From the NCBI RefSeq assembly GCF_030013205.1, contig NZ_CP122648.1: a stretch of DNA of 64,000 nucleotides. The stretch is one strand, 5' to 3'. This document shows positions 1 to 64,000 of the stretch, in pieces. Made by a program: the position numbers and the translations under genes. Positions within the stretch are counted from its first letter, which is position 1, and every line of letters begins with the position of its first letter. The DNA comes from Escherichia coli (GTDB lineage Bacteria > Pseudomonadota > Gammaproteobacteria > Enterobacterales > Enterobacteriaceae). The notes beneath the pieces were generated by a model. The model saw only the letters and a list, made by a program, of their open reading frames with translations, did no database searches and was not told where the DNA came from.

Positions 1-1
1 G

Positions 2-529
2 ATGTTCGGCCCGGACAGCGGTAGCCTGGCAAAGCAAGTTGTGGTCTGGTGTGATGGACGTAAGCCGGAAGCATACCAATGGTTTCTGGAGCAAATTCAG
101 GTCTGGGGCGCTCGGCTGCATCGTATTAGCGCCGTCGAGCACGATCAGAATATGGCGTTTATTCAGGCTCTGCGCCACTTTGCTACTTTTGCTTATGGGC
201 TGCACCTGGCAGAAGAAAATGTTCAGCTTGAGCAACTTCTGGCACTTTCTTCGCCGATTTACCGCCTTGAACTGGCGATGGTTGGGCGACTGTTTGCTCA
301 GGATCCGCAGCTTTATGCCGACATTATTATGTTGTCAGAGCGTAATCTGGCGTTAATCAAACGTTACTATAAGCGTTTCGGCGAGGCGATTGAGTTGCTG
401 GAGCAGGGCGATAAGCAGGCGTTTATTGACAGTTTCCGCAAGGTGGAGCACTGGTTCGGCGATTACGCACAGCGTTTTCAGAGTGAAAGCCGCGTGTTAT
501 TGCGTCAGGCGAATGACAACCGCCACTAA
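2..529 (+). CDS. tyrA: Chorismate mutase/prephenate dehydrogenase TyrA, C-terminal part (5' end lies outside the window)
   Basis: Translation ends ...[31 protein letters not shown], matching the TyrA C-terminus; convergent with pheA as in E. coli. Confidence 0.9.
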
Positions 530-571
530 TAATCCAGTGCCGGGTGATTCACATCATCCGGCACCTTTTCA

Positions 572-1732
572 TCAGGTTGGATCAACAGGCACTACGTTCT
601 CACTTGGGTAACAGCCCAATACCTTCATCGAACGGGTGATGTCCCCTAACTCTTTCAATGCTTTTTGCATTTCCGCTGATTCAAGATTGGCCTGAATATC
701 CAGATAAAACATCTCTTCCCATGGATTACCGTGAATCGGGCGTGACTCCAGACGGGTCATAATCAGATTGTGGTTGCGCAGTACCAGCAACGCTTCAACC
801 AGCGCACCAGCTTGTTGCCCGGTCGCCATTAACAACGTCGTTTTCGCTGGAACCTGGTCAGACACGTTAATGGCTTTACGTGCCAACACCACAAATCGGG
901 TGAAGTTTTGTCGCTGATTCGCTTCAATACGCTCCAGTACCTGCAAACCGTACAAAGTGCCGCCAGCTTCGCTTCCCAACGCAGCAACATGCGGTGATTT
1001 TGCCTGTGCAACCTTTTCCATTGCCGCAGACGTACTTTCGGTATATTCAATCTTCCAGTGCGGATAACGATTAAGGAATTTGCTGCATTGCTGGAATGGC
1101 TGCGGATGGCTGTAGACCGTATTGATGGTGGATAAATCAGTAGTGCCGGAGACCAACAAACAATGGTCGATAGTTAACGTCATCTCGCCAACAATCGACA
1201 AACTGGTATGTTGCAGCAGATCGTAAACGTCATTTATGGCACCGGAGCTGGTATTTTCAATCGGTACGACGGCATAGTCGGCCTGGCCGGTTTCCACCTG
1301 ATTAAAAATATCGGCAAATTTGGCGCAGCCACTTTCAATGAATTGCTCAAAGTGACGGGCAGCGTACTGACGAGCGGCAAGATGTGAATAGGAGCCTTTG
1401 GGGCCGAGAAAAGCAATGCGGGCAGAGTGTGGATTAATTTTATTGAGATGTTGCTGGAGCAAAGCCTGCTGAGTTAATACGGAATCTTCAATGATGAGCT
1501 GGAACAGGCGAGTAATGTAATGGGCGTCCAGATGGTGCGCTTTACCGAGCGTAATTAATCTTTCCAGCAAATCGCGTTCACGATCAATATCACGTACCGG
1601 GCGATGCGAGAGCAGTTTGGCTTTTCCCACCTCGACGGCCAGTTCGCGCCGCTCTGCCAGTAATGCTAATAATTTTTCATCCAGCGCGCTGATTTTCTCT
1701 CGCAGCGCCAGTAACGGGTTTTCCGATGTCAT
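572..1732 (-). CDS. pheA: Bifunctional chorismate mutase/prephenate dehydratase
   Basis: 386-aa [25 protein letters not shown]... is full-length PheA. Confidence 0.95.
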
Positions 1733-1756
1733 AGTGTTGCCTTTTTGTTATCAATA

Positions 1757-1784
1757 AAAAAGGCCCCCCGATTTGGGAGGCCTT
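1757..1784 (-). terminator. pheA attenuator/terminator hairpin between pheL and pheA
   Basis: GC-rich hairpin (aggcctcccaaatcggggggcct on the minus strand) followed by a T-run, directly after the pheL stop. Confidence 0.65.
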
Positions 1785-1830
1785 ATTGTTCGTCTTCGCA
1801 TTCTGTTTCACACGACGAAACGCCTCCCAT

Positions 1831-1878
1831 TCAGGGGAAGGTAAAAAAGAATGCGAAGAAAAACGGTGTGTGTTTCAT
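1831..1878 (-). CDS. pheL: pheA leader peptide
   Basis: Minus-strand mini-ORF MKHTPFFFAFFFTFP (15 aa, Phe-rich) with stop at 1831-1833, just upstream of pheA. Confidence 0.85.
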   Translation of the reverse strand: MKHTPFFFAFFFTFP

Positions 1879-1932
1879 GTTTGTTTCCTTAAGTGACTTT
1901 AGTACAGTACCCGTACTGTTTTCACGCTGTCA

Positions 1933-1959
1933 ACAAAAAACGCGCCCGAAGGTGCGTTG
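1933..1959. repeat. attL copy of 27-bp direct repeat (acaaaaaacgcgcccgaaggTgcgttg)
   Basis: Identical to 36563..36589 apart from one mismatch (T vs C); lies next to the integrase gene and abuts the pheL -35 region. Confidence 0.65.
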
Positions 1960-2045
1960 TAAAACCCACTGAATTCAATGTTTTCCCTTTGTTTTCAGTG
2001 GGTTTTGTTATTGGTGGGGGTTACTGATTACCCTATAAAACCCAC

Positions 2046-3035
2046 TTATGTGGATGAAATGTGGATGCCTCCTTTTAATGGATTAAGTGAAATTGCATCC
2101 TGGAGGAAATCAGGAGCGAGGTGCGCATAGGTCATAGTTTGCTGGATCGTGGCGTGCCCCATAATTCGCTGGAGCGTAAGTATATTTCCTCCATTAATCA
2201 TAAAGTGAGCAGCAAAGGTATGGCGTAGAACATGTACAGCCTGTCCTTTTGGTAGGTCTGGCTTAACACTGCGAAGCACCTTGCGATATTCTTCATAATT
2301 GACGTCAAACAAAAGGCCGGATTTCTTTGTTTTGATCTCACTAACAACTTCATCAGAGACAGGAATAATTCGAACTTTTCCGTTTTTAGTTTTGTTAAAC
2401 GTCACGCGATTATTGATGATGTGTTCCGCGCGCAGATTTTTCGCTTCTCCCCATCTCGCCCCAGTACTGAGACAAAGTAGCGTAATCCGCCGAGCATCAC
2501 CGCTTACTGCATCCAGCAATTTGGCGATTTCTTCCGTAGTGAGGTACGTCATTTCGGGTGATTTTCGTTTCAAAGAGGGGAGGGCGCGGAGTGGATTTTC
2601 TCCGTGAAATTCTCCGGCATTTGCCAGGAGTGTAAACATTCCTCCGAGATCCGACTCATCACGCCGAACAGTAGACTCTTTTACTCCCAAGGATAAACGG
2701 GAGCTTCGATAAGCTGCCATGAAACGAGCATTAATCTGGCTAACCCTTGGATCATTCATTTCTTTGATGATTTTTTTCAATCTGGTTAGAACGCCGTTAG
2801 CATATGGCTTATTGCGTCCACCCAATTCCCACCATAACGGAAGCAGATCTGAGAGATGACGTTGCTCTGTTGGCTTTTCAAGCCATTCCTTATCGTGCAT
2901 GTGGCTGAGAACATAGCGCTCAAAGGCCACTGCATCTGCCTTTTTCTTAAAAATCCGCTGGATCCGACGTCCACTTCGGCCACGCGGTCTAACATCCACT
3001 TTATACCGTCCACCATCGAGTGCTTTAATTGCCAT
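2046..3035 (-). CDS. int: Phage integrase (tyrosine recombinase, P2 Int family)
   Basis: MAIKALDGGRYKVDVRPRGR... and C-terminal ...VLRHTFAAHFMINGGNILTLQRIMGHATIQQTMTYAHLAPDFLQDAISLNPL closely resemble P2 Int; start chosen at the Met with a GGAGGG RBS (the ORF could extend to 3068). Confidence 0.85.
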   Translation of the reverse strand: MAIKALDGGRYKVDVRPRGRSGRRIQRIFKKKADAVAFERYVLSHMHDKEWLEKPTEQRHLSDLLPLWWELGGRNKPYANGVLTRLKKIIKEMNDPRVSQINARFMAAYRSSRLSLGVKESTVRRDESDLGGMFTLLANAGEFHGENPLRALPSLKRKSPEMTYLTTEEIAKLLDAVSGDARRITLLCLSTGARWGEAKNLRAEHIINNRVTFNKTKNGKVRIIPVSDEVVSEIKTKKSGLLFDVNYEEYRKVLRSVKPDLPKGQAVHVLRHTFAAHFMINGGNILTLQRIMGHATIQQTMTYAHLAPDFLQDAISLNPLKGGIHISST

Positions 3036-3101
3036 TGGCAAGCCCTCCGGTGAAACGAGGAAAGACATTTCCAGTTTGTAAAACGTAAGAATAATAAAGG
3101 G

Positions 3102-3404
3102 TTAACCAATTTTCCTTTCGGATGGGGGTAAATCCGTTGGTTCTTGCCCATAGTGTGCGAGAGCCGGAGCTATCTGCCCGGATTCAGGCGCAATTTTTCC
3201 AGTCATAAACCACAACGCATATTTCTCAAATCTGGGGTTGTTTAGTATTTGCTCAATTACTTCAGCATTAGGGATAGTTTTACCGCTTTCATATCTCCAC
3301 AGAGCATCACGGTTTAAACCAAGCATTTTTGCTGTATCCGGGAGGCTAGTAAGTCTCTCGCTTTCACGCATGATTTTTATGCGCTCTCCAATAGTCATAC
3401 GCAT
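3102..3404 (-). CDS. P2 C-type immunity repressor
   Basis: ...YALWFMTGKIAPESGQIAPALAHYGQE matches the recalled P2 C repressor C-terminus; divergent from a cox-like gene; start uncertain (ORF extends to 3419). Confidence 0.7.
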   Translation of the reverse strand: MRMTIGERIKIMRESERLTSLPDTAKMLGLNRDALWRYESGKTIPNAEVIEQILNNPRFEKYALWFMTGKIAPESGQIAPALAHYGQEPTDLPPSERKIG

Positions 3405-3499
3405 GTTGCAATTCTCCAACGTCTGTATTAATGTTTATACAAATGAGTTTGATTTGGGGCATCCGTCGCAAGAAATACCCCAAACAGGGAGATTATCAC

Positions 3500-3826
3500 A
3501 TGAATGAAGAACTATTGAGGGCATTGTTTAAGATCCCGGACCCCATCACCGTCGATGAGTTTTCCCGCCGCACAGGTAAGACCGAATCAGCCGTAAGAAA
3601 GTTGGTAGAGCGTCGACTCATCCCTCTAACTACTGAGCGCGAGGTTTTAGGCGAGGAAGGGAGTTCGCGCCGTCTTCTCATCCTTTGGAATGAGTGGCTC
3701 GAAATGGTCTATGACGCAACGAAACAGCTTCCTCCTGAGCGTAAAGATTGGCGCAATCACTGGCTTAAGAAAGCCAAGAAGCTGGCGGAAGATTTGGGAT
3801 TAGGCTTCCTTAATTTTGCTGCATGA
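3500..3826 (+). CDS. Cox/excisionase-like early regulatory protein (putative)
   Basis: First gene of the rightward early operon, divergent from the repressor; positional call only, with no clear similarity to P2 Cox. Confidence 0.4.
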   Translation: MNEELLRALFKIPDPITVDEFSRRTGKTESAVRKLVERRLIPLTTEREVLGEEGSSRRLLILWNEWLEMVYDATKQLPPERKDWRNHWLKKAKKLAEDLGLGFLNFAA

Positions 3827-3844
3827 GATGCAGGGAGTTTTGAT

Positions 3845-4186
3845 ATGAAACAGCAACGTAATTCACGCTTTCGTAATGGTGCTGAACGCCACGCTAACCG
3901 TTTCGCTACCAGTGCATCACGCAGCAACATCCGCTACAGCCTGAGCGAAACACACGCAACGCCGGATGGCTACCCAGTAAAACAAATCGGCGAGCACGCC
4001 TGGTTGATTGAGAAAGCTGGAATCGTGGTCCACAAATGCCCACACAATCCGTTTACCGGAAACCGCATTTTTGCACTAAGCAGCGGCGACAATCAGTTCG
4101 GACAGGATTTCACATTGTACGAAGCACTTCGTACAGTTGATCGTCTGCTTCGCGGACAAAGTTTTATTAAACAGGCTGATTTATAA
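3845..4186 (+). CDS. Hypothetical early-operon protein
   Basis: 113-aa ORF in the early operon. Confidence 0.4.
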   Translation: MKQQRNSRFRNGAERHANRFATSASRSNIRYSLSETHATPDGYPVKQIGEHAWLIEKAGIVVHKCPHNPFTGNRIFALSSGDNQFGQDFTLYEALRTVDRLLRGQSFIKQADL

Positions 4187-4196
4187 CAGGTGCTTT

Positions 4197-4475
4197 ATGA
4201 CCAAAGAGCATGCACAAGGTGTATTTATCCGTTTTATTGATTTTCGCGGTGAACTGTTATTACGCGCATCGGCTATTGATGCTGTAGTTCCGGCAGAAAA
4301 AGATGTGGCCACTTACCTTTATCTGAACGGCACGCGATTGTTTGTGGAACTTCCGTACCAGACCGTACGCGAAATCATTAACGAAGCTGAAAAGGCACGT
4401 CAGGTTAATGGCGATGAACCATATATCGAAATTATCTGCATGGATTCAGAAACTGAAATTCAGAAAGCAGATTAA
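4197..4475 (+). CDS. Hypothetical early-operon protein
   Basis: ATG at 4197 within ORF 4137..4475; 92 aa. Confidence 0.4.
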   Translation: MTKEHAQGVFIRFIDFRGELLLRASAIDAVVPAEKDVATYLYLNGTRLFVELPYQTVREIINEAEKARQVNGDEPYIEIICMDSETEIQKAD

Positions 4476-4486
4476 AGGGCGTTGCG

Positions 4487-4729
4487 ATGGGCAAAGAATA
4501 TAAAACTCTCATTAACAAAGCACTTGAGCGTTTTTATTTTCGCTTAAGTGCATCAGGCGCTCATGCTGAACGTGCAGCCCGCGACTCATTGACCAGGGCA
4601 ATTCGGAGTCTGTATGACGTGGCTTTTTACGCTGATGATCTGGATGCACTTAACGAACTTTCCGAGCTGATCTGTGCCGCAGAATGCGGGGAACATATTG
4701 AACCGTATAAGCTGGGGAATATTGCATGA
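4487..4729 (+). CDS. Hypothetical early-operon protein
   Basis: 80-aa ORF, tightly spaced in the operon. Confidence 0.4.
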   Translation: MGKEYKTLINKALERFYFRLSASGAHAERAARDSLTRAIRSLYDVAFYADDLDALNELSELICAAECGEHIEPYKLGNIA

Positions 4730-4839
4730 GTATATTTATCTCATGGCTTGTTCTGATTATTTCGGTGGCCTGCGCCATTGGGATTATGCGAATTATTAAT
4801 TCAGTAAAAAAGATTGAACGCTTTTTCACTGGTGAATAA
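4726..4839 (+). CDS. Small hydrophobic protein (37 aa, putative)
   Basis: ATGA start/stop overlap with the upstream gene; MSIFISWLVLIISVACAIGIMRIINSVKKIERFFTGE looks like a single transmembrane helix; below the ORF-track cutoff. Confidence 0.3.
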   Translation: MSIFISWLVLIISVACAIGIMRIINSVKKIERFFTGE

Positions 4840-4925
4840 CAGCGCAAATAAAACCACAGGTTAAATAAGAAAATGTAAAAACAATCCGCATTCGCGGAGG
4901 TATTCGCACACGCCAAGGAGGCGCA

Positions 4926-5129
4926 ATGGCAATTAAGCATTTTCCCGTCGTTCGTTTCACTTCCAGAGGACGTGAATACGAGGTCGACGAACGCCTGATT
5001 ACCACAATCGACAAACACCGTTCAGAACAGGATGCACATCACATCTATCTCACTGACGGCACTTACTTCTGCGCCACGAATGTGGTGCGGGTGAACCTTA
5101 TCCGACAGGTACAGGAGTCACGCAGATGA
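4926..5129 (+). CDS. Hypothetical early-operon protein
   Basis: 67-aa ORF. Confidence 0.35.
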   Translation: MAIKHFPVVRFTSRGREYEVDERLITTIDKHRSEQDAHHIYLTDGTYFCATNVVRVNLIRQVQESRR

Positions 5130-5371
5130 CCATTCTGGACTACATCGCCGCCAATCCGGGTTGTAGCGGTGGAGAAATCGCCGCAGCACTGAATACCCCA
5201 ACCACAGCCATTAATGCGGAGTTACGCCGACTCTGGCGCAGCGGTTCAGTCATAAGAAAAGAGCGCAAAACAGGCGGTCGCTTTTCTTACCAGATAAACC
5301 CGATGCCGTTCGGGTGCGGCAATCCACTTACCAACATGTTTAACCAGCTACTGAAGGAAGCCAGAGCATGA
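5126..5371 (+). CDS. Small putative DNA-binding (winged-helix-like) protein
   Basis: 81-aa ORF overlapping the stop of the previous gene; basic, HTH-like segment. Confidence 0.4.
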   Translation: MTILDYIAANPGCSGGEIAAALNTPTTAINAELRRLWRSGSVIRKERKTGGRFSYQINPMPFGCGNPLTNMFNQLLKEARA

Positions 5372-5667
5372 GCGCCATCAACCACCAGGAATTACGCGAA
5401 CTGGCGACTGACCTGCAACGAATGGCAACGCCTCAAAAATTACTGGCGTTTCGCGCAATGCTCTCGCCGTCTGCTGTGCTGGCGCTGCTGGATGAGCTGG
5501 AGCACGCCAGAACCACACCTCTCGCCATTCGCCTGACGCTCCATCATGAAATCGCTGATTTCTGCGCGACATTGGAGGCGCCAGGCGAACCGGAAACGCC
5601 GGAAGCAATACAGCAAGAGCTGCTGCAACGCATTGACAAGGTTTTTGATTTTTTTCTGAACCACTAA
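5368..5667 (+). CDS. Hypothetical early-operon protein
   Basis: 99-aa ORF with overlapping stop/start. Confidence 0.4.
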   Translation: MSAINHQELRELATDLQRMATPQKLLAFRAMLSPSAVLALLDELEHARTTPLAIRLTLHHEIADFCATLEAPGEPETPEAIQQELLQRIDKVFDFFLNH

Positions 5668-5790
5668 GAAACCAGAACATGCACACACAAAAAAACCGCT
5701 TGCCATGCCGTAATCAGTCAGGTTACATTTCCGCTGCACCTCATAAAACGGGTGCCGGGATTCTCAACCCGATACAGAGCAAAGCGCATA

Positions 5791-5810
5791 ACCGCGCCAG
5801 CGGTTTTTTT
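5791..5810 (+). terminator. Putative intrinsic terminator inside the noncoding gap
   Basis: accgc-gcca-gcggt hairpin followed by a run of seven T. Confidence 0.35.
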
Positions 5811-5989
5811 GTGCGTACTGTATTGCCACGTCTTTTTCGCGTCAGAATTATGGCGGGGCGTACGGGGCCGACTTCGGTCGGGCCGGATTCTTTGCTCTCC
5901 GGTGTTGAGAACCCTGTACGTCTCGCCACCCCGAGATTCTCAACTCTGGATGGTGAGTTATTTCTATCACCGAGCAAAGAGGCCACACC

Positions 5990-6220
5990 ATGGCAAACCG
6001 CAAACAGCACCGCGCATACGCTGCGCGTCGTCACATCCAGACTGAAATCAACCGCAGACTTTCCCGCGCATTCCGCGTCGCTAAAATCATGCACATCAAT
6101 ATGCTGCATGAGCGTAGCTGCGAACTTTCAAACCTCTATTCATCCGCTGTTTTCAGCTATCTGGCGGATGATCTGCGCGAGCTTCAGCAGCTCTTCCAGC
6201 AGCAAAACAAACCCCATTAA
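5990..6220 (+). CDS. Hypothetical protein
   Basis: 76-aa ORF preceded by an AAGAGG RBS. Confidence 0.4.
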   Translation: MANRKQHRAYAARRHIQTEINRRLSRAFRVAKIMHINMLHERSCELSNLYSSAVFSYLADDLRELQQLFQQQNKPH

Positions 6221-6292
6221 TTCCTGTTCCGGGCCTTTCCTGCACCTTGCGGCGGGAGGCCTTCGCACATCTGTAGTAAAGAGAATTGCAGC

Positions 6293-6682
6293 ATGATTGA
6301 CGCTCATGACTTCACAAGATGGGTGCGCACACAGGACACCCGTCTGGCTCCCGTTCTTCAGGGATTATTTGATCTCTACATCCGTGGTCGTGACAACAGA
6401 GCACGCACCACAAAACCGGAGAATGCAGACACCCTTTATTTCACAGTAGACGACTGCTACCGCGTGGACTTCACACCACACGGGCTGGCGTTGCACTGCC
6501 TGACACCACACGGCGAATCACTACTGGCGTATTACGACTCCCCGGCCTCCGTATTTGCGGCAATGCTGGCGCATCGCACTGCTGGCGGGTGTGCCTCGCT
6601 GAGTGAATACACCGCTGAATTTGACCGCCTTTCCGCCATCTTCTCGCAGGAGTGGCAGCGCGTGACGGGATACCAGCCATGA
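6293..6682 (+). CDS. Hypothetical protein immediately upstream of gpA
   Basis: 129-aa ORF overlapping the gpA start. Confidence 0.4.
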   Translation: MIDAHDFTRWVRTQDTRLAPVLQGLFDLYIRGRDNRARTTKPENADTLYFTVDDCYRVDFTPHGLALHCLTPHGESLLAYYDSPASVFAAMLAHRTAGGCASLSEYTAEFDRLSAIFSQEWQRVTGYQP

Positions 6683-9504
6683 GTGAGTTTGCATGGAGCT
6701 GGAATGAACCACGACCAGCCATTGATCCGGCCAGATTTACGGAGCGCAGGCAGGAAACTGAAACCGACTTGCAACGCGCCATCCGTTACTACCTTGAGGC
6801 GGACAAAAAGGCCCGGGAAGAACAGGAAGCGAAGGAGGAAGCCTTTTTCGCACAATCCGCCATGGGTAAAAAACTCATGGCATCCCTTGAGGAAGCCGGA
6901 CAGCGTGAAAAGCTGGCACAGAGCATCATCAGTAAGCGCCGGGCAACAGAACAAGACCCAGTAGCCCGTGCCTTTGCCACACTAAAGGCACTACCTGTTT
7001 ATCTGCGTGAACCACTGAGCCGCCACCTCTCTTTCCTGCGCAAAAAACAGGAAGCCGATCGCCAGAAAGGCAAAAAGAGCTGGCAGGCGGAACGCTATGC
7101 ACGCGGAACCCTGCGCAAAATATTCGAACGTCTAGATCGCACTGACGGACGCTGGCTGACACCGGGTTATCGCTCCCTTGCCGGGCGCGAACGCCTGGAC
7201 GATTTGCTTTACCTGCCGCAGCTCAACAAGCACCAGATACAGACGCTGGCCACCATGACCGCGGCGATGTTCAGCAGCACCTTCGAAACACTCTGCGATG
7301 GCTTTGGTGCCAGAGATGGCGAGCTGACCATGGATGTAATGTTGAAGGCTTACCGGATGCTGGCTCGTATCGCATTACGCCTGCACATCATGCCGCCACA
7401 TTACGAAGCCCTGAACAAGAGCGAACCGGATACGGAACTGCTGCCGGGCGCAATCCTTCGCCTGACCTGTGCGGACTGGTGGAAACGCAAACTGTGGCTG
7501 TTACGTTGCGAGTGGAGAGAAGAACAACTCCGCGCCGCCTGTCTGGTTTCCAGAAAAACATCACCCTATCTGAGCCAGGACGCGTTAAGCGAGTTTCGCG
7601 CACAGCGCGAGAAAACACGCGATTTCCTGAAAAGTTTCATGCTGGAAAATGAAGACGGGTTCACGATTGATCTCGAGACGGTGTATTACGCGGGAGTAAG
7701 TAACCCGGTTCACCGTAAGGCAGAAATGATGGCCACCATGAAGGGACTGGAACTTCTGGCCGAAGCCCGTGGCGACAGAGCGGTGTTTCTGACTGTCACC
7801 TGCCCGTCAAAATACCACGCAACAACGGAGAACGGTCATCCGAATCCCAAATGGAACGGGGCCACCATGCGCGACTCCAGCGATTACCTGGTTAACACGT
7901 TTTTTGCGGCGGTCCGCAAGAAACTGAACCGCGACGGCCTGCGCTGGTATGGCATCCGCACGGTGGAGCCTCACCATGACGGCACCGTGCACTGGCATAT
8001 GATGGTCTTTGCCCATCCGGAAGAAATCGACACCATTGTGTCCCACACCCGCGATATTGCCATTCAGGAAGATCGTCACGAGCTGGGCGATGATATTACT
8101 CCGCGCTTTAAGGCGGAGTATGTAGACGGCTCAAAAGGCACGCCAACCAGCTACATCGCCACCTACATCGGAAAGAACCTGGACAGCCGCGCCGTGGATG
8201 GCATCGACCCGAAAACAGGCAAACCACGCGTTGACCACGAAACCGGAAAATCAATGGCCGAGAGCGTGGAGCGCGCCATCGGCTGGGCGCGCCTTCACCG
8301 GGTCCGCCAGTTCCAGTTCTTTGGCATCCCATCCCGTCAGGTGTGGCGTGAACTGCGCCGCCTTGCCAGCCAGATGGCACGCAACCCGGAAGGCCCGCAA
8401 CGGCTGAAGGATGACGCAATGGACGCGGTTCTTGCTGCCGCTGATGCCGGATGTTTTGCCACCTACATTGAGAAACAGGGCGGCGTACTTGTTCCACGCA
8501 AAGACTACCTGATTCGCACCGCCTACGACCTCGCAGATGAGCTGAACGATTACGGCGAACAGAGCGTACAGATTTACGGGATCTGGTCACCACTCATCGG
8601 GGAATCCTCCCGTGTGTGCACGCACCCGGATAACTGGAAGCTGGTAAGACGTAAACCGGAAGCGGAAGACAGCACCCGCGAAAATGGTTTTGACCTTCAG
8701 GGCGGCCCTGCCGCCCCTTGGACTCGTGGCAATAACTGTCCCCGTGTACAGGAAGCAGGCAACAGCGGGACAGAACTGTCGGAAGAGCAACCAACACCGT
8801 GGCCGCAGATCCCTGACGGCGTTGATGTGGATGAATGGATGCGCTCACTGAAACGGCACGAACGCCGGGCGCTGATGCGTTCGCTGCGTGACAAACAGGC
8901 AAAAAACAGCAGTGATGAAATGCAGAGCTGGACACAGAGCCGCAAACAGCAGCGGCCTTTGCCTGATAACCACGAATTACTCGCTAAAGAATGGCGGGAG
9001 TCTGCCGAATCTCTCGGCCTGCATATCGGTGAACAGCAGATGCAGCACCTGTTACGGGGCGGCAGCCTGTACGTTGACGGCAGCATCATTGCACCGCAGG
9101 GATTTGAAATTGTACGCAAACCGGATACCCGCCCGGACAGCCGAATCACGCAGCTCTGGCAGCGCCTGAGCCGTAATCATGGCGTAAGCAGCACGGAGAT
9201 CCGCCATAACCCGGTCGCCAGCTATCTGACACAGCTGGGGGCATCAGACCCTGAAGCCGCCGCACGCCTGGCATCCACACTTCAGCAGGACCAGAACACC
9301 ATGAAAACCCCCGTTACCGTGCTTTCTGACATGCTGCGCGCCATCCGTGACGCAGAGCACGCACAGAGAATCAGTGAAACAACTGAACGCGCCCGCCGCA
9401 AAGCAGACCTGCTGCGGGGTGGCCTGATCAGTGGAAACAAAAAACAGACAGAAACGGGATTCACAAATCCCGTAAATGAGCAAAAAACGTGCCGCGATGT
9501 ATGA
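6679..9504 (+). CDS. Replication initiation protein gpA (rolling-circle HUH endonuclease, P2 A family)
   Basis: 941-aa ORF starting MSEFAWSWNEP...; contains ...DGTVHWHMMVFAHPEE (HUH-type motif); position after the early operon as in P2. Confidence 0.8.
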   Translation: MSEFAWSWNEPRPAIDPARFTERRQETETDLQRAIRYYLEADKKAREEQEAKEEAFFAQSAMGKKLMASLEEAGQREKLAQSIISKRRATEQDPVARAFATLKALPVYLREPLSRHLSFLRKKQEADRQKGKKSWQAERYARGTLRKIFERLDRTDGRWLTPGYRSLAGRERLDDLLYLPQLNKHQIQTLATMTAAMFSSTFETLCDGFGARDGELTMDVMLKAYRMLARIALRLHIMPPHYEALNKSEPDTELLPGAILRLTCADWWKRKLWLLRCEWREEQLRAACLVSRKTSPYLSQDALSEFRAQREKTRDFLKSFMLENEDGFTIDLETVYYAGVSNPVHRKAEMMATMKGLELLAEARGDRAVFLTVTCPSKYHATTENGHPNPKWNGATMRDSSDYLVNTFFAAVRKKLNRDGLRWYGIRTVEPHHDGTVHWHMMVFAHPEEIDTIVSHTRDIAIQEDRHELGDDITPRFKAEYVDGSKGTPTSYIATYIGKNLDSRAVDGIDPKTGKPRVDHETGKSMAESVERAIGWARLHRVRQFQFFGIPSRQVWRELRRLASQMARNPEGPQRLKDDAMDAVLAAADAGCFATYIEKQGGVLVPRKDYLIRTAYDLADELNDYGEQSVQIYGIWSPLIGESSRVCTHPDNWKLVRRKPEAEDSTRENGFDLQGGPAAPWTRGNNCPRVQEAGNSGTELSEEQPTPWPQIPDGVDVDEWMRSLKRHERRALMRSLRDKQAKNSSDEMQSWTQSRKQQRPLPDNHELLAKEWRESAESLGLHIGEQQMQHLLRGGSLYVDGSIIAPQGFEIVRKPDTRPDSRITQLWQRLSRNHGVSSTEIRHNPVASYLTQLGASDPEAAARLASTLQQDQNTMKTPVTVLSDMLRAIRDAEHAQRISETTERARRKADLLRGGLISGNKKQTETGFTNPVNEQKTCRDV

Positions 9505-9552
9505 AGCGCGCACAAAACAGGCAAAAGCGGGATTCCAGAATCCCGTAAACGG
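9452..9552. repeat. Two ~25-bp palindromic repeats (cgggattcNNNNaatcccgtaaa) 73 bp apart, spanning the gpA 3' end and the parM upstream region
   Basis: aaacgggattcacaaatcccgtaaa at 9452-9476 and aaagcgggattccagaatcccgtaaacgg at 9524-9552. Confidence 0.5.
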
Positions 9553-9580
9553 TTAATTAATCAACATAAGGAAAATCGAC

Positions 9581-10540
9581 ATGAAAATTTGTATCGACGA
9601 CGGCTCCACCAACATCAAGCTGGCATGGACTGAGAACGGCGAACGCCGCAACGCCATCAGCCCGAACAGCTTCAAGTCGGAATGGTCTGCGCCGTTCGGT
9701 GGCTCGCAGCCTGCGAACTACATGCTTGATGGCGTGCGCTATGGTTTTGATCCGGTCAGCGATCGCTTTGTCCAGACGACCGACACGCAATACCAGTACA
9801 GCGATGTGAATGTCATTGCCATTCATCACGCGCTGGTCAAATCAGGCATCACGCCTCAGGAGGTGGATGTGGTTGTCACCCTGCCACTGAGCGAGTATTT
9901 CGACACAAACGCACAGCCAGACATGGCCAACATCAACCGCAAAAAAGCGAACGTTATGCGCCCGGTGGAGTACCAGAACGGCGAAGCATTCACTATCCGT
10001 AACGTGCGGGTTATGCCTGAATCCATTCCGGCTGGTTTTAAGGCACTGGCTGACATGAGTCCGTTTGAATCCCTGCTGATTGTGGATTTGGGCGGAACCA
10101 CGCTGGATGTGGCAAAGGTTCAGGGGCAACTGGCAGGTATCAGCCAGGTGTTTTGCGATCCACACGTAGGCGTTTCTCTGATGGCTGATGCCGTGCTGTC
10201 GGTGATGGCCACTAACGGTATGCGTACCAGTCACCACATCGCCAATACCATTATTGAGCACCGTCACGATGAAGCCTGGCTACGCCAGCACATTCACAAT
10301 GACGCGCATTACAACAGCCTGATGGCGGTTATTCGTGAAAAGGAGGAAACACTGAAACAACGCGTGATCCGCGCGCTGGCGGGTTTTTCGGGTTACGGGC
10401 GGGTGATGGTTGTAGGTGGAGGAGCGGAGATTGTGGCACCCGCTATCCGCGAAGCCTGCGGAGTTAATGCGACTTTCATCGCGGACGGGGTGCCACAGTT
10501 TGCTCTGGTTAATGGGCTGTACGCAATGGACAAGGAGTAA
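9581..10540 (+). CDS. parM: ParM/StbA-like actin-family segregation ATPase
   Basis: MKICIDDGSTNIKLAW...ISPNSF...YSDVNVIAIHHAL...VMPESIPAG...IVDLGGTTLD...VGGGAEI...ALVNGLYAM tracks plasmid R1 ParM along its whole length (recalled alignment). Confidence 0.8.
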   Translation: MKICIDDGSTNIKLAWTENGERRNAISPNSFKSEWSAPFGGSQPANYMLDGVRYGFDPVSDRFVQTTDTQYQYSDVNVIAIHHALVKSGITPQEVDVVVTLPLSEYFDTNAQPDMANINRKKANVMRPVEYQNGEAFTIRNVRVMPESIPAGFKALADMSPFESLLIVDLGGTTLDVAKVQGQLAGISQVFCDPHVGVSLMADAVLSVMATNGMRTSHHIANTIIEHRHDEAWLRQHIHNDAHYNSLMAVIREKEETLKQRVIRALAGFSGYGRVMVVGGGAEIVAPAIREACGVNATFIADGVPQFALVNGLYAMDKE

Positions 10541-10544
10541 ATCA

Positions 10545-10859
10545 ATGACGACACCAACCAGACGGATAAGTTTCTATCTGAAGCCCGCCGTCGTCAAGAG
10601 CGAACGGGAGGCGTGCAGTTACCTCGACAGCCTGCCAGCCTCCGAACGCAGCCGCGCACAACGCGCGGCTTTTCTGGCCGGACTGGCTCTTATAAAACGC
10701 ATCCCCGCGTTGGCGTATTCGCTGGCAGAATGGTCAGAAGACGAAATAAGGATGCCACCGCTACCAGTACAGCCTGAAAAACCGGCGAAACCAGCAGCAG
10801 ACAGCGCCCCCCATATGCAGCAGGTGAAGAAGAATATTCAGGCGTTTTTTCCGAAGTGA
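10545..10859 (+). CDS. parR: ParR-like centromere-binding adaptor (putative)
   Basis: RRISFYLKPAVVKSEREACSYLDSLPASERSRAQRAAFLAGLALIKR resembles the R1 ParR N-terminal DNA-binding region; immediately downstream of parM. Confidence 0.6.
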   Translation: MTTPTRRISFYLKPAVVKSEREACSYLDSLPASERSRAQRAAFLAGLALIKRIPALAYSLAEWSEDEIRMPPLPVQPEKPAKPAADSAPHMQQVKKNIQAFFPK

Positions 10860-10873
10860 AAACAGGAGTAACT

Positions 10874-11161
10874 ATGTCCACCATTACCAAAGAATGGTTA
10901 CAACGTAAAATCACAGAGTTTAAATCGTGGCGCGAAGACATCCCGTTCGGTCTTGATGAAGACGATCACAATATGTTAATCGCACTGGAAATCGCACTTG
11001 CATCACTGGAAGCAGAGCCAGTGGCATGGATGCACGCAAATAATCCTATTGGAATACCGGCGATAACAAGAAGTAAAGATGTTGCAGACAGCTGGCGCTC
11101 TAAGGGATGGAATGTATTGCCTCTTTATTCACTGACCCGCTCCATCAATTTATGCCATTAA
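10874..11161 (+). CDS. Hypothetical protein (AT-rich moron gene)
   Basis: ATG at 10874 with an AGGAG RBS; 95 aa; lower GC than flanking phage genes. Confidence 0.4.
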   Translation: MSTITKEWLQRKITEFKSWREDIPFGLDEDDHNMLIALEIALASLEAEPVAWMHANNPIGIPAITRSKDVADSWRSKGWNVLPLYSLTRSINLCH

Positions 11162-11172
11162 TGGAAGTAATC

Positions 11173-11532
11173 ATGATGAAAGATAATTCCGGAAGCCAGC
11201 GTGCATCAGTTGCAGTTATGGTAATGATTAAATTTGTGAAACAGTACACCGGAAAGCCAATCTCGCTCCGGCAATTAAGCAAAGAAACCGTTTCACTGTC
11301 ATATCTGGAGCAAATATTCAGATATTTACGGGAAAGTAGCCTGGTAAAAGCCACACGCGGCCCGGGTGGTGGATATATCCCAACAAAAGAAAATTACAGT
11401 GTTGGTGATATTGTCCGGGCAATGAAATGTTCCGGATTATATACACAGCACGTTATTCTGGCTGCACTGGATAATATTTCTTTAACCAGCCTGCAGGAAG
11501 ACACAAATTATCAGTTGTCTGCCATTGAATAA
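11173..11532 (+). CDS. Rrf2-family (IscR/NsrR-like) transcriptional regulator
   Basis: ...SLSYLEQIFRYLRESSLVKATRGPGGGY... is the Rrf2 HTH signature; AT-rich; start uncertain (11161 or 11173). Confidence 0.6.
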   Translation: MMKDNSGSQRASVAVMVMIKFVKQYTGKPISLRQLSKETVSLSYLEQIFRYLRESSLVKATRGPGGGYIPTKENYSVGDIVRAMKCSGLYTQHVILAALDNISLTSLQEDTNYQLSAIE

Positions 11533-11535
11533 GAA

Positions 11536-11580
11536 AACCCGGAACGGGTGCGCAAATTCTTTGTGCGCCCGTTCCGGGTT
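11536..11580. terminator. Strong bidirectional hairpin terminator (21-bp stem)
   Basis: aacccggaacgggtgcgcaaa-ttc-tttgtgcgcccgttccgggtt between the convergent Rrf2 gene and the zinc-finger gene. Confidence 0.6.
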
Positions 11581-11600
11581 GGACAAGCGAAGCGCGTCAG

Positions 11601-11858
11601 CTATCCGGCCTGCAACAACTCCAGAGCCATTTGTTTTTCTTCCGGACGCATCCGCTCAATCAACAGCTTTAACACACCATTCTCCAGCCCGCTGGGCACC
11701 AGTGTGTGCGAGTAGGTCAGATTCATCACCCAGGTATGTCCGCACTCGAGACGGGTGCAACGGTAATACACATCAGCAAACTGATCGGTTTTCCAGGCTG
11801 TTTTCTCAATCACTGCATGTGCACCGCAGCAATGACATCGCGCTTTCTGTCTGCGCAT
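11601..11858 (-). CDS. Ogr/Delta-family zinc-finger late transcription activator (putative)
   Basis: C-x-CC ... C-x4-C spacing (RCHCCG...YYRCTRLECGHTW) parallels P2 Ogr; start at the Met with a GGGAGGTGG RBS. Confidence 0.5.
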   Translation of the reverse strand: MRRQKARCHCCGAHAVIEKTAWKTDQFADVYYRCTRLECGHTWVMNLTYSHTLVPSGLENGVLKLLIERMRPEEKQMALELLQAG

Positions 11859-11923
11859 TTTCCACCTCCCGGAACAGCGTTTTACTGCCACCGATTTTAC
11901 CCGCTCTTTCCCCATACCGCACA

Positions 11924-12958
11924 TCACTCCGTGGATTCGTTAAATTCAAGAATAAATTCCACCTGCCCCAGCCGTCTGATATCCGGATCGCTGTTGATCC
12001 CCTCCATAATCAGACGGCGCATCGGAATAACCTCATCTCTGTAATATGCCTCGCGGGATTTCAGTGGGTCACCAAGCCCGGCCGTATTTGCGGGAATGAT
12101 GCCGGCAAGTCCGGGTGGAAAACGGTGCGCAACGAGCTGATCCTGGGCACTGATGGTTTTTATATTCAGGAACTCATCTTTTGTGCCTGAATCCCCGATA
12201 GGGATCACCTTAACGCCTTCTTTGTCTCCGCCCGGTATATTGATAAACATGGATTTAAAATTGCCCGCCCCTTTTGACGCCTCTATCTTTTTACGGAATT
12301 CCGCCTCGAGCTCGGGATCCATGTCCGGGTCAGTGGAATACAGGATATAACCAAGATGTGCGCCGTTCTTGTAATACTTGCGGCGAAAGCGGGTGGCATC
12401 CACATTCAGCATGGCGGATTCCATCCCGTGAATATAATCCGGGACACCGTAAACCTGCTGTTGCGGGTCATAAATGGCCACGAACACCACTTCGCCTGGC
12501 GGGTAAACGAGATCTTCCAGTGCTGCCTGCACAATCACCGTGCCACCCTCGTTGTTACGCCGCAGGTACAGAGAAGGTAACGTATGCAGGCGCACCACGC
12601 GACCGAAGCCATTGCGCACTTTAAGCAACCCCATATCCCCGAATATCAGCAGATTGGTTACTGCTGCCGCCATGGCGGCGTGTGTCATACCACCACCACC
12701 CCGAAAACCCTGCATGATCATATTGACGCGCGCACGCAATACCGCGCCGTGATACGGTGCGATATTGGACAACATGGCGAGATCCATGCGCTCAATTGGC
12801 GGCGTGTACCAGCCGTTATAGCCATCCCAGAGCGAGCCGTAATAACAGCCCCATGCAGCGACCGGTTCCGGGTCACCAAATTCAATAAACGTCATTTTGC
12901 TGGCTGTTTTTTTTGCCACGCCATCGTGTAACACGGGGTATTTTTTCTTTTTACTCAT
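11924..12958 (-). CDS. Portal (capsid vertex) protein gpQ
   Basis: 344-aa ORF directly downstream of and co-oriented with the terminase ATPase, as for P2 Q. Confidence 0.8.
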   Translation of the reverse strand: MSKKKKYPVLHDGVAKKTASKMTFIEFGDPEPVAAWGCYYGSLWDGYNGWYTPPIERMDLAMLSNIAPYHGAVLRARVNMIMQGFRGGGGMTHAAMAAAVTNLLIFGDMGLLKVRNGFGRVVRLHTLPSLYLRRNNEGGTVIVQAALEDLVYPPGEVVFVAIYDPQQQVYGVPDYIHGMESAMLNVDATRFRRKYYKNGAHLGYILYSTDPDMDPELEAEFRKKIEASKGAGNFKSMFINIPGGDKEGVKVIPIGDSGTKDEFLNIKTISAQDQLVAHRFPPGLAGIIPANTAGLGDPLKSREAYYRDEVIPMRRLIMEGINSDPDIRRLGQVEFILEFNESTE

Positions 12959-14738
12959 CTGACAGGATCCATGTTGATTTGCGCTTGTGCTTATAGTTCA
13001 GGGGTTCATTACTTGCGGCATGAGCTATGGCAAAGAAGATGTCAGCGTGCCCGGTTTCTTCGCTACGTTCGGCGGTGAAAGTGACTTTATTGCCGCTGTT
13101 GGTGGATTCCTGACGAATGGCCAGGAACGATGCCGGAATATCCGTGGCTTCTTCATCCCACTCAATACGGTTGGCGTAAATCAGATCCAGCATCTTCATC
13201 ACCAGGCGGTTTTTGGATTCCACGCTGTAATGAATGGCCACTGTTTCACGGCGGGCAAATCCCTGAACCAGCTCAAAGACACCGTAGCCAAGACCGGTGA
13301 CGTCAATGCCGATAAATGTCATGTTATAGCGCGCCTTAATGCTGCGGATACGCTCTGCCATAAACTGGAATGACATGCTGCGCCAGTGGTGTTTTTCCAG
13401 CACGCGGAATCGTTCTGCCGCAACCAGCGGCGGTGCCAGCACAACAAATGTGGCGTTATCGCCGGAGCGCGCAGGGTCAAAGCCGCCCCACACTTCACGG
13501 TTACCAAATGGCATGGGCTCTTCCGGGTGAAAATCCTCCCACGTACTGACATCAACACCACAACGCACAAGATCATCGAATTTAAAGACGCTCTCTTTGT
13601 CATCCACAAACACACACATAAACAGCATATTGAACGCTGTTTCGTTGTATCGCTCGCGCAGCTCGTTGATGTCAGCAAGGTTAAAGCCGCCGGCAATGGC
13701 ATCTTCCAGCGTAACCACATAGCGCCACTGACCATCCGGACATTCACGCCCACCATCGCGCAGCTCATCAAAGGACGGAAACTCAACCCCTTTTCGTTTC
13801 GGATCGCCTTTGCGCCATTCATCGCCAGACCAGAACGGGTAACCCTGGTGTGTTTTGGATGACGGCGTGGAGAAATAGGTAATGCGCCAGTGTTTATGGG
13901 TGGCCATCCCTGATGCCACTTCATTGAGACGGCGAAAACCGGGGATCCACAGGTATTCATCAATATACAGGTGGCCGCTGTTTGACTGCGCTGTGTTACT
14001 GTTGGTCGCCAGAAAATACAGTTCAGCCAGATTACTTAACTTAACCGGATTGCCTTTAATGGGAATGCCAAACTCTGTTTGTGCAATTTTTACAATATAA
14101 GTACGGAACACTTCGGCCTGACGTTTTGATGCCGATAAAAATATCTGTGTGTCGCCGGTTAATACTGCATCTTCAAATGCCTCAAACGCGAAGTAATACG
14201 TCGCCCCAATCTGGCGGGATTTAAGCAGGTTGCGTACACGGCGGAATTTGTTTTCACGCAGATGCAACTGATAAGCAAACAACTTTTTCGTAAACGGCTC
14301 AAAACTTTCAGCAGTCAGTCCGGAAACGTCATTAGTTTTGCGGGGACGCTCTTTCTTACCTGCACCTTTTTCTCCGCGTTCTTCTTTTCCATAACGGCCA
14401 GGCTGGGGGATGTCCACTCCCATTCGCGCAATCTCAGCCATTCGTTCTGTATGCTTGTTTCTGACCGACATCAGTTTGACGTGATGACCAATCAGGCGAT
14501 CAAGCTCATCGTGTTCTTCCTGGGTCTTATGGTCACGTTCCGCCAGTACAGCGAGACGCCGGGCGATAACATCCTCCACGCCTTCCGTATTGAGCTGCGT
14601 GTACCACTCAAACTTTGTCGCCCAGTAATAAACAATTCGCGGACTGTTCAGTCCGAGTTTCTTTTGTATTTCTTTTGGTGTGTGCCTTTTCAGATAGAGT
14701 GATTTTGCTGCGGCAATCACCTCATCAGAATACGCCAT
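12951..14738 (-). CDS. Terminase large (ATPase) subunit gpP
   Basis: 595-aa ORF; size, position and divergence from the O-N-M-L operon as in P2. Confidence 0.85.
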   Translation of the reverse strand: MAYSDEVIAAAKSLYLKRHTPKEIQKKLGLNSPRIVYYWATKFEWYTQLNTEGVEDVIARRLAVLAERDHKTQEEHDELDRLIGHHVKLMSVRNKHTERMAEIARMGVDIPQPGRYGKEERGEKGAGKKERPRKTNDVSGLTAESFEPFTKKLFAYQLHLRENKFRRVRNLLKSRQIGATYYFAFEAFEDAVLTGDTQIFLSASKRQAEVFRTYIVKIAQTEFGIPIKGNPVKLSNLAELYFLATNSNTAQSNSGHLYIDEYLWIPGFRRLNEVASGMATHKHWRITYFSTPSSKTHQGYPFWSGDEWRKGDPKRKGVEFPSFDELRDGGRECPDGQWRYVVTLEDAIAGGFNLADINELRERYNETAFNMLFMCVFVDDKESVFKFDDLVRCGVDVSTWEDFHPEEPMPFGNREVWGGFDPARSGDNATFVVLAPPLVAAERFRVLEKHHWRSMSFQFMAERIRSIKARYNMTFIGIDVTGLGYGVFELVQGFARRETVAIHYSVESKNRLVMKMLDLIYANRIEWDEEATDIPASFLAIRQESTNSGNKVTFTAERSEETGHADIFFAIAHAASNEPLNYKHKRKSTWILSDE

Positions 14739-14824
14739 AAATAAACCTCACCTGCTGATGCAATTTTAATTTATGCATTTTCAGCAAAGGCTTTTTTAAA
14801 AACGAATATCGCTTTTCGGTATTT

Positions 14825-14848
14825 TTCGGATATATGCGCATATCCGAA
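14825..14848. promoter_or_regulatory. Perfect 9-bp inverted repeat (TTCGGATAT-N6-ATATCCGAA) in the divergent late promoter region between gpP and gpO
   Basis: Read directly in the 194-bp P/O intergenic region; no P2-type TGT-N12-ACA Ogr site seen there. Confidence 0.35.
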
Positions 14849-14932
14849 AGTACCGGAAATTAATCAGATGACGACGTTTTCATTTCTCCGTTAAATAACG
14901 CCAGTTTAATTTTTATCAGCGGATTAATTCAG

Positions 14933-15829
14933 ATGACGAAGCAGAAAACAGACTGGGTTGTGGTTGCCACATCAGGCCCCACCATCGACGGTCGGGAAAT
15001 TGATCCGAAGTGGCTGACGGATGCCGCCGAGGTTTACAACCCGGACGAGCGAGCCGCCATGCTCTGGCCATATCACGCCGATTCCGGATGGCGTGCCTTC
15101 ACCAATAACTACGGCATTGTTGATGCCCTGAAAGTCGAAAAATTTGGTGAAAAGGTGCAGCTTAAAGCACGCCTGATCCCAAATCGCTTCCTGATTGAAG
15201 CCAATAAGGCCGGGCAGAAACTTTTTACCTCCATTGAAGTGCGGGAAAACTATCTGGGCACGGGCAAATTCTTTGTGTCCGGTATCGCCGTGACGGATAC
15301 CCCAGCCAGCATTAACACTACACGCCTGCAGTTTTCCATGGGGGAAGCCATCCATATGGGCAACGCAGAGGCGCTGAATTTTACGCTGCAGCCTGATGAT
15401 GAGCAGGCCAAGCGCAACTTCTTCTCCCGCTTCTTCTCATCTGACAATCACCAACAGGGAATTTACCAAGCCATGAACGAAGAACAGTTCAGCCAGTTAA
15501 TGGGTGCCATTAATAAAACCAGTGAACGCCTGGACGAGCTGGAAAAAAACGTCGCGCAGTTCAGCGCGAAGGATGCCCCGAAAGATACCGGTGATAACAA
15601 GCCGGAAGGCAGCACCGGCGATCAGGGGCAGGACAACGCAGAACAGAACAACAAGGACGACAAAACCTTCACGCTGACCACCGAGCAGGGCGAAAAGCTG
15701 TTCTCCACAGTGAACGCCATCGCGGAGAAGGTTACCAGTATGGAAACCGCATTTGCTGAACTCAGCAAGGACGCCACGAAGCTGCCGGGCAACAATCCGG
15801 CCGGTGGCGAAACTTTTAACCTGGTGTAA
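14933..15829 (+). CDS. Capsid scaffolding protein gpO
   Basis: ...FFVSGIAVTDTPASINTTRLQF... resembles the P2 gpO core; first gene of the O-N-M-L operon. Confidence 0.8.
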   Translation: MTKQKTDWVVVATSGPTIDGREIDPKWLTDAAEVYNPDERAAMLWPYHADSGWRAFTNNYGIVDALKVEKFGEKVQLKARLIPNRFLIEANKAGQKLFTSIEVRENYLGTGKFFVSGIAVTDTPASINTTRLQFSMGEAIHMGNAEALNFTLQPDDEQAKRNFFSRFFSSDNHQQGIYQAMNEEQFSQLMGAINKTSERLDELEKNVAQFSAKDAPKDTGDNKPEGSTGDQGQDNAEQNNKDDKTFTLTTEQGEKLFSTVNAIAEKVTSMETAFAELSKDATKLPGNNPAGGETFNLV

Positions 15830-15843
15830 CCGGAGAGAACACA

Positions 15844-16857
15844 ATGAACATGACACCAGAAGCACAAAAGCTGGTTAATCAGTACATCAGCGAACTGCAA
15901 AAAACATTCAGCGACTGCGGAAAATCAAGCGATCGTTTCTTTTCGCTGACCGAACCACGCAGTATTGCTCTGCGTAAAGCCCTGCTGGAAAGCACGGAGT
16001 TTCTGAGTTTCATCACCTGCATGGACGTTCCGCACCCGCAGGGGCAGGTCGTCACCGTGGGCGAATCCACGCTGCGCACCGGTCGCGTGAAAAGCGGTCG
16101 TTTCGCTAAAGGTTCGGGCATCAAAGGCAACGAATTTAAACTCGTTGAAACTGATTCCTGCTGCGTGATCACCTGGGAACAACTCGCCATCTGGGCGAAT
16201 GCCGGTAGCCCGCAGGAATTTTTCAACCTGATGAACTCCGCCGCCGTCACCAACTTTGCGCTGGATATGCTGCGCATTGGCTTTAACGGTAAAACAGCAG
16301 CGGAAAACTCTGACCCGGAAAGTCACCCGAACGGCGAAGACGTCAACATCGGCTGGCATGAAATCGCCAAAAAGTGGGGAGAACAGCCCGGCAATACCTC
16401 CCGTATTCTGACGGACGCCGTTACCCTGGGCGAAGGCGGTGATTATGTCAGCCTTGATGCCATGGCCTCAGACCTGATCCGCACTTATATCCCGGCGCAA
16501 TATCACAACGATCCTCGCCTTACTGTACTGGTTGGCGCAGACCTTGTGGCTGCTGAAGAACTACGCCTCTACAACAAAGAGGACAAGCCCACCGAAAAAG
16601 TGGCCGCACAGTTGCTGACGAAGAACATCGCAGGCCGCAAGGCCATCATTCCGCCGTTTATGCCGGGTAAGCGTATGGTGGTGACCATGCTGCCAAACCT
16701 GCAGATCCTGACGCTGAAGGGTTCCCGCCGTCGTAAAGCGGAAGATGTGGGCGATCGCAAACAGTTCGAAAACTCATACTGGCGTTACGAGGGGTACGCC
16801 CTGGGCGATCCGGATTTATATGCTGCCGTGGATGAGTCTGCGGTCACCATCGCCTGA
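15844..16857 (+). CDS. Major capsid protein gpN
   Basis: ...LGEGGDYVSLDAMASD... matches the P2 gpN GKGGDYASLDAL region; 337 aa. Confidence 0.85.
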   Translation: MNMTPEAQKLVNQYISELQKTFSDCGKSSDRFFSLTEPRSIALRKALLESTEFLSFITCMDVPHPQGQVVTVGESTLRTGRVKSGRFAKGSGIKGNEFKLVETDSCCVITWEQLAIWANAGSPQEFFNLMNSAAVTNFALDMLRIGFNGKTAAENSDPESHPNGEDVNIGWHEIAKKWGEQPGNTSRILTDAVTLGEGGDYVSLDAMASDLIRTYIPAQYHNDPRLTVLVGADLVAAEELRLYNKEDKPTEKVAAQLLTKNIAGRKAIIPPFMPGKRMVVTMLPNLQILTLKGSRRRKAEDVGDRKQFENSYWRYEGYALGDPDLYAAVDESAVTIA

Positions 16858-16874
16858 TAAACGGAGCGCACGGT

Positions 16875-17585
16875 ATGCCAACGCCAATGCAGCGACAACG
16901 TGCCCGACAGATGGATGAGCGCCGTGCGGCGCTCATGACCAGAACGGACGGGCGCGCCGTCAGCACAGAGAGTCAGCACATTAAGCTGCTGGCACTGGAT
17001 AACGATGTCAGACAACTGCACAACATGGAGCTGCTGTCTGACAAGCTGGAATTCAAACGGAACACGCTGCTGCCCCGCTGGCTGCCACACGCACAGGCTT
17101 ATCTGGAGGGGGAACGCGTCTATCAGAATCCCATTCTGGTGTACTGCATCATCTGGCTGTTCGATACCGGGCAGTTTGAGATGGCGCTGCGGTGGGCTGA
17201 CATTGCCATTGAGCAGGGACAAAAGACGCCGGAGAACTTCAAAAGCGAGCTGCCAACGTTTGTGGCCCATTTCATTCTTGAATGGGCAGAAACCGAAGCT
17301 GAACGCGGGAACAGTATCGCGCCATATTTTCAGCAGGTGTTTGAAAAAATCCGCGACAAATGGCGCGTGAATGAACGCCTTGCTGCCCGCTACTGGCGCT
17401 TTGCAGGCATCCTGCTGCTGCGCGGCGATGACGGCAAGCCACAGGCCAGCGCAATTAACGATCCGGAGAGACTGCAACAGGCCGACCAGTGCCTGGAACG
17501 GGCTGCCTGGCTGCATCCCAAAATTCAGGTGAAAACCCTGCGCCAGCGCATTGCCGCAAGACTGCGCGCGTTGCAGGGCACGTAA
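16875..17585 (+). CDS. Terminase small (endonuclease) subunit gpM
   Basis: Position and recalled similarity to P2 gpM. Confidence 0.75.
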   Translation: MPTPMQRQRARQMDERRAALMTRTDGRAVSTESQHIKLLALDNDVRQLHNMELLSDKLEFKRNTLLPRWLPHAQAYLEGERVYQNPILVYCIIWLFDTGQFEMALRWADIAIEQGQKTPENFKSELPTFVAHFILEWAETEAERGNSIAPYFQQVFEKIRDKWRVNERLAARYWRFAGILLLRGDDGKPQASAINDPERLQQADQCLERAAWLHPKIQVKTLRQRIAARLRALQGT

Positions 17586-17683
17586 ACGACTCCCAACAAC
17601 CGGGCGGGCGCGGTGGAGGTGTGCCGGCAAAAGCCATCAGCACACTGCGGAAACCGGTCAGCCCGCCTTTCCCCGGAGTGAGC

Positions 17684-18178
17684 ATGTTTGACGGGAAAAG
17701 CATTCACTATCAGCAGGCCATTATTCAGAACGATGGATTCTGGCCGGATATTGATGCCGGCGATTTTGAAAAGAGCCGCAGTATCCCCGCCGTCACGTCA
17801 CACGAAACGGTGCTGACGGCTCTGCTTTGCGCAGTAACAGAGATTAACACTGAACTGGCTGCACGCCGTGAATACTGGCAGGAACAGGGCCACACCCGAG
17901 CCGCAGATATTCCGGGTTACACCGTGTTGCAACCAGAGCCACGCAATACGGATGCACAACCTGAACGGATGCAGAACCACATTACAGCACTGTACACCAA
18001 GGCTGTGTATGCACGCGCAAAGGCCGATCTTTTGCCGGAATCTGCCAGCGTGGGGCGGCGCGAGGCGCAGCCATCATCAGAAGCCAGCGAGAGCCGCCGG
18101 TCGTTGCTGGCTGAAGCGGCCATGGCGGTGCGGGCGCTGCTGGGCCGACCGCGTGCATCCATCGCACTGATTGATTAA
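17684..18178 (+). CDS. Head completion/stabilisation protein gpL
   Basis: MFDGKSIHYQQAIIQNDGFWPDIDAGDFEK... resembles P2 gpL (FFFPDIDPKRV...); internal ATG chosen within ORF 17489..18178. Confidence 0.7.
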   Translation: MFDGKSIHYQQAIIQNDGFWPDIDAGDFEKSRSIPAVTSHETVLTALLCAVTEINTELAARREYWQEQGHTRAADIPGYTVLQPEPRNTDAQPERMQNHITALYTKAVYARAKADLLPESASVGRREAQPSSEASESRRSLLAEAAMAVRALLGRPRASIALID

Positions 18179-18187
18179 GGAAATGGT

Positions 18188-18661
18188 ATGACGCAACTCG
18201 CCAGCCTGACGGCATTCATTGAAAACAATCTGCCGGCACGCGCACGCATTCCGTTCACCAGTGACATGGATGACATCACACTCGTTCCGTTTACGAAGTC
18301 GCTGGGGCACGGGCAGTTATGCACGCAGGTCCGAAAATATACGGCTTTTCTGCGATGGGACGCATGGCCCTATCGTCAGCTCAATCCGGATTTGGTGTTT
18401 TCTCTGGTTGAGGCCTGGCTGGCAGACAACGGCGGCGACCTGCGCCAGCGCCTGGCACCGGATGCGCCAGCCGTTGACGTCGAAGTGGATGATGAAAATG
18501 AAGTGGCATGGCTGGAAATCAGTCTGCCGCTGGTTGATCCCATCACCCTGGTTGAGGACGAAAACGGCCCCATCCCCAGAGGCGGGAAACGTTACCAGCT
18601 GGAAAAGCCTGAAATCTGGGTGGCCCAGACGCATCAGCTCCATTGCCAGGTAACGTCATGA
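18188..18661 (+). CDS. Tail completion protein (gpR-like, putative)
   Basis: 157 aa, position between head completion and tail genes. Confidence 0.4.
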   Translation: MTQLASLTAFIENNLPARARIPFTSDMDDITLVPFTKSLGHGQLCTQVRKYTAFLRWDAWPYRQLNPDLVFSLVEAWLADNGGDLRQRLAPDAPAVDVEVDDENEVAWLEISLPLVDPITLVEDENGPIPRGGKRYQLEKPEIWVAQTHQLHCQVTS

Positions 18662-19380
18662 TTCATTTTAACCTTAATCAGCCACATCTCAGGGATGTGC
18701 TGCGTGCCATTAACGAGGCGGAGTTATCACCGGCAAAGGCCAGGAAACTACTGGTTCGTATTGCGAAATACGGTTTGATCCCCGCAGCAAAGCGTAATGT
18801 GAAGAACCAGCGGACACCGGAGGGCGTCGCCTGGGCACCACGAAAAAGGCCGGATAAAGCCAGCGGCAAATATAAAAACAAAATGCTGCTGGGACTGCCG
18901 AAATTGATGGCCATCAGGGCTGACAATGACGGAAAAACGGTTCGCATCTATTTCAAAAAAGGGGATTACGCAACCCGCGTGCACGCAGGGGCAATTGCTC
19001 AGATACAGCAGAACGGAACCCGTATCACCCACAGAGGAAGCAGAAAGTGGAGTGCCGGCGTAATGGAAACCATGCGCGAACAACCGGCCACACGACGGCA
19101 GGCTCACCGCTTACTCTCGCTGGGATTTCTCGCCCCAACAGGAGCGGTCAACAAAAAAACCGGCCGCAGAAATTCTCGGAAACCATCCCTGAAATGGATT
19201 ATGGAAAACATGAGCAGACTACAGGCAGGTACGGTGATCAACATTCTTAAAGCTGAAGAAGCAAGGAATACCTGGGAAATCACCATTCCGGCCAGGACAT
19301 TCCTCGGAGCCAGCGGCGAAGAGTTTACCCGCATGCTGGAGGCGCAGCTGCGCAGCCTGCATCACGGCGGCACGAGATAA
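18658..19380 (+). CDS. Virion morphogenesis/tail completion protein (gpS-like, putative)
   Basis: ATGA overlap with the upstream gene; position. Confidence 0.45.
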   Translation: MIHFNLNQPHLRDVLRAINEAELSPAKARKLLVRIAKYGLIPAAKRNVKNQRTPEGVAWAPRKRPDKASGKYKNKMLLGLPKLMAIRADNDGKTVRIYFKKGDYATRVHAGAIAQIQQNGTRITHRGSRKWSAGVMETMREQPATRRQAHRLLSLGFLAPTGAVNKKTGRRNSRKPSLKWIMENMSRLQAGTVINILKAEEARNTWEITIPARTFLGASGEEFTRMLEAQLRSLHHGGTR

Positions 19381-19398
19381 CAAAATCAGGAGACAACC

Positions 19399-20547
19399 AT
19401 GACTTGGCCATCTGTCACGATTGAACAGTACAACACATTCAGCAGTTCACCGGACGGCGTGGAAAATACACTGCTGTTTGTGGGCAACGCACAAAACAAC
19501 AAAGGTAAGGTTCTGCCGGTTAACGCTAACAGCGATCTGGATGAACTGCTGGGAACAAACGCCAGCCCACTGAAGAATTTCCTTCAGTCCGCACTGACCA
19601 ATGCCGGACAAAATGCCTTTTTCTATGTTGCCATTCTGCCGGAAGCAGGCAAAGGCAAAGAAGCGACGCCAGCCTGCCAGGCATGGCAGAACGCCATACT
19701 GGCCGCTCAGGAAACTGTTTCAGTGGAAGGCGTGGTGATCACCGAACCGGTCAGCACGAAGGATGACATCAACGCCATACAGGCGTTACGTCAGACCATC
19801 ATCAATAAATATCAGCGCCGCATCTGGTTCATCCTGACCATCGCCGCCAACGACGGCAGTAAAACCTGGGCGGACTACGTTGCCGAACTGACCACGCTAC
19901 AGAAAGGTATTGCAGCCCCGCAAATCATGCTGGTTCCGGAAATTTTTGGCTTTGAACCGGGCGTTCTCGCCGGCCGTCTGTGTAACAGCGCCGTCACCAT
20001 TGCTGACAGTCCGGCGCGTGTGGCAACCGGGGCGCTGTCCGCACTGAAAACCACAGAGCGCCCGAAGGACAGCGCAGGGCAGGCAATTGATCTCGCCACC
20101 CTGCAGGCGCTGGCAACCGCCCGCTACAGCGTGCCCATGTGGTATGCCGACTATGACGGCCTTTACTGGGCCGATGGTGTGACACTTGAGGTGGAAGGCG
20201 GGGACTACAACGTCATTGAGCATGTCCGCATTGCTGACAAGGTGGCACGCCGCGTGCGGCTGATGGCCATCCCCAAAATTGCCGACCGCTCGCTGAACAG
20301 CACGCCGGGTAGCATTGCCGCACATGAAACGCTGTTTGCCCGCCCACTGCGTGCCATGGCGAAATCCACGCAAATTAACGGCATCACGTTTCCGGGCGAA
20401 GTGAAATCCCCCCAGAAAGGCGACGTGGTTATCACCTGGCAGGACGAAAAGACGGTCAGCATCAGCATTGTCGTCCGCCCTTACGCCTGCCCCAAAACCA
20501 TTAAGGTGGGCATTCAGCTGGATAAATCTCTGGAGGAGAACGCATGA
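19399..20547 (+). CDS. Tail sheath protein (putative)
   Basis: 382 aa, immediately upstream of a small tube-like protein, chaperone and tape measure. Confidence 0.5.
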   Translation: MTWPSVTIEQYNTFSSSPDGVENTLLFVGNAQNNKGKVLPVNANSDLDELLGTNASPLKNFLQSALTNAGQNAFFYVAILPEAGKGKEATPACQAWQNAILAAQETVSVEGVVITEPVSTKDDINAIQALRQTIINKYQRRIWFILTIAANDGSKTWADYVAELTTLQKGIAAPQIMLVPEIFGFEPGVLAGRLCNSAVTIADSPARVATGALSALKTTERPKDSAGQAIDLATLQALATARYSVPMWYADYDGLYWADGVTLEVEGGDYNVIEHVRIADKVARRVRLMAIPKIADRSLNSTPGSIAAHETLFARPLRAMAKSTQINGITFPGEVKSPQKGDVVITWQDEKTVSISIVVRPYACPKTIKVGIQLDKSLEENA

Positions 20548-20999
20548 CGACCCGCATTAACGGCATGGCCTTTGACGTTTATATCGGCGGAACGGATATC
20601 CACGTGAAAAACATTTCACTGGACATCAGCGATGAAAGCGCCGTTGCCAAAACCCGTGGCATCCCTGACGGCAAACTGCGCGGCCCTGTCAGTGCCGAAG
20701 GTGAAATTGAAATGAGTACCCGCAGCTTTAACCAACTCGGGGAAGTGGCTGCTCAGGCGGGATCGTGGCGCGATCTGCCGCCCATGGATTTTGTGTTTTA
20801 CGCCAATACGGGCACCGAAGAAATCCGCGTTGAAGCCTTCGGTTGCGAGCTGATGCTTTCCGGCCTGTTAAGCATTGACACCGAGAGCACAGATCTGACC
20901 ACGCACAAAATCAAGTACGTGGTGGCAAGCCCTGACTTTGTGCGTATCAACGGCGTGCCCGTTCTCTCAGAGAACGACGTGCGCGGACTGATGGGGTGA
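20544..20999 (+). CDS. Tail tube protein (putative)
   Basis: 151 aa, overlapping the sheath stop. Confidence 0.5.
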   Translation: MTTRINGMAFDVYIGGTDIHVKNISLDISDESAVAKTRGIPDGKLRGPVSAEGEIEMSTRSFNQLGEVAAQAGSWRDLPPMDFVFYANTGTEEIRVEAFGCELMLSGLLSIDTESTDLTTHKIKYVVASPDFVRINGVPVLSENDVRGLMG

Positions 21000-21002
21000 A
21001 CC

Positions 21003-21299
21003 ATGCAGGAGCATGAGCGCACCATTATCACCCTGGGCATTCTGGGCGGAATCGCTGCCGCAAGTCGGGTGCTGGCTGGCGCAGAGCCGATTACGTTGCG
21101 GTTGTTTGTGGGGCGAACCCTGCTGGGGAGCGCGCTGGGTGTTTCTGCCGCTGCCCTGCTGGTTCGTTACCCGAACCTTGACCCACTGGCCATTGCCGGC
21201 GCAGGCACTGCAATGGGCGTTGCCGGTTACCAGATTGTTGAAATCTTCCTGCGTCATATGCGCCGGAAGCTGAGCGAGAAAGAGAACAAAGAGGAGTAA
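21003..21299 (+). CDS. Holin-like membrane protein (putative)
   Basis: 98 aa with Gly/Ala-rich hydrophobic helices and a charged C-terminus; directly upstream of the endolysin. Confidence 0.5.
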   Translation: MQEHERTIITLGILGGIAAASRVLAGAEPITLRLFVGRTLLGSALGVSAAALLVRYPNLDPLAIAGAGTAMGVAGYQIVEIFLRHMRRKLSEKENKEE

Positions 21300-21304
21300 C
21301 AGCA

Positions 21305-21412
21305 ATGCTGTCCCGCAGGGAACAAAAAGCTGCTGCCATTGCCTGGAAAATTATCCGGGCACTGTGGTACTGGCTGCGCAAACCTCAGCAACCTCATAAG
21401 GAGCAAAAATGA
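21305..21412 (+). CDS. Small lysis-associated protein (35 aa, putative)
   Basis: MLSRREQKAAAIAWKIIRALWYWLRKPQQPHKEQK; ATGA overlap with the endolysin start; below the ORF-track cutoff. Confidence 0.3.
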   Translation: MLSRREQKAAAIAWKIIRALWYWLRKPQQPHKEQK

Positions 21413-21750
21413 AACTCTCCGATAAGCAACAACAATTTACCGTCATGATCGGAAAACTCATCCAGTTTGCCCATCAGCGCGGTTATGGCCTGACGTTCGG
21501 TGAGGCGTACCGCACGCCAGAACAGGCAAAACTCAACGCACAAAAGGGATCCGGCATTGCCAACAGCCTGCACTGCCAGCGGCTGGCCGTGGATTTTAAT
21601 CTGTTTATTAACGGTGAATATCAGACCCGCACAGAGGCCTACCGCGAGCTGGGCGAGTACTGGGAATCCCTTGGTGGCGCATGGGGCGGTCGTTTTAAAA
21701 ACCGCCCGGATGGCAATCATTTCAGCCTTGAGCACGACGGCGTGCGCTGA
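21409..21750 (+). CDS. Endolysin, peptidase M15 family (L-alanyl-D-glutamate peptidase type)
   Basis: SLHCQRLAVDFNLF ... GGRFKNRPDGNHFSLEH zinc-ligand motifs typical of M15 phage endolysins. Confidence 0.7.
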   Translation: MKLSDKQQQFTVMIGKLIQFAHQRGYGLTFGEAYRTPEQAKLNAQKGSGIANSLHCQRLAVDFNLFINGEYQTRTEAYRELGEYWESLGGAWGGRFKNRPDGNHFSLEHDGVR

Positions 21751-21814
21751 TTTTACGCTTAATAAGCCTTCCTGCAGGCTTATTAAGCCCTCTTATTCTT
21801 GACTTTAAAAGGAA

Positions 21815-22108
21815 ATGATGATGAACGATAAAAACACCCAGACTACCGCAGAGAACACCATCACTTTACAGGTCGGCGAGCATGAACTGACGTTTATCCC
21901 GACCGTAAAAGCCTACAACGACCTGCAGAACGACTTCATGCCGGATAACAAAATCGCGCCGCTGAAAAACTACCTGCGCCGTATCGTGATTAAAGAGCAC
22001 CGCGATCTGCTTAACCAGTTGCTGGAAAAACCAGGAATGCCGGCCAGCCTGGCAACAGCCGTGAATAACGAGTTTGTGCCGGAAGTGGAAATCACCGTAA
22101 AAAAATAA
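21815..22108 (+). CDS. Tail assembly chaperone (short product; a -1 frameshift would extend it to 22296)
   Basis: Immediately upstream of the tape measure gene; ends in the slippery A_AAA_AAA plus stop. Confidence 0.5.
   Translation: MMMNDKNTQTTAENTITLQVGEHELTFIPTVKAYNDLQNDFMPDNKIAPLKNYLRRIVIKEHRDLLNQLLEKPGMPASLATAVNNEFVPEVEITVKK
22099..22105 (+). other. A_AAA_AAA slippery heptamer for programmed -1 ribosomal frameshift
   Basis: Seven A in X_XXY_YYZ register followed by the 0-frame stop; the -1 frame stays open to the TAA at 22294-22296, abutting the tape measure ATG. Confidence 0.5.
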
Positions 22109-22295
22109 AAAGCCATCTGGGGGCCATTGATCGCAATGACCTTACCCGGATGCTGATTCTGCGCCGCCACTGGCTGCCCGGCGAGGATGACTCGCCGCAG
22201 TCACTGGCTGCCGCCGTCTGGCTGGATAACCACTACTGGGAAAATATGAGCATCGCCGTCAATAACGGCATTATCCGTGCTTTTAAGGGATCGTA

Positions 22296-24470
22296 ATGTC
22301 ACAACAGCGCCTTGAATTACTTCTTGAACTGACAGACCGCCTGACAAGGCCGTTGCGTGCAGCCGGGCGACAGGTTCAGGGATTTGCTGCAACAAGTCGG
22401 GGAGCCTTTCGGGACATTGCTACCGGAGGCGCTGCACTCTGGGGAGTGGGTGCAGCCATTCAGGGTGCACTGATGCCAGCCATTGAAATGGACAGGGCGC
22501 TCGGTGAGGTAAAATCACTGGGCGTCGCAGAGTCCGGACTGCGAAAACTCAGCCGCGCCGCCGTTGATTTCACTATGGAATACGGCGGGGCTGCGCAGGA
22601 TTTTGTGCGTGCTTCTTACGACATCCAGTCAGCCATTGCCGGCTTAACTGACGATGAGCTGTCCCGCTTCACCACCGCATCAGCAACGGTGGCAGCAGCA
22701 ACCAAATCCAGCAGCCAGACCATTACCGCCTACATGGGCACCATGTACGGCATCTTTAAAGACCAGGCTGATGCCATGGGAAAAAGCAAATGGGTGGAGC
22801 AGGTCGCCGGGCAAACCGCCACCGCCGTGCAAATGTTTAAAACCACCGGCGATAACATGTCAGCAGCGTTCACCACGCTGGGTGCCAGCGCAAAAGCGGC
22901 AGGTATTGATGCGGCTGAACAGTTCGCCGTGCTGGGACAACTGCAGGCCACCATGAGTGGCAGCGAGGCCGGGACAAAGTACAAGGCATTTCTTGCCGCA
23001 GTAGGCAGCGCCCAGAAAAAGCTGGGGCTTAATTTCGTGAATAAAGACGGCACCATGAAAAGTGTTGTCGAGATCATGAAACTTATCAGGGGCAAATTTG
23101 GTGATCTGTCAAAAGTAGCTGATTCCGATTTGTTGAAAAGCGCCTTTGGCTCCGATGAAGCTGTGGCCATGATTAAATTACTCAATGCGAATATTGACGG
23201 ACTTGAAAAGAACATCAACACGCTGGGCAATATCAAAGGTATGGATAAGGCTGTCGAAATGGCGCAGGCCATGGCTGATCCATGGGAACAGGCCGCCGCA
23301 ATTATTAACGGCATTCGCATTGAAATTGGCACACAGTTGTTGCCCGTTCTGTACCCGTTCATCCAGAAAAGCAACGAAGGCGGCAAATCCTTTGTTGCCT
23401 GGTTACGTCTGTATCCAAACATCACGCGCGCAATTGGTTTACTGGCGGGGACTTTTCTTAGCCTCGCAACCGTTGGCGCTCTCAGCAATATCATCATGGG
23501 ACTGTTCAGCTTTGTAACAAAAGGGCTGATTGCCCCCGTAACAGGCTTAATAAAGCTTCTCAGGTTAAGCGCATTGCGAAATACACTGGCCGCTGCTGCA
23601 ACAGGGGCTTATGCCGCTGCACAACAATATCTGAACAGGGTCATGCTGGTTTCAATGCTGACAGGACGCGGCTTTCTTACCACCATGCTGATGATGAGCG
23701 GGCCCATTCTGCTTATTGGTGCAGCCATTGCAGCAGTTGTTGCTCTTGTCTGGAAATTCTGGGAACCCATCAAAGCGTTTTTCAGCGGATTCATTCAGGG
23801 GTTCAGCGATGCATGGAAGACTATTTCACTTGGCTCTCCCATTCTGGCCGATATCGGCGCTGTTTTTGGTTTTGTATGGGATGCCATCAAAACAGCATTT
23901 AACTGGCTGATGAATTTACTCACACCGGTAGAACTGACGGGCGAAGCGTTCGGACGCGCCAGCGATGCCGGTGCGTCTTTTGGCCGTATCGTTGCCACAG
24001 CAATCAACTGGATCCTGACGCCAACTGAAATCATGCTCGGACTGTTATCAAAAGTGTGGCAGGCCCTGCTCATTATTCTGCAGGGGTATAAGGATATCTG
24101 GAACAGCCTGGATATTACTCACCCTCTGGATTCACTGAAAAATCTGGCTTCCGGGATCCTGGCTATTTTCAGCAACCTCTGGGAACTGGTGAAACAGTCC
24201 TTCAGTGATTCATGGGGCTGGATTGTGGACAAACTCAACATGATCCCCGGCGTTAACATCGGCACATCAGAAAGCACAGGAAGTGGCGAAGGTTCCGTAT
24301 TAACCGGCGGTAAAGCTATCAGCGCAGGGCCGGGTGGCATTGCGGCAGAGATGCAGAGCAACAGCGAAAACCAGACCACAATCGACAACTCCCGTCGTGT
24401 GGTCAACGTTAACGTACAGGATCCCTCCCCAGCCCGTCTTAACGAGTGGATGGAGCTACATGCATACTGA
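22296..24470 (+). CDS. Tail tape measure protein
   Basis: 724 aa, Ala/Gly-rich with hydrophobic central segments, directly after the frameshifted chaperone. Confidence 0.8.
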   Translation: MSQQRLELLLELTDRLTRPLRAAGRQVQGFAATSRGAFRDIATGGAALWGVGAAIQGALMPAIEMDRALGEVKSLGVAESGLRKLSRAAVDFTMEYGGAAQDFVRASYDIQSAIAGLTDDELSRFTTASATVAAATKSSSQTITAYMGTMYGIFKDQADAMGKSKWVEQVAGQTATAVQMFKTTGDNMSAAFTTLGASAKAAGIDAAEQFAVLGQLQATMSGSEAGTKYKAFLAAVGSAQKKLGLNFVNKDGTMKSVVEIMKLIRGKFGDLSKVADSDLLKSAFGSDEAVAMIKLLNANIDGLEKNINTLGNIKGMDKAVEMAQAMADPWEQAAAIINGIRIEIGTQLLPVLYPFIQKSNEGGKSFVAWLRLYPNITRAIGLLAGTFLSLATVGALSNIIMGLFSFVTKGLIAPVTGLIKLLRLSALRNTLAAAATGAYAAAQQYLNRVMLVSMLTGRGFLTTMLMMSGPILLIGAAIAAVVALVWKFWEPIKAFFSGFIQGFSDAWKTISLGSPILADIGAVFGFVWDAIKTAFNWLMNLLTPVELTGEAFGRASDAGASFGRIVATAINWILTPTEIMLGLLSKVWQALLIILQGYKDIWNSLDITHPLDSLKNLASGILAIFSNLWELVKQSFSDSWGWIVDKLNMIPGVNIGTSESTGSGEGSVLTGGKAISAGPGGIAAEMQSNSENQTTIDNSRRVVNVNVQDPSPARLNEWMELHAY

Positions 24471-24810
24471 TAAACCGCTTTACATTGATTTGCTCATCAC
24501 CGGTCGCAATCTCACGCTGAACAGCGCCAGTGAGCCGGTGTTATGCAACAACAGAGAAAGTATTGCCCAGGACTGCCAGCACGCCATCATTGAGAGCGGA
24601 CTGGCAACGCGCCTGCTGGCTGAAAAAAGTCCGACGCTTCGTGCCGACATCATGATGCAGATGACGCTGCTGATTGAAGATGATGAGCGCATCACACCCG
24701 GCACGGTCAGTGTGACAGAAGAAACCCCGCTTTCTGGTCGCCTGCTGATTAGCGCCCACACCGAAGATTTTTTTGATCCCCTGACTTTTACGGTATCTCT
24801 TGATGATTAA
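24460..24810 (+). CDS. Baseplate protein (gpW-like position, putative)
   Basis: 116 aa, upstream of the baseplate J-like gene. Confidence 0.4.
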   Translation: MHTDKPLYIDLLITGRNLTLNSASEPVLCNNRESIAQDCQHAIIESGLATRLLAEKSPTLRADIMMQMTLLIEDDERITPGTVSVTEETPLSGRLLISAHTEDFFDPLTFTVSLDD

Positions 24811-25987
24811 CGGCAAACCCACCGCAGATTACGAGCGCATTCTGGCTGATAACGGCATGCCGGTAACAGAAGAACAGGCGCGCGCTGAATTTGAAGCCAT
24901 TGTCAAAGACGAAGGGCTTATCACCAACACATCCCACATGTCGCCGTTCTGGCGACTGATTACAGCTATCGCCACAAAACCCGTGATGTGGCTGAAAGAT
25001 GCGCTGGTTAATGTGGTGATGAAAAACCTGTTTCTGGCCGATGCCAGCGGTGTATTCGTTGATGTTTTTGCCTGGGCGGTAAACCTGCAACGCAAGGCCG
25101 CCACGCACGCAGCCGGCGTGATTCGTTTCACCAAGAACGACATTGATCGCGCAGTTACCGTGCCGGCCGGTACGCAGATTCAGACAGAACGCATTAACGG
25201 CGTGATTTATACGCTGACCGTTGTCAGGGATACCGTTATTCCGGCAGGAACACTCAGCATGAACATCGATGTTTCTGCGGAACAGGCCGGAGCCGGCTTT
25301 AACCTTGCGCCGGGATATTACCGCATCCTTCCGGTGGCGATTGATGGTATTGCCGGTGTTGAGAACGATGAAAACTGGCTGACCACACCGGGTGCCAACG
25401 AAGAAAGCGATGACGAGCTGCGTGATCGTGTTCGCAATCAGTTTAATCTTGCCGGCGCTTATCACACCGATGCAGTTTACCGGGGGTTAATTGCCGGCGT
25501 TGCCGGCATCAGTGCCGACCGCATCTATTTTCTGCATGACGCACCACGCGGCCCCGGCACAGCAAATGCTTACATTCTGCTGGATACCGGCATCGCATCC
25601 GAACCGTTCGTTGATGCAGTAAACGCATTCATTAACGATGAAGGTCATCACGGGCACGGTGATGATCTGCGCTGTTTTTCCATGCCTGAAACGCGCCACA
25701 CCCTGACCGTGACTCTCTGGCTGTATGCAACACTGAACCTCAGCGATGAGGAAATTCAGATGTTATTGCGCAATGTGGAAAACCTGGTTCGCTGCGCATT
25801 TCGCGAAAACAGCGATTATGACGTTCAGAAAACATGGCCGTACAGCCGTTTCAGCATGTCCAGACTGGGCGAAGAGATCCACCAGGTATTTCCACAGGTG
25901 GAGTCGGTTACGTTTTCTCTTCCGGATATTCTCAGTGATCTGGCCGTTCCTCGTCTGGAATCCCTTACTGTGGAGGTGAGCGCGTGA
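24800..25987 (+). CDS. Baseplate J-like protein (putative)
   Basis: 395 aa; position upstream of a tail-protein-I-like gene and the fibre genes. Confidence 0.55.
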   Translation: MMINGKPTADYERILADNGMPVTEEQARAEFEAIVKDEGLITNTSHMSPFWRLITAIATKPVMWLKDALVNVVMKNLFLADASGVFVDVFAWAVNLQRKAATHAAGVIRFTKNDIDRAVTVPAGTQIQTERINGVIYTLTVVRDTVIPAGTLSMNIDVSAEQAGAGFNLAPGYYRILPVAIDGIAGVENDENWLTTPGANEESDDELRDRVRNQFNLAGAYHTDAVYRGLIAGVAGISADRIYFLHDAPRGPGTANAYILLDTGIASEPFVDAVNAFINDEGHHGHGDDLRCFSMPETRHTLTVTLWLYATLNLSDEEIQMLLRNVENLVRCAFRENSDYDVQKTWPYSRFSMSRLGEEIHQVFPQVESVTFSLPDILSDLAVPRLESLTVEVSA

Positions 25988-26619
25988 AACTTCCGGAGAT
26001 CCCTGAATTTCCGCTCCCCACCTGGATGAATAAAGGCGAGCCGTTAACGCTGGCACATTCATCGCATCGCTACTGGGAAAAGGTATACAGCTGGCTGACG
26101 TGGCCACTACAGCAGATTGATGTCGACACCTGCGCAGAGCCTTTACTTAACCTGCTGGCTTATCAGCGCAATATCACCCGATTTAAAGGTGAGCCGGTTT
26201 CGTTATTTCGCTTAAGAGTGAAACACGCGTTTATTAACGCTCAGGACTCTGGCGAACGCGCCGGCTTCGAACGCATCTTTAAGCGTCTTGGCGTGGGAGA
26301 CGTTAAAACACTGGAACGGCAACTGCAGCATGACTGGGACGTTATTTTACTGCGCATTAATGACACCCAGTTAAGTGAAAACAACGCGCTGATGATGCAG
26401 CTCGTGCGCCAGTATGGTCGTACCTGCAGGCGCTATTTCTTTCAGGTAATCAATACAACCACTGCCCGGCTGACAGCCGGCACATTTGATGGCCATTACA
26501 GGTATCACACAGCAGAAGCAACGGTGAGAAAGGACACCATCTGGTTAACCGCTTCGCTACAGGCAGGACATTACGGCCTGTCCGTGGAACATTACACATT
26601 ACAGGCAGATGAAGCATGA
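25984..26619 (+). CDS. Tail protein I-like (putative)
   Basis: 211 aa; position between the J-like gene and the fibre. Confidence 0.45.
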   Translation: MKLPEIPEFPLPTWMNKGEPLTLAHSSHRYWEKVYSWLTWPLQQIDVDTCAEPLLNLLAYQRNITRFKGEPVSLFRLRVKHAFINAQDSGERAGFERIFKRLGVGDVKTLERQLQHDWDVILLRINDTQLSENNALMMQLVRQYGRTCRRYFFQVINTTTARLTAGTFDGHYRYHTAEATVRKDTIWLTASLQAGHYGLSVEHYTLQADEA

Positions 26620-28544
26620 GCACGATTATTACTGAACAGTACGAACACTGGTGCGCAAATCAAATCATCAGTGGAAAACCTGCGCGCCCGGATACATTTG
26701 TTTTTGCATATATTCCGGGACAGGATGAATCCGCAGAGATCCCCTGCGATGAGATACTCCCTGATGAATCCATGATTCAGTATCGTGCGCCGGTCACCCA
26801 GTACGGCCTCCTGTCGCCGAACGCGACCGCGTTTTCCATCATTCTGGACACGACAGTCGGCGACTTCGAATACAACTGGATCGGTCTGCTGAACGAAGAA
26901 AGTGGCGTGCTCTGCATGATTGCACACACACCTCGTCAGCAAAAAATTAAAACAGCGAACGGCGTGCAGGGAAACAACCTGATCCGCACATTTTCCATGG
27001 AGTTTGACGGCGCAGCCGCAGCAATGCATATCGATGTCAGCGCCGATGTCTGGCAGATTGATTTCACTGCACGCCTGGCCGGAATGGATGAAGCCCGCCG
27101 ACTGCTGGCATTTGATCACTATGGTGAAGCCGCTTTTCTGGGGGATGGTTTTCAGGTCAGCTATCAGGATGGTACCGCCACTGTTGCCGCCGGCATCGGG
27201 TATGTGGGAGGTCTGCGCGTCAGCCTGCGCGAACCTTACAGCCTGCCGGCTGCTGTCGGGGATACCCTCTGGATTGATGCAAGCTGGCAGGGATTTGTTA
27301 CCGGCGAATGGAGCACCGTTTTTACGTTCTGCGCTCGCAAGGAACACGCGCCCTATACAGACGGGAACGGTTTCCAACACTTTGTCGCGCCACTTGCAAA
27401 ACTGACAGCAGGTGGCCCACAGGATTTACGCCCACAGACGCCCGACGAAGAGCAAAGCAACGCGCTGGCAGAACACGAAAAATCCCGCAGACACCCGGAT
27501 GCCACGCTGACCGAAAAAGGCTTTGCGCAGTACAGCAACGCCACCGACAGCGATGCAGAAGACCGCGCCGCCACGTCAAAAGCGGTAAAAATCGCAATGG
27601 ATAACGCCAACGCACGTCTTGCGAAAAATCGCAACGGCAGCGACATTCCCAATAAACCGCTGTTTATTGAAAACGTCGGACTGAAACCCACCGTTGATAA
27701 AGCTGAAAGCGCCGTTCAACGCGCTGGCGACACCATGACCGGGGAACTGAAAATCCGTGGTGTTAATGCACTGAGGATTTTCAACGAAGCCTTTGGTCTG
27801 ATTTTTCGTCGCTCGGAAGAGTGCCTGCACCTTATCCCTACCAGTGAAGGTCAGGGCGAGAATGGCGATATTGGCCCACTGCGGCCCATTTCCATTAACC
27901 TGCGCCAGGGCGATGTGGTTATTGGTGACAGGATTGGCATCGGTAATGAGAACAATCTGGGTGAAAAATCACTCACGCTCTGTGATAGCAATACCGGTTT
28001 TAAGTGGGGCGGACGCGGTGTTATTAATGTGTTTGCAGAGGGACACAACGCCTTTCGTTTTACAAAAAACGGTGTGCTGGCATTAGAAAATCTCTCGACC
28101 GGCAATTTAAGAAAGTTCACGCTGTCGTGTGACAGTTCTTCCACGAAGAGTGCAAGATTTAATCTATGGGGAAATTCCTCAAGGCCTGTTGTTGCAGAGC
28201 TTGGTGATGATTCTGGCTGGCATTTTTACAGTCAGAGGAATACGGATAACAGCATAACGTTTGCCGTAAACGGGCAGATGGTTCCATCAAACTACGGAAA
28301 CTTTGATGCCCGCTATCAGCAGCGAAATGGCGGCGTGCAGGATGTGCGTTATGGTTCCGAAATGTATTACAACCCGGGAGGTAACCAGGTATCCTGGACA
28401 TTTCGCTCACCTTCAGGCCACGGGTTATCCGGTATTAATGTGCAGGAAACCGGAAGTAATTCGGCAGATAACATCGGCGGCGTGTATTACCGTCCGCTTC
28501 AGAAACTGATTAACGGCACCTGGTATAACGTGGCGAGTGTTTAA
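26616..28544 (+). CDS. Tail fibre protein 1 (P2 gpH-like C-terminal region)
   Basis: ...AEHEKSRRHPDATLTEKGF... and ...FNLWGNSSRPVVAELGDDSGWHFYSQRNTDNSITFAVNGQMVPSNYGNFDARY... match the recalled P2 H. Confidence 0.8.
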   Translation: MSTIITEQYEHWCANQIISGKPARPDTFVFAYIPGQDESAEIPCDEILPDESMIQYRAPVTQYGLLSPNATAFSIILDTTVGDFEYNWIGLLNEESGVLCMIAHTPRQQKIKTANGVQGNNLIRTFSMEFDGAAAAMHIDVSADVWQIDFTARLAGMDEARRLLAFDHYGEAAFLGDGFQVSYQDGTATVAAGIGYVGGLRVSLREPYSLPAAVGDTLWIDASWQGFVTGEWSTVFTFCARKEHAPYTDGNGFQHFVAPLAKLTAGGPQDLRPQTPDEEQSNALAEHEKSRRHPDATLTEKGFAQYSNATDSDAEDRAATSKAVKIAMDNANARLAKNRNGSDIPNKPLFIENVGLKPTVDKAESAVQRAGDTMTGELKIRGVNALRIFNEAFGLIFRRSEECLHLIPTSEGQGENGDIGPLRPISINLRQGDVVIGDRIGIGNENNLGEKSLTLCDSNTGFKWGGRGVINVFAEGHNAFRFTKNGVLALENLSTGNLRKFTLSCDSSSTKSARFNLWGNSSRPVVAELGDDSGWHFYSQRNTDNSITFAVNGQMVPSNYGNFDARYQQRNGGVQDVRYGSEMYYNPGGNQVSWTFRSPSGHGLSGINVQETGSNSADNIGGVYYRPLQKLINGTWYNVASV

Positions 28545-28546
28545 CA

Positions 28547-29098
28547 ATGTTGCATTTAAAAAATATTACTGCAGGCCATCCGAAAACCGCAGAACAATAT
28601 CAGATGACAAAACAACATGGTATCACCTGGCTTTTTTCGGAAGATGACAAAAACTGGTATGAAGAGCTGAAAAATTTTGCCAGTGACACCATAAAAATGG
28701 TTTACACCGGAGACGGGCGCGTGGTGTGGGTCGGTAAGGATGTGACAGGCATTGAACCCCGTAACGCCAGTGTTATTGAAGTTCCTGATATTACCGCTAA
28801 CCGCCGTATTACCGTGCCTGGTTACTGGTTTTACCGCGACGATAAATTTGTCTTCGACTACAAACTTAAAGCGGAAGATGAGCGTGATGCCCTGTTACAA
28901 CAGGCCAGCATCATGACCAGCGAATGGGAAAAAGACCTGCTGCTGGGATTAATCAGTGACGAAGACAGGGAAAAACTGAAAGCATGCCGTATTTATGCAA
29001 AAGCACTACAGCAGATGACTTTCAGCCAGGTTACAGATAAAGCATCGTATGCCGCGATTGTATGGCCAGAATTACCGCAGAACATTAGCGAGAATTAA
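28547..29098 (+). CDS. Tail fibre assembly chaperone (P2 gpG-like)
   Basis: MLHLKNITAGHPKTAEQYQMTK...WYEELKNFASDTIKMVY... parallels the recalled P2 G N-terminus. Confidence 0.75.
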   Translation: MLHLKNITAGHPKTAEQYQMTKQHGITWLFSEDDKNWYEELKNFASDTIKMVYTGDGRVVWVGKDVTGIEPRNASVIEVPDITANRRITVPGYWFYRDDKFVFDYKLKAEDERDALLQQASIMTSEWEKDLLLGLISDEDREKLKACRIYAKALQQMTFSQVTDKASYAAIVWPELPQNISEN

Positions 29099-29104
29099 GA
29101 AGTA

Positions 29105-30397
29105 ATGAGCGCACTGTTGACGAAAGCATTTGAAAAGTGGGTTGCTGAATGCGCAGCCAGTAATTTACCTGCACGCCCTGACGCTATTATTTTTGCTCTG
29201 ATGGAGCGGGAACCAACGCGCGAAGATAATACCGTTCCGGAAGAAAAAATCACATATGCTGTGAATGAACTGACCTATGGCCAGTTAAACCCGAACAATA
29301 TTGTGTGTAGCGCGGTTGTTCCTGATGACTGTGCATTCAGCTATGACTGGATTTGCCTCATCCATCAGGCCAGTGGAACACTATGCGGCGTAATAAAAAC
29401 GTCTGTTCAACAAAAAGTAACAGGCGAGTCACTTATTCGTAATTTCACGATTATATACAGCGGCATTGCTCAGGCTGCGCAAATTACCGTTCCTCCACAG
29501 AGCTGGCAGGTGGATATTACCCCCGAGCTGAAATCAATGCTGAAAGCTCCTAACCGACTGTCAGAAATTGCAGCAGAGGGGGAAGAGGCGCAACAGGAAT
29601 CCCGAGACAATCTGGGGTTGAAAGGTGCTGCTTTGCTTGATGTTCAGAGCGATATCTACGACCGCACCGCAGGCCGTCTGGCGTTACCCGGTGCATTCGG
29701 ATACGGGCATTTATTCTCTTCGTCGGAAGTCGTGTATTTCAGCGCGCAAAATGGCCCCGCCGAATTTCTTAAATGGGTATTTGAGGTCACACCAGGGCGT
29801 TATGCGGTAACGCAGTACGGTGGTTCTGGTAATTGGTATAACCCCATCATTGCTTATGATGGGGGGAATGTATATTTCAGGGGGCTTGTAGATATAGAAA
29901 TACGAAGTGGAATGGCCACTAATGGCACCGAAAGCAATGGTCGGTGGGTAACCTTTCATGGCGATGCCGAATACACTGGCCAGTATGGTGAGGGGCCGGC
30001 TAAGTATCAGGTATTGGTTACAAAATCAATGTCTTCGGCGACACTTCCCGGGGCATGGTCGCGGCTATTCTGGTCACGCGACCGACTGAGACAACTGTTA
30101 TGTGCAGGAGATACTACATCACAGCGTGCTCCGCAACCGGGTAGCCTGGTTCTTGCCGCATACCTGCCAGATAGCGGCAGCAGTGATGTTGCGTTACTTC
30201 GTGTACAAGCTGTGCCGGGCTCAAGGCTCCGGCAGGTGGTCTTCGAAGCGGAGTACCGCAGCTCGGGATTTAGTGCCGCTGCCAGGTCGTTTGTCTATGG
30301 GAGTACCCTGCCTGGCACATACTTCGCTTTATCAGGAGGCCCGGATGTCACGTTTTATAATCGGGGACTGGTTTCTTTGTTTGTGAGGGCTACATGA
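29105..30397 (+). CDS. Tail fibre protein 2 (paralogous N-terminal domain, different C-terminus)
   Basis: N-terminal ~150 aa align with fibre 1 (PARPDAIIFAL vs PARPDTFVFAY; SLIRNFTIIY vs NLIRTFSMEF; WQVDITPEL vs WQIDFTARL). Confidence 0.6.
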   Translation: MSALLTKAFEKWVAECAASNLPARPDAIIFALMEREPTREDNTVPEEKITYAVNELTYGQLNPNNIVCSAVVPDDCAFSYDWICLIHQASGTLCGVIKTSVQQKVTGESLIRNFTIIYSGIAQAAQITVPPQSWQVDITPELKSMLKAPNRLSEIAAEGEEAQQESRDNLGLKGAALLDVQSDIYDRTAGRLALPGAFGYGHLFSSSEVVYFSAQNGPAEFLKWVFEVTPGRYAVTQYGGSGNWYNPIIAYDGGNVYFRGLVDIEIRSGMATNGTESNGRWVTFHGDAEYTGQYGEGPAKYQVLVTKSMSSATLPGAWSRLFWSRDRLRQLLCAGDTTSQRAPQPGSLVLAAYLPDSGSSDVALLRVQAVPGSRLRQVVFEAEYRSSGFSAAARSFVYGSTLPGTYFALSGGPDVTFYNRGLVSLFVRAT

Positions 30398-30969
30398 TGC
30401 AGATTAAAGATATTAAAAACCCTCGTTACCTGGAATCTGGCGCGATTGACTGCGAGGTGCTTTTGGAAGGGATGGATGAAGCCGTTCCCTACACAGCCAC
30501 GCCAGAAGACACAGCAACAACAGGCCAGAAAATTTGGCAGGAGCTGCAAAGCGGCAAATGGGGCGAAATCGCCCCGTTCACCGTCACGCCGGAACTTATC
30601 GCTGCGGCAAAAGATGCCAAAAAGCGGGAAATCGAGGCGTGGCGTACAGAACAGGAAGCACTGCCGTTCACGTTCGAATGGAACGGTCGCACCTGGAACG
30701 CTGGCCCCGACTCAATGGCCCGTCTTTATCCGGTAGTAATGGCGGCGAAATCTGACACGGCGCGGGACGTTATGGCGTGGGGTGACGTCGATAATCAACA
30801 GGTGAGACTGTCAATGCCGGAACTGGAAGAACTGGCGACAGCAATGGCGCAGGCACAGGTCGATCGCAATGACGAGATTTATCGCCGTCAGCGACAGATG
30901 AAGGACGTGCTGGATAGCCTTAATAATCTTGCCGACATCCGCGCTTTTCAGGCTGGAGAGTCAGAATGA
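30394..30969 (+). CDS. Second tail fibre assembly chaperone (putative)
   Basis: 191 aa directly downstream of fibre 2, overlapping its stop. Confidence 0.45.
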   Translation: MMQIKDIKNPRYLESGAIDCEVLLEGMDEAVPYTATPEDTATTGQKIWQELQSGKWGEIAPFTVTPELIAAAKDAKKREIEAWRTEQEALPFTFEWNGRTWNAGPDSMARLYPVVMAAKSDTARDVMAWGDVDNQQVRLSMPELEELATAMAQAQVDRNDEIYRRQRQMKDVLDSLNNLADIRAFQAGESE

Positions 30970-31679
30970 AATGGGAAAAGGCAATTCTGCGCCCGTCAGC
31001 CATGAACATTAAATGCTCTGTGGTTTGCCTTCATCCATGGTCAGAAAATACCGGAAACATCAAACCATCGGGGCGTTATCTCAGCCCCGAAAATGCTGTA
31101 TCTGCACTTTTACCCTATCTGAAAGAAAGCACAGAAAAAGACATTGTGGCGCTGTTGTTTTGCGCTCCTTCTGCTGGCGAGTTTTTATCACTCACCAGAC
31201 AATTTTCATGTGCATTTCCGTTGCCAGAGGTGGGACGAATGTCCCGCATGATATCCAGTCAGCTTTCGCTGGCCATCAGCAAAATGCAAATCCCCGCCAG
31301 ACCGGTAACAGCACTTCCGGAACCAATAACGCTGTCGACACAGACCACTCGCAGCATGTCACTGGCGGCAACCATTGCGCAGGCAGCCACTCCTGCCGCC
31401 ATATCACCGGAAACACTGTCATCATCACTGCGCCAGTTCATGAATGCGAGAGATAAAGCACTACAGGAAATCGCCGATCAGCAGGCCGCGCTCCGGCAGA
31501 AATTTTGCCCGGTGTGGCGTTTTTGCTGCAAAGGAGCCCTGAGCCAGGCCGCCGCGCTGATACAAAAAAACATTCCACACCCGGAGTGGGTTTTTACAGC
31601 TGTGATGCTGTTCGTCGGCGATGATCTCTCATCACTAAGGGAAGCACTACATGACCCAGATGATTGTCCTTGCGCTTGA
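30966..31679 (+). CDS. Hypothetical cysteine-rich protein
   Basis: 237-aa ORF with no recognisable structural-protein motif. Confidence 0.4.
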   Translation: MKWEKAILRPSAMNIKCSVVCLHPWSENTGNIKPSGRYLSPENAVSALLPYLKESTEKDIVALLFCAPSAGEFLSLTRQFSCAFPLPEVGRMSRMISSQLSLAISKMQIPARPVTALPEPITLSTQTTRSMSLAATIAQAATPAAISPETLSSSLRQFMNARDKALQEIADQQAALRQKFCPVWRFCCKGALSQAAALIQKNIPHPEWVFTAVMLFVGDDLSSLREALHDPDDCPCA

Positions 31680-32226
31680 CGGGGAAGCCATTCTGCTGCG
31701 CAACATCACCGTCAGCGCCACCATGCAACTACCGGACAAAGATATGTCCGGACAGTCAACCAGCACCACGAGCGCCCAGCAGGGAAACAAGGCTAAAGAG
31801 CTGCGCGTTTCGGGGGTTATTGATTTTAACGATGAAGCCATTCTGACCCGTATTTTTCAGCTTGCGGAAGCAACAGAAAGCAACGGCGCTAAAAAAACAT
31901 ATCGCATTGCTAACGCTACCGCGAAGGCAATCAATATGCGACAGGGGATATTTTCTGGTGGCATTGATGCCACGGAACAACAGGGAAAAATGCACTGGCA
32001 GGTCACCTTTACTCTCAGGGAAAAATTAAGCGTGCCAGAGAAAGCATCAGCACGTAGCGGTTCACAAAAAACCATCGCCAGACAGCAGACCCAGAATGGC
32101 AGCGAACAGGCACCAGACAAAGGCATGAATACGCAAAGTTCGTTCTGGAAAAAAATCAATGATGCCGTTGGCTCTGGTCTGGATGCTGTTGGCATCGGGA
32201 GCGTGAAAGAGGAAGGGAAAACATGA
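31651..32226 (+). CDS. Hypothetical protein
   Basis: 191-aa ORF between the fibre module and the spike gene. Confidence 0.4.
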   Translation: MTQMIVLALDGEAILLRNITVSATMQLPDKDMSGQSTSTTSAQQGNKAKELRVSGVIDFNDEAILTRIFQLAEATESNGAKKTYRIANATAKAINMRQGIFSGGIDATEQQGKMHWQVTFTLREKLSVPEKASARSGSQKTIARQQTQNGSEQAPDKGMNTQSSFWKKINDAVGSGLDAVGIGSVKEEGKT

Positions 32227-33920
32227 AATTGATACAACGCTGCATGATTAATGGCGAACGGGTGGAAATTGCCGATATAAGCCTTGTTCTTACCCTGAAT
32301 GCTGCCGGTCGTGGCTTCATTTCTGTTAACAATCTGTCATCCGAACACAGCCTTGCCGGCGCAATGGTACAAATTGATCTCGGTCGTGACGGTGAAGCAT
32401 GGCGCTATTTCTCCGGCTATATTGAGCGCGATCAACCTGCTGAAAATGGCTCACGTCGCCTTTTTATTCGTGAAGCGGCTGCTGTGCTGGATTTTGATTT
32501 CCCCTGCTCCATGCAACACCCGACGTTGCGGGAGGTACTCGATAATCTGGGGCGACAAAGCGGTATCGTTTTTATCACTCCGGATGCGGATTATGCCAGT
32601 ATACCAACTCCCTACATCACCCACAGCGGCAGCGGAGCACAACTGCTCAGCCAGCTGGGGCGAGCATTCAGTATCAACGATTACGTCTGGCACCCTATGC
32701 CGGACGGTTCTGTATTTGTGGGAAGTGCAGCTGATTCACGATTTGCCAGCATTACAATGCCGGATATTCCGCAACAGTACACACTCGGGCAAAGCGGCGG
32801 AAACAGCATCGACATCATGTTTATGGAAACTGTGCGACCGGGCGTGAACCTTCCGGCCGGGCGCATTACCCGTGTAGCCCTCAACAACGAGAAAATGACC
32901 CTGACATGGGAGCGCCTTACCGCCACGGGCAGCCCTGTCTCCAAATCACCATTACGCAGACAGATGGAAACACAGTTCCCGGAACTGGCCAGCGGCACAC
33001 TACACACCAGGCTGGCGCGCGTCATTGCACCAACGGAATCCGCCACCCTGGGCGATGTGGCCGACAGCTTCCGTCCACGCTACGCCGTGGACGTGCAACT
33101 GCTCGATGAGGACGGCAACGATAAAAGCGATACGCCTGTTTACCCGGCAGTCCCACTCCCCGTCCCGATGGCTGGTAGCGAGGCGGGATGTTTTGCCTAC
33201 CCGCCGGCAGGCACCATCGTGGAAATATCTAACATTGAAGGGCGCCCGGATAAACCTGTTATCAGGCAAATCTTACCTGCTGGCCATAACCTGCCTGATG
33301 TAAAGCCCGGCGAACAACTGCAGCAACAGCGCGCAGAAGTGTTTCAGCGCGTCACGACTGACGGAAGCTGGCACAGAGAAACAGACCAGCAAATCAGGGA
33401 GCAGTCAGCCACCCGCACAATTAACAGTGATGCAGAAGAGCGCACCACAACAACCAGAACAACCACAGTACGGGCAAACGACATAACCAGTGTTCTGGGA
33501 ACCAGCAAGCTGGCGGCAGGACAAATAGAGCACCTTACTACCGGCCATTACGCGATCGCAGCCAGCGAGCATATCCAGATGGTAGCGCAGGATTTGCTGA
33601 CTAAACTCAAAGGGGCAATATCCACAATTGAGCAGGACCTGACTGAAAACGTGGGAGGCCGCAGAACATGCCGGGCGGACGGCGGTCTGAAGTTTACAGC
33701 CCCGACAGTATTTATTGGTCGCGGTGGCTCACGGGAAAAATCCGAACTTAATCTGCTGACGTTGTTGATTGATATTCTGGATCTGATTCAATTGCTGGCC
33801 ACGCACACAGCAAACCACACCCACAGCAACACTGGCGCACCAATGAACAGCGGCGAACTTGCCGCAGATGCCCTGCAGGCTACGAGCCTGCGCGAAAAAT
33901 ACGGCGACCTTATCGCCTGA
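32223..33920 (+). CDS. Baseplate hub/central spike protein (putative)
   Basis: 565 aa; C-terminal ...LIDILDLIQLLATHTANHTHSNTG... carries HxH repeats like the metal-binding apex of phage central spikes. Confidence 0.45.
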   Translation: MKLIQRCMINGERVEIADISLVLTLNAAGRGFISVNNLSSEHSLAGAMVQIDLGRDGEAWRYFSGYIERDQPAENGSRRLFIREAAAVLDFDFPCSMQHPTLREVLDNLGRQSGIVFITPDADYASIPTPYITHSGSGAQLLSQLGRAFSINDYVWHPMPDGSVFVGSAADSRFASITMPDIPQQYTLGQSGGNSIDIMFMETVRPGVNLPAGRITRVALNNEKMTLTWERLTATGSPVSKSPLRRQMETQFPELASGTLHTRLARVIAPTESATLGDVADSFRPRYAVDVQLLDEDGNDKSDTPVYPAVPLPVPMAGSEAGCFAYPPAGTIVEISNIEGRPDKPVIRQILPAGHNLPDVKPGEQLQQQRAEVFQRVTTDGSWHRETDQQIREQSATRTINSDAEERTTTTRTTTVRANDITSVLGTSKLAAGQIEHLTTGHYAIAASEHIQMVAQDLLTKLKGAISTIEQDLTENVGGRRTCRADGGLKFTAPTVFIGRGGSREKSELNLLTLLIDILDLIQLLATHTANHTHSNTGAPMNSGELAADALQATSLREKYGDLIA

Positions 33921-33958
33921 GCTCCCGACATAAAACCCACATAAACGCCCCATCAAAC

Positions 33959-33985
33959 AACGCACGGTTCCGACCGTGCGTTTTT
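33959..33985 (+). terminator. Intrinsic terminator after the tail operon
   Basis: aacgcacggttccgaccgtgcgtttttc hairpin plus T-run. Confidence 0.6.
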
Positions 33986-34749
33986 CATATCCACCACCTG
34001 ATTAATGCGTTCTGCGTGCCATTCCGGCGCTGTATGCACACACCGCGTAAACGGTGTGACGTAAAGTGTGAGGTGACGTAAACCGCGCTACCCCCTCCAA
34101 CCCGCGGGTTTTGTGTCGAAACAGTTTTTCAGTTTTCTGCCGTGCAAAACTGACCGCCAGCCCGCGCAGCAACTGAGGAAAAAGCGAAGATCTGAAATTT
34201 CACGCTTTGAAATTTTTTGCAGTTTTCAGAGGGATTTTTACGATCTCATGAATGGCAGGAGAAAGAAAACAGGCTGATATTAAAAGAGTTTTCATACTTT
34301 ACGTGGGACAAGACGCGATCGCGAAAGGATCGCATCAAAAAATCTTCAAACAACGAAGCCAGACGCGGCGCGGCCTGCGTAAGATTGAGAGTCAAAATTA
34401 AACTGAAAAAAGGATCAATACCGCGCCTCGATCGCACATGACGATCTACGCAGCAACAGGACAAAAAAACCGGCGCGAACGCCGGCGGAAGCATGTATCA
34501 AATGCGTGACTGAATAATGTCTACGGTCGGGAATTTTATATCAAAAGGCTGACAGGCCTCAACGGATTGAAACAAGGGAAAAAACCAGGCTAGAATTCGC
34601 GCGGGTGCCTTTCGGCTGATGGTCGGAGGGAATACCCGAAGGCCGGATGTGGAAAGGCCCCGGAAAACATTTCTGTTTAACCGAGGCCCTAACATATCTA
34701 CCTTAAGCAAGTGATAGGTTAGCGCCTCTCCAACAAAGGAGCAAGCGCT

Positions 34750-34890
34750 ATGTCGCAAAAATCGCTTACGGCCATCACGTTCTGCGTGACGGTAATCCTC
34801 ATCATCTGGATGCTGCACGGCTCGCTGTGTGAAATACGGATGAGCTTCTGGGGAGCGGAGTTTGCGGCGTTCTTACAGTGTAAACAGTAA
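34750..34890 (+). CDS. Hok/Gef-family type I toxin (46 aa)
   Basis: MSQKSLTAITFCVTVILIIWMLHGSLCEIRMSFWGAEFAAFLQCKQ carries the Hok/Gef SLCEIR...AAF signature; long structured leader upstream; below the ORF-track cutoff. Confidence 0.65.
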   Translation: MSQKSLTAITFCVTVILIIWMLHGSLCEIRMSFWGAEFAAFLQCKQ

Positions 34891-35025
34891 GGAAACCGCG
34901 ACGGGGGAGCAATCCCCCGTCAATCGGTTGCCAGGGTATGGTCGAAGTGGCACCCAAATTTAAATTGAGGCCCACCAGTAAGAGTGGTGGGCTTAACGCT
35001 TATTTAAATTTGAAAGGAACTCTTT

Positions 35026-35322
35026 ATGAGTGAAATGGTATTTTGTCGCGGATGCGGCAAGGAAATACATAAAGATGCCACATCCTGCCCCAATTGTGGA
35101 GCACCTCAAAGAACAGCAAGTTCAAAAAGCAGAATGACAGCCGCACTACTGGCTTTCTTTTTAGGTGGTCTTGGAGCACACAAATTTTATTTAGGTAAAG
35201 TGGGGCAAGGATTCCTTTACCTTATTTTTTGCTGGACATTCATTCCGGCAATCGTGGCATTTATTGAGTTTTTTATCTATCTATGCACCTCTGATGAAGA
35301 CTTTGCCCGCAAATATGGCTAA
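35026..35322 (+). CDS. Zinc-ribbon plus TM2-domain membrane protein
   Basis: CRGCGKEIHKDATSCPNCGAP zinc ribbon followed by LLAFFLGGLGAHKFYLGKVGQGFLYL; AT-rich. Confidence 0.6.
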   Translation: MSEMVFCRGCGKEIHKDATSCPNCGAPQRTASSKSRMTAALLAFFLGGLGAHKFYLGKVGQGFLYLIFCWTFIPAIVAFIEFFIYLCTSDEDFARKYG

Positions 35323-35347
35323 TGCCTAGTGGGCGAATCAGAATGAC

Positions 35348-35382
35348 AAACCCGCAGCGTAAAAACTGCGGGTTTTCTTTTT
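35348..35382 (+). terminator. Intrinsic terminator after the TM2-domain gene
   Basis: aaacccgcagcgtaaaaactgcgggttttcttttt. Confidence 0.6.
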
Positions 35383-35429
35383 GCTACCCTCACAAATGAG
35401 GACACCATACATAAGCAATAGGCATAACA

Positions 35430-35464
35430 GATCGATGCAATAAATCCGATCGATAAAAACGATC
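35430..35464. promoter_or_regulatory. Cluster of three GATCGAT (Dam GATC) sites upstream of the com-like gene
   Basis: GATC at 35430-35433, 35448-35451 and 35461-35464, about 50-80 bp upstream of the com-like start. Confidence 0.4.
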
Positions 35465-35511
35465 GATTTGTTATCATATCGGCAGCAGTAACCACACAAG
35501 AGGTGCCGCAA

Positions 35512-35709
35512 ATGACGCAAAATGTACGATGCAAAAATTGCAACAAACTACTTGCCCGCGCCTCATTTCACTACATTGAAATAAAATGTCCGCGCTGCAA
35601 AACACTTAACCAGATAACGAGAGCCATCGAGCACCCCACACACATGAGGAGTTATGACCGTGGGGATCGCAATCCAGCACCAACCAGCACATATACCGGA
35701 ACACACTAA
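35512..35709 (+). CDS. com: Com-like zinc-finger translational regulator (phage Mu Com family, putative)
   Basis: MTQNVRCKNCNKLLARASFHYIEIKCPRCKTLNQITRAIEHPT vs recalled Mu Com MKSIRCKNCNKLLFKADSFDHIEIRCPRCK...CEHPT; AAGAGGTG RBS; overlaps the 5' end of the methyltransferase ORF. Confidence 0.6.
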   Translation: MTQNVRCKNCNKLLARASFHYIEIKCPRCKTLNQITRAIEHPTHMRSYDRGDRNPAPTSTYTGTH

Positions 35710-36460
35710 GGTTTATCAGACTGACAATGCCACGCTCTGTCGTGGGAATGCGCTGGAAATATTGCCGCTGATTGAGCCAGAAAGCATTGATGCCTTAATC
35801 ACTGACCCGCCTTACAGTTCGGGTGCGACACACAAGGCCGGACGCACCAACCAGGGCAGCCATGCAAAATATCTGAACGGCGAGAACCTTCACCGCTTTG
35901 ATGGGTTCGCTGGTGAAAACATGGACGCCCGTTCGTGGGCTTACTGGACACAATTATGGATGGCACAGGCACACCGTGCAGTCAGGCCGGGCGGTTATGC
36001 CCTGGTATTTACTGACTGGCGACAACTACCAGCTTTAACCGATGCGTTTCAGGCCAGTGGCTTTACATGGCGCGGCATCATTGCGTGGAACAAGGGGAGG
36101 GGGTCACGAACACCCCATACGGGGTATTTCAGGCATCAGTGCGAATACATCGTCTGGGGCAGCAAAGGCCATTTAGATAAATCGCCTTCGGGGCCGTTCG
36201 ACGGTTGCATGACGTACCCGGTTATCCCGTCAAAGAAAATGCACCCGACCGGAAAACCAGAAGAACTAATGGCGGAACTGGTCAGGACTGTGAATAGTGG
36301 CGGAACAGTCCTTGATCCTTTTATGGGGTCAGGGACAACGGGTGTGGCTGCACTGAAAGCAGGGCGAAAATTTATTGGTATAGAAACCAGTGATCATTAT
36401 TTTGAGGTAGCAGCGCAGCGGCTTCGAGAGACTATTACCACAACCATTTCGGCTACATAA
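35654..36460 (+). CDS. DNA amino-methyltransferase (N6-adenine or N4-cytosine; DPPY motif before the AdoMet motif)
   Basis: ...IDALITDPPYSSG... and ...VLDPFMGSGTTGVAALKAGRKFIGIE...; start lies inside the com-like ORF (ATG 35654, or GTG 35660). Confidence 0.8.
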   Translation: MTVGIAIQHQPAHIPEHTKVYQTDNATLCRGNALEILPLIEPESIDALITDPPYSSGATHKAGRTNQGSHAKYLNGENLHRFDGFAGENMDARSWAYWTQLWMAQAHRAVRPGGYALVFTDWRQLPALTDAFQASGFTWRGIIAWNKGRGSRTPHTGYFRHQCEYIVWGSKGHLDKSPSGPFDGCMTYPVIPSKKMHPTGKPEELMAELVRTVNSGGTVLDPFMGSGTTGVAALKAGRKFIGIETSDHYFEVAAQRLRETITTTISAT

Positions 36461-36562
36461 GACAAAGCCCACATTTTTTTGCGGGCTTGTATATCATTAC
36501 TGATGTGGACAGTTTGTGGATGTTTATAAGAAATAAGCTAATAGAAACAATTCGTTAGCTTT

Positions 36563-36589
36563 ACAAAAAACGCGCCCGAAGGCGCGTTG
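36563..36589. repeat. attR copy of the 27-bp direct repeat; doubles as the raiA intrinsic terminator
   Basis: acaaaaaacgcgcccgaaggcgcgttg; hairpin aacgcgcc-cgaa-ggcgcgtt plus T-run on the raiA strand. Confidence 0.65.
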
Positions 36590-36611
36590 GCGATACACTC
36601 AATATAAAGGA

Positions 36612-37007
<396 letters not shown>

Positions 37008-37223
37008 TCAAAATGTGTGATGGAAATCTCATAATTTTGTCACTTTTTGTCAACGAATCTTTTTTGTGAGAAATCGCAGGAAGAGGTGTTTTTTTACTTG
37101 AGGAATATCTCAAAGCGAGCCATATTTGATGAGATCGATAGTGACTAAATCGCTTCAGTTTCACAACTGACAGAATAAAAAAACGGCAGCTCAAGGGCTG
37201 CCGTTTTGTGTTTCAGGTTTCTG

Positions 37224-51535: not shown

Positions 51536-54196
51536 TCATGATTCCTCGCGCTGGGCAAGATTTAGCGTAAGCCCAACGATCCCCTCTTCGAGCTGGATAT
51601 CAACGTTAAACCCGAGCTTGCGGGCCAGCGCCACCATGCCACGATTGTTTGGCATCGTAATACCATTCAGACGTTGCAGTCCGTGATCTCGCGTATAGGT
51701 AATCAACTTTTCCATTAAGCGTCGACCTAAGCCTAACCCTTTGAGATCCGAGCGAACCAGCACGGCAAATTCGGCATCGATGTTATCAGGGTCGGAGATC
51801 GCACGCGTGACGCCGAGGATCTCTTCCGTTTGTTCAATACGTCGTACTGCTACAAACGCCATTTCCCGATCGTAGTCGATCTGCGTCATGTTGGCTAAAT
51901 CTTCATGGGTAAATTCGTTGATCTCGCTAAAGTAGCGGTAATAAAGATCTTCTTTGGTGACTCGCGAAATGAACTGCTGAAGTTGTGGCTCATCTTCTGG
52001 CAAAATCGGGCGGAACAAGCAGCGTTCACCGTTTTTCAATTCTACCCATTCTTCCAGCTGATGCGGATAAGGGCGCACTGCCAGCCGGCTCTCGTTATCG
52101 CCTTCAAACGGCGCGATATCCAGCGTGACATCCAGCGCGGTAAATTCACTGCCAGAAGCCAGCAAAGGATGAATGTCCAGACGTTGAATTTCCGGGCAAT
52201 CGACAATCAAGTTGGAAACCTGCACCAGAAGCTGGCTCAAGCCTGCAACATCCAATGGGCGTAGCGCACTGCGCGCACGAATCTTTTTACTTTTGATCCC
52301 CTGAATAACCAGATAGCGGGCCAGGTTCATGTTTAGCGGCGGTAGTGCGACGACGGCTTGATCTTCAGGACGCCACTCCACACCGCCTTCGCCCAGCATG
52401 ATCAACGGCCCGAAAACCGGATCGTGCTCAACCACAACCCGCAACTCCTGAGCGCCAGCACGGTTAGCCATACTTTGCACCAACAGGCCGTGGATCCGCG
52501 CCTGCGGCCAGGCCATTTTTACGCGATCGAAAATAGCGTTTGCCGCTTGCTGGACTTCATTAGCTGTACGCAGGTAGAGCATTACGCCCTGAACTTCCGA
52601 TTTATGTGGAATATCCGGCGAACGCAATTTCAGCGCCACCGGATAACCAATCTGTTCGGCAATATGCACCGCTTCGGTGCTATCGCTGGCAATCCAGGTG
52701 GGGAGCGTGTTCATGCCATACGCTTGCAGGATGGGCTGAACTTCATGGGTATCGAGCGACGTAGCCCCTTCGGCAATCGCCTGTTGCAACAGAAGATGTG
52801 CTTCTGCGGTATTGGAGGTCAGATTGCTGGGCAACGCCGGCGTTTCGCGTAGTTGCTTCTGATTACGTCGGTACTCCACCATATGCATAAAAGCAGTGAT
52901 GGTTCCTTCCGGCGTGCGATAGGTCGGCAGCCCGGCTTCACTGAATAATCGTCGTGCCTCTTGAGAGGAGTGCTCGCCGCACCAGTTCGTCAGCAGAGAA
53001 ACATACTTGCTGCGGGGATGATGCTTTACCGCTTCAATTAATACTTGCGCGCTTTCTGTTGCGGGAGCAGCGGCGCTGGGCGAATGAATAACCATCAGCG
53101 CATCAAAATCCTGGCTGTGGAGCAGAATGTCCAGCGTTTTGACATAATGCTCGCTGCTGGCGTCATCGCGTAGATCGAGCGGGTTAGAGATTGCCACATG
53201 TCCTGGCAGTGCATCGCGCAGTTTCTGGCAGGTTTCTTCGCTTAGCGTTGCCAGCTTGCCATTGCGTGACCATAAGGCATCCAGCGCCAGCGCGGCAGGC
53301 GCAGCACCGTTGCTGATAATCATCAACCGGTCGCCACGCAGCGGGCGCATATGGCTAAGGGTTTCCACCGCCGAAAACAGCTCGTGGGTGTCCTGTACCC
53401 GCAACAAACCGGCACGCTGAATAGCCGCATCCCACGCCGGATCCATTCCTGCCGTGGTGTTCAACAGACGTTGAGCCGCCGGGCTACGTCCGCTTTTAAT
53501 CACCAGAATCGGTTTATTGCGCGAGGCACTACGGGCCGCCGAAACAAAGCGTCGCGCGTCGCTTAACTGTTCGAGATAGAGCAGGATGGCGCTGGTTTTA
53601 CTGTCGCGCGCCAGATAGTCGAGCAATTCATCAACGTCGATATCCAGGCTGTCGCCGAGCGCAATAAAGTAGGAAAAGCCCATCTCACGCTGTTGCGCCC
53701 AGTCGAGGATGGTGTTGGAGACAGCAGCCGATTGCGAAATAAACGCCAGCTTGCCGCGTTTAATCGGCACAGGCGAAAAGCTGGCATTCAGACCTTGCCA
53801 GGGAGCCAGTAAGCCCAGACTGTTTGGTCCTAGCAGGCGCATGTTATGGCGCAGGGCGCAGGCGCGGAGATCTTCGTGTTGCGATGCCGGGGCGGAAAGA
53901 ATAATGCAGGTTTTACAGCCTTTCTCGCCGAGCTCTTCCAGAAGAGCAAGATTACGGCTGGCATTGGTACATAAAACCGCAAGGTCGGGTGTAAAGGGCA
54001 AGCTGGCAATATCCGGCCAGGCCAACACACCCAACACCGCTTTCCAGGCTGGCGTCACCGGGAGTACCGGTCCGTTAAAGCCTCCCGCCAGCAGGTTACG
54101 CATCATCAGGTAACCTGCTCGATTGGGTTTCATCGATGCGCCAATTACCGCAATCGATTTTGGTCGCAATAGTGCTTCCAGTCCTCGCTGACTCAT
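51536..54196 (-). CDS. patZ: Protein lysine acetyltransferase PatZ/Pka (YfiQ; acyl-CoA synthetase-like plus GNAT domains)
   Basis: 886-aa ORF MSQRGLEALLRPKSIAVIGASMKPNRAGYLMMRNLLAGGF... with C-terminal GNAT region. Confidence 0.95.
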   Translation of the reverse strand: MSQRGLEALLRPKSIAVIGASMKPNRAGYLMMRNLLAGGFNGPVLPVTPAWKAVLGVLAWPDIASLPFTPDLAVLCTNASRNLALLEELGEKGCKTCIILSAPASQHEDLRACALRHNMRLLGPNSLGLLAPWQGLNASFSPVPIKRGKLAFISQSAAVSNTILDWAQQREMGFSYFIALGDSLDIDVDELLDYLARDSKTSAILLYLEQLSDARRFVSAARSASRNKPILVIKSGRSPAAQRLLNTTAGMDPAWDAAIQRAGLLRVQDTHELFSAVETLSHMRPLRGDRLMIISNGAAPAALALDALWSRNGKLATLSEETCQKLRDALPGHVAISNPLDLRDDASSEHYVKTLDILLHSQDFDALMVIHSPSAAAPATESAQVLIEAVKHHPRSKYVSLLTNWCGEHSSQEARRLFSEAGLPTYRTPEGTITAFMHMVEYRRNQKQLRETPALPSNLTSNTAEAHLLLQQAIAEGATSLDTHEVQPILQAYGMNTLPTWIASDSTEAVHIAEQIGYPVALKLRSPDIPHKSEVQGVMLYLRTANEVQQAANAIFDRVKMAWPQARIHGLLVQSMANRAGAQELRVVVEHDPVFGPLIMLGEGGVEWRPEDQAVVALPPLNMNLARYLVIQGIKSKKIRARSALRPLDVAGLSQLLVQVSNLIVDCPEIQRLDIHPLLASGSEFTALDVTLDIAPFEGDNESRLAVRPYPHQLEEWVELKNGERCLFRPILPEDEPQLQQFISRVTKEDLYYRYFSEINEFTHEDLANMTQIDYDREMAFVAVRRIEQTEEILGVTRAISDPDNIDAEFAVLVRSDLKGLGLGRRLMEKLITYTRDHGLQRLNGITMPNNRGMVALARKLGFNVDIQLEEGIVGLTLNLAQREES

Positions 54197-54227
54197 ACCG
54201 GTCTCCCGCAGAAGTGACCGAATGATT

Positions 54228-54926
54228 TTAAACGCTTTCTAACTGTTCTGCTGTGATGCTACCCAGATGTTGCGTTTTTCCTGCCAGATAGCGTGTTTTA
54301 AAGCGGGTAAAATGCTCGCCTAACCCTGCCGCCGCCCCGGTATCGCCGGCCATATCTAACAGTGCGATGGCTACCTCGGCAGTACAATATTGACCTTCAG
54401 CCTGGGCTTCACGCAGGCGATAGGCAGAAAGCCGGGAAAGATCGACGGAAATGACGGGAAGATTATCCAGATACGGACTTTTACGAAACATCTTGCGAGC
54501 TTCAGGCCAGGTACCATCGAGCATGATAAATAGCGGAGGCTTACCGGCAGGTGGTGTGAAGATCACTTCCCGTTGCTCATCAGCATACGAGGCGGGAAAG
54601 ACCACCATTGGCTGATAGTCCGGGCTTTGTACCAGATCCAGCAAATCTAGCGAGGGTTCGGTACGCGACCATTGAAACGCAACGGTATCAGGCAAAATAT
54701 CAGCAATCAGACGCCCGGTATTACTGGGCTTCATTGGCTCGGTGTCGAACATCAGCAAACAGAAGCGACTTTTTGCTTGCGCTGGGGTAATTGTCGAACA
54801 GAGACATAATTTCTCTGGCAAAAGACAGCGTTGGCAGCGACGAACGCGATTTCCGCGGGCAAGAAAAGGACGTGTTGCGCGCGCAATACGCTCGGCGCGT
54901 AACTGGAGAACAGCGTTTTCGGTCAT
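54228..54926 (-). CDS. yfiP: tRNA-uridine aminocarboxypropyltransferase YfiP (TapT)
   Basis: MTENAVLQLRAERIARATRPFLARGNRVRRCQRCLLPEKLCLC...; start at internal Met of ORF 54228..54977. Confidence 0.85.
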   Translation of the reverse strand: MTENAVLQLRAERIARATRPFLARGNRVRRCQRCLLPEKLCLCSTITPAQAKSRFCLLMFDTEPMKPSNTGRLIADILPDTVAFQWSRTEPSLDLLDLVQSPDYQPMVVFPASYADEQREVIFTPPAGKPPLFIMLDGTWPEARKMFRKSPYLDNLPVISVDLSRLSAYRLREAQAEGQYCTAEVAIALLDMAGDTGAAAGLGEHFTRFKTRYLAGKTQHLGSITAEQLESV

Positions 54927-54994
54927 AAGAGAGCGTCGAAAAAACGCCATTGTCGCAGAGGAGAAAACGGGGCACAAGATGCGCCCCGGTAAGA

Positions 54995-55414
54995 TTAAAG
55001 AGATTCGTTCAGCCAGCTATCAAACGGCGCTTTCGGTACTGCGCCATTAAGCATGTCGACAACCTGACCGTTTTTGAAAATCATGATCGTCGGTATACTA
55101 CGAATTCCAAAGCGACTGCTCAATTCACGTTCAGCTTCGGTATTCACTTTCACAAAGCGCACTTTACCGCTACGCTCTTGCGCGACATCTTCAAAAATTG
55201 GTGCGAAATTACGGCAGGGGCCGCACCACGGTGCCCAGAAGTCGATCACCACAGGTAGATCATCTTTCAGCAATTTGTCGAGCGTTTCACCGGTCGCATT
55301 AATCACCTCTCCGTCAAACAAGTCGTGACCGCAGCGTCCGCATTTTGCCGCATCTTCGATCCGATCGTCGGGAATGCGATTGATGGCCTGACAATGGGTA
55401 CAAACGGTATTCAT
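54995..55414 (-). CDS. trxC: Thioredoxin 2
   Basis: N-terminal zinc-finger (CTHCQ...CGRCG) plus WAPWCGPC active site. Confidence 0.95.
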
Positions 55415-55620
55415 AACTAACCTCGGGATGAGTAAGGAGACTTATCGGCAACGACGCCGGTATGTTTCTAATATGTTACATATTATCGGGGACATTGTTC
55501 CAGACAACAATCTGTTTTATTCAATAGGTATGATAGTCGCAGGCTTTGGTACGAAATCATGGCGAACCGCGCGGACTTCGGGTAATCTGCGCGCTTCGCG
55601 CAGCGCTGGTGGAGAAAAGC

Positions 55621-56658
55621 ATGAACGATGAAATGAAAGGTAAAAGCGGCAAGGTCAAAGTGATGTATGTCCGCAGTGATGATGATTCTGATAAACGTAC
55701 CCACAACCCGCGTACCGGGAAAGGGGGCGGGCGTCCAGGAAAATCTCGTGCTGACGGTGGCCGTCGCCCCGCCCGCGATGACAAACAGAGTCAGCCCCGT
55801 GACCGCAAGTGGGAAGAGTCGCCGTGGCGCACAGTTTCCCGCGCGCCGGGTGATGAGACGCCGGAAAAGGCCGATCACGGTGGCATCAGTGGTAAAAGTT
55901 TTATTGATCCGGAAGTTTTGCGTCGTCAGCGTGCGGAAGAAACCCGCGTCTACGGCGAAAATGCCTGTCAGGCACTGTTCCAGAGCCGTCCTGAAGCGAT
56001 TGTTCGCGCCTGGTTTATCCAGAGTGTAACGCCGCGTTTTAAAGAAGCCTTGCGCTGGATGGCAGCAAACCGCAAAGCGTACCATGTTGTGGATGAAGCG
56101 GAACTGACAAAAGCGTCAGGCACGGAACATCACGGCGGCGTTTGCTTCCTGATCAAAAAGCGTAATGGTACAACCGTGCAGCAGTGGGTAAGCCAGGCAG
56201 GCGCGCAGGATTGTGTACTGGCGCTGGAAAACGAATCTAACCCGCATAACCTGGGCGGCATGATGCGTAGCTGTGCGCACTTCGGCGTGAAAGGTGTTGT
56301 GGTGCAGGATGCAGCACTGCTGGAGTCTGGGGCGGCTATCCGTACCGCAGAAGGCGGCGCAGAGCACGTTCAGCCGATTACTGGCGACAACATTGTTAAC
56401 GTGCTGGATGATTTCCGTCAGGCGGGTTACACCGTAGTGACAATTTCCAGCGAGCAGGGTAAACCGCTGTTCAAAACCAGTCTGCCAGCGAAAATGGTGC
56501 TGGTGTTGGGTCAGGAATATGAAGGGTTACCGGATGCCGCACGCGATCCGAACGATTTGCGCGTGAAGATTGACGGTACTGGCAACGTTGCCGGGCTAAA
56601 TATCTCTGTCGCAACCGGCGTTTTACTTGGTGAATGGTGGCGTCAGAATAAAGCCTGA
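55621..56658 (+). CDS. yfiF: SpoU-family RNA 2'-O-methyltransferase YfiF
   Basis: [37 protein letters not shown]... with C-terminal SpoU/TrmH domain; start at internal Met of ORF 55546..56658. Confidence 0.85.
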
Positions 56659-56705
56659 TAAATCAGCCGGGTGGCAACGCTGCCATCCGGCGTTTTCCCG
56701 CAAAT

Positions 56706-57395
56706 TTACTCACTCTCTGCCGGTAATACTGGCATCCAGTCAATCGGCGTCTCGCCATGTTGTTCCAGCCACTGATTTGCCAGCACAAAATGGTTACAGC
56801 CAAAGAATCCACGATGCGCCGAAAGCGGTGACGGATGCGGTGCTTTCAGTACATGATGGCGTTGCTTATCTATAATCGCCCCTTTCTTTTGCGCATGTGA
56901 TCCCCACAACAAAAACACCACGCCTTCGCGGTGCTGGTTAATCAGGCTGATGACTTTATCAGTAAACGTCTCCCAACCGAGGCTGGCATGGGAATGCGCC
57001 TGACCTGCGCGAACCGTCAACACAGTATTGAGTAGCAGAACGCCCTGACGCGCCCAGCTTTCAAGATAACCATGATTAGGGCGGGTGAAACCGGGAATAG
57101 TATTTTCCAGCTCTTTATACATATTCAGCAGTGACGGCGGTGTCGCAATGCCGGGGCGAACGGAAAATGCCAGACCATGCGCCTGTCCCGGTCCGTGATA
57201 AGGATCCTGGCCGAGAATCACCACTTTAACGTCACCCAACTCGGTAAAGCGGAACGCGTTAAAGACATCTTTTTGTGGTGGATAGATAGTGACGCCGGAC
57301 TGCCGCTCGCTGGCGACGGTCTGTAGGGTATTAAGAAAATAGGGTTGTTGCTTCTCTTCAGCCAGCACGTCATGCCAGGTTAATTCGTTTGCCAT
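56706..57395 (-). CDS. ung: Uracil-DNA glycosylase
   Basis: [79 protein letters not shown]... Confidence 0.95.
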
Positions 57396-57699
57396 CTCGC
57401 TCTCCCGCGAATCTTCAATCCGCCTAGCTTAACTGCTTCTTTCTACAGAACAAAATCATGCTCATTTTTTAGACTTAAACGAGTGCAAAAAAATGTAAAT
57501 TGGTAAAATTTCACACCTGCATAAGTTGATGTAAAACAATAAAATCCATTTGCGACCATACTTGATGTGTGGTTTTTATTGATTTAAATCAAAGATTCAA
57601 GGGTGTTTGAGGAGTATATATACACTCAAGCAACAATGGTTTTACCAATTGGCCGCGACAGGCTGAACAAATCAAATAATTTTGCCGGGGAGGCATCAC

Positions 57700-58083
57700 A
57701 TGATTACAGGTATCCAGATTACTAAAGCCGCTAACGACGATCTGCTGAACTCTTTCTGGCTGCTGGACAGCGAAAAAGGCGAAGCGCGTTGCATCGTTGC
57801 GAAAGCAGGTTTTGCAGAAGACGAAGTGGTTGCAGTAAGCAAACTGGGTGACATTGAGTACCGTGAAGTTCCAGTAGAAGTGAAACCAGAAGTTCGCGTT
57901 GAAGGTGGTCAACACCTGAACGTAAACGTTCTGCGTCGTGAAACTCTGGAAGATGCAGTTAAGCATCCGGAAAAATATCCGCAGCTGACCATCCGTGTAT
58001 CCGGTTATGCAGTTCGCTTTAACTCTCTGACTCCGGAACAGCAGCGCGACGTTATCGCTCGTACCTTTACTGAAAGCCTGTAA
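57700..58083 (+). CDS. grcA: Autonomous glycyl radical cofactor GrcA (YfiD)
   Basis: [38 protein letters not shown]...[29 protein letters not shown]. Confidence 0.95.
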
Positions 58084-58137
58084 GGCTTAAGTAGCAAGTT
58101 ACTAAGCGGAAGAGGGCGACCTCTTCCGCTTTTTTCA

Positions 58138-58725
58138 TTAATAGAAAATGCGTACCGCGCAATAGACCAGCAGCAGCGCGAGCACTATATTTAACTGGCG
58201 ACCATACTGGCGAAACAATCGCTGAAACAGGTGCCCCGCCAGCGCCCAGCACACATTGCCAAACGTCCCAATCATCGCCAGCAAAACGCTGACGCCAATT
58301 ATCCAGCTTAGCGCCTGCGTTTGCGGCAGGACAAACGTCGACAGTGCTGTAATGCCATACAAAATGATTTTGACGTTCACAAACTGCAAAGCAAAGCTGG
58401 CCCAAAAACTGATTGGTTTTGTCTGAAGCCCATCTTCCTTTGTTGGACTGGTAGCGATTTTCCACGCCAGCCAGACAATATATGCCGCCCCCGCCCAACT
58501 CAACAGATGCACTGCTGCCGGGTCGATAACAGCCAGTGAAAACGAAATTCCCGCGCATAGCAACATGACGATTAAAAATCCCAGACTCATCCCTGCCAGC
58601 ACGCGAGTACTCTGACGAAATCCGTGCGTTGTAGCTGAGCTAAGGGCGAGAATATTGTTCGGTCCTGGCGTCATGGCGGTAATCAGGGTGTAAGTCCAAA
58701 AAGCACTTAAAAGGGTCGGTGTCAC
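58138..58725 (-). CDS. eamB: Cysteine/O-acetylserine exporter EamB (YfiK; RhtB/LysE family)
   Basis: 195-aa polytopic membrane protein MTPTLLSAFWTYTLITAMTPGPNNILALSSATTHGF... Confidence 0.9.
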   Translation of the reverse strand: MTPTLLSAFWTYTLITAMTPGPNNILALSSATTHGFRQSTRVLAGMSLGFLIVMLLCAGISFSLAVIDPAAVHLLSWAGAAYIVWLAWKIATSPTKEDGLQTKPISFWASFALQFVNVKIILYGITALSTFVLPQTQALSWIIGVSVLLAMIGTFGNVCWALAGHLFQRLFRQYGRQLNIVLALLLVYCAVRIFY

Positions 58726-58827
58726 TTGTTATCTCCTCTGTTTTGGTAGACAGTACCCGACACGGAACATTTAAAAAAATGAATGTTTTTACATTCTAAA
58801 TTCGATATTTTCGATAGGTTTGGGGTT

Positions 58828-59709
58828 ATGGATCTGCGCCGTTTTATTACGCTTAAAACCGTGGTGGAAGAGGGTTCCTTTTTGCGAGCTTCGCAAAAAT
58901 TGTGCTGCACACAATCGACGGTGACTTTTCATATTCAGCAGCTTGAGCAGGAGTTCTCAGTCCAGTTATTTGAGAAAATTGGTCGACGAATGTGCCTTAC
59001 CCGCGAAGGAAAAAAGCTGCTGCCGCACATTTATGAACTCACCAGAGTGATGGATACCCTTCGTGAGGCTGCCAAAAAAGAGTCGGATCCGGACGGGGAA
59101 CTACGCGTTGTTTCAGGCGAAACGTTGCTTTCTTACCGAATGCCGCAGGTGTTGCAGCGTTTTCGGCAACGCGCACCAAAAGTGCGTTTATCGTTGCAGT
59201 CTCTGAACTGTTACGTGATCCGTGATGCGCTACTGAATGATGAGGCTGATGTCGGCGTCTTTTACCGCGTAGGGAATGATGATGCTCTAAACCGACGAGA
59301 ATTGGGTGAGCAATCGCTGGTGCTGGTAGCTTCACCGCAAATTGCAGATGTCGATTTTACTGAGCCGGGAAGACATAACGCCTGTAGCTTTATTATCAAC
59401 GAACCGCAATGTGTATTCCGGCAGATATTTGAGAGCACGCTGCGCCAGCGGCGGATCACGGTGGAAAACACCATTGAGCTGTTAAGCATTGAAAGTATCA
59501 AACGTTGTGTCGCGGCGAATATCGGGGTCAGCTACCTGCCGCGCTTTGCGGTAGCAAAAGAATTGGCGAGCGGCGAGTTAATCGAATTGCCTTTTGGCGA
59601 ACAGTCGCAGACGATTACAGCAATGTGCGCACACCATGCTGGAAAAGCGGTTAGCCCGGCGATGCACACTTTTATTCAGTGTGTTGAAGAGTGTTTTTTG
59701 CCGGGATAA
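58828..59709 (+). CDS. yfiE: LysR-family transcriptional regulator YfiE
   Basis: MDLRRFITLKTVVEEGSFLRASQKLCCTQSTVTFHIQQLEQEF... HTH; start at internal Met of ORF 58783..59709. Confidence 0.85.
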   Translation: MDLRRFITLKTVVEEGSFLRASQKLCCTQSTVTFHIQQLEQEFSVQLFEKIGRRMCLTREGKKLLPHIYELTRVMDTLREAAKKESDPDGELRVVSGETLLSYRMPQVLQRFRQRAPKVRLSLQSLNCYVIRDALLNDEADVGVFYRVGNDDALNRRELGEQSLVLVASPQIADVDFTEPGRHNACSFIINEPQCVFRQIFESTLRQRRITVENTIELLSIESIKRCVAANIGVSYLPRFAVAKELASGELIELPFGEQSQTITAMCAHHAGKAVSPAMHTFIQCVEECFLPG

Positions 59710-59741
59710 AAATAATGCCGGGCTTAAACCCGGCATTGAAA

Positions 59742-61076
59742 TTACTCTTCTGTCGTTTGCGGAGGCACGCCCGTTCCGCTTGGTTTACGGCGCTTACCAA
59801 TATTTTTGGTGTCGCGATGGCGTTTTTTCACCCGCGGCTTCTCTTTCTCTTTAGCTTTTTTCTTCTCGGCACGTTTAGCCAGTACTTTCTTCGATGGCTT
59901 GCCGGTCTGCTTCTCGCTTGGTGCACGCGTTTTCGGGCGTAACTCATCAATTACGCGAGCTTTAATTGGCTCTTCAATATAACGGCCAACTTTGCCCAGC
60001 AGCAGATGGTCATGGGCTTCCACCAGCGAAATTGCGGTGCCTTTACGACCGGCGCGCGCGGTACGTCCGATACGGTGCAAATAAGTATCACCACTGCGCG
60101 GCATATCGAAGTTAAAGACGTGGCTGACATCAGGAATGTCGATACCGCGTGCAGCAACATCGGTGGCAACCAGTACGTTTACGCGGCCTTCGGTCAAACG
60201 CTTGATCGCTTCGTTACGCTTGCCTTGTACCATCTCACCTTCGAGATAGCAGTTGTTGATGCCCGCTTCGCGCAGCCAGTTTGCCAGCTCATGCACACGC
60301 TCACGCTTACGCACAAACACAATTGAGCGGGTCGCTTCCGGCTGTTTTAACAGATGCACCAGCAATGCGGTTTTATGTTCCAGGTCATCGGCGCGGTAAT
60401 ACCACTGATGAATTTTTTTGCGCTCACGGGTGGACGGATTGGCAGAAACCTCCACCGGATCTTCCAGCAGACGCTCGGCAAAGTCCTGAATCGCATCGCC
60501 TTCCAGAGTTGCCGAAAAGAGCAGGGTCTGTTTACGCCAGCGCGTTTCGCCAGCAATATGTTCGATATCCTGAGCGAAGCCCATATCCAGCATACGGTCT
60601 GCTTCGTCGAGGATCAGCGTTTCAACCGCGCGGCAATCGAAGTTCTCTTCTTTTATGTATTGCAGCAGACGTCCGGTCGTGGCGACCACGATGTCCTGAT
60701 TTTCGCTGAACACTTCTGCGTGGTTCATATAGGCTACGCCGCCGGTGATGGTGGCAATATCCAGATGCGTATGTTTCGCCAGTTCGCGGGCATGATCGGC
60801 TACCTGCATCGCCAGCTCGCGAGTTGGGGTGAGGATCAAAATACGCGGCGGACCGGATTTCTTACGTGGGAAATCGAGCAGGTGCTGCAACGCTGGCAGC
60901 AGATACGCCGCCGTTTTACCGGTGCCTGTCGGCGCAGAACCGAGTACATCACGGCCATCGAGCGCAGGCGGAATGGCGGCAGCCTGAATGGCGGTCGGGC
61001 GAGTGAAACCTTTATCCTGGAGGGCTTCCAGCAGGCTTTCGTCGAGTTCAAGTTCGGAAAAAGTCGTTACAGTCAT
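59742..61076 (-). CDS. srmB: ATP-dependent DEAD-box RNA helicase SrmB
   Basis: 444 aa with [14 protein letters not shown] and SAT motifs. Confidence 0.95.
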
Positions 61077-61207
61077 GTTCTACCTCTGTGTGGGGCGCTG
61101 ATTATAGACGTTACGGCTGCAATCTTCATCTGTTTGTATGGATATCGCTTCTCGGGTATTGTTCTCACCCGGTGCTATCGCCGTTTTTCCTGCAAGGTTT
61201 TATTTTC

Positions 61208-63561
<2,354 letters not shown>

Positions 63562-63959
63562 TTAATTTACTAAACACGGTTTGGTCAGCATAGCATCATG
63601 TTGTGCGATTAAACACCTGCTATTTTAATATTTGTTACAGTGGCTAAACACGCTGACGCAGGGCGGCGAGAAAAAGAGAAGTTACTGGCTGGTGGAGGAT
63701 TAGGTGGTGAAATAAAAAGGCCGTTGGGTTACTCTTCAGGCAGTTAAATGGGCATTTCTACACAGATAATGCGATGTTCAGATTCTGTAGACTTATAATG
63801 ATAGATAATGATCCGTCTACAGCATGACAAACAAAAACAGATGCGTTACGGAACTTTACAAAAACGAGACACTCTAACCCTTTGCTTGCTCAAATTGCAG
63901 CTAATGGAGTGGCGTTTCGATAGCGCGTGGAAATTTGGTTTGGGGAGACTTTACCTCGG

Positions 63960-64000
63960 ATGAGCGAGCAGTTAACGGACCAGGTCCTGGTTGAACGGGT
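63960..64000 (+). CDS. rpoE: RNA polymerase sigma-E factor, first 13 codons only (runs off the window)
   Basis: atgagcgagcagttaacggaccaggtcctggttgaacgg encodes MSEQLTDQVLVER, the RpoE N-terminus; conserved divergent position next to nadB. Confidence 0.6.
   Translation, partial: MSEQLTDQVLVER

What the first reader, a model, noticed from the sequence alone, without database searches (positions are those of the whole stretch)
33990..34560. Noncoding stretch after the tail operon with a triple CGTAAA direct repeat
About 570 bp with no credible ORF (candidate frames are basic and low-complexity). It contains gcgtaaacggtg / gacgtaaagtg / gacgtaaaccg at 34040..34090, spaced about 1.5 helical turns apart and sharing the CGTAAAC core with the parM-upstream palindromes, plus an AT-rich palindromic segment (gaaatttcacgctttgaaatttttt). 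It could be a regulatory or binding-site array, or the promoter region for the hok locus.
Basis: seen in the sequence. Interest (0 to 1): 0.35.

Follow-up and report, generated by a model that had tools for sequence, protein, structure and literature searches.

The report
Phage DNA-packaging (cos) site region
The gene-free stretch after the tail genes is most likely the prophage's cos site, where its DNA is cut for packaging into virus heads, and the CGTAAA repeats sit right beside the predicted cut point; a small parasitic satellite element carries a near-identical copy.

Summary
Window 33990-34560 has no credible ORF. Three direct CGTAAA repeats lie at 34046, 34060 and 34077, and an AT-rich palindrome lies at 34194-34218.

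The interpretation (regulatory array, hok promoter, link to parM) is mostly wrong. The stretch is the largest non-coding gap of a P2-like E. coli prophage.

Its core, 34056-34111, is almost invariant in 33 distinct copies. The copies include a 12.4-kb satellite that shares no other non-coding DNA with the prophage.

The core aligns at z = 13-15 with the same genome position in the nearest sequenced relatives: Cronobacter phage ESSI-2, Escherichia phages ESSI2_ev040/ev129/ev239 and Yersinia phage vB_YenM_324.

In ESSI-2 the linear record starts and ends there with a 15-nt terminal repeat. In the three ev phages, which were sequenced from virion DNA, the assemblies stop inside the same 15-mer, with the library adapter butted directly onto the phage sequence.

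That 15-mer corresponds to window 34088-34101, between dyad arms AAACCGCG and CGCGGGTTT. The region is therefore a cos site that is neither P2-type nor placed as in P2.

The repeats lie on the tail-gene side of the cut site. They are probably recognition elements for the small terminase subunit; this is inferred, not tested.

It is ordinary in kind but previously unannotated.

The parts
33959..33985 (+). Intrinsic terminator of the tail/baseplate operon (AACGCACGGTTCCGACCGTGCGTTTTT). It marks the left edge of the block shared with the satellite.
   Evidence: Terminator scan. Conserved in relatives and in the satellite downstream of an unrelated gene.
34039..34058 (.). Palindrome CACACCG-CGTAAA-CGGTGTG that carries repeat 1 (CGTAAA at 34046-34051) in its centre.
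   Evidence: Sequence. One compensatory A-T to G-C change in the satellites, but also two disruptive changes in other copies.
34056..34065 (+). Repeat 2, GTGACGTAAA. It aligns with the GACAAAATAAA element of the ESSI-2-type family consensus.
34073..34083 (+). Repeat 3, GTGACGTAAAC, four bases from the predicted cut region. It is the family-wide conserved element GAC[GA]NAAAC.
   Evidence: Invariant in 33 copies. Conserved in ESSI-2, ev040, ev129, ev239 and vB_YenM_324 and at >=95% at key positions in 76 distinct IMG/VR sequences.
34080..34111 (.). Predicted cosN: dyad arms AAACCGCG (34080-34087) and CGCGGGTTT (34103-34111) around a C-rich centre. The predicted cohesive-end segment is CTACCCCCTCCAAC (34088-34101, uncertain by a few bases).
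   Evidence: It aligns to ESSI-2 CTACACCGCACCCGC, which is that record's 15-nt terminal repeat and the place where the ev040, ev129 and ev239 virion assemblies end against adapter. It occurs once in the window.
34125..34170 (.). Conserved right-arm elements TTTTTCAGTTTTC (34125-34137) and CCGCCAGCCCGCGCAGC (34154-34170).
   Evidence: Conserved in the satellite and in all ESSI-2-type relatives.
34194..34227 (.). AT-rich palindrome GAAATTTCA-N5-TGAAATTTTTT followed by a second TTTTGCAGTTTTC.
   Evidence: The arms are kept and the loop is changed in the satellite. It aligns with AAACTGAAAAGATTGAAAAGAATTTCA in the wider family.
34276..34308 (.). Conserved block GATATTAAAAGAGTTTTCATACTTTACGTGGGA that contains an inverted copy of ACGTAAAGT.
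   Evidence: (I6). ATTAAAAGAGTTTT is also present in ESSI-2.
34357..34413 (.). Inverted partner of 34125-34170 (GCCAGACGCGGCGCGGCCTG ... AAACTGAAAAAA). It ends the backbone part; variable cargo begins at about 34416-34446.
   Evidence: Inverted repeats I1, I3 and I10. Conserved in the satellite. Homology to L017 and L030 stops at 34416 and 34446.
34189..34446 (.). Cluster of 7 GATC sites, several within RGATCGCA.
   Evidence: about 1 expected per 300 bp, though one other place in the window reaches 8. Kept in helper lineages and absent from the satellite copy.
34462..34486 (-). Minus-strand intrinsic terminator. It belongs to the variable hok-side cargo, not to the conserved cos block.
   Evidence: Absent in L017, L030 and the satellites.
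34567..34890 (+). hok module, the right neighbour and not part of the feature: promoter-like site 34567-34596, leader 34603-34760, hok CDS 34750-34890.
   Evidence: Matches to hok loci of phages and plasmids begin at about 34560-34580.

Best explanation
The stretch is the cos (cohesive-end) packaging region of a P2-like (Peduoviridae) prophage of E. coli.

During lytic growth the phage terminase (large subunit gpP homologue at 12951-14738, minus strand; small subunit gpM homologue at 16875-17585) would recognise this region on concatemeric DNA. It would make staggered nicks in the C-rich centre at about 34088-34101, which is flanked by the dyad AAACCGCG/CGCGGGTTT. The DNA between two such sites would then be packaged.

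The three direct GACGTAAA-type repeats lie immediately on the tail-gene side of the cut site. They are most likely the recognition or anchoring elements for the small terminase subunit, playing the role cosB plays in lambda. The conserved T-rich and GC-rich blocks on the other side (34125-34227) are further parts of the site.

A 12.4-kb satellite that encodes no terminase carries a near-identical copy. It presumably uses it to be packaged by this phage.

Shown: conservation, homology to the relatives, physical DNA ends in the relatives, and sharing with the satellite. Inferred: cleavage in this phage, the exact nick positions, the polarity of the overhang, which protein binds the repeats, and that the satellite is mobilised by this prophage.
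For: 1. Genomic setting. The prophage runs from int at 2046 to about 36563, between pheA and raiA, and has P2-family head and terminase genes. It has no P2-type cos 19-mer at <=3 mismatches, and only chance-level hits to a degenerate version. Segment 33921-34749 is its largest non-coding gap.

2. Conservation. About 50 of 5426 complete E. coli genomes hold the stretch, always after the 565-aa baseplate gene, with the prophage at different integration sites. In 33 distinct copies, 34061-34100 has 2 variable positions. The adjacent coding sequence is only about 91% identical.

3. Satellite. A 12.4-kb element at tRNA-Arg (L041 12787-25182) has a P2-family capsid gene, a primase, an Ogr/Delta protein and integrases, but no terminase. 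The non-coding DNA it shares with the prophage is 33959-34226 and 34275-34305, about 95% identical over 34025-34140. Beyond that it shares only hok, ogr and a 43-bp terminator. Six of the 9 genomes with the satellite also hold this rare prophage. In the P2/P4 system, cos is the only region homologous between helper and satellite (PMC9122126).

4. Homology to relatives. The nearest sequenced relatives have the same gene order and orthologous baseplate, terminase and gpM proteins (46-59% aa). Window 34040-34240 aligns to their non-coding region at the same position with z = 12.8-15.3 and 0 of 500 shuffles reaching the score.

5. Physical ends.
   - ESSI-2: the linear record begins 198 bp past the baseplate stop codon, and its first 15 nt equal its last 15 nt (GCGGGTGCGGTGTAG).
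   - ev040...GCAGGCGGGTGC | adapter | GTGTAGCGCC....
   - ev129: adapter | GTAGCGCC... at one end and ...GCAGGCG | adapter at the other.
   - ev239...GCAGGCGGGGGC | adapter.
   - The ev phages were sequenced from DNase-treated, PEG-purified virions (PMC6969025).
   - That 15-mer aligns to window 34088-34101.

6. Repeat element. GAC[GA]NAAAC just before the 15-mer is conserved in all relatives and in 76 distinct IMG/VR sequences. A second GACAAAATAAA unit lies about 20 bp upstream of it.

7. Cargo. Variable cargo starts right after the block: hok with or without TM2, a Com/methyltransferase pair, DUF4875 and an acetyltransferase, or non-hok cargo. This mirrors the cargo hotspots next to cos in P2 and P4.
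Against: - No virion DNA of this particular prophage lineage is available. None of about 30 homologous viral or metagenome contigs ends in the core. Cleavage here therefore rests on homology.
- The site is not next to the portal and terminase genes as in P2.
- It has no significant similarity to the P2/P4 55-bp cos core (z < 2), although that core is conserved even in Ralstonia P2-like phages (PMC5694545).
- The centre differs from the ESSI-2 15-mer at 5 of the 14 aligned positions and is one base shorter.
- Nothing shows which protein binds the repeats. Only the copy nearest the cut site, and more loosely a second one, are conserved outside this lineage.
- Some satellites redirect helper terminase to a different cos, so sharing of DNA is not by itself proof.
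Confidence: 0.85

Rival explanations
1. A transcriptional control region. The repeats are operators for a phage or host regulator that controls hok, the downstream cargo or a nearby late promoter.
For: Direct repeats and palindromes are typical of operators. An inverted ACGTAAAG copy overlaps the -35 position of a possible minus-strand -10 (TAATAT, 34282->34277). The satellites carry two extra GACGTAAA copies just upstream of their hok promoter.
Against: - No sigma-70-like promoter is found inside 33990-34530 on either strand.
- The block is independent of hok and of any particular cargo.
- There is no gene on the minus strand for it to drive.
- No copy of the motif lies in the immunity/early control region or at the prophage ends.
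- No P2-type late-promoter dyad (TGT-N12-ACA) is conserved.
- This reading does not explain why virion DNA of relatives ends inside the homologous core.
Confidence: 0.05
2. A small-RNA gene: a plus-strand transcript ending at the hairpin 34080-34111 plus U-run, with a C-rich (anti-Shine-Dalgarno-like) loop as its seed.
For: Hairpin with a 15-nt C-rich loop followed by TTTTGTGT. One compensatory change in the upstream hairpin 34039-34058.
Against: - No Rfam match at E <= 1 in 33000-36000 apart from the hok leader (Rfam sok family) and a weak MicC-like hit at 35265-35389.
- Folding energy is unremarkable: z = -1.56 on the plus strand and +0.06 on the minus strand.
- No promoter-like site.
- Stem mutations in L011 are not compensated, and in the upstream hairpin two lineages break a pair.
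- In ESSI-2-type relatives the sequence is conserved but the stem is kept only as short dyad flanks.
Confidence: 0.03
3. A second centromere (parC-like site) for the prophage's ParM/ParR-like partition system, related to the palindromes upstream of parM.
For: The prophage encodes ParM (9581-10540) and a Plasmid_stab_B/ParR-like protein. The upstream hairpins at 9456-9478 and 9530-9552 end in CGTAAA, and one shares the 10-mer CGTAAACGGT with repeat 1.
Against: The units upstream of parM are 23-bp hairpins (CGGGATTC-N3-GAATCCCG + TAAA), which are unlike GTGACGTAAA. ESSI-2, vB_YenM_324 and the satellite lack parM/parR yet keep the element next to the cut site.
Confidence: 0.02
4. Non-functional spacer or decayed gene. 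The equivalent position in phage P88 is occupied by an ogr-like gene.
For: P88 has an Ogr-like ORF between its last tail gene and hok. The 34230-34400 part is variable and mosaic.
Against: The core is more conserved than the neighbouring coding sequence. It is conserved across genera and across helper and satellite. The ogr-like gene of this prophage lies elsewhere, at 11604-11858.
Confidence: 0.02

Closest known systems
cos site of phages P2, 186 and satellite P4 (55-bp core, 19-nt cohesive ends; Ziermann & Calendar 1990, as cited in PMC9122126 and PMC5694545)
   Same: Same virus family and the same terminase families (gpP and gpM). G/C-skewed cohesive-end segment. Shared almost unchanged between a helper prophage and a satellite about one third its size. 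A hotspot of variable accessory genes lies directly beside it.
   Different: No significant sequence similarity. No P2 19-mer in the prophage, the satellite or the relatives. Located after the last tail/baseplate gene, near the att side, instead of between gene A and portal gene Q. The terminal repeat in ESSI-2 is 15 nt, not 19.
Genome termini of Cronobacter phage ESSI-2 and Escherichia phages ESSI2_ev040/ev129/ev239 (Peduoviridae: Seongnamvirus, Quadragintavirus, Evevirus)
   Same: Orthologous position (after the 565-aa baseplate gene), homologous flanks (z = 13-15), and the same order of elements: GAC[GA]NAAAC, C-rich 14-15-mer, TTTTTCAGTTTT, CGCCAGCCCGCGC.
   Different: The central segment reads CTACCCCCTCCAAC here and CTACACCGCACCCGC there. 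This lineage has three clear ACGTAAA-type repeats instead of one or two A-rich units. I found no paper that describes these termini as a cos site.
Lambda cos (cosN flanked on one side by cosB with three R repeats bound by gpNu1 and an IHF site). Recalled from established knowledge, not tested here.
   Same: A nicking site with partial dyad symmetry, with a one-sided array of three short repeats next to it.
   Different: Unrelated sequence and unrelated small terminase family. Binding of the repeats by terminase is not shown here.
P1 pac site (hexamer repeats containing GATC; cleavage controlled by Dam methylation). Recalled from established knowledge, not tested here.
   Same: A packaging site accompanied by a cluster of GATC-containing repeats (7 GATC in 34189-34446).
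   Different: P1 packages by the headful mechanism. The GATC cluster here lies 90-350 bp from the cut site and is missing from the satellite copy.

Membership tests
cos site of a cohesive-end tailed phage | Virion DNA ends at this sequence (staggered cleavage giving cohesive ends) | tested here: inconclusive
   Not testable for this prophage, because no virion data exist. In four homologous phages the linear records or virion assemblies end inside the aligned 15-mer: a 15-nt terminal repeat in ESSI-2, and adapter butted against it in ev040, ev129 and ev239.
cos site of a cohesive-end tailed phage | Phage encodes a cos-type terminase (large and small subunit) | tested here: met
   Terminase_6N/6C with a gpP-like N-terminus at 12951-14738, and Phage_term_smal (gpM) at 16875-17585.
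cos site of a cohesive-end tailed phage | Single copy per genome, non-coding, conserved among relatives that share the terminase | tested here: met
   One match in the window at <=3 mismatches. No ORF support. Near-invariant in 33 copies and homologous across genera.
cos site of a cohesive-end tailed phage | Carried by satellites that depend on the helper's terminase | tested here: met
   The 12.4-kb satellite without terminase shares this block, and 6 of the 9 genomes that carry it also hold the prophage. Dependence on this helper is inferred, not shown.
P2/P4-type cos (55-bp core) | Sequence similarity to the 19-nt cohesive end GGCGAGGCGGGGAAAGCAC and its flanks | tested here: not met
   No match at <=3 mismatches in the window or the satellite. 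Local alignment z < 2 against P2 and P4 cos.
P2/P4-type cos (55-bp core) | Position between replication gene A and portal gene Q | tested here: not met
   That interval holds parM, parR, an Rrf2 gene and ogr, with only short gaps. The feature lies about 22 kb away, after the tail operon.
hok/sok locus (upstream regulatory part) | Travels with hok; contains the hok or sok promoters or the mRNA leader | tested here: not met
   The hok promoter and leader start at 34567 and 34603. hok loci elsewhere lack the block. The block occurs without hok.
parC centromere of a ParM/ParR (type II) partition system | Iterons matching those upstream of parM; co-occurrence with parMR | tested here: not met
   Only a 6-10-nt overlap with the parM-upstream hairpins. 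The element is kept in phages and in the satellite that lack parMR.
small regulatory RNA | Promoter, terminator, conserved structure with covariation, or a match to a known family | tested here: not met
   No Rfam match in the stretch, no promoter-like site, fold z-scores of -1.6 and 0.06, and uncompensated stem changes.

The most novel reading that the evidence does not exclude
This is the cos of a distinct and widespread Peduoviridae packaging lineage (ESSI-2 type; its 19-mer is in more than 120 IMG/VR contigs). That cos is unrelated in sequence to the P2 core and sits at the end of the tail operon. In E. coli it is shared with, and exploited by, an undescribed 12.4-kb satellite that brings its own P2-family capsid gene, an Ogr/Delta activator and two integrases. 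The GACGTAAA repeat array would be the specificity element the satellite must copy to be packaged.
Probability: 0.5. Interest if true: 0.55.

Novelty: new member of a known kind. Interest (0 to 1): 0.42.

Why it matters
It fills an unannotated 570-bp gap with a concrete, testable function: the packaging site of a prophage family found in about 1% of complete E. coli genomes.

It also shows that P2-family terminases do not all use the P2 cos core or the P2 cos position.

Knowing the site lets one predict virion chromosome ends. It explains why variable cargo (hok, a methyltransferase, an acetyltransferase and others) accumulates right beside it. It also identifies which satellites this phage family can mobilise, which bears on horizontal transfer in pathogenic E. 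coli, since many carriers are STEC or ETEC strains.

The site itself is an ordinary kind of element.

Tried and rejected
- Nucleotide searches of phage and plasmid collections with 33900-34760 matched only the hok part.
- Rfam found nothing in the stretch, and RNA folding of both strands was unremarkable.
- Coding potential: no Pfam hits. The one minus-strand ORF that stays open in the satellite was rejected, because substitutions fall equally on all codon positions.
- P2/P4 cos: my first impression of a 12/19 resemblance did not survive a shuffle test.
- P2-type cos next to the portal gene: the 65-bp Q-ogr gap contains GGGGAAAG, but that part is not shared with the satellite.
- Replication origin: rejected. 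The helper uses gpA (ori inside the gene in P2-type phages), and the satellite has its own GGTTACA iteron field.
- attP or integrase arm sites: rejected. The prophage ends are 2.5 kb away, the integration site varies while the block does not, and there are no motif copies at the ends.
- Cox-box-like sites: no motif copies in the early control region.
- Contig-end evidence in IMG/VR, GTDB and metagenomes: no contig ends in the core. Two end at about 34218-34228, which is the boundary of the helper/satellite repeat and so an assembly break.
- The GTDB scan found only E. albertii beyond E. coli.
- Literature searches for vB_YenM_324, ev239 and ESSI-2 termini found no description of this cos.

Full report
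**Setting**

The window is E. coli chromosome carrying a roughly 34.5-kb prophage between pheA and raiA/bamD. From left to right the prophage has:

- an integrase (2046-3068, minus strand);
- a gpA-type replication protein (6652-9504);
- ParM and a ParR-like protein (9581-10859) and an Rrf2 regulator;
- an Ogr/Delta-like zinc-finger gene (11604-11858, minus strand);
- portal Q and terminase P on the minus strand (11924-14738);
- scaffold, capsid and small terminase gpM (14933-17585);
- a long tail operon that ends with a 565-aa baseplate protein (32223-33920).

The finding lies between that gene's terminator (33959-33985) and a hok module. The hok module consists of a promoter-like site at 34567-34596, a leader matching the Rfam sok family at 34603-34760, and the CDS at 34750-34890.

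- The three CGTAAA repeats are at 34046, 34060 and 34077. Two are the exact 10-mer GTGACGTAAA, 17 bp apart, and inverted copies lie at 34237 and 34298.
- Five copies in 300 bp is the maximum anywhere in the window, with Poisson P of about 4e-6 per 300-bp window.
- The AT-rich palindrome is at 34194-34218.
- No ORF is credible. There are no Pfam hits. The plus strand is closed in all three frames by the TAA triplets of the repeats. The single minus-strand ORF that stays open in relatives accumulates substitutions equally at all codon positions.
- No Rfam family matches, no sigma-70-like promoter lies inside 33990-34530, and RNA folding of the conserved part is not better than shuffles.

**Conservation**

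The stretch has no match in the phage or plasmid collections; only the hok part matches. About 50 of 5426 complete E. coli genomes hold it. It always follows the baseplate gene, is never annotated, and the prophage sits at different chromosomal sites: raiA, flk, serS and a tRNA-Leu/tRNA-Cys cluster.

Across 33 distinct copies from genomes and IMG/VR contigs:

- 34056-34111 is nearly invariant, with 2 variable positions in 34061-34100;
- the adjacent coding sequence is about 91% identical;
- 34230-34400 is mosaic.

The backbone block ends at about 34416-34446. Beyond that the cargo differs. Some copies have hok with or without the minus-strand terminator at 34462-34486. In L017 and L054 there is a different gene and no hok. 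The block is therefore not part of the hok locus.

**A satellite shares the block**

Two divergent IMG/VR contigs (L018, L029) and the complete copy in strain STEC316 (L041) belong to a 12.4-kb element integrated at tRNA-Arg. It is bounded by a direct repeat of the tRNA 3' end (L041 12787-25182).

The element encodes:

- a P4-type integrase and an AlpA-like regulator;
- a P2-family capsid protein (44% aa identity to the prophage's);
- an Icd-like protein and a Toprim primase;
- a second integrase (49% aa identity to the prophage's);
- an Ogr/Delta protein (90% aa identity to the prophage's);
- hok, but no terminase or portal.

Its DNA matches the prophage only in 33959-34226 (about 95% over 34025-34140), 34275-34305, hok, a 43-bp terminator and ogr, plus weakly in the capsid gene. 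Six of the 9 genomes with the satellite also hold this rare prophage.

In the P2/P4 system the only region homologous between helper and satellite is cos, and accessory-gene hotspots lie directly beside it (PMC9122126). That suggested cos here too. However, the core shows no significant similarity to P2 or P4 cos. No P2 19-mer exists in the prophage or the satellite. No homologous contig ends in the core.

**Decisive evidence from relatives**

The closest terminases in the phage collection (55-60% aa) belong to Yersinia phage vB_YenM_324, Cronobacter phage ESSI-2 and the Escherichia ESSI2_ev phages. They have the same gene order and orthologous baseplate (46% aa) and gpM (48% aa) proteins.

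Window 34040-34240 aligns with their non-coding DNA at the same position, with z = 15.3 (ESSI-2), 14.1 (vB_YenM_324) and 12.8 (ev040). None of 500 shuffles reached these scores.

The physical ends of the relatives' DNA map to that alignment:

- ESSI-2: the linear record begins 198 bp beyond the baseplate stop codon. Its first 15 nt equal its last 15 nt, GCGGGTGCGGTGTAG. This is the pattern expected when cohesive ends are filled in.
- ESSI2_ev phages: these were sequenced from purified, DNase-treated virions (PMC6969025), and their records still contain library adapter exactly at this place.
  - ev040 reads ...GCAGGCGGGTGC | adapter | GTGTAGCGCC....
  - ev129 has adapter | GTAGCGCC... at one end and ...GCAGGCG | adapter at the other.
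  - ev239 ends ...GCAGGCGGGGGC | adapter.

Four phages therefore have DNA ends inside one 15-mer. In window orientation it reads CTACACCGCACCCGC, and it aligns to window 34088-34101, CTACCCCCTCCAAC. That segment lies between the dyad arms AAACCGCG (34080-34087) and CGCGGGTTT (34103-11). The ESSI-2-type 19-mer occurs in more than 120 IMG/VR contigs.

**What the repeats are**

In all relatives, and in 76 distinct IMG/VR sequences, the element GAC[GA]NAAAC sits four or five bases before the 15-mer. A second unit, GACAAAATAAA, lies about 20 bp further upstream.

In the window these correspond to repeats 3 and 2. Repeat 1 is specific to this lineage and sits inside a 20-bp palindrome.

The simplest reading is a composite cos. 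It has a nicking site with dyad flanks, a one-sided array of short direct repeats for the small terminase subunit (as R1-R3 of lambda cosB serve gpNu1), and further accessory elements on the other side. Which protein binds the repeats is inferred, not tested.

**Rivals**

- An operator or promoter array fails for several reasons. There is no promoter. The block is independent of hok and of cargo. No motif copies lie in the early control region. It also cannot explain the physical ends in relatives.
- A small RNA has no support from Rfam, promoter scans or covariation.
- A parC-like centromere is contradicted by phages and a satellite that keep the element without parMR.
- Junk is contradicted by the conservation.

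**Verdict**

The finding is real. It is best explained as the cos region of a Peduoviridae prophage lineage (confidence 0.85 for cos; about 0.5 for the repeats being small-terminase sites).

The kind of element is well known. This member is unannotated and differs from P2 in both sequence and position. It is also shared with an undescribed satellite that encodes its own capsid protein.

Interest is moderate. The hok-promoter and parM readings are not supported.

Noticed in passing
L041 12787-25182 (E. coli STEC316, NZ_CP041431.1); also L018, L029, L049: A 12.4-kb satellite-like element at tRNA-Arg. It has its own P2-family capsid gene, an Ogr/Delta protein 90% identical to the prophage's, a Toprim primase, two integrases (one 49% identical to the prophage's), hok and the shared cos block. 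Six of the 9 genomes that carry it also hold the window-type prophage.
   Followed up: partly
L041 14960-15320: A field of about 14 GGTTACA/TGTAACC iterons with AT-rich DNA, flanked by a long inverted repeat, between ogr and the second integrase of the satellite. It is probably the satellite's replication origin.
   Followed up: no
window 9456-9552 and 9581-10859: An integrated P2-like prophage encodes ParM and a ParR-like (Plasmid_stab_B) protein. Two 23-bp hairpin repeats, CGGGATTC-N3-GAATCCCGTAAA, lie just upstream and overlap the end of gene A. This looks like a parC-type site, which is odd for an integrated phage.
   Followed up: partly
window 11604-11858 (minus strand): An Ogr/Delta-type late activator gene lies directly downstream of portal gene Q, instead of after the tail genes as in P2 and P88. 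Only 65 bp separate it from Q.
   Followed up: partly
L069 (NC_049392.1) 29127-29203 and 1-116; L071 (NC_049394.1) 1-43 and 30879-30927; L070 (NC_049393.1) 29627-29668: RefSeq records of the ESSI2_ev phages contain Nextera adapter sequence. ev239 also has a poly-A tail and about 116 nt of odd sequence at its start. The adapters sit at the physical genome ends, which is what made them informative here.
   Followed up: yes
window 34189-34446: Seven GATC sites in 260 bp, several within RGATCGCA. They are conserved in the prophage lineage and absent from the satellite copy. ESSI-2-type relatives also carry GATC pairs on this side of the cut site. Dam-dependent control of packaging, as at P1 pac, is possible.
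   Followed up: partly
window 34462-34562 (minus strand): A good minus-strand terminator (34486->34462) lies about 40 nt downstream of a weak promoter-like site (34562->34533), divergent from the hok promoter. It could be a roughly 65-nt RNA or an insulator. It is present only in some hok-bearing variants.
   Followed up: no
window 34125-34170 versus 34357-34411: An inverted duplication of about 50 bp (TTTTTCAGTTTT...CCGCCAGCCCGCGC and its reverse complement) brackets the variable middle part of the spacer. ESSI-2 seems to have only one copy.
   Followed up: no
window 34891-36563 and loci L002-L015, L017: The genes between the cos block and the prophage end differ from strain to strain: hok, a TM2 protein, a Com-controlled DNA methyltransferase, DUF4875, a serine acetyltransferase, a RuvC-like protein and others. 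This is a cargo hotspot beside cos, as reported for P2 and P4.
   Followed up: partly
window 35265-35389: A weak sub-threshold Rfam MicC-like hit (28.5 bits against a gathering score of 90). It looks like no more than a terminator hairpin, and 43 bp of it are shared with the satellite.
   Followed up: no

Follow-up and report, generated by a model that had tools for sequence, protein, structure and literature searches.

A zinc-ribbon/TM2-domain gene cassette placed directly behind the predicted hok fold-back helix of an Escherichia coli prophage, with a predicted nested RNA hairpin at its front

In this study, we find that a short prophage gene for a predicted zinc-ribbon/TM2 membrane protein in E. 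coli lies in an acquired cassette that starts with the first base past the closing helix formed by the 5' and 3' ends of a hok mRNA. The reading that we favor, with somewhat better than even confidence, is that this cassette came without a promoter or a terminator, sits in the 3' untranslated tail of hok, is expressed from the hok promoter, carries an inherited RNA hairpin, and provides the lysogen with a membrane factor. We regard the gene as prophage cargo from a known domain family and as mildly unusual, the unusual feature being its exact placement behind the hok fold-back helix. To our knowledge, a passenger gene in the 3' tail has not been described for any other hok locus.

The window, that is, the whole stretch of 64,000 nucleotides that was analyzed, is E. 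coli chromosome, with pheA and its Phe leader at 572 to 1879, raiA at 36612 to 36953, and an rRNA operon at 42951 to 48054. A prophage of about 34 kb occupies the interval between pheL/pheA and raiA, and the features at its right end are collected in Table 1. The locus occurs in identical form in strain K_EC180, for which RefSeq lists a "Hok/Gef family protein" (WP_000078920.1), a "TM2 domain-containing protein" (WP_001519189.1), a Com family regulator, and a DNA methyltransferase. By BLAST, the structural region of the prophage (12 to 34.5 kb) had no close relative in the phage collection except for its tail-fibre genes. The hok-TM2-com-methylase module is nevertheless common to the window and to P88-like prophages that use the same raiA site, which suggests module exchange between different phage backbones. 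Between the baseplate gene and the hok promoter, about 670 nt (33921 to 34590) contain no convincing open reading frame (ORF), and in P88-like phages gpD and ogr are found there; the minus strand of this ORF-poor stretch has a terminator-like hairpin at 34469 to 34486. Elsewhere in the prophage, at 5736 to 5933, we noted isrK together with a C4 antisense RNA (P1/P7-type immunity RNA).

Table 1. Features at the right end of the prophage, in window coordinates
Feature	Coordinates	Strand	Remarks
Baseplate gene	32223-33920		Right end of prophage; PHROG 2258
hok promoter, TTGAAA-18-TAGAAT	34567-34596	+	10/12 consensus match; PWM score 12.3 bits, highest in 34500-35060
hok mRNA 5' end (tac element)	34603-34616	+	Pairs with 34941-34955
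hok toxin ORF, 46 aa	34750-34890	+	PF01848 HOK_GEF, E 3.7e-7, 30.1 bits (cut-off 22)
hok fbi element, 3' half of the 5'/3' closing helix	34941-34955	+	From MFE folds and homology to Chuche and P88
Nested inverted repeat/RNA hairpin	34955-35012	+	Lower stem 34955-65/35002-12; upper stem 34968-77/34985-94
Acquired cassette, ~385 nt, 41% GC	34956-35340	+	Hairpin, Shine-Dalgarno region, TM2 ORF, and 18 nt; absent from Chuche, P88, L019, and L022
Shine-Dalgarno region, AAAGGAA	35013-35019	+	Immediately 3' of the hairpin base (35012), 6 nt before the ATG
Zinc-ribbon and TM2-domain gene, 98 aa plus stop	35026-35322	+	Already annotated, RefSeq WP_001519189.1
Intrinsic terminator, 10-bp stem plus T run	35348-35385 (stem 35348-35375)	+	Ancestral hok-locus terminator, predicted to be shared with the TM2 gene
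com-like zinc-ribbon gene	35503-35709		Downstream of the TM2 ORF; PF10122
N6/N4 DNA methyltransferase gene	35654-36460		Downstream of the com-like gene

The preliminary description had placed an AT-rich zinc-ribbon/TM2 gene between hok and a com-like operon and had suggested that it may be prophage cargo, and the analysis bears out both points. The gene product matches Pfam TM2, and a hok gene (PF01848) lies upstream. The GC content is 0.418 for the ORF and 0.41 for the cassette, whereas the hok mRNA region has 0.544 and the prophage 0.52. That the gene is cargo is evident from its absence from close relatives. In megablast comparisons, homology to P88-like phages (Xuanwuvirus) ends at 34955 and returns near the terminator. 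Alignment with phages Chuche and P88 gives one clean gap, from 34956 to 35324: to its left the hok 3' end is identical, homology continuing through GGCACCC and then stopping, and to its right the terminator AAACCCGCAG...CTGCGGGTTTTCTTTTT is nearly identical. An equivalent gap with matching flanks is seen in two E. coli prophages, L019 and L022. Since the 14 nt past the gap cannot be aligned, the event exchanged some 14 nt for a cassette of about 385 nt, from 34956 to about 35340. On the right, its border can be placed only within 35324 to 35340, at most 18 nt past the stop codon.

Among the 5,426 complete genomes of E. coli, 95 carry the cassette, in most cases with 98% identity or higher, and about 1,030 have the empty-site form, which was searched with an artificial query and counted when the match covered at least 80% of the query length. 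All copies of the cassette that were recovered from E. coli genomes, IMG/VR, and metagenomes share both junctions exactly, which points to a single acquisition. The low GC content of the cassette and the near-identity of its copies, together with an empty form that is much more widespread and more varied, make an insertion the sensible polarity of the event, in preference to repeated deletions. No donor was found by an exact search for the hairpin in viral contigs, by an exact search for the 5' coding sequence in metagenome contigs, by a 5'-UTR search of 100,044 species genomes, or by BLAST against plasmids and E. coli genomes: every true copy of the cassette sits in the same hok context, and 11 matches in genome contigs were random, from unrelated taxa.

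Because the left arm of the inverted repeat in front of the gene lies exactly at the left border of the cassette, one might suppose that the repeat is a mobility element, such as the ends of a miniature inverted-repeat transposable element (MITE), an integron attC-like site, or a transposase hairpin, and that it moved the cassette. We consider this extremely improbable. The repeat is present in a single copy per genome and always in the same context, a target-site duplication is absent, there is no GTTRRRY core, the repeat is located 5' of the ORF and not 3', and homologues of the gene elsewhere occur without the repeat. We rejected the MITE, attC, and transposon-end readings for three of these reasons, namely, the single copy, the missing target-site duplication, and the location of the repeat on the wrong side relative to the ORF.

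The locus that hosts the cassette shares with the hok/sok type I toxin-antitoxin system of plasmid R1 (parB) a Hok ORF, a match of its leader to the Rfam sok/hok model, and a 14-bp helix predicted to close the 5' end onto the 3' end, but it differs in carrying a second cistron between fbi and the terminator. The Rfam match begins at 34603 and scores 44.8 bits (E 1.7e-8), which is below the gathering score of 59. In hok mRNA, the tac/fbi fold-back helix keeps the full-length transcript closed until its 3' end is trimmed (PMC9841398). We folded transcripts with three different ends, namely, just after fbi, after the hairpin, and at the terminator, and the tac/fbi helix (34603-16/34941-55) was predicted in the minimum free energy (MFE) folds for all three lengths as well as in Chuche, and thus both with and without the cassette. 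As the cassette begins directly past this helix, the folded hok module would remain intact, with the new hairpin predicted to stack directly against the closing helix. Apart from the hok leader, the Rfam scan returned only a MicC-like match over the end of the ORF and the terminator (35265 to 35389), which is far below threshold (28.5 bits versus a gathering score of 90) and probably driven by the terminator.

The TM2 gene had been described as standing alone, with a terminator of its own, and neither part of that description is supported. Our promoter scans, which covered sigma-70 sites only and used a consensus search (9/12 or better) together with a simple position weight matrix (PWM), revealed no sigma-70-like site from hok to the ATG (34900 to 35025): none reached 9/12, and the highest PWM score was 5.1 bits, compared with 12.3 bits for the hok promoter and 6.2 bits for the 99.9th percentile of the window. 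The hok promoter is the sole strong sigma-70-like promoter upstream of the gene. Upon inspection by eye, no late promoter of the Ogr type (TGT-N12-ACA) was seen upstream of the gene either; an activator-dependent or otherwise non-canonical promoter may serve it. As for the terminator, the same element is kept, nearly identical, in Chuche, P88, and L019, where the cassette is missing and it follows directly after the hok fbi. Its presence in these relatives means that it belongs to the hok locus and predates the insertion.

With no recognizable promoter of its own and a cassette that ends at most 18 nt past the stop codon, the simplest arrangement is that the TM2 gene is the distal cistron of hok and uses the hok terminator. 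The hok transcript would then run from the promoter at 34567-96 through the hairpin to the terminator at 35348-85, which would give the lysogen a low but constitutive supply of TM2 protein. We infer this co-transcription with hok from the absence of both a recognizable promoter and a terminator in the cassette. When the long transcript is folded as a whole, the Shine-Dalgarno region is mostly paired in the MFE structure (unpaired probability, 0.07), so that a full-length hok transcript may be translated poorly into TM2 protein. The homologues L029, L032, and L037 carry a similar AAATTT(A/G)(A/G)AAGGA ahead of their ATG, and upstream of this Shine-Dalgarno region nothing could be aligned among the homologues. 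A perfect 8-bp inverted repeat (35021-35028/35068-35075) could sequester the TM2 start codon, although in the ensemble the AUG is about 60% unpaired.

In these respects the cassette departs from the classical moron in the HK97/HK022 sense, which brings its own promoter and terminator. Like morons and other prophage cargo, such as old, tin, and Z/fun of P2, it adds a gene that is absent from close relatives, with sharp borders and a lower GC content, near the prophage end and in a variable region. Unlike classical morons, it has no recognized promoter or terminator of its own, and in this it also differs from the TM2 homologues in other phages, which carry their own terminator.

A long inverted repeat upstream of the gene had been noted before, at about 34958 to 35012. 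The repeat and its inner GC hairpin are real, but the left edge had been set 3 nt too far to the right, as the repeat starts at 34955. Its outer arms, CAAATTTAAAT (34955 to 34965) and ATTTAAATTTG (35002 to 35012), are 11 nt long and 100% complementary; the DNA repeat scan detected the inner hairpin at 34970-77/34985-92, which RNA folding extended to 10 bp (34968-77/34985-94). In the predicted fold of the plus-strand RNA, a lower stem of 11 bp, rich in A/U, leads through a 2x7 internal loop into an upper stem of 10 bp, which is GC-rich, with 6 G-C pairs and one G.U pair, and is capped by a loop of 7 nt. This hairpin has an energy of -28.3 kcal/mol (z = -3.8), and it stays folded in a 781-nt transcript (unpaired probability, 0.02 to 0.05). 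The pattern ATTTAAAT-N20-50-ATTTAAAT occurs once, compared with no occurrence in 100 shuffles. The window as a whole contains 10 distinct perfect inverted repeats of at least 11 nt, compared with about 1.35 seed matches in Markov simulations.

The preliminary description had suggested that this repeat could be an operator, with the 11-bp arms serving as half-sites of a dimeric DNA-binding regulator that controls a TM2 promoter. A perfect 11-nt dyad that is improbable by chance and lies just upstream of a gene does invite this idea, which we nonetheless judge to be very unlikely. An operator is a dyad that overlaps or adjoins a promoter, usually with a site that recurs in the regulon. Here, no promoter-like site overlaps the dyad or lies 3' of it, the arms stand 36 bp apart (47 bp from centre to centre) around a GC hairpin, unlike those of phage operators, and the half-site is not recurrent, with 3 matches in the window versus 1.9 expected, two of which are the arms themselves. 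Sequence variants also argue, if weakly, against a DNA site. The stem substitutions found in them, C34992T, C34975T, and A35002G, all three give G.U pairs in the plus-strand RNA and break the DNA dyad; A35002G, for instance, which occurs in L028 and L095, destroys the dyad and keeps a U.G pair. For three of three transitions to be compatible with wobble pairing, the chance probability is about 0.125. Across five distinct variants, 99% of the cells of the hairpin are paired, and none of the five shows a compensatory change in the stems. Compared with variant L028, from which the ORF has diverged to a dS of 0.175, the preceding 72 nt show only about five differences, most of which fall in the loop, and this paucity of changes suggests that the element is not drifting freely. 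We believe that the dyad would act, if at all, as an RNA stem-loop rather than as a DNA operator.

The origin of such a stem-loop is suggested by the homologue L036 (71% amino acid identity), where gpD, ogr, a nested hairpin, a Shine-Dalgarno region, and TM2 are found together with no space for a promoter. The L036 hairpin, AATAAGTA-tttaa-TCCGCC-taccag-GGCGGA-tttt-ACTTATT, likewise combines an AT-rich outer with a GC-rich inner stem; it is the ogr terminator and is located just upstream of the Shine-Dalgarno region. In several other P2-like prophages, a TM2 homologue also follows directly after the ogr terminator, with a longer spacer and with its own terminator on the gene. Most likely, then, the hairpin of the cassette is a terminator-like stem-loop that belonged, in the donor, to the gene ahead of TM2 and was carried in with TM2, a reading based on the analogy with L036 and on a weak similarity to ogr terminators.

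Possibly, the hairpin still works as a terminator or insulator that ends the hok mRNA, in which case TM2 would be largely silent or expressed from an unrecognized or inducible promoter or by lytic read-through. The position fits, because the 10-bp GC-rich stem stands 12 nt past fbi and the GC hairpin of the ancestral terminator about 28 nt past it, and the analogous hairpin of L036, which has a better T tract (ATTTTACTTATT), is the ogr terminator. However, with only 3 T in 8, the tail past the GC stem, TTAACGCT, makes a poor U tract, and the hairpin is absent from the output of the terminator scan, so that read-through is to be expected; the poor tract would let most transcripts pass. Moreover, once the lower stem forms, it is AAAGGAAC that comes next after the hairpin, and the strong purifying selection on the ORF (see below) argues for expression. 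For these reasons we think that a working terminator is unlikely.

The shape of the hairpin also recalls an RNase III-type processing site of the kind found in T7 early mRNA, which would uncouple a hok mRNA ending just after fbi from a TM2 mRNA that begins close to its Shine-Dalgarno region. It has two stems of about 10 bp, an asymmetric internal loop, and about 21 bp in total, it lies exactly between the two cistrons, and its geometry resembles that of the T7 R1.1-type sites. The resemblance is purely structural, however, as there is neither an Rfam family match nor covariation, and almost all intrinsic terminators that have A/U extensions look much alike; dedicated processing by RNase III therefore strikes us as quite improbable. 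As an inherited stem-loop on the hok transcript, the hairpin would place a GC-rich structure right behind fbi in the hok fold, which is also how the ancestral arrangement looked, and its present role could be to protect the 3' end of hok mRNA, to act as a partial terminator, or to provide a processing site.

The encoded protein matches the Pfam TM2 profile (PF05154) at residues 33 to 83, covering profile positions 2 to 51 of 51 and scoring 68.6 bits where the cut-off is 27.9 (E 5.5e-19). For residues 6 to 27, with the pattern CxxC...CxxC, there is a match to Zn_Ribbon_1 (PF13240-like) with 24.1 bits, just under the cut-off of 25. Among 37 homologues from Enterobacterales, Aeromonas, and Plesiomonas (70 to 86% identity), 30 columns are invariant, including the four cysteines (C7-x2-C10 and C21-x2-C24), His15, the G-x-H-K-F-Y-L-G motif at the end of helix 1, W70-T71, and E81-F82. 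With dN/dS values of 0.025 versus L028, 0.04 versus L009, and 0.025 to 0.07 overall, the protein appears to be under strong purifying selection. The AF2 model is mediocre (mean pLDDT, 68) and better over the helices (77 to 83), which span residues 34 to 55 and 59 to 97, with short strands in the ribbon. In a 19-residue hydropathy window, values above 1.6 are reached only over residues 59 to 90, the first helix (37 to 52) being shorter and below the threshold. Considering the zinc ribbon and the N-terminal charge of +3 before helix 1, we predict a helical hairpin in the inner membrane that leaves both the C terminus and the N-terminal zinc ribbon on the cytoplasmic side.

The protein shares with the TM2 family (PF05154; COG2314, "YozV," and the NCBI "NINE protein") the G-x-H-K-F-Y-L-G ... 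W-T ... E-F motifs and the predicted two-helix hairpin, and it differs from the family by its putative N-terminal Cys4 zinc ribbon. Database searches added little to this. Foldseek with the mediocre AF2 model gave only weak, generic zinc-finger matches (E > 1), a sequence search of the PDB returned no solved relatives, none of the PADLOC-DB protein models matched at an E value of 1 or less, and no NCBIfam model scored above its cut-off. The PHROG families over the TM2 region are all of "unknown function," and two weak matches to the zinc ribbon only are labeled "membrane protein." In the literature on the TM2 domain, COG2314, and YozV, we found no functional study of bacterial members.

The relatives of the gene occur in very different surroundings. 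In P2-like prophages (L006, L009, L012, and L036), TM2 homologues are cargo at the ogr-attR end, in phage BUCT618 a homologue is an early-region gene, and on plasmids of about 1.9 kb from E. coli, Klebsiella, and Enterobacter it is one of only two annotated genes. Orthologues with 77 to 79% identity form single-gene islets in core chromosomes, outside prophages, between btuCED/DUF2502 and ihfA-pheTS in Yersinia enterocolitica (L099) and between cpxP and fieF-pfkA in Enterobacter (L102). Judging from these contexts, the TM2 family travels alone and is not specific to phages. In plasmid pKMi029_14 (L005; 2029 bp), the homologue is split by a MITE-like insert of about 115 bp at 1690 to 1810 with terminal inverted repeats gtgcgaataagt and acttattcgcac, and the gene is annotated as a frameshifted pseudogene.

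The most probable role of the protein would be that of a membrane factor expressed in the lysogen, for example, in the exclusion of an incoming phage or in another envelope function. Superinfection exclusion is a reasonable guess. HK97 gp15, T4 Imm, P22 SieA, and phi80 Cor are small inner membrane proteins that act in superinfection exclusion, and, like them, the TM2 protein is a predicted small membrane protein from prophage cargo that should be expressed in the lysogen. In contrast to these proteins, to which it has no sequence or family relationship, it has relatives in core chromosomes and on plasmids of about 1.9 kb. The idea of superinfection exclusion is tempered by this distribution, because the family context does not imply an anti-phage role. 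Conceivably, the zinc-ribbon/TM2 proteins of Enterobacterales are a widespread protective membrane module, self-sufficient as a single gene, that blocks phage DNA entry or buffers membrane damage and that is wired here to hok through a processing or stability hairpin, which would couple toxin mRNA maturation to the expression of the passenger; this more elaborate scheme we regard as distinctly unlikely. In any case, a strongly conserved 98-aa protein that is found alone on the smallest plasmids, at prophage ends, and in single-gene islets lends itself to a phage-challenge or envelope-stress screen, as an inexpensive candidate with clear limits.

Comparison of L019 to L022 with the window at 34949 to 34970 indicates a variable cargo junction a few bases past the hok fbi in P88-like prophages. 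After GGCACCC(TATCTCAC), there follows either the terminator and attR beside serS, or com-methylase, or a RES-family NAD+ phosphorylase, or another zinc-ribbon membrane protein with a TagO-like gene. The stretch just 3' of the hok fold-back is thus a recurrent site for cargo in these prophages, distinct from the P2 hotspot described so far. P2-like phages carry anti-phage cargo at a variable locus between gpA and gpQ (old/tin) (PMC9122126), whereas the cassette is located at the 3' end of hok, at the ogr-attR end; the papers on the P2 hotspot that we examined make no mention of ogr or hok. If the gene does ride on the hok transcript, it would provide a natural test of the 3' extension that is tolerated by the fold-back control of hok.

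Downstream of the terminator, the promoter region of the com and methyltransferase genes (35424 to 35477) contains a 13-nt inverted repeat, ATAACAGATCGAT/ATCGATTTGTTAT, that surrounds three GATCGAT (Dam GATC) sites. The repeat also overlaps a promoter, TCGATA-16-TATCAT, that is preceded by a TG. This arrangement is reminiscent of the control of Mu mom by Dam and OxyR.

What the first reader, a model, noticed from the sequence alone, without database searches (positions are those of the whole stretch)
35400..36460. Mu mom-like control architecture driving an amino-methyltransferase: three clustered GATC sites, Com-like zinc finger, overlapping methyltransferase start
Upstream of the operon are three GATCGAT repeats within 35 bp, as in the Dam/OxyR-controlled mom promoter of Mu. 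The first ORF is a Com-like Cys4 protein (RCKNCNKLL...IEIKCPRCK...EHPT). The downstream gene starts 56 nt inside the com-like ORF, so its ribosome-binding region is embedded in com coding sequence, as in Mu com-mom. The enzyme is not a Mom-type modifier but a DPPY...FMGSGTT amino-methyltransferase. This implies epigenetically gated, translationally activated expression of an orphan methyltransferase, plausibly for anti-restriction or self-marking.
Basis: partly seen in the sequence, partly recalled or inferred. Interest (0 to 1): 0.65.

Follow-up and report, generated by a model that had tools for sequence, protein, structure and literature searches.

The report
Com-controlled phage DNA methyltransferase cassette
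The last two genes of a P2-family prophage in E. coli are a true relative of phage Mu's com/mom control module, with Mom replaced by an ordinary amino-type DNA methyltransferase; this arrangement is real and well preserved, but it is already annotated and of a kind described before.

Summary

- **GATC sites:** three sites at 35430, 35448 and 35461. Their 18/13 spacing matches Mu mom, and E. coli agn43 has 19/13.
- **OxyR operator:** these sites lie in the best OxyR-consensus match of the whole window (15/20).
- **Com:** 35512-35709 encodes a Com zinc finger (Pfam 1e-11, 60% identical to Mu Com).
- **Com RNA target:** the motif defined by SELEX occurs once in 64 kb, at 35619-35635.
- **Hairpin:** directly 3' of that motif, CCCCAC/GUGGGG (35634-35665) encloses the Shine-Dalgarno sequence, the AUG and a GUG start, as in Mu.
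- **Enzyme:** the cargo (to 36460) is a PF01555 beta-class methyltransferase.

Two differences from Mu stand out. The C-activator site and Mu's own -10/start segment are absent, so the GATC/OxyR operator overlaps a putative extended -10 promoter. The same ~265-bp cassette drives Mom or a C5-cytosine methyltransferase in Mu-like E. coli prophages.

Com-plus-methyltransferase pairs are already known (B3, FluMu, KS5), and RefSeq annotates this pair. It is a new member of a known kind. Target sequence and timing of expression remain untested.

The parts
35348..35375 (+). Intrinsic terminator after the TM2-domain gene; it marks the upstream limit of the com transcription unit
   Evidence: 10-bp stem with 6 G-C pairs followed by a T-run
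35427..35467 (.). OxyR-type operator holding three Dam sites (GATC at 35430, 35448, 35461). The core is CGATCG-N7-CGATCGAT
   Evidence: Scores 15/20 to the OxyR consensus, the best in the 64-kb window; Mu's proven site scores 13/20 in the same register. The 18/13 spacing equals Mu mom, and agn43 has 19/13. Aligned with Mu mom and agn43 in A2. GATC2 and GATC3 are conserved across cassettes
35450..35477 (+). Putative sigma-70 promoter: TCGATA, 16-nt spacer, TG-n-TATCAT (extended -10 at 35472-35477), overlapped by GATC2 and GATC3
   Evidence: Consensus scan, 9/12 with TG; not significant on its own (1 found, 1.8 expected). TATCAT or TATACT is conserved at this column in window-type and L060-type cassettes. 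This part is inferred
35512..35709 (+). com: 65-aa Cys4 zinc-finger translational activator (Cys 7, 10, 26, 29). Its Shine-Dalgarno GAGG is at 35500-35503
   Evidence: Pfam PF10122 1.1e-11; PHROG 13819 2e-17; 60% identity to Mu Com; RefSeq CDS 35512-35709
35619..35635 (+). Com RNA-binding site: GAGAGCCAUCGAGCACC, a full match to the bipartite SELEX motif GAGNNCC(N)3GAGNNCC
   Evidence: It is the only match in the 64-kb window (expected 0.04). It sits at the same position in all 64 closely related cassettes. The motif and Mu's natural site are from PMC6483171. The core CC(N)2-3GAG lies 26-36 nt upstream of the cargo start in 7 of 7 cassettes, including distant ones
35634..35665 (+). Translation-inhibition hairpin: arms CCCCAC (35634-35639) and GUGGGG (35660-35665). 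It encloses the Shine-Dalgarno GAGGAG (35646-35651), the AUG at 35654 and the GUG at 35660
   Evidence: MFE -17.5 kcal/mol for 35612-35672, z = -2.6, frequency 0.53 in the ensemble. Both arms are invariant across Mu and all cassettes, with one C-G to U-A change. In Mu the hairpin holds the Mom GUG start in its stem (PMC6483171)
35654..36460 (+). Beta-class (DPPY then FxGxG) amino-type DNA methyltransferase: 268 aa from ATG 35654, 266 aa from the more likely GTG 35660. The first ~25 residues are an overlap-encoded leader
   Evidence: PF01555; PHROG 67 5e-83; PADLOC Type II MTase 7.6e-64. The 266-aa form represents a cluster of 1486 sequences. Homologues align from residue 28 onward
36465..36488 (.). 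G+C-rich hairpin directly after the methyltransferase stop codon; probable end of the unit
   Evidence: 9-bp stem; no clean T-run on the + strand, so its function is uncertain
36563..36582 (.). attR core of the prophage, inside the raiA terminator; the partner copy is at 1933-1952
   Evidence: 20-nt exact direct repeat ACAAAAAACGCGCCCGAAGG. The prophage lies between pheL and raiA

Best explanation
This is a com-type control cassette of about 260 bp, fused to a phage beta-class amino DNA methyltransferase. It sits at the attR end of a P2-family prophage.

Proposed mechanism:
1. One mRNA starts at a promoter overlapped by an OxyR operator that contains three Dam sites. OxyR binds when the GATCs are unmethylated or hemimethylated and blocks transcription. 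Full Dam methylation keeps OxyR off.
2. com is translated freely from its own Shine-Dalgarno sequence.
3. The methyltransferase Shine-Dalgarno sequence, its AUG and its GUG start are locked in the CCCCAC/GUGGGG hairpin.
4. Com binds the GAG..CC...GAG..CC site immediately 5' of the hairpin and opens it. The enzyme is therefore made only after Com has accumulated.
5. The enzyme then methylates DNA, most likely adenine N6 given DPPY, to protect progeny phage DNA from restriction in the next host.

What is shown: the presence, position and homology of every element.

What is inferred: OxyR and Dam action at this site, Com dependence of translation, the exact promoter, the timing of expression, the target sequence and the anti-restriction role.
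For: Com family membership.

The Com RNA motif defined by SELEX and footprinting (PMC6483171) occurs exactly once in 64 kb, at 35619-35635, directly 5' of the hairpin (expected 0.04). It is at the same position in all related cassettes. Its core lies 26-36 nt upstream of the cargo start in Mu, KS5, RsoM1USA, Smp131, B3 and JD024 as well (background 0.1 per 80 nt).

The hairpin is predicted with z = -2.6. Its arms are invariant from Mu to this locus.

All three cargo types begin Val-Gly from GUGGG. GAGGAG lies 8 nt from the GUG but only 2 nt from the AUG. Both point to the GUG at 35660, as in Mu, where the Mom GUG is in the stem (PMC6483171).

The GATC spacing of 18/13 is identical to Mu. The operator gives the best OxyR-consensus score in the window (15/20). 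The core CGATCG-N7-NGATCGAT is shared with the two experimentally proven Dam-sensitive OxyR operators, Mu mom and agn43 (Mu regulation summarised in PMC3378877).

The GATC cluster is absent upstream of com in phages of the Burkholderia, Ralstonia and Pseudomonas hosts examined.

Nearly identical cassettes (91-100% over about 265 bp) drive Mom in one Mu-like prophage and a C5-cytosine methyltransferase in another. The cassette is therefore a general controller of DNA-modification genes.

Com plus a homologous PF01555 methyltransferase (40-47% identity) recurs in the P2-like phages KS5, RsoM1USA and Smp131.
Against: There are no expression, methylome or binding data for this locus.

The promoter call is weak statistically (1 found, 1.8 expected in shuffles).

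The segment that carries Mu's C-activator-dependent -10 and start site is absent (Mu start placed at about L003:1247 from the primer data in PMC3378877). No Mor/C gene is annotated in the prophage, and no Ogr-type TGT-N12-ACA was found. What times transcription is therefore unknown.

Natural variants L027-L029 keep com and the methyltransferase but have lost all three GATCs, so the Dam/OxyR layer is dispensable in some lineages.

Covariation support for the hairpin is minimal: one compensatory pair, the rest invariant.

Close methyltransferase relatives exist without Com, so the enzyme does not intrinsically need this control.

DPPY favours N6-adenine, but N4-cytosine is not excluded.
Confidence: 0.75

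Rival explanations
1. The cassette is an agn43- or gtr-like epigenetic ON/OFF switch. Because the C-dependent promoter part is missing, the promoter fires whenever the GATCs are methylated and is heritably shut when OxyR occupies them. The methyltransferase would then be phase-variable in lysogens, as a lysogenic-conversion trait, and not strictly a late lytic function.
For: The operator overlaps a putative activator-independent extended -10 promoter. Its core is almost the same as the agn43 phase-variation switch: agn43 CGATCGTTTATATCGATCGATAAG against L061 CGATCGTTTTTATCGATCGATAAG. The module sits as a terminator-flanked unit next to attR, beside hok/sok and a TM2-domain gene, a typical moron position.
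Against: The added Com/hairpin layer suggests the product must be kept tightly off, as for Mom and the non-specific methyltransferases (PMC3299994, PMC5778455). The promoter is only predicted. No methylome evidence of an extra motif in carrier strains was found in the papers searched.
Confidence: 0.15
2. The module is a silent, decaying remnant with no current function.
For: Some copies carry truncated methyltransferase ORFs (66 aa in L008, 97 aa in L024). One related prophage (strain K_EC180) is heavily deleted, with a frameshifted integrase.
Against: com and the methyltransferase are intact here and in most of the closely related copies examined. The Com protein was seen on about 1000 contigs and the methyltransferase cluster has 1486 members. 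The module is present in an isolated, presumably viable phage, Chuche. The non-coding control elements are conserved.
Confidence: 0.05
3. The GATC/CGATCG repeats are bound by some factor other than OxyR, such as SeqA, a phage repressor, or the methyltransferase itself acting on its own promoter. Dam/OxyR would then play no part.
For: CGATCG-N7-CGATCG is a repeated palindrome that could serve another dimeric protein. The GATC-less variants L027-L029 exist.
Against: The site shares spacing, register and core sequence with two operators where OxyR binding and Dam sensitivity were shown experimentally (PMC3378877). It is also the best OxyR-consensus match in the window.
Confidence: 0.05

Closest known systems
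Phage Mu com-mom operon
   Same: Three GATCs with 18/13 spacing inside an OxyR-type operator. A Com zinc finger with its four Cys conserved. The Com RNA site directly 5' of a hairpin (C/U)CCCAC...GUGGG(G/A) that holds the start codon. The cargo start lies inside the com ORF. The module sits at the end of the phage genome.
   Different: The cargo is a PF01555 methyltransferase, not the Mom acyltransferase-type modifier. About 33 nt carrying Mu's T-run, -10 and start site are absent, so the operator sits about 33 bp closer to the putative start and overlaps the promoter. The hairpin loop is 20 nt here and 11 nt in Mu. The host element is a P2-family integrating prophage with ogr and no annotated C/Mor.
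Com plus DNA adenine methyltransferase in Mu-like phages: B3 ORF47/48, FluMu HI1522.1/HI1523, Pnm1 Nma1821, Hia5 (PMC3299994)
   Same: A Com homologue sits immediately upstream of, and overlapping or abutting, a DNA methyltransferase that occupies Mom's place. The presumed role is anti-restriction, with the enzyme silent in the lysogen.
   Different: Those enzymes are alpha-class (FxGxG before DPPY) and nearly non-specific. B3 ORF48 shows no similarity to the window enzyme. The specificity of the enzyme here is unknown, and those phages are transposable rather than P2-like.
Com plus N4/N6 methyltransferase in Peduoviridae: Burkholderia KS5 gp21/gp20 (PMC3091744), Ralstonia RsoM1USA, Stenotrophomonas Smp131
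   Same: P2-family phages. Com overlaps a PF01555 methyltransferase that is 40-47% identical to the window enzyme. CC(N)2-3GAG lies about 32 nt upstream of the start.
   Different: No GATC/OxyR operator in KS5 or RsoM1USA. The modules sit at different positions in the genome, and the hairpin sequences are different.
E. coli agn43 (flu) OxyR/Dam phase-variation switch
   Same: Three GATCs spaced 19/13. The core CGATCG-N7-CGATCGAT aligns with the window operator.
   Different: agn43 controls an autotransporter, has no Com/hairpin layer, and its operator position relative to the promoter differs. That last point is from my own knowledge, not tested here.
M.EcoGII / M.EcoGI, prophage-borne non-specific beta-class adenine methyltransferases (PMC5778455)
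   Same: Beta-class, prophage-encoded in E. coli, silent in the lysogen.
   Different: They are 349-aa proteins and not the same gene. The paper mentions no com, and I did not examine their loci.

Membership tests
Com (Pfam PF10122, Mu translational activator) | N-terminal CxxC-N15/16-CxxC zinc ribbon with a significant profile match | tested here: met
   Cys 7, 10, 26, 29 here against Cys 6, 9, 26, 29 in Mu. Pfam 1.1e-11; PHROG 2e-17; 60% identity to Mu Com
Com (Pfam PF10122, Mu translational activator) | A cognate RNA site, CC(N)2-3GAG in a short hairpin or bipartite GAGNNCC(N)2-3GAGNNCC, just 5' of the regulated start | tested here: met
   Single match in the window at 35619-35635 (expected 0.04). 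The motif is from PMC6483171. It is conserved in all related cassettes
Com (Pfam PF10122, Mu translational activator) | Zinc binding and specific RNA binding by the protein | not testable with these tools
   Needs biochemistry
Mu-type translation-inhibition structure | A hairpin adjacent to the Com site that sequesters the downstream gene's Shine-Dalgarno sequence and/or start codon (GUG in the 3' arm) | tested here: met
   CCCCAC/GUGGGG at 35634-35665 encloses GAGGAG, AUG and GUG. -17.5 kcal/mol, z = -2.6. The arms are invariant across Mu and 30 other variants; one compensatory pair only
Mu mom-type promoter control | A cluster of three Dam sites within an OxyR operator upstream of com | tested here: met
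   Spacing 18/13 as in Mu. OxyR consensus 15/20, top of the window. Alignments A1 and A2. OxyR binding itself was not tested
Mu mom-type promoter control | Dependence on the C (Mor/C family) activator: a C site at -28 to -57, a poor -35, a T-run spacer | tested here: not met
   The ~33-nt segment holding Mu's T-run, -10 and start is absent from this cassette. No Mor/C gene is annotated in the prophage, only ogr
Beta-class N6A/N4C amino-methyltransferase (PF01555) | Catalytic (D/S)PPY motif N-terminal to the AdoMet motif FxGxG, with a profile match | tested here: met
   DPPY near residue 52 and FMGSGTT near residue 223. PF01555 in two segments, 1.2e-10 and 6.7e-20. Nearest solved relative is the H. 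pylori adenine methyltransferase 5hek, 1e-20
Mom (Mu DNA modification protein) | Sequence similarity to Mu Mom | tested here: not met
   In a BLASTP against both references, the cargo of window-type loci matches only the methyltransferase reference, not Mu Mom; other cassettes do carry Mom at 72-97% identity
Type II restriction-modification system | A cognate restriction endonuclease gene next to the methyltransferase | tested here: not met
   The neighbours are com, a TM2-domain gene, hok/sok and attR/raiA. The neighbouring proteins tested have no PADLOC hits

The most novel reading that the evidence does not exclude
The ~265-bp unit is a portable, recombination-swappable controller for dangerous DNA-modification genes. 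It comprises the OxyR/Dam operator, com, the Com site and the hairpin with its GUG start. It is shared by Mu-like and P2-like enterobacterial phages and is joined at codon 3-4 to at least three unrelated enzymes: Mom, a C5-cytosine methyltransferase and a beta-class amino-methyltransferase. In this short form, which lacks the C-activator site, it would behave like the agn43 switch, making methyltransferase expression heritably ON or OFF in lysogens. That would be a Dam/OxyR-driven phase-variable prophage methyltransferase.
Probability: 0.15. Interest if true: 0.6.

Novelty: new member of a known kind. Interest (0 to 1): 0.3.

Why it matters
This locus extends the Mu com/mom control logic to a P2-family E. 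coli prophage and to a beta-class methyltransferase. Transcription would be gated epigenetically by Dam and OxyR, and translation would need an RNA-binding zinc finger.

The comparison also shows that the control region travels as a discrete cassette while the enzyme is exchanged. That helps in two practical ways. It may explain why some prophage methyltransferases leave no signature in lysogen methylomes. It also flags genes placed behind com as candidate anti-restriction modifiers worth cloning.

It does not change current understanding. The module is already annotated and the principle was published for other phages.

Tried and rejected
**M.EcoGII/M.EcoGI.** I checked whether the enzyme is one of these. 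It is not: they are 349 aa, and the paper describes a different protein.

**The 350-aa cargo behind related Com genes.** I suspected it might be M.EcoGII-like. It is a C5-cytosine methyltransferase (PF00145).

**Ogr-type late promoter.** I looked for TGT-N12-ACA upstream of com and found none.

**Covariation in the hairpin.** Among 32 distinct sequences there is only one compensatory pair; the rest are invariant. I did not build a covariance model.

**Whole-region folding.** Folds of about 110 nt are not more stable than shuffles (z = -0.8 for the window, -0.2 for Mu). Only the local hairpin stands out.

**Does the enzyme family always travel with Com?** No. Relatives at 51-62% identity lie in other phage contexts.

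**Literature.**
- Searches for a measured specificity or for phase variation of this methyltransferase found nothing.
- I recalled that Salmonella STM5308 was a Dam-controlled methyltransferase; this was wrong, it is a sugar transporter.
- The Hattman and Sun paper on OxyR and hemimethylated Pmom (PMC147061) is not held.

**Rfam.** It has no family for the Com site or the hairpin. The only notable match in 33900-36620 is sok.
Full report
**Where this is.** The window is identical to the E. coli ETEC4079 chromosome, NZ_CP122643.1 from position 1247726. A prophage of about 34.6 kb lies between pheL and raiA.
- It has P2-type genes: integrase, Cox-like, a gpA-type replication endonuclease, ogr, portal, terminase, and the GPO and P2-family capsid genes.
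- Its ends are marked by a 20-nt direct repeat at 1933 and 36563, inside the raiA terminator.
- The finding is the last transcription unit before attR.
- RefSeq annotates it as 'Com family DNA-binding transcriptional regulator' (35512-35709) and 'DNA-methyltransferase' (35654-36460).
- At least 80% of the stretch 34900-36600 is present in 81 of 5426 complete E. coli genomes.
- The Com protein was seen on about 1000 contigs, and the methyltransferase belongs to a 90%-identity cluster of 1486 sequences.
- The isolated P2-like phage Chuche carries the module at 95.7% identity, annotated 'gpCom control of modification' plus 'DNA methyltransferase'.

- GATCGAT occurs at 35430, 35448 and 35461. The heptamer is not enriched in the window overall (7 found, 7.3 expected). 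Triple-GATC clusters occur at four places in 64 kb, so the count alone proves little.
- The Com-like ORF matches Pfam Zn_ribbon_Com (1.1e-11) and the PHROG 'gpCom control of modification' (2e-17). It is 60% identical to Mu Com, and the four zinc-binding cysteines align.
- The downstream ORF overlaps com by 56 nt counted from ATG 35654.
- It is a PF01555 enzyme with DPPY before FMGSGTT, which is the beta-class motif order. Its nearest solved relative is a small H. pylori adenine methyltransferase.
- No restriction gene is nearby.

**Transcriptional control region.**
- Mu's three GATCs (L003 1160, 1178, 1191) are spaced 18 and 13 bp. The window's are spaced 18 and 13 bp.
- I scanned the whole window with the OxyR consensus ATAGnTnnnAnCTAT-N7-ATAGnTnnnAnCTAT. 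The two best hits of the 64 kb lie on this cluster (15/20 at 35418 and 35427). Mu's experimentally established operator scores 13/20 in the same register.
- The agn43 regulatory region of E. coli K-12 is the other classical Dam-sensitive OxyR operator. It has three GATCs spaced 19 and 13 bp and aligns on the invariant core CGATCG-N7-NGATCGAT.
- OxyR/Dam control of Pmom and its dependence on the activator C are summarised in PMC3378877.

**A real difference from Mu.**
- In alignment A1, Mu and its closest relatives carry about 33 nt between the third GATC and the com Shine-Dalgarno sequence. The window lacks these 33 nt.
- Using the primer position given in PMC3378877, I place Mu's start site at about L003:1247. 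That puts Mu's T-run, -10 and start site inside the missing segment.
- In the window the third GATC is followed after 7 nt by TG-n-TATCAT (35472-35477). The consensus scan pairs this with TCGATA at 35450.
- If this is the promoter, the operator spans roughly -57 to -21 and would occlude it directly.
- The promoter call is not statistically significant on its own.
- No Ogr-type TGT-N12-ACA is present, and no Mor/C gene is annotated in the prophage.
- What times transcription is therefore an open point.
- An upstream terminator at 35348-35375 makes read-through from the TM2-domain gene unlikely.

**Translational control region.**
- Nowacka et al. (PMC6483171) defined the Com target by SELEX and footprinting. 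It is CC(N)2-3GAG within a short hairpin, with the bipartite form NGAGNNCC(N)2-3GAGNNCCNN. It lies next to the translation-inhibition hairpin, whose stem holds the Mom GUG start.
- The pattern GAGNNCCNNNGAGNNCC occurs exactly once in the window, at 35619-35635 on the + strand (expected 0.04).
- It overlaps the 5' arm of a hairpin by two bases. The hairpin arms are CCCCAC (35634-35639) and GUGGGG (35660-35665).
- The 20-nt loop contains GAGGAG and the AUG. An inner CAUGA/UUAUG stem pairs the AUG.
- The 61-nt segment folds at -17.5 kcal/mol, z = -2.6, with the MFE structure at 0.53 of the ensemble.
- Across 32 distinct sequences from Mu to this locus, the arms are invariant apart from one C-G to U-A exchange. 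Support for the hairpin therefore comes from conservation and the Mu experiments, not from covariation.
- GAGGAG is 2 nt from the AUG but 8 nt from the GUG at 35660.
- All cargo proteins behind related Com genes begin Val-Gly from GUGGG.
- A 266-aa form, the length expected from that GUG, represents the large public cluster.
- I therefore take the GUG at 35660 as the probable start, as in Mu.
- The 'EHPT' residues of Com are encoded by GAGCACCCCAC, that is, by the 3' half of the Com site and the 5' arm of the hairpin.

**The cassette is modular.** A scan of viral contigs with this Com returned 80 loci.
- L004-L030 carry the same methyltransferase (75-99% identity).
- L031-L059, L060 and L063 carry Mom (72-80% identical to Mu Mom), and L068-L083 carry Mom at 92-97%.
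- L040, L049, L053, L061, L062 and L064-L067 carry a protein of about 350 aa. It is a C5-cytosine methyltransferase (PF00145, 1.9e-39).
- The L040 type sits at the right end of a Mu-like prophage in E. coli.
- L060 (Mom) and L061 (C5) are 91-98% identical from the GATCs to the hairpin, and 31% identical beyond it. L031 (Mom) and L040 (C5) behave the same way.
- Windowed identity puts the shared block from about 100 nt upstream of the com start to just past GUGGGGAAC, about 265 bp, with unrelated DNA on both sides.
- In the window's enzyme, homologues align only from residue 28. The first ~25 residues are therefore a leader encoded largely by the overlap with com.

**Wider distribution.**
- Com homologues precede PF01555 methyltransferases that are 40-47% identical to this one in the P2-family phages KS5, RsoM1USA and Smp131.
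- Com precedes an unrelated alpha-class methyltransferase in B3, and Mom in JD024.
- In all of these, plus Mu and the window, a CC(N)2-3GAG motif lies 26-36 nt upstream of the cargo start (background 0.1 per 80 nt).
- No GATC lies within 130 nt upstream of com in the Burkholderia, Ralstonia and Pseudomonas phages. This fits the GATC layer being an adaptation to hosts that have Dam. Host Dam status is from my own knowledge.
- Methyltransferase relatives at 51-62% identity occur without Com in other phage contexts.
- Variants L027-L029 have lost all three GATCs but keep com and the enzyme.

**What is known already.**
- Drozdz et al. (PMC3299994) describe com homologues followed by adenine methyltransferases in place of mom in FluMu, Pnm1, the H. 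influenzae aegyptius island and B3. They showed that Hia5, Hin1523 and Nme1821 are nearly non-specific. They attribute their silence in lysogens to Com-type control.
- Lynch et al. (PMC3091744) list a Com translational regulator overlapping an N4/N6 methylase in the P2-like phage KS5.
- The window's module is thus a new member of a described kind.
- I did not find in the papers searched: the nucleotide-level conservation of the OxyR/Dam operator outside Mu, the loss of the C-dependent promoter segment, or the exact cargo-exchange junction. These are comparative observations, not demonstrations of function.

**Mechanism and confidence.**
- I rate Com-dependent translational activation of a DNA methyltransferase, with OxyR/Dam-sensitive transcription, at 0.75.
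- The main rival (0.15) keeps the same parts but reads the short, C-independent promoter plus the agn43-like operator as a heritable ON/OFF switch in lysogens.
- A decaying remnant (0.05) and a non-OxyR ligand for the repeats (0.05) are less likely.
- The RefSeq label 'DNA-binding transcriptional regulator' for Com conflicts with the experimental literature, which shows RNA binding (PMC6483171).
- Target sequence, modified base and timing remain unknown.

Noticed in passing
L060 vs L061 and L031 vs L040 (locus coordinates ~2400-2665); L091 21202-22408: Nearly identical com control cassettes (91-100% over about 265 bp) are joined to Mom in one Mu-like prophage and to a C5-cytosine methyltransferase (PF00145) in another. 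Similarity ends a few bases after the GUGGGGAAC start, which indicates cargo exchange at the hairpin.
   Followed up: partly
L098 (E. coli K-12 agn43/flu upstream, locus 166-210) compared with window 35427-35467: The agn43 OxyR/Dam phase-variation operator (GATC spacing 19/13) aligns with the com-cassette operator on CGATCG-N7-CGATCGAT. It is almost identical to the version in L061 and L066.
   Followed up: partly
L027, L028, L029 (about 2400-2500): These are natural variants of the same com-methyltransferase module (enzyme 92% identical). A short deletion removed GATC1 and GATC2, and GATC3 is mutated to AATC, so they have no Dam site upstream of com.
   Followed up: no
window 34603-34890: A hok/sok-type toxin-antitoxin module lies here. 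The sok RNA match is below Rfam's gathering score (44.8 bits, E = 3.6e-8), and a 46-aa Hok/Gef ORF is at 34750-34890. It sits just upstream of the TM2-domain gene and the com unit.
   Followed up: partly
window 33921-34749, including 34413-34446: About 830 bp have no annotated gene between the baseplate-like gene and hok. The stretch contains another cluster of three GATCs within about 34 bp (starts between 34413 and 34443).
   Followed up: no
window 9581-10859: ParM-type and partition/stability genes lie inside the P2-family prophage. They hint at a plasmid-like maintenance mode.
   Followed up: no
window 1933-1952 and 36563-36582: The prophage attachment core is a 20-nt repeat that forms part of the raiA terminator hairpin. 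Integration regenerates a terminator at both ends.
   Followed up: partly
window 32223-33920: A 565-aa protein annotated 'hypothetical' matches a PHROG baseplate protein (1.8e-232) and shows weak VgrG-tip similarity. The tail module is not P2-like although the head and replication genes are.
   Followed up: no
L008 and L024 (cargo ORFs): In two otherwise near-identical copies the methyltransferase ORF is cut to 66 and 97 aa. This suggests occasional inactivation of the enzyme while com stays intact.
   Followed up: no
window 35512-35709 (annotation): The RefSeq product name 'Com family DNA-binding transcriptional regulator' does not fit the experimental evidence. Com is an RNA-binding translational activator (PMC6483171).
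   Followed up: yes
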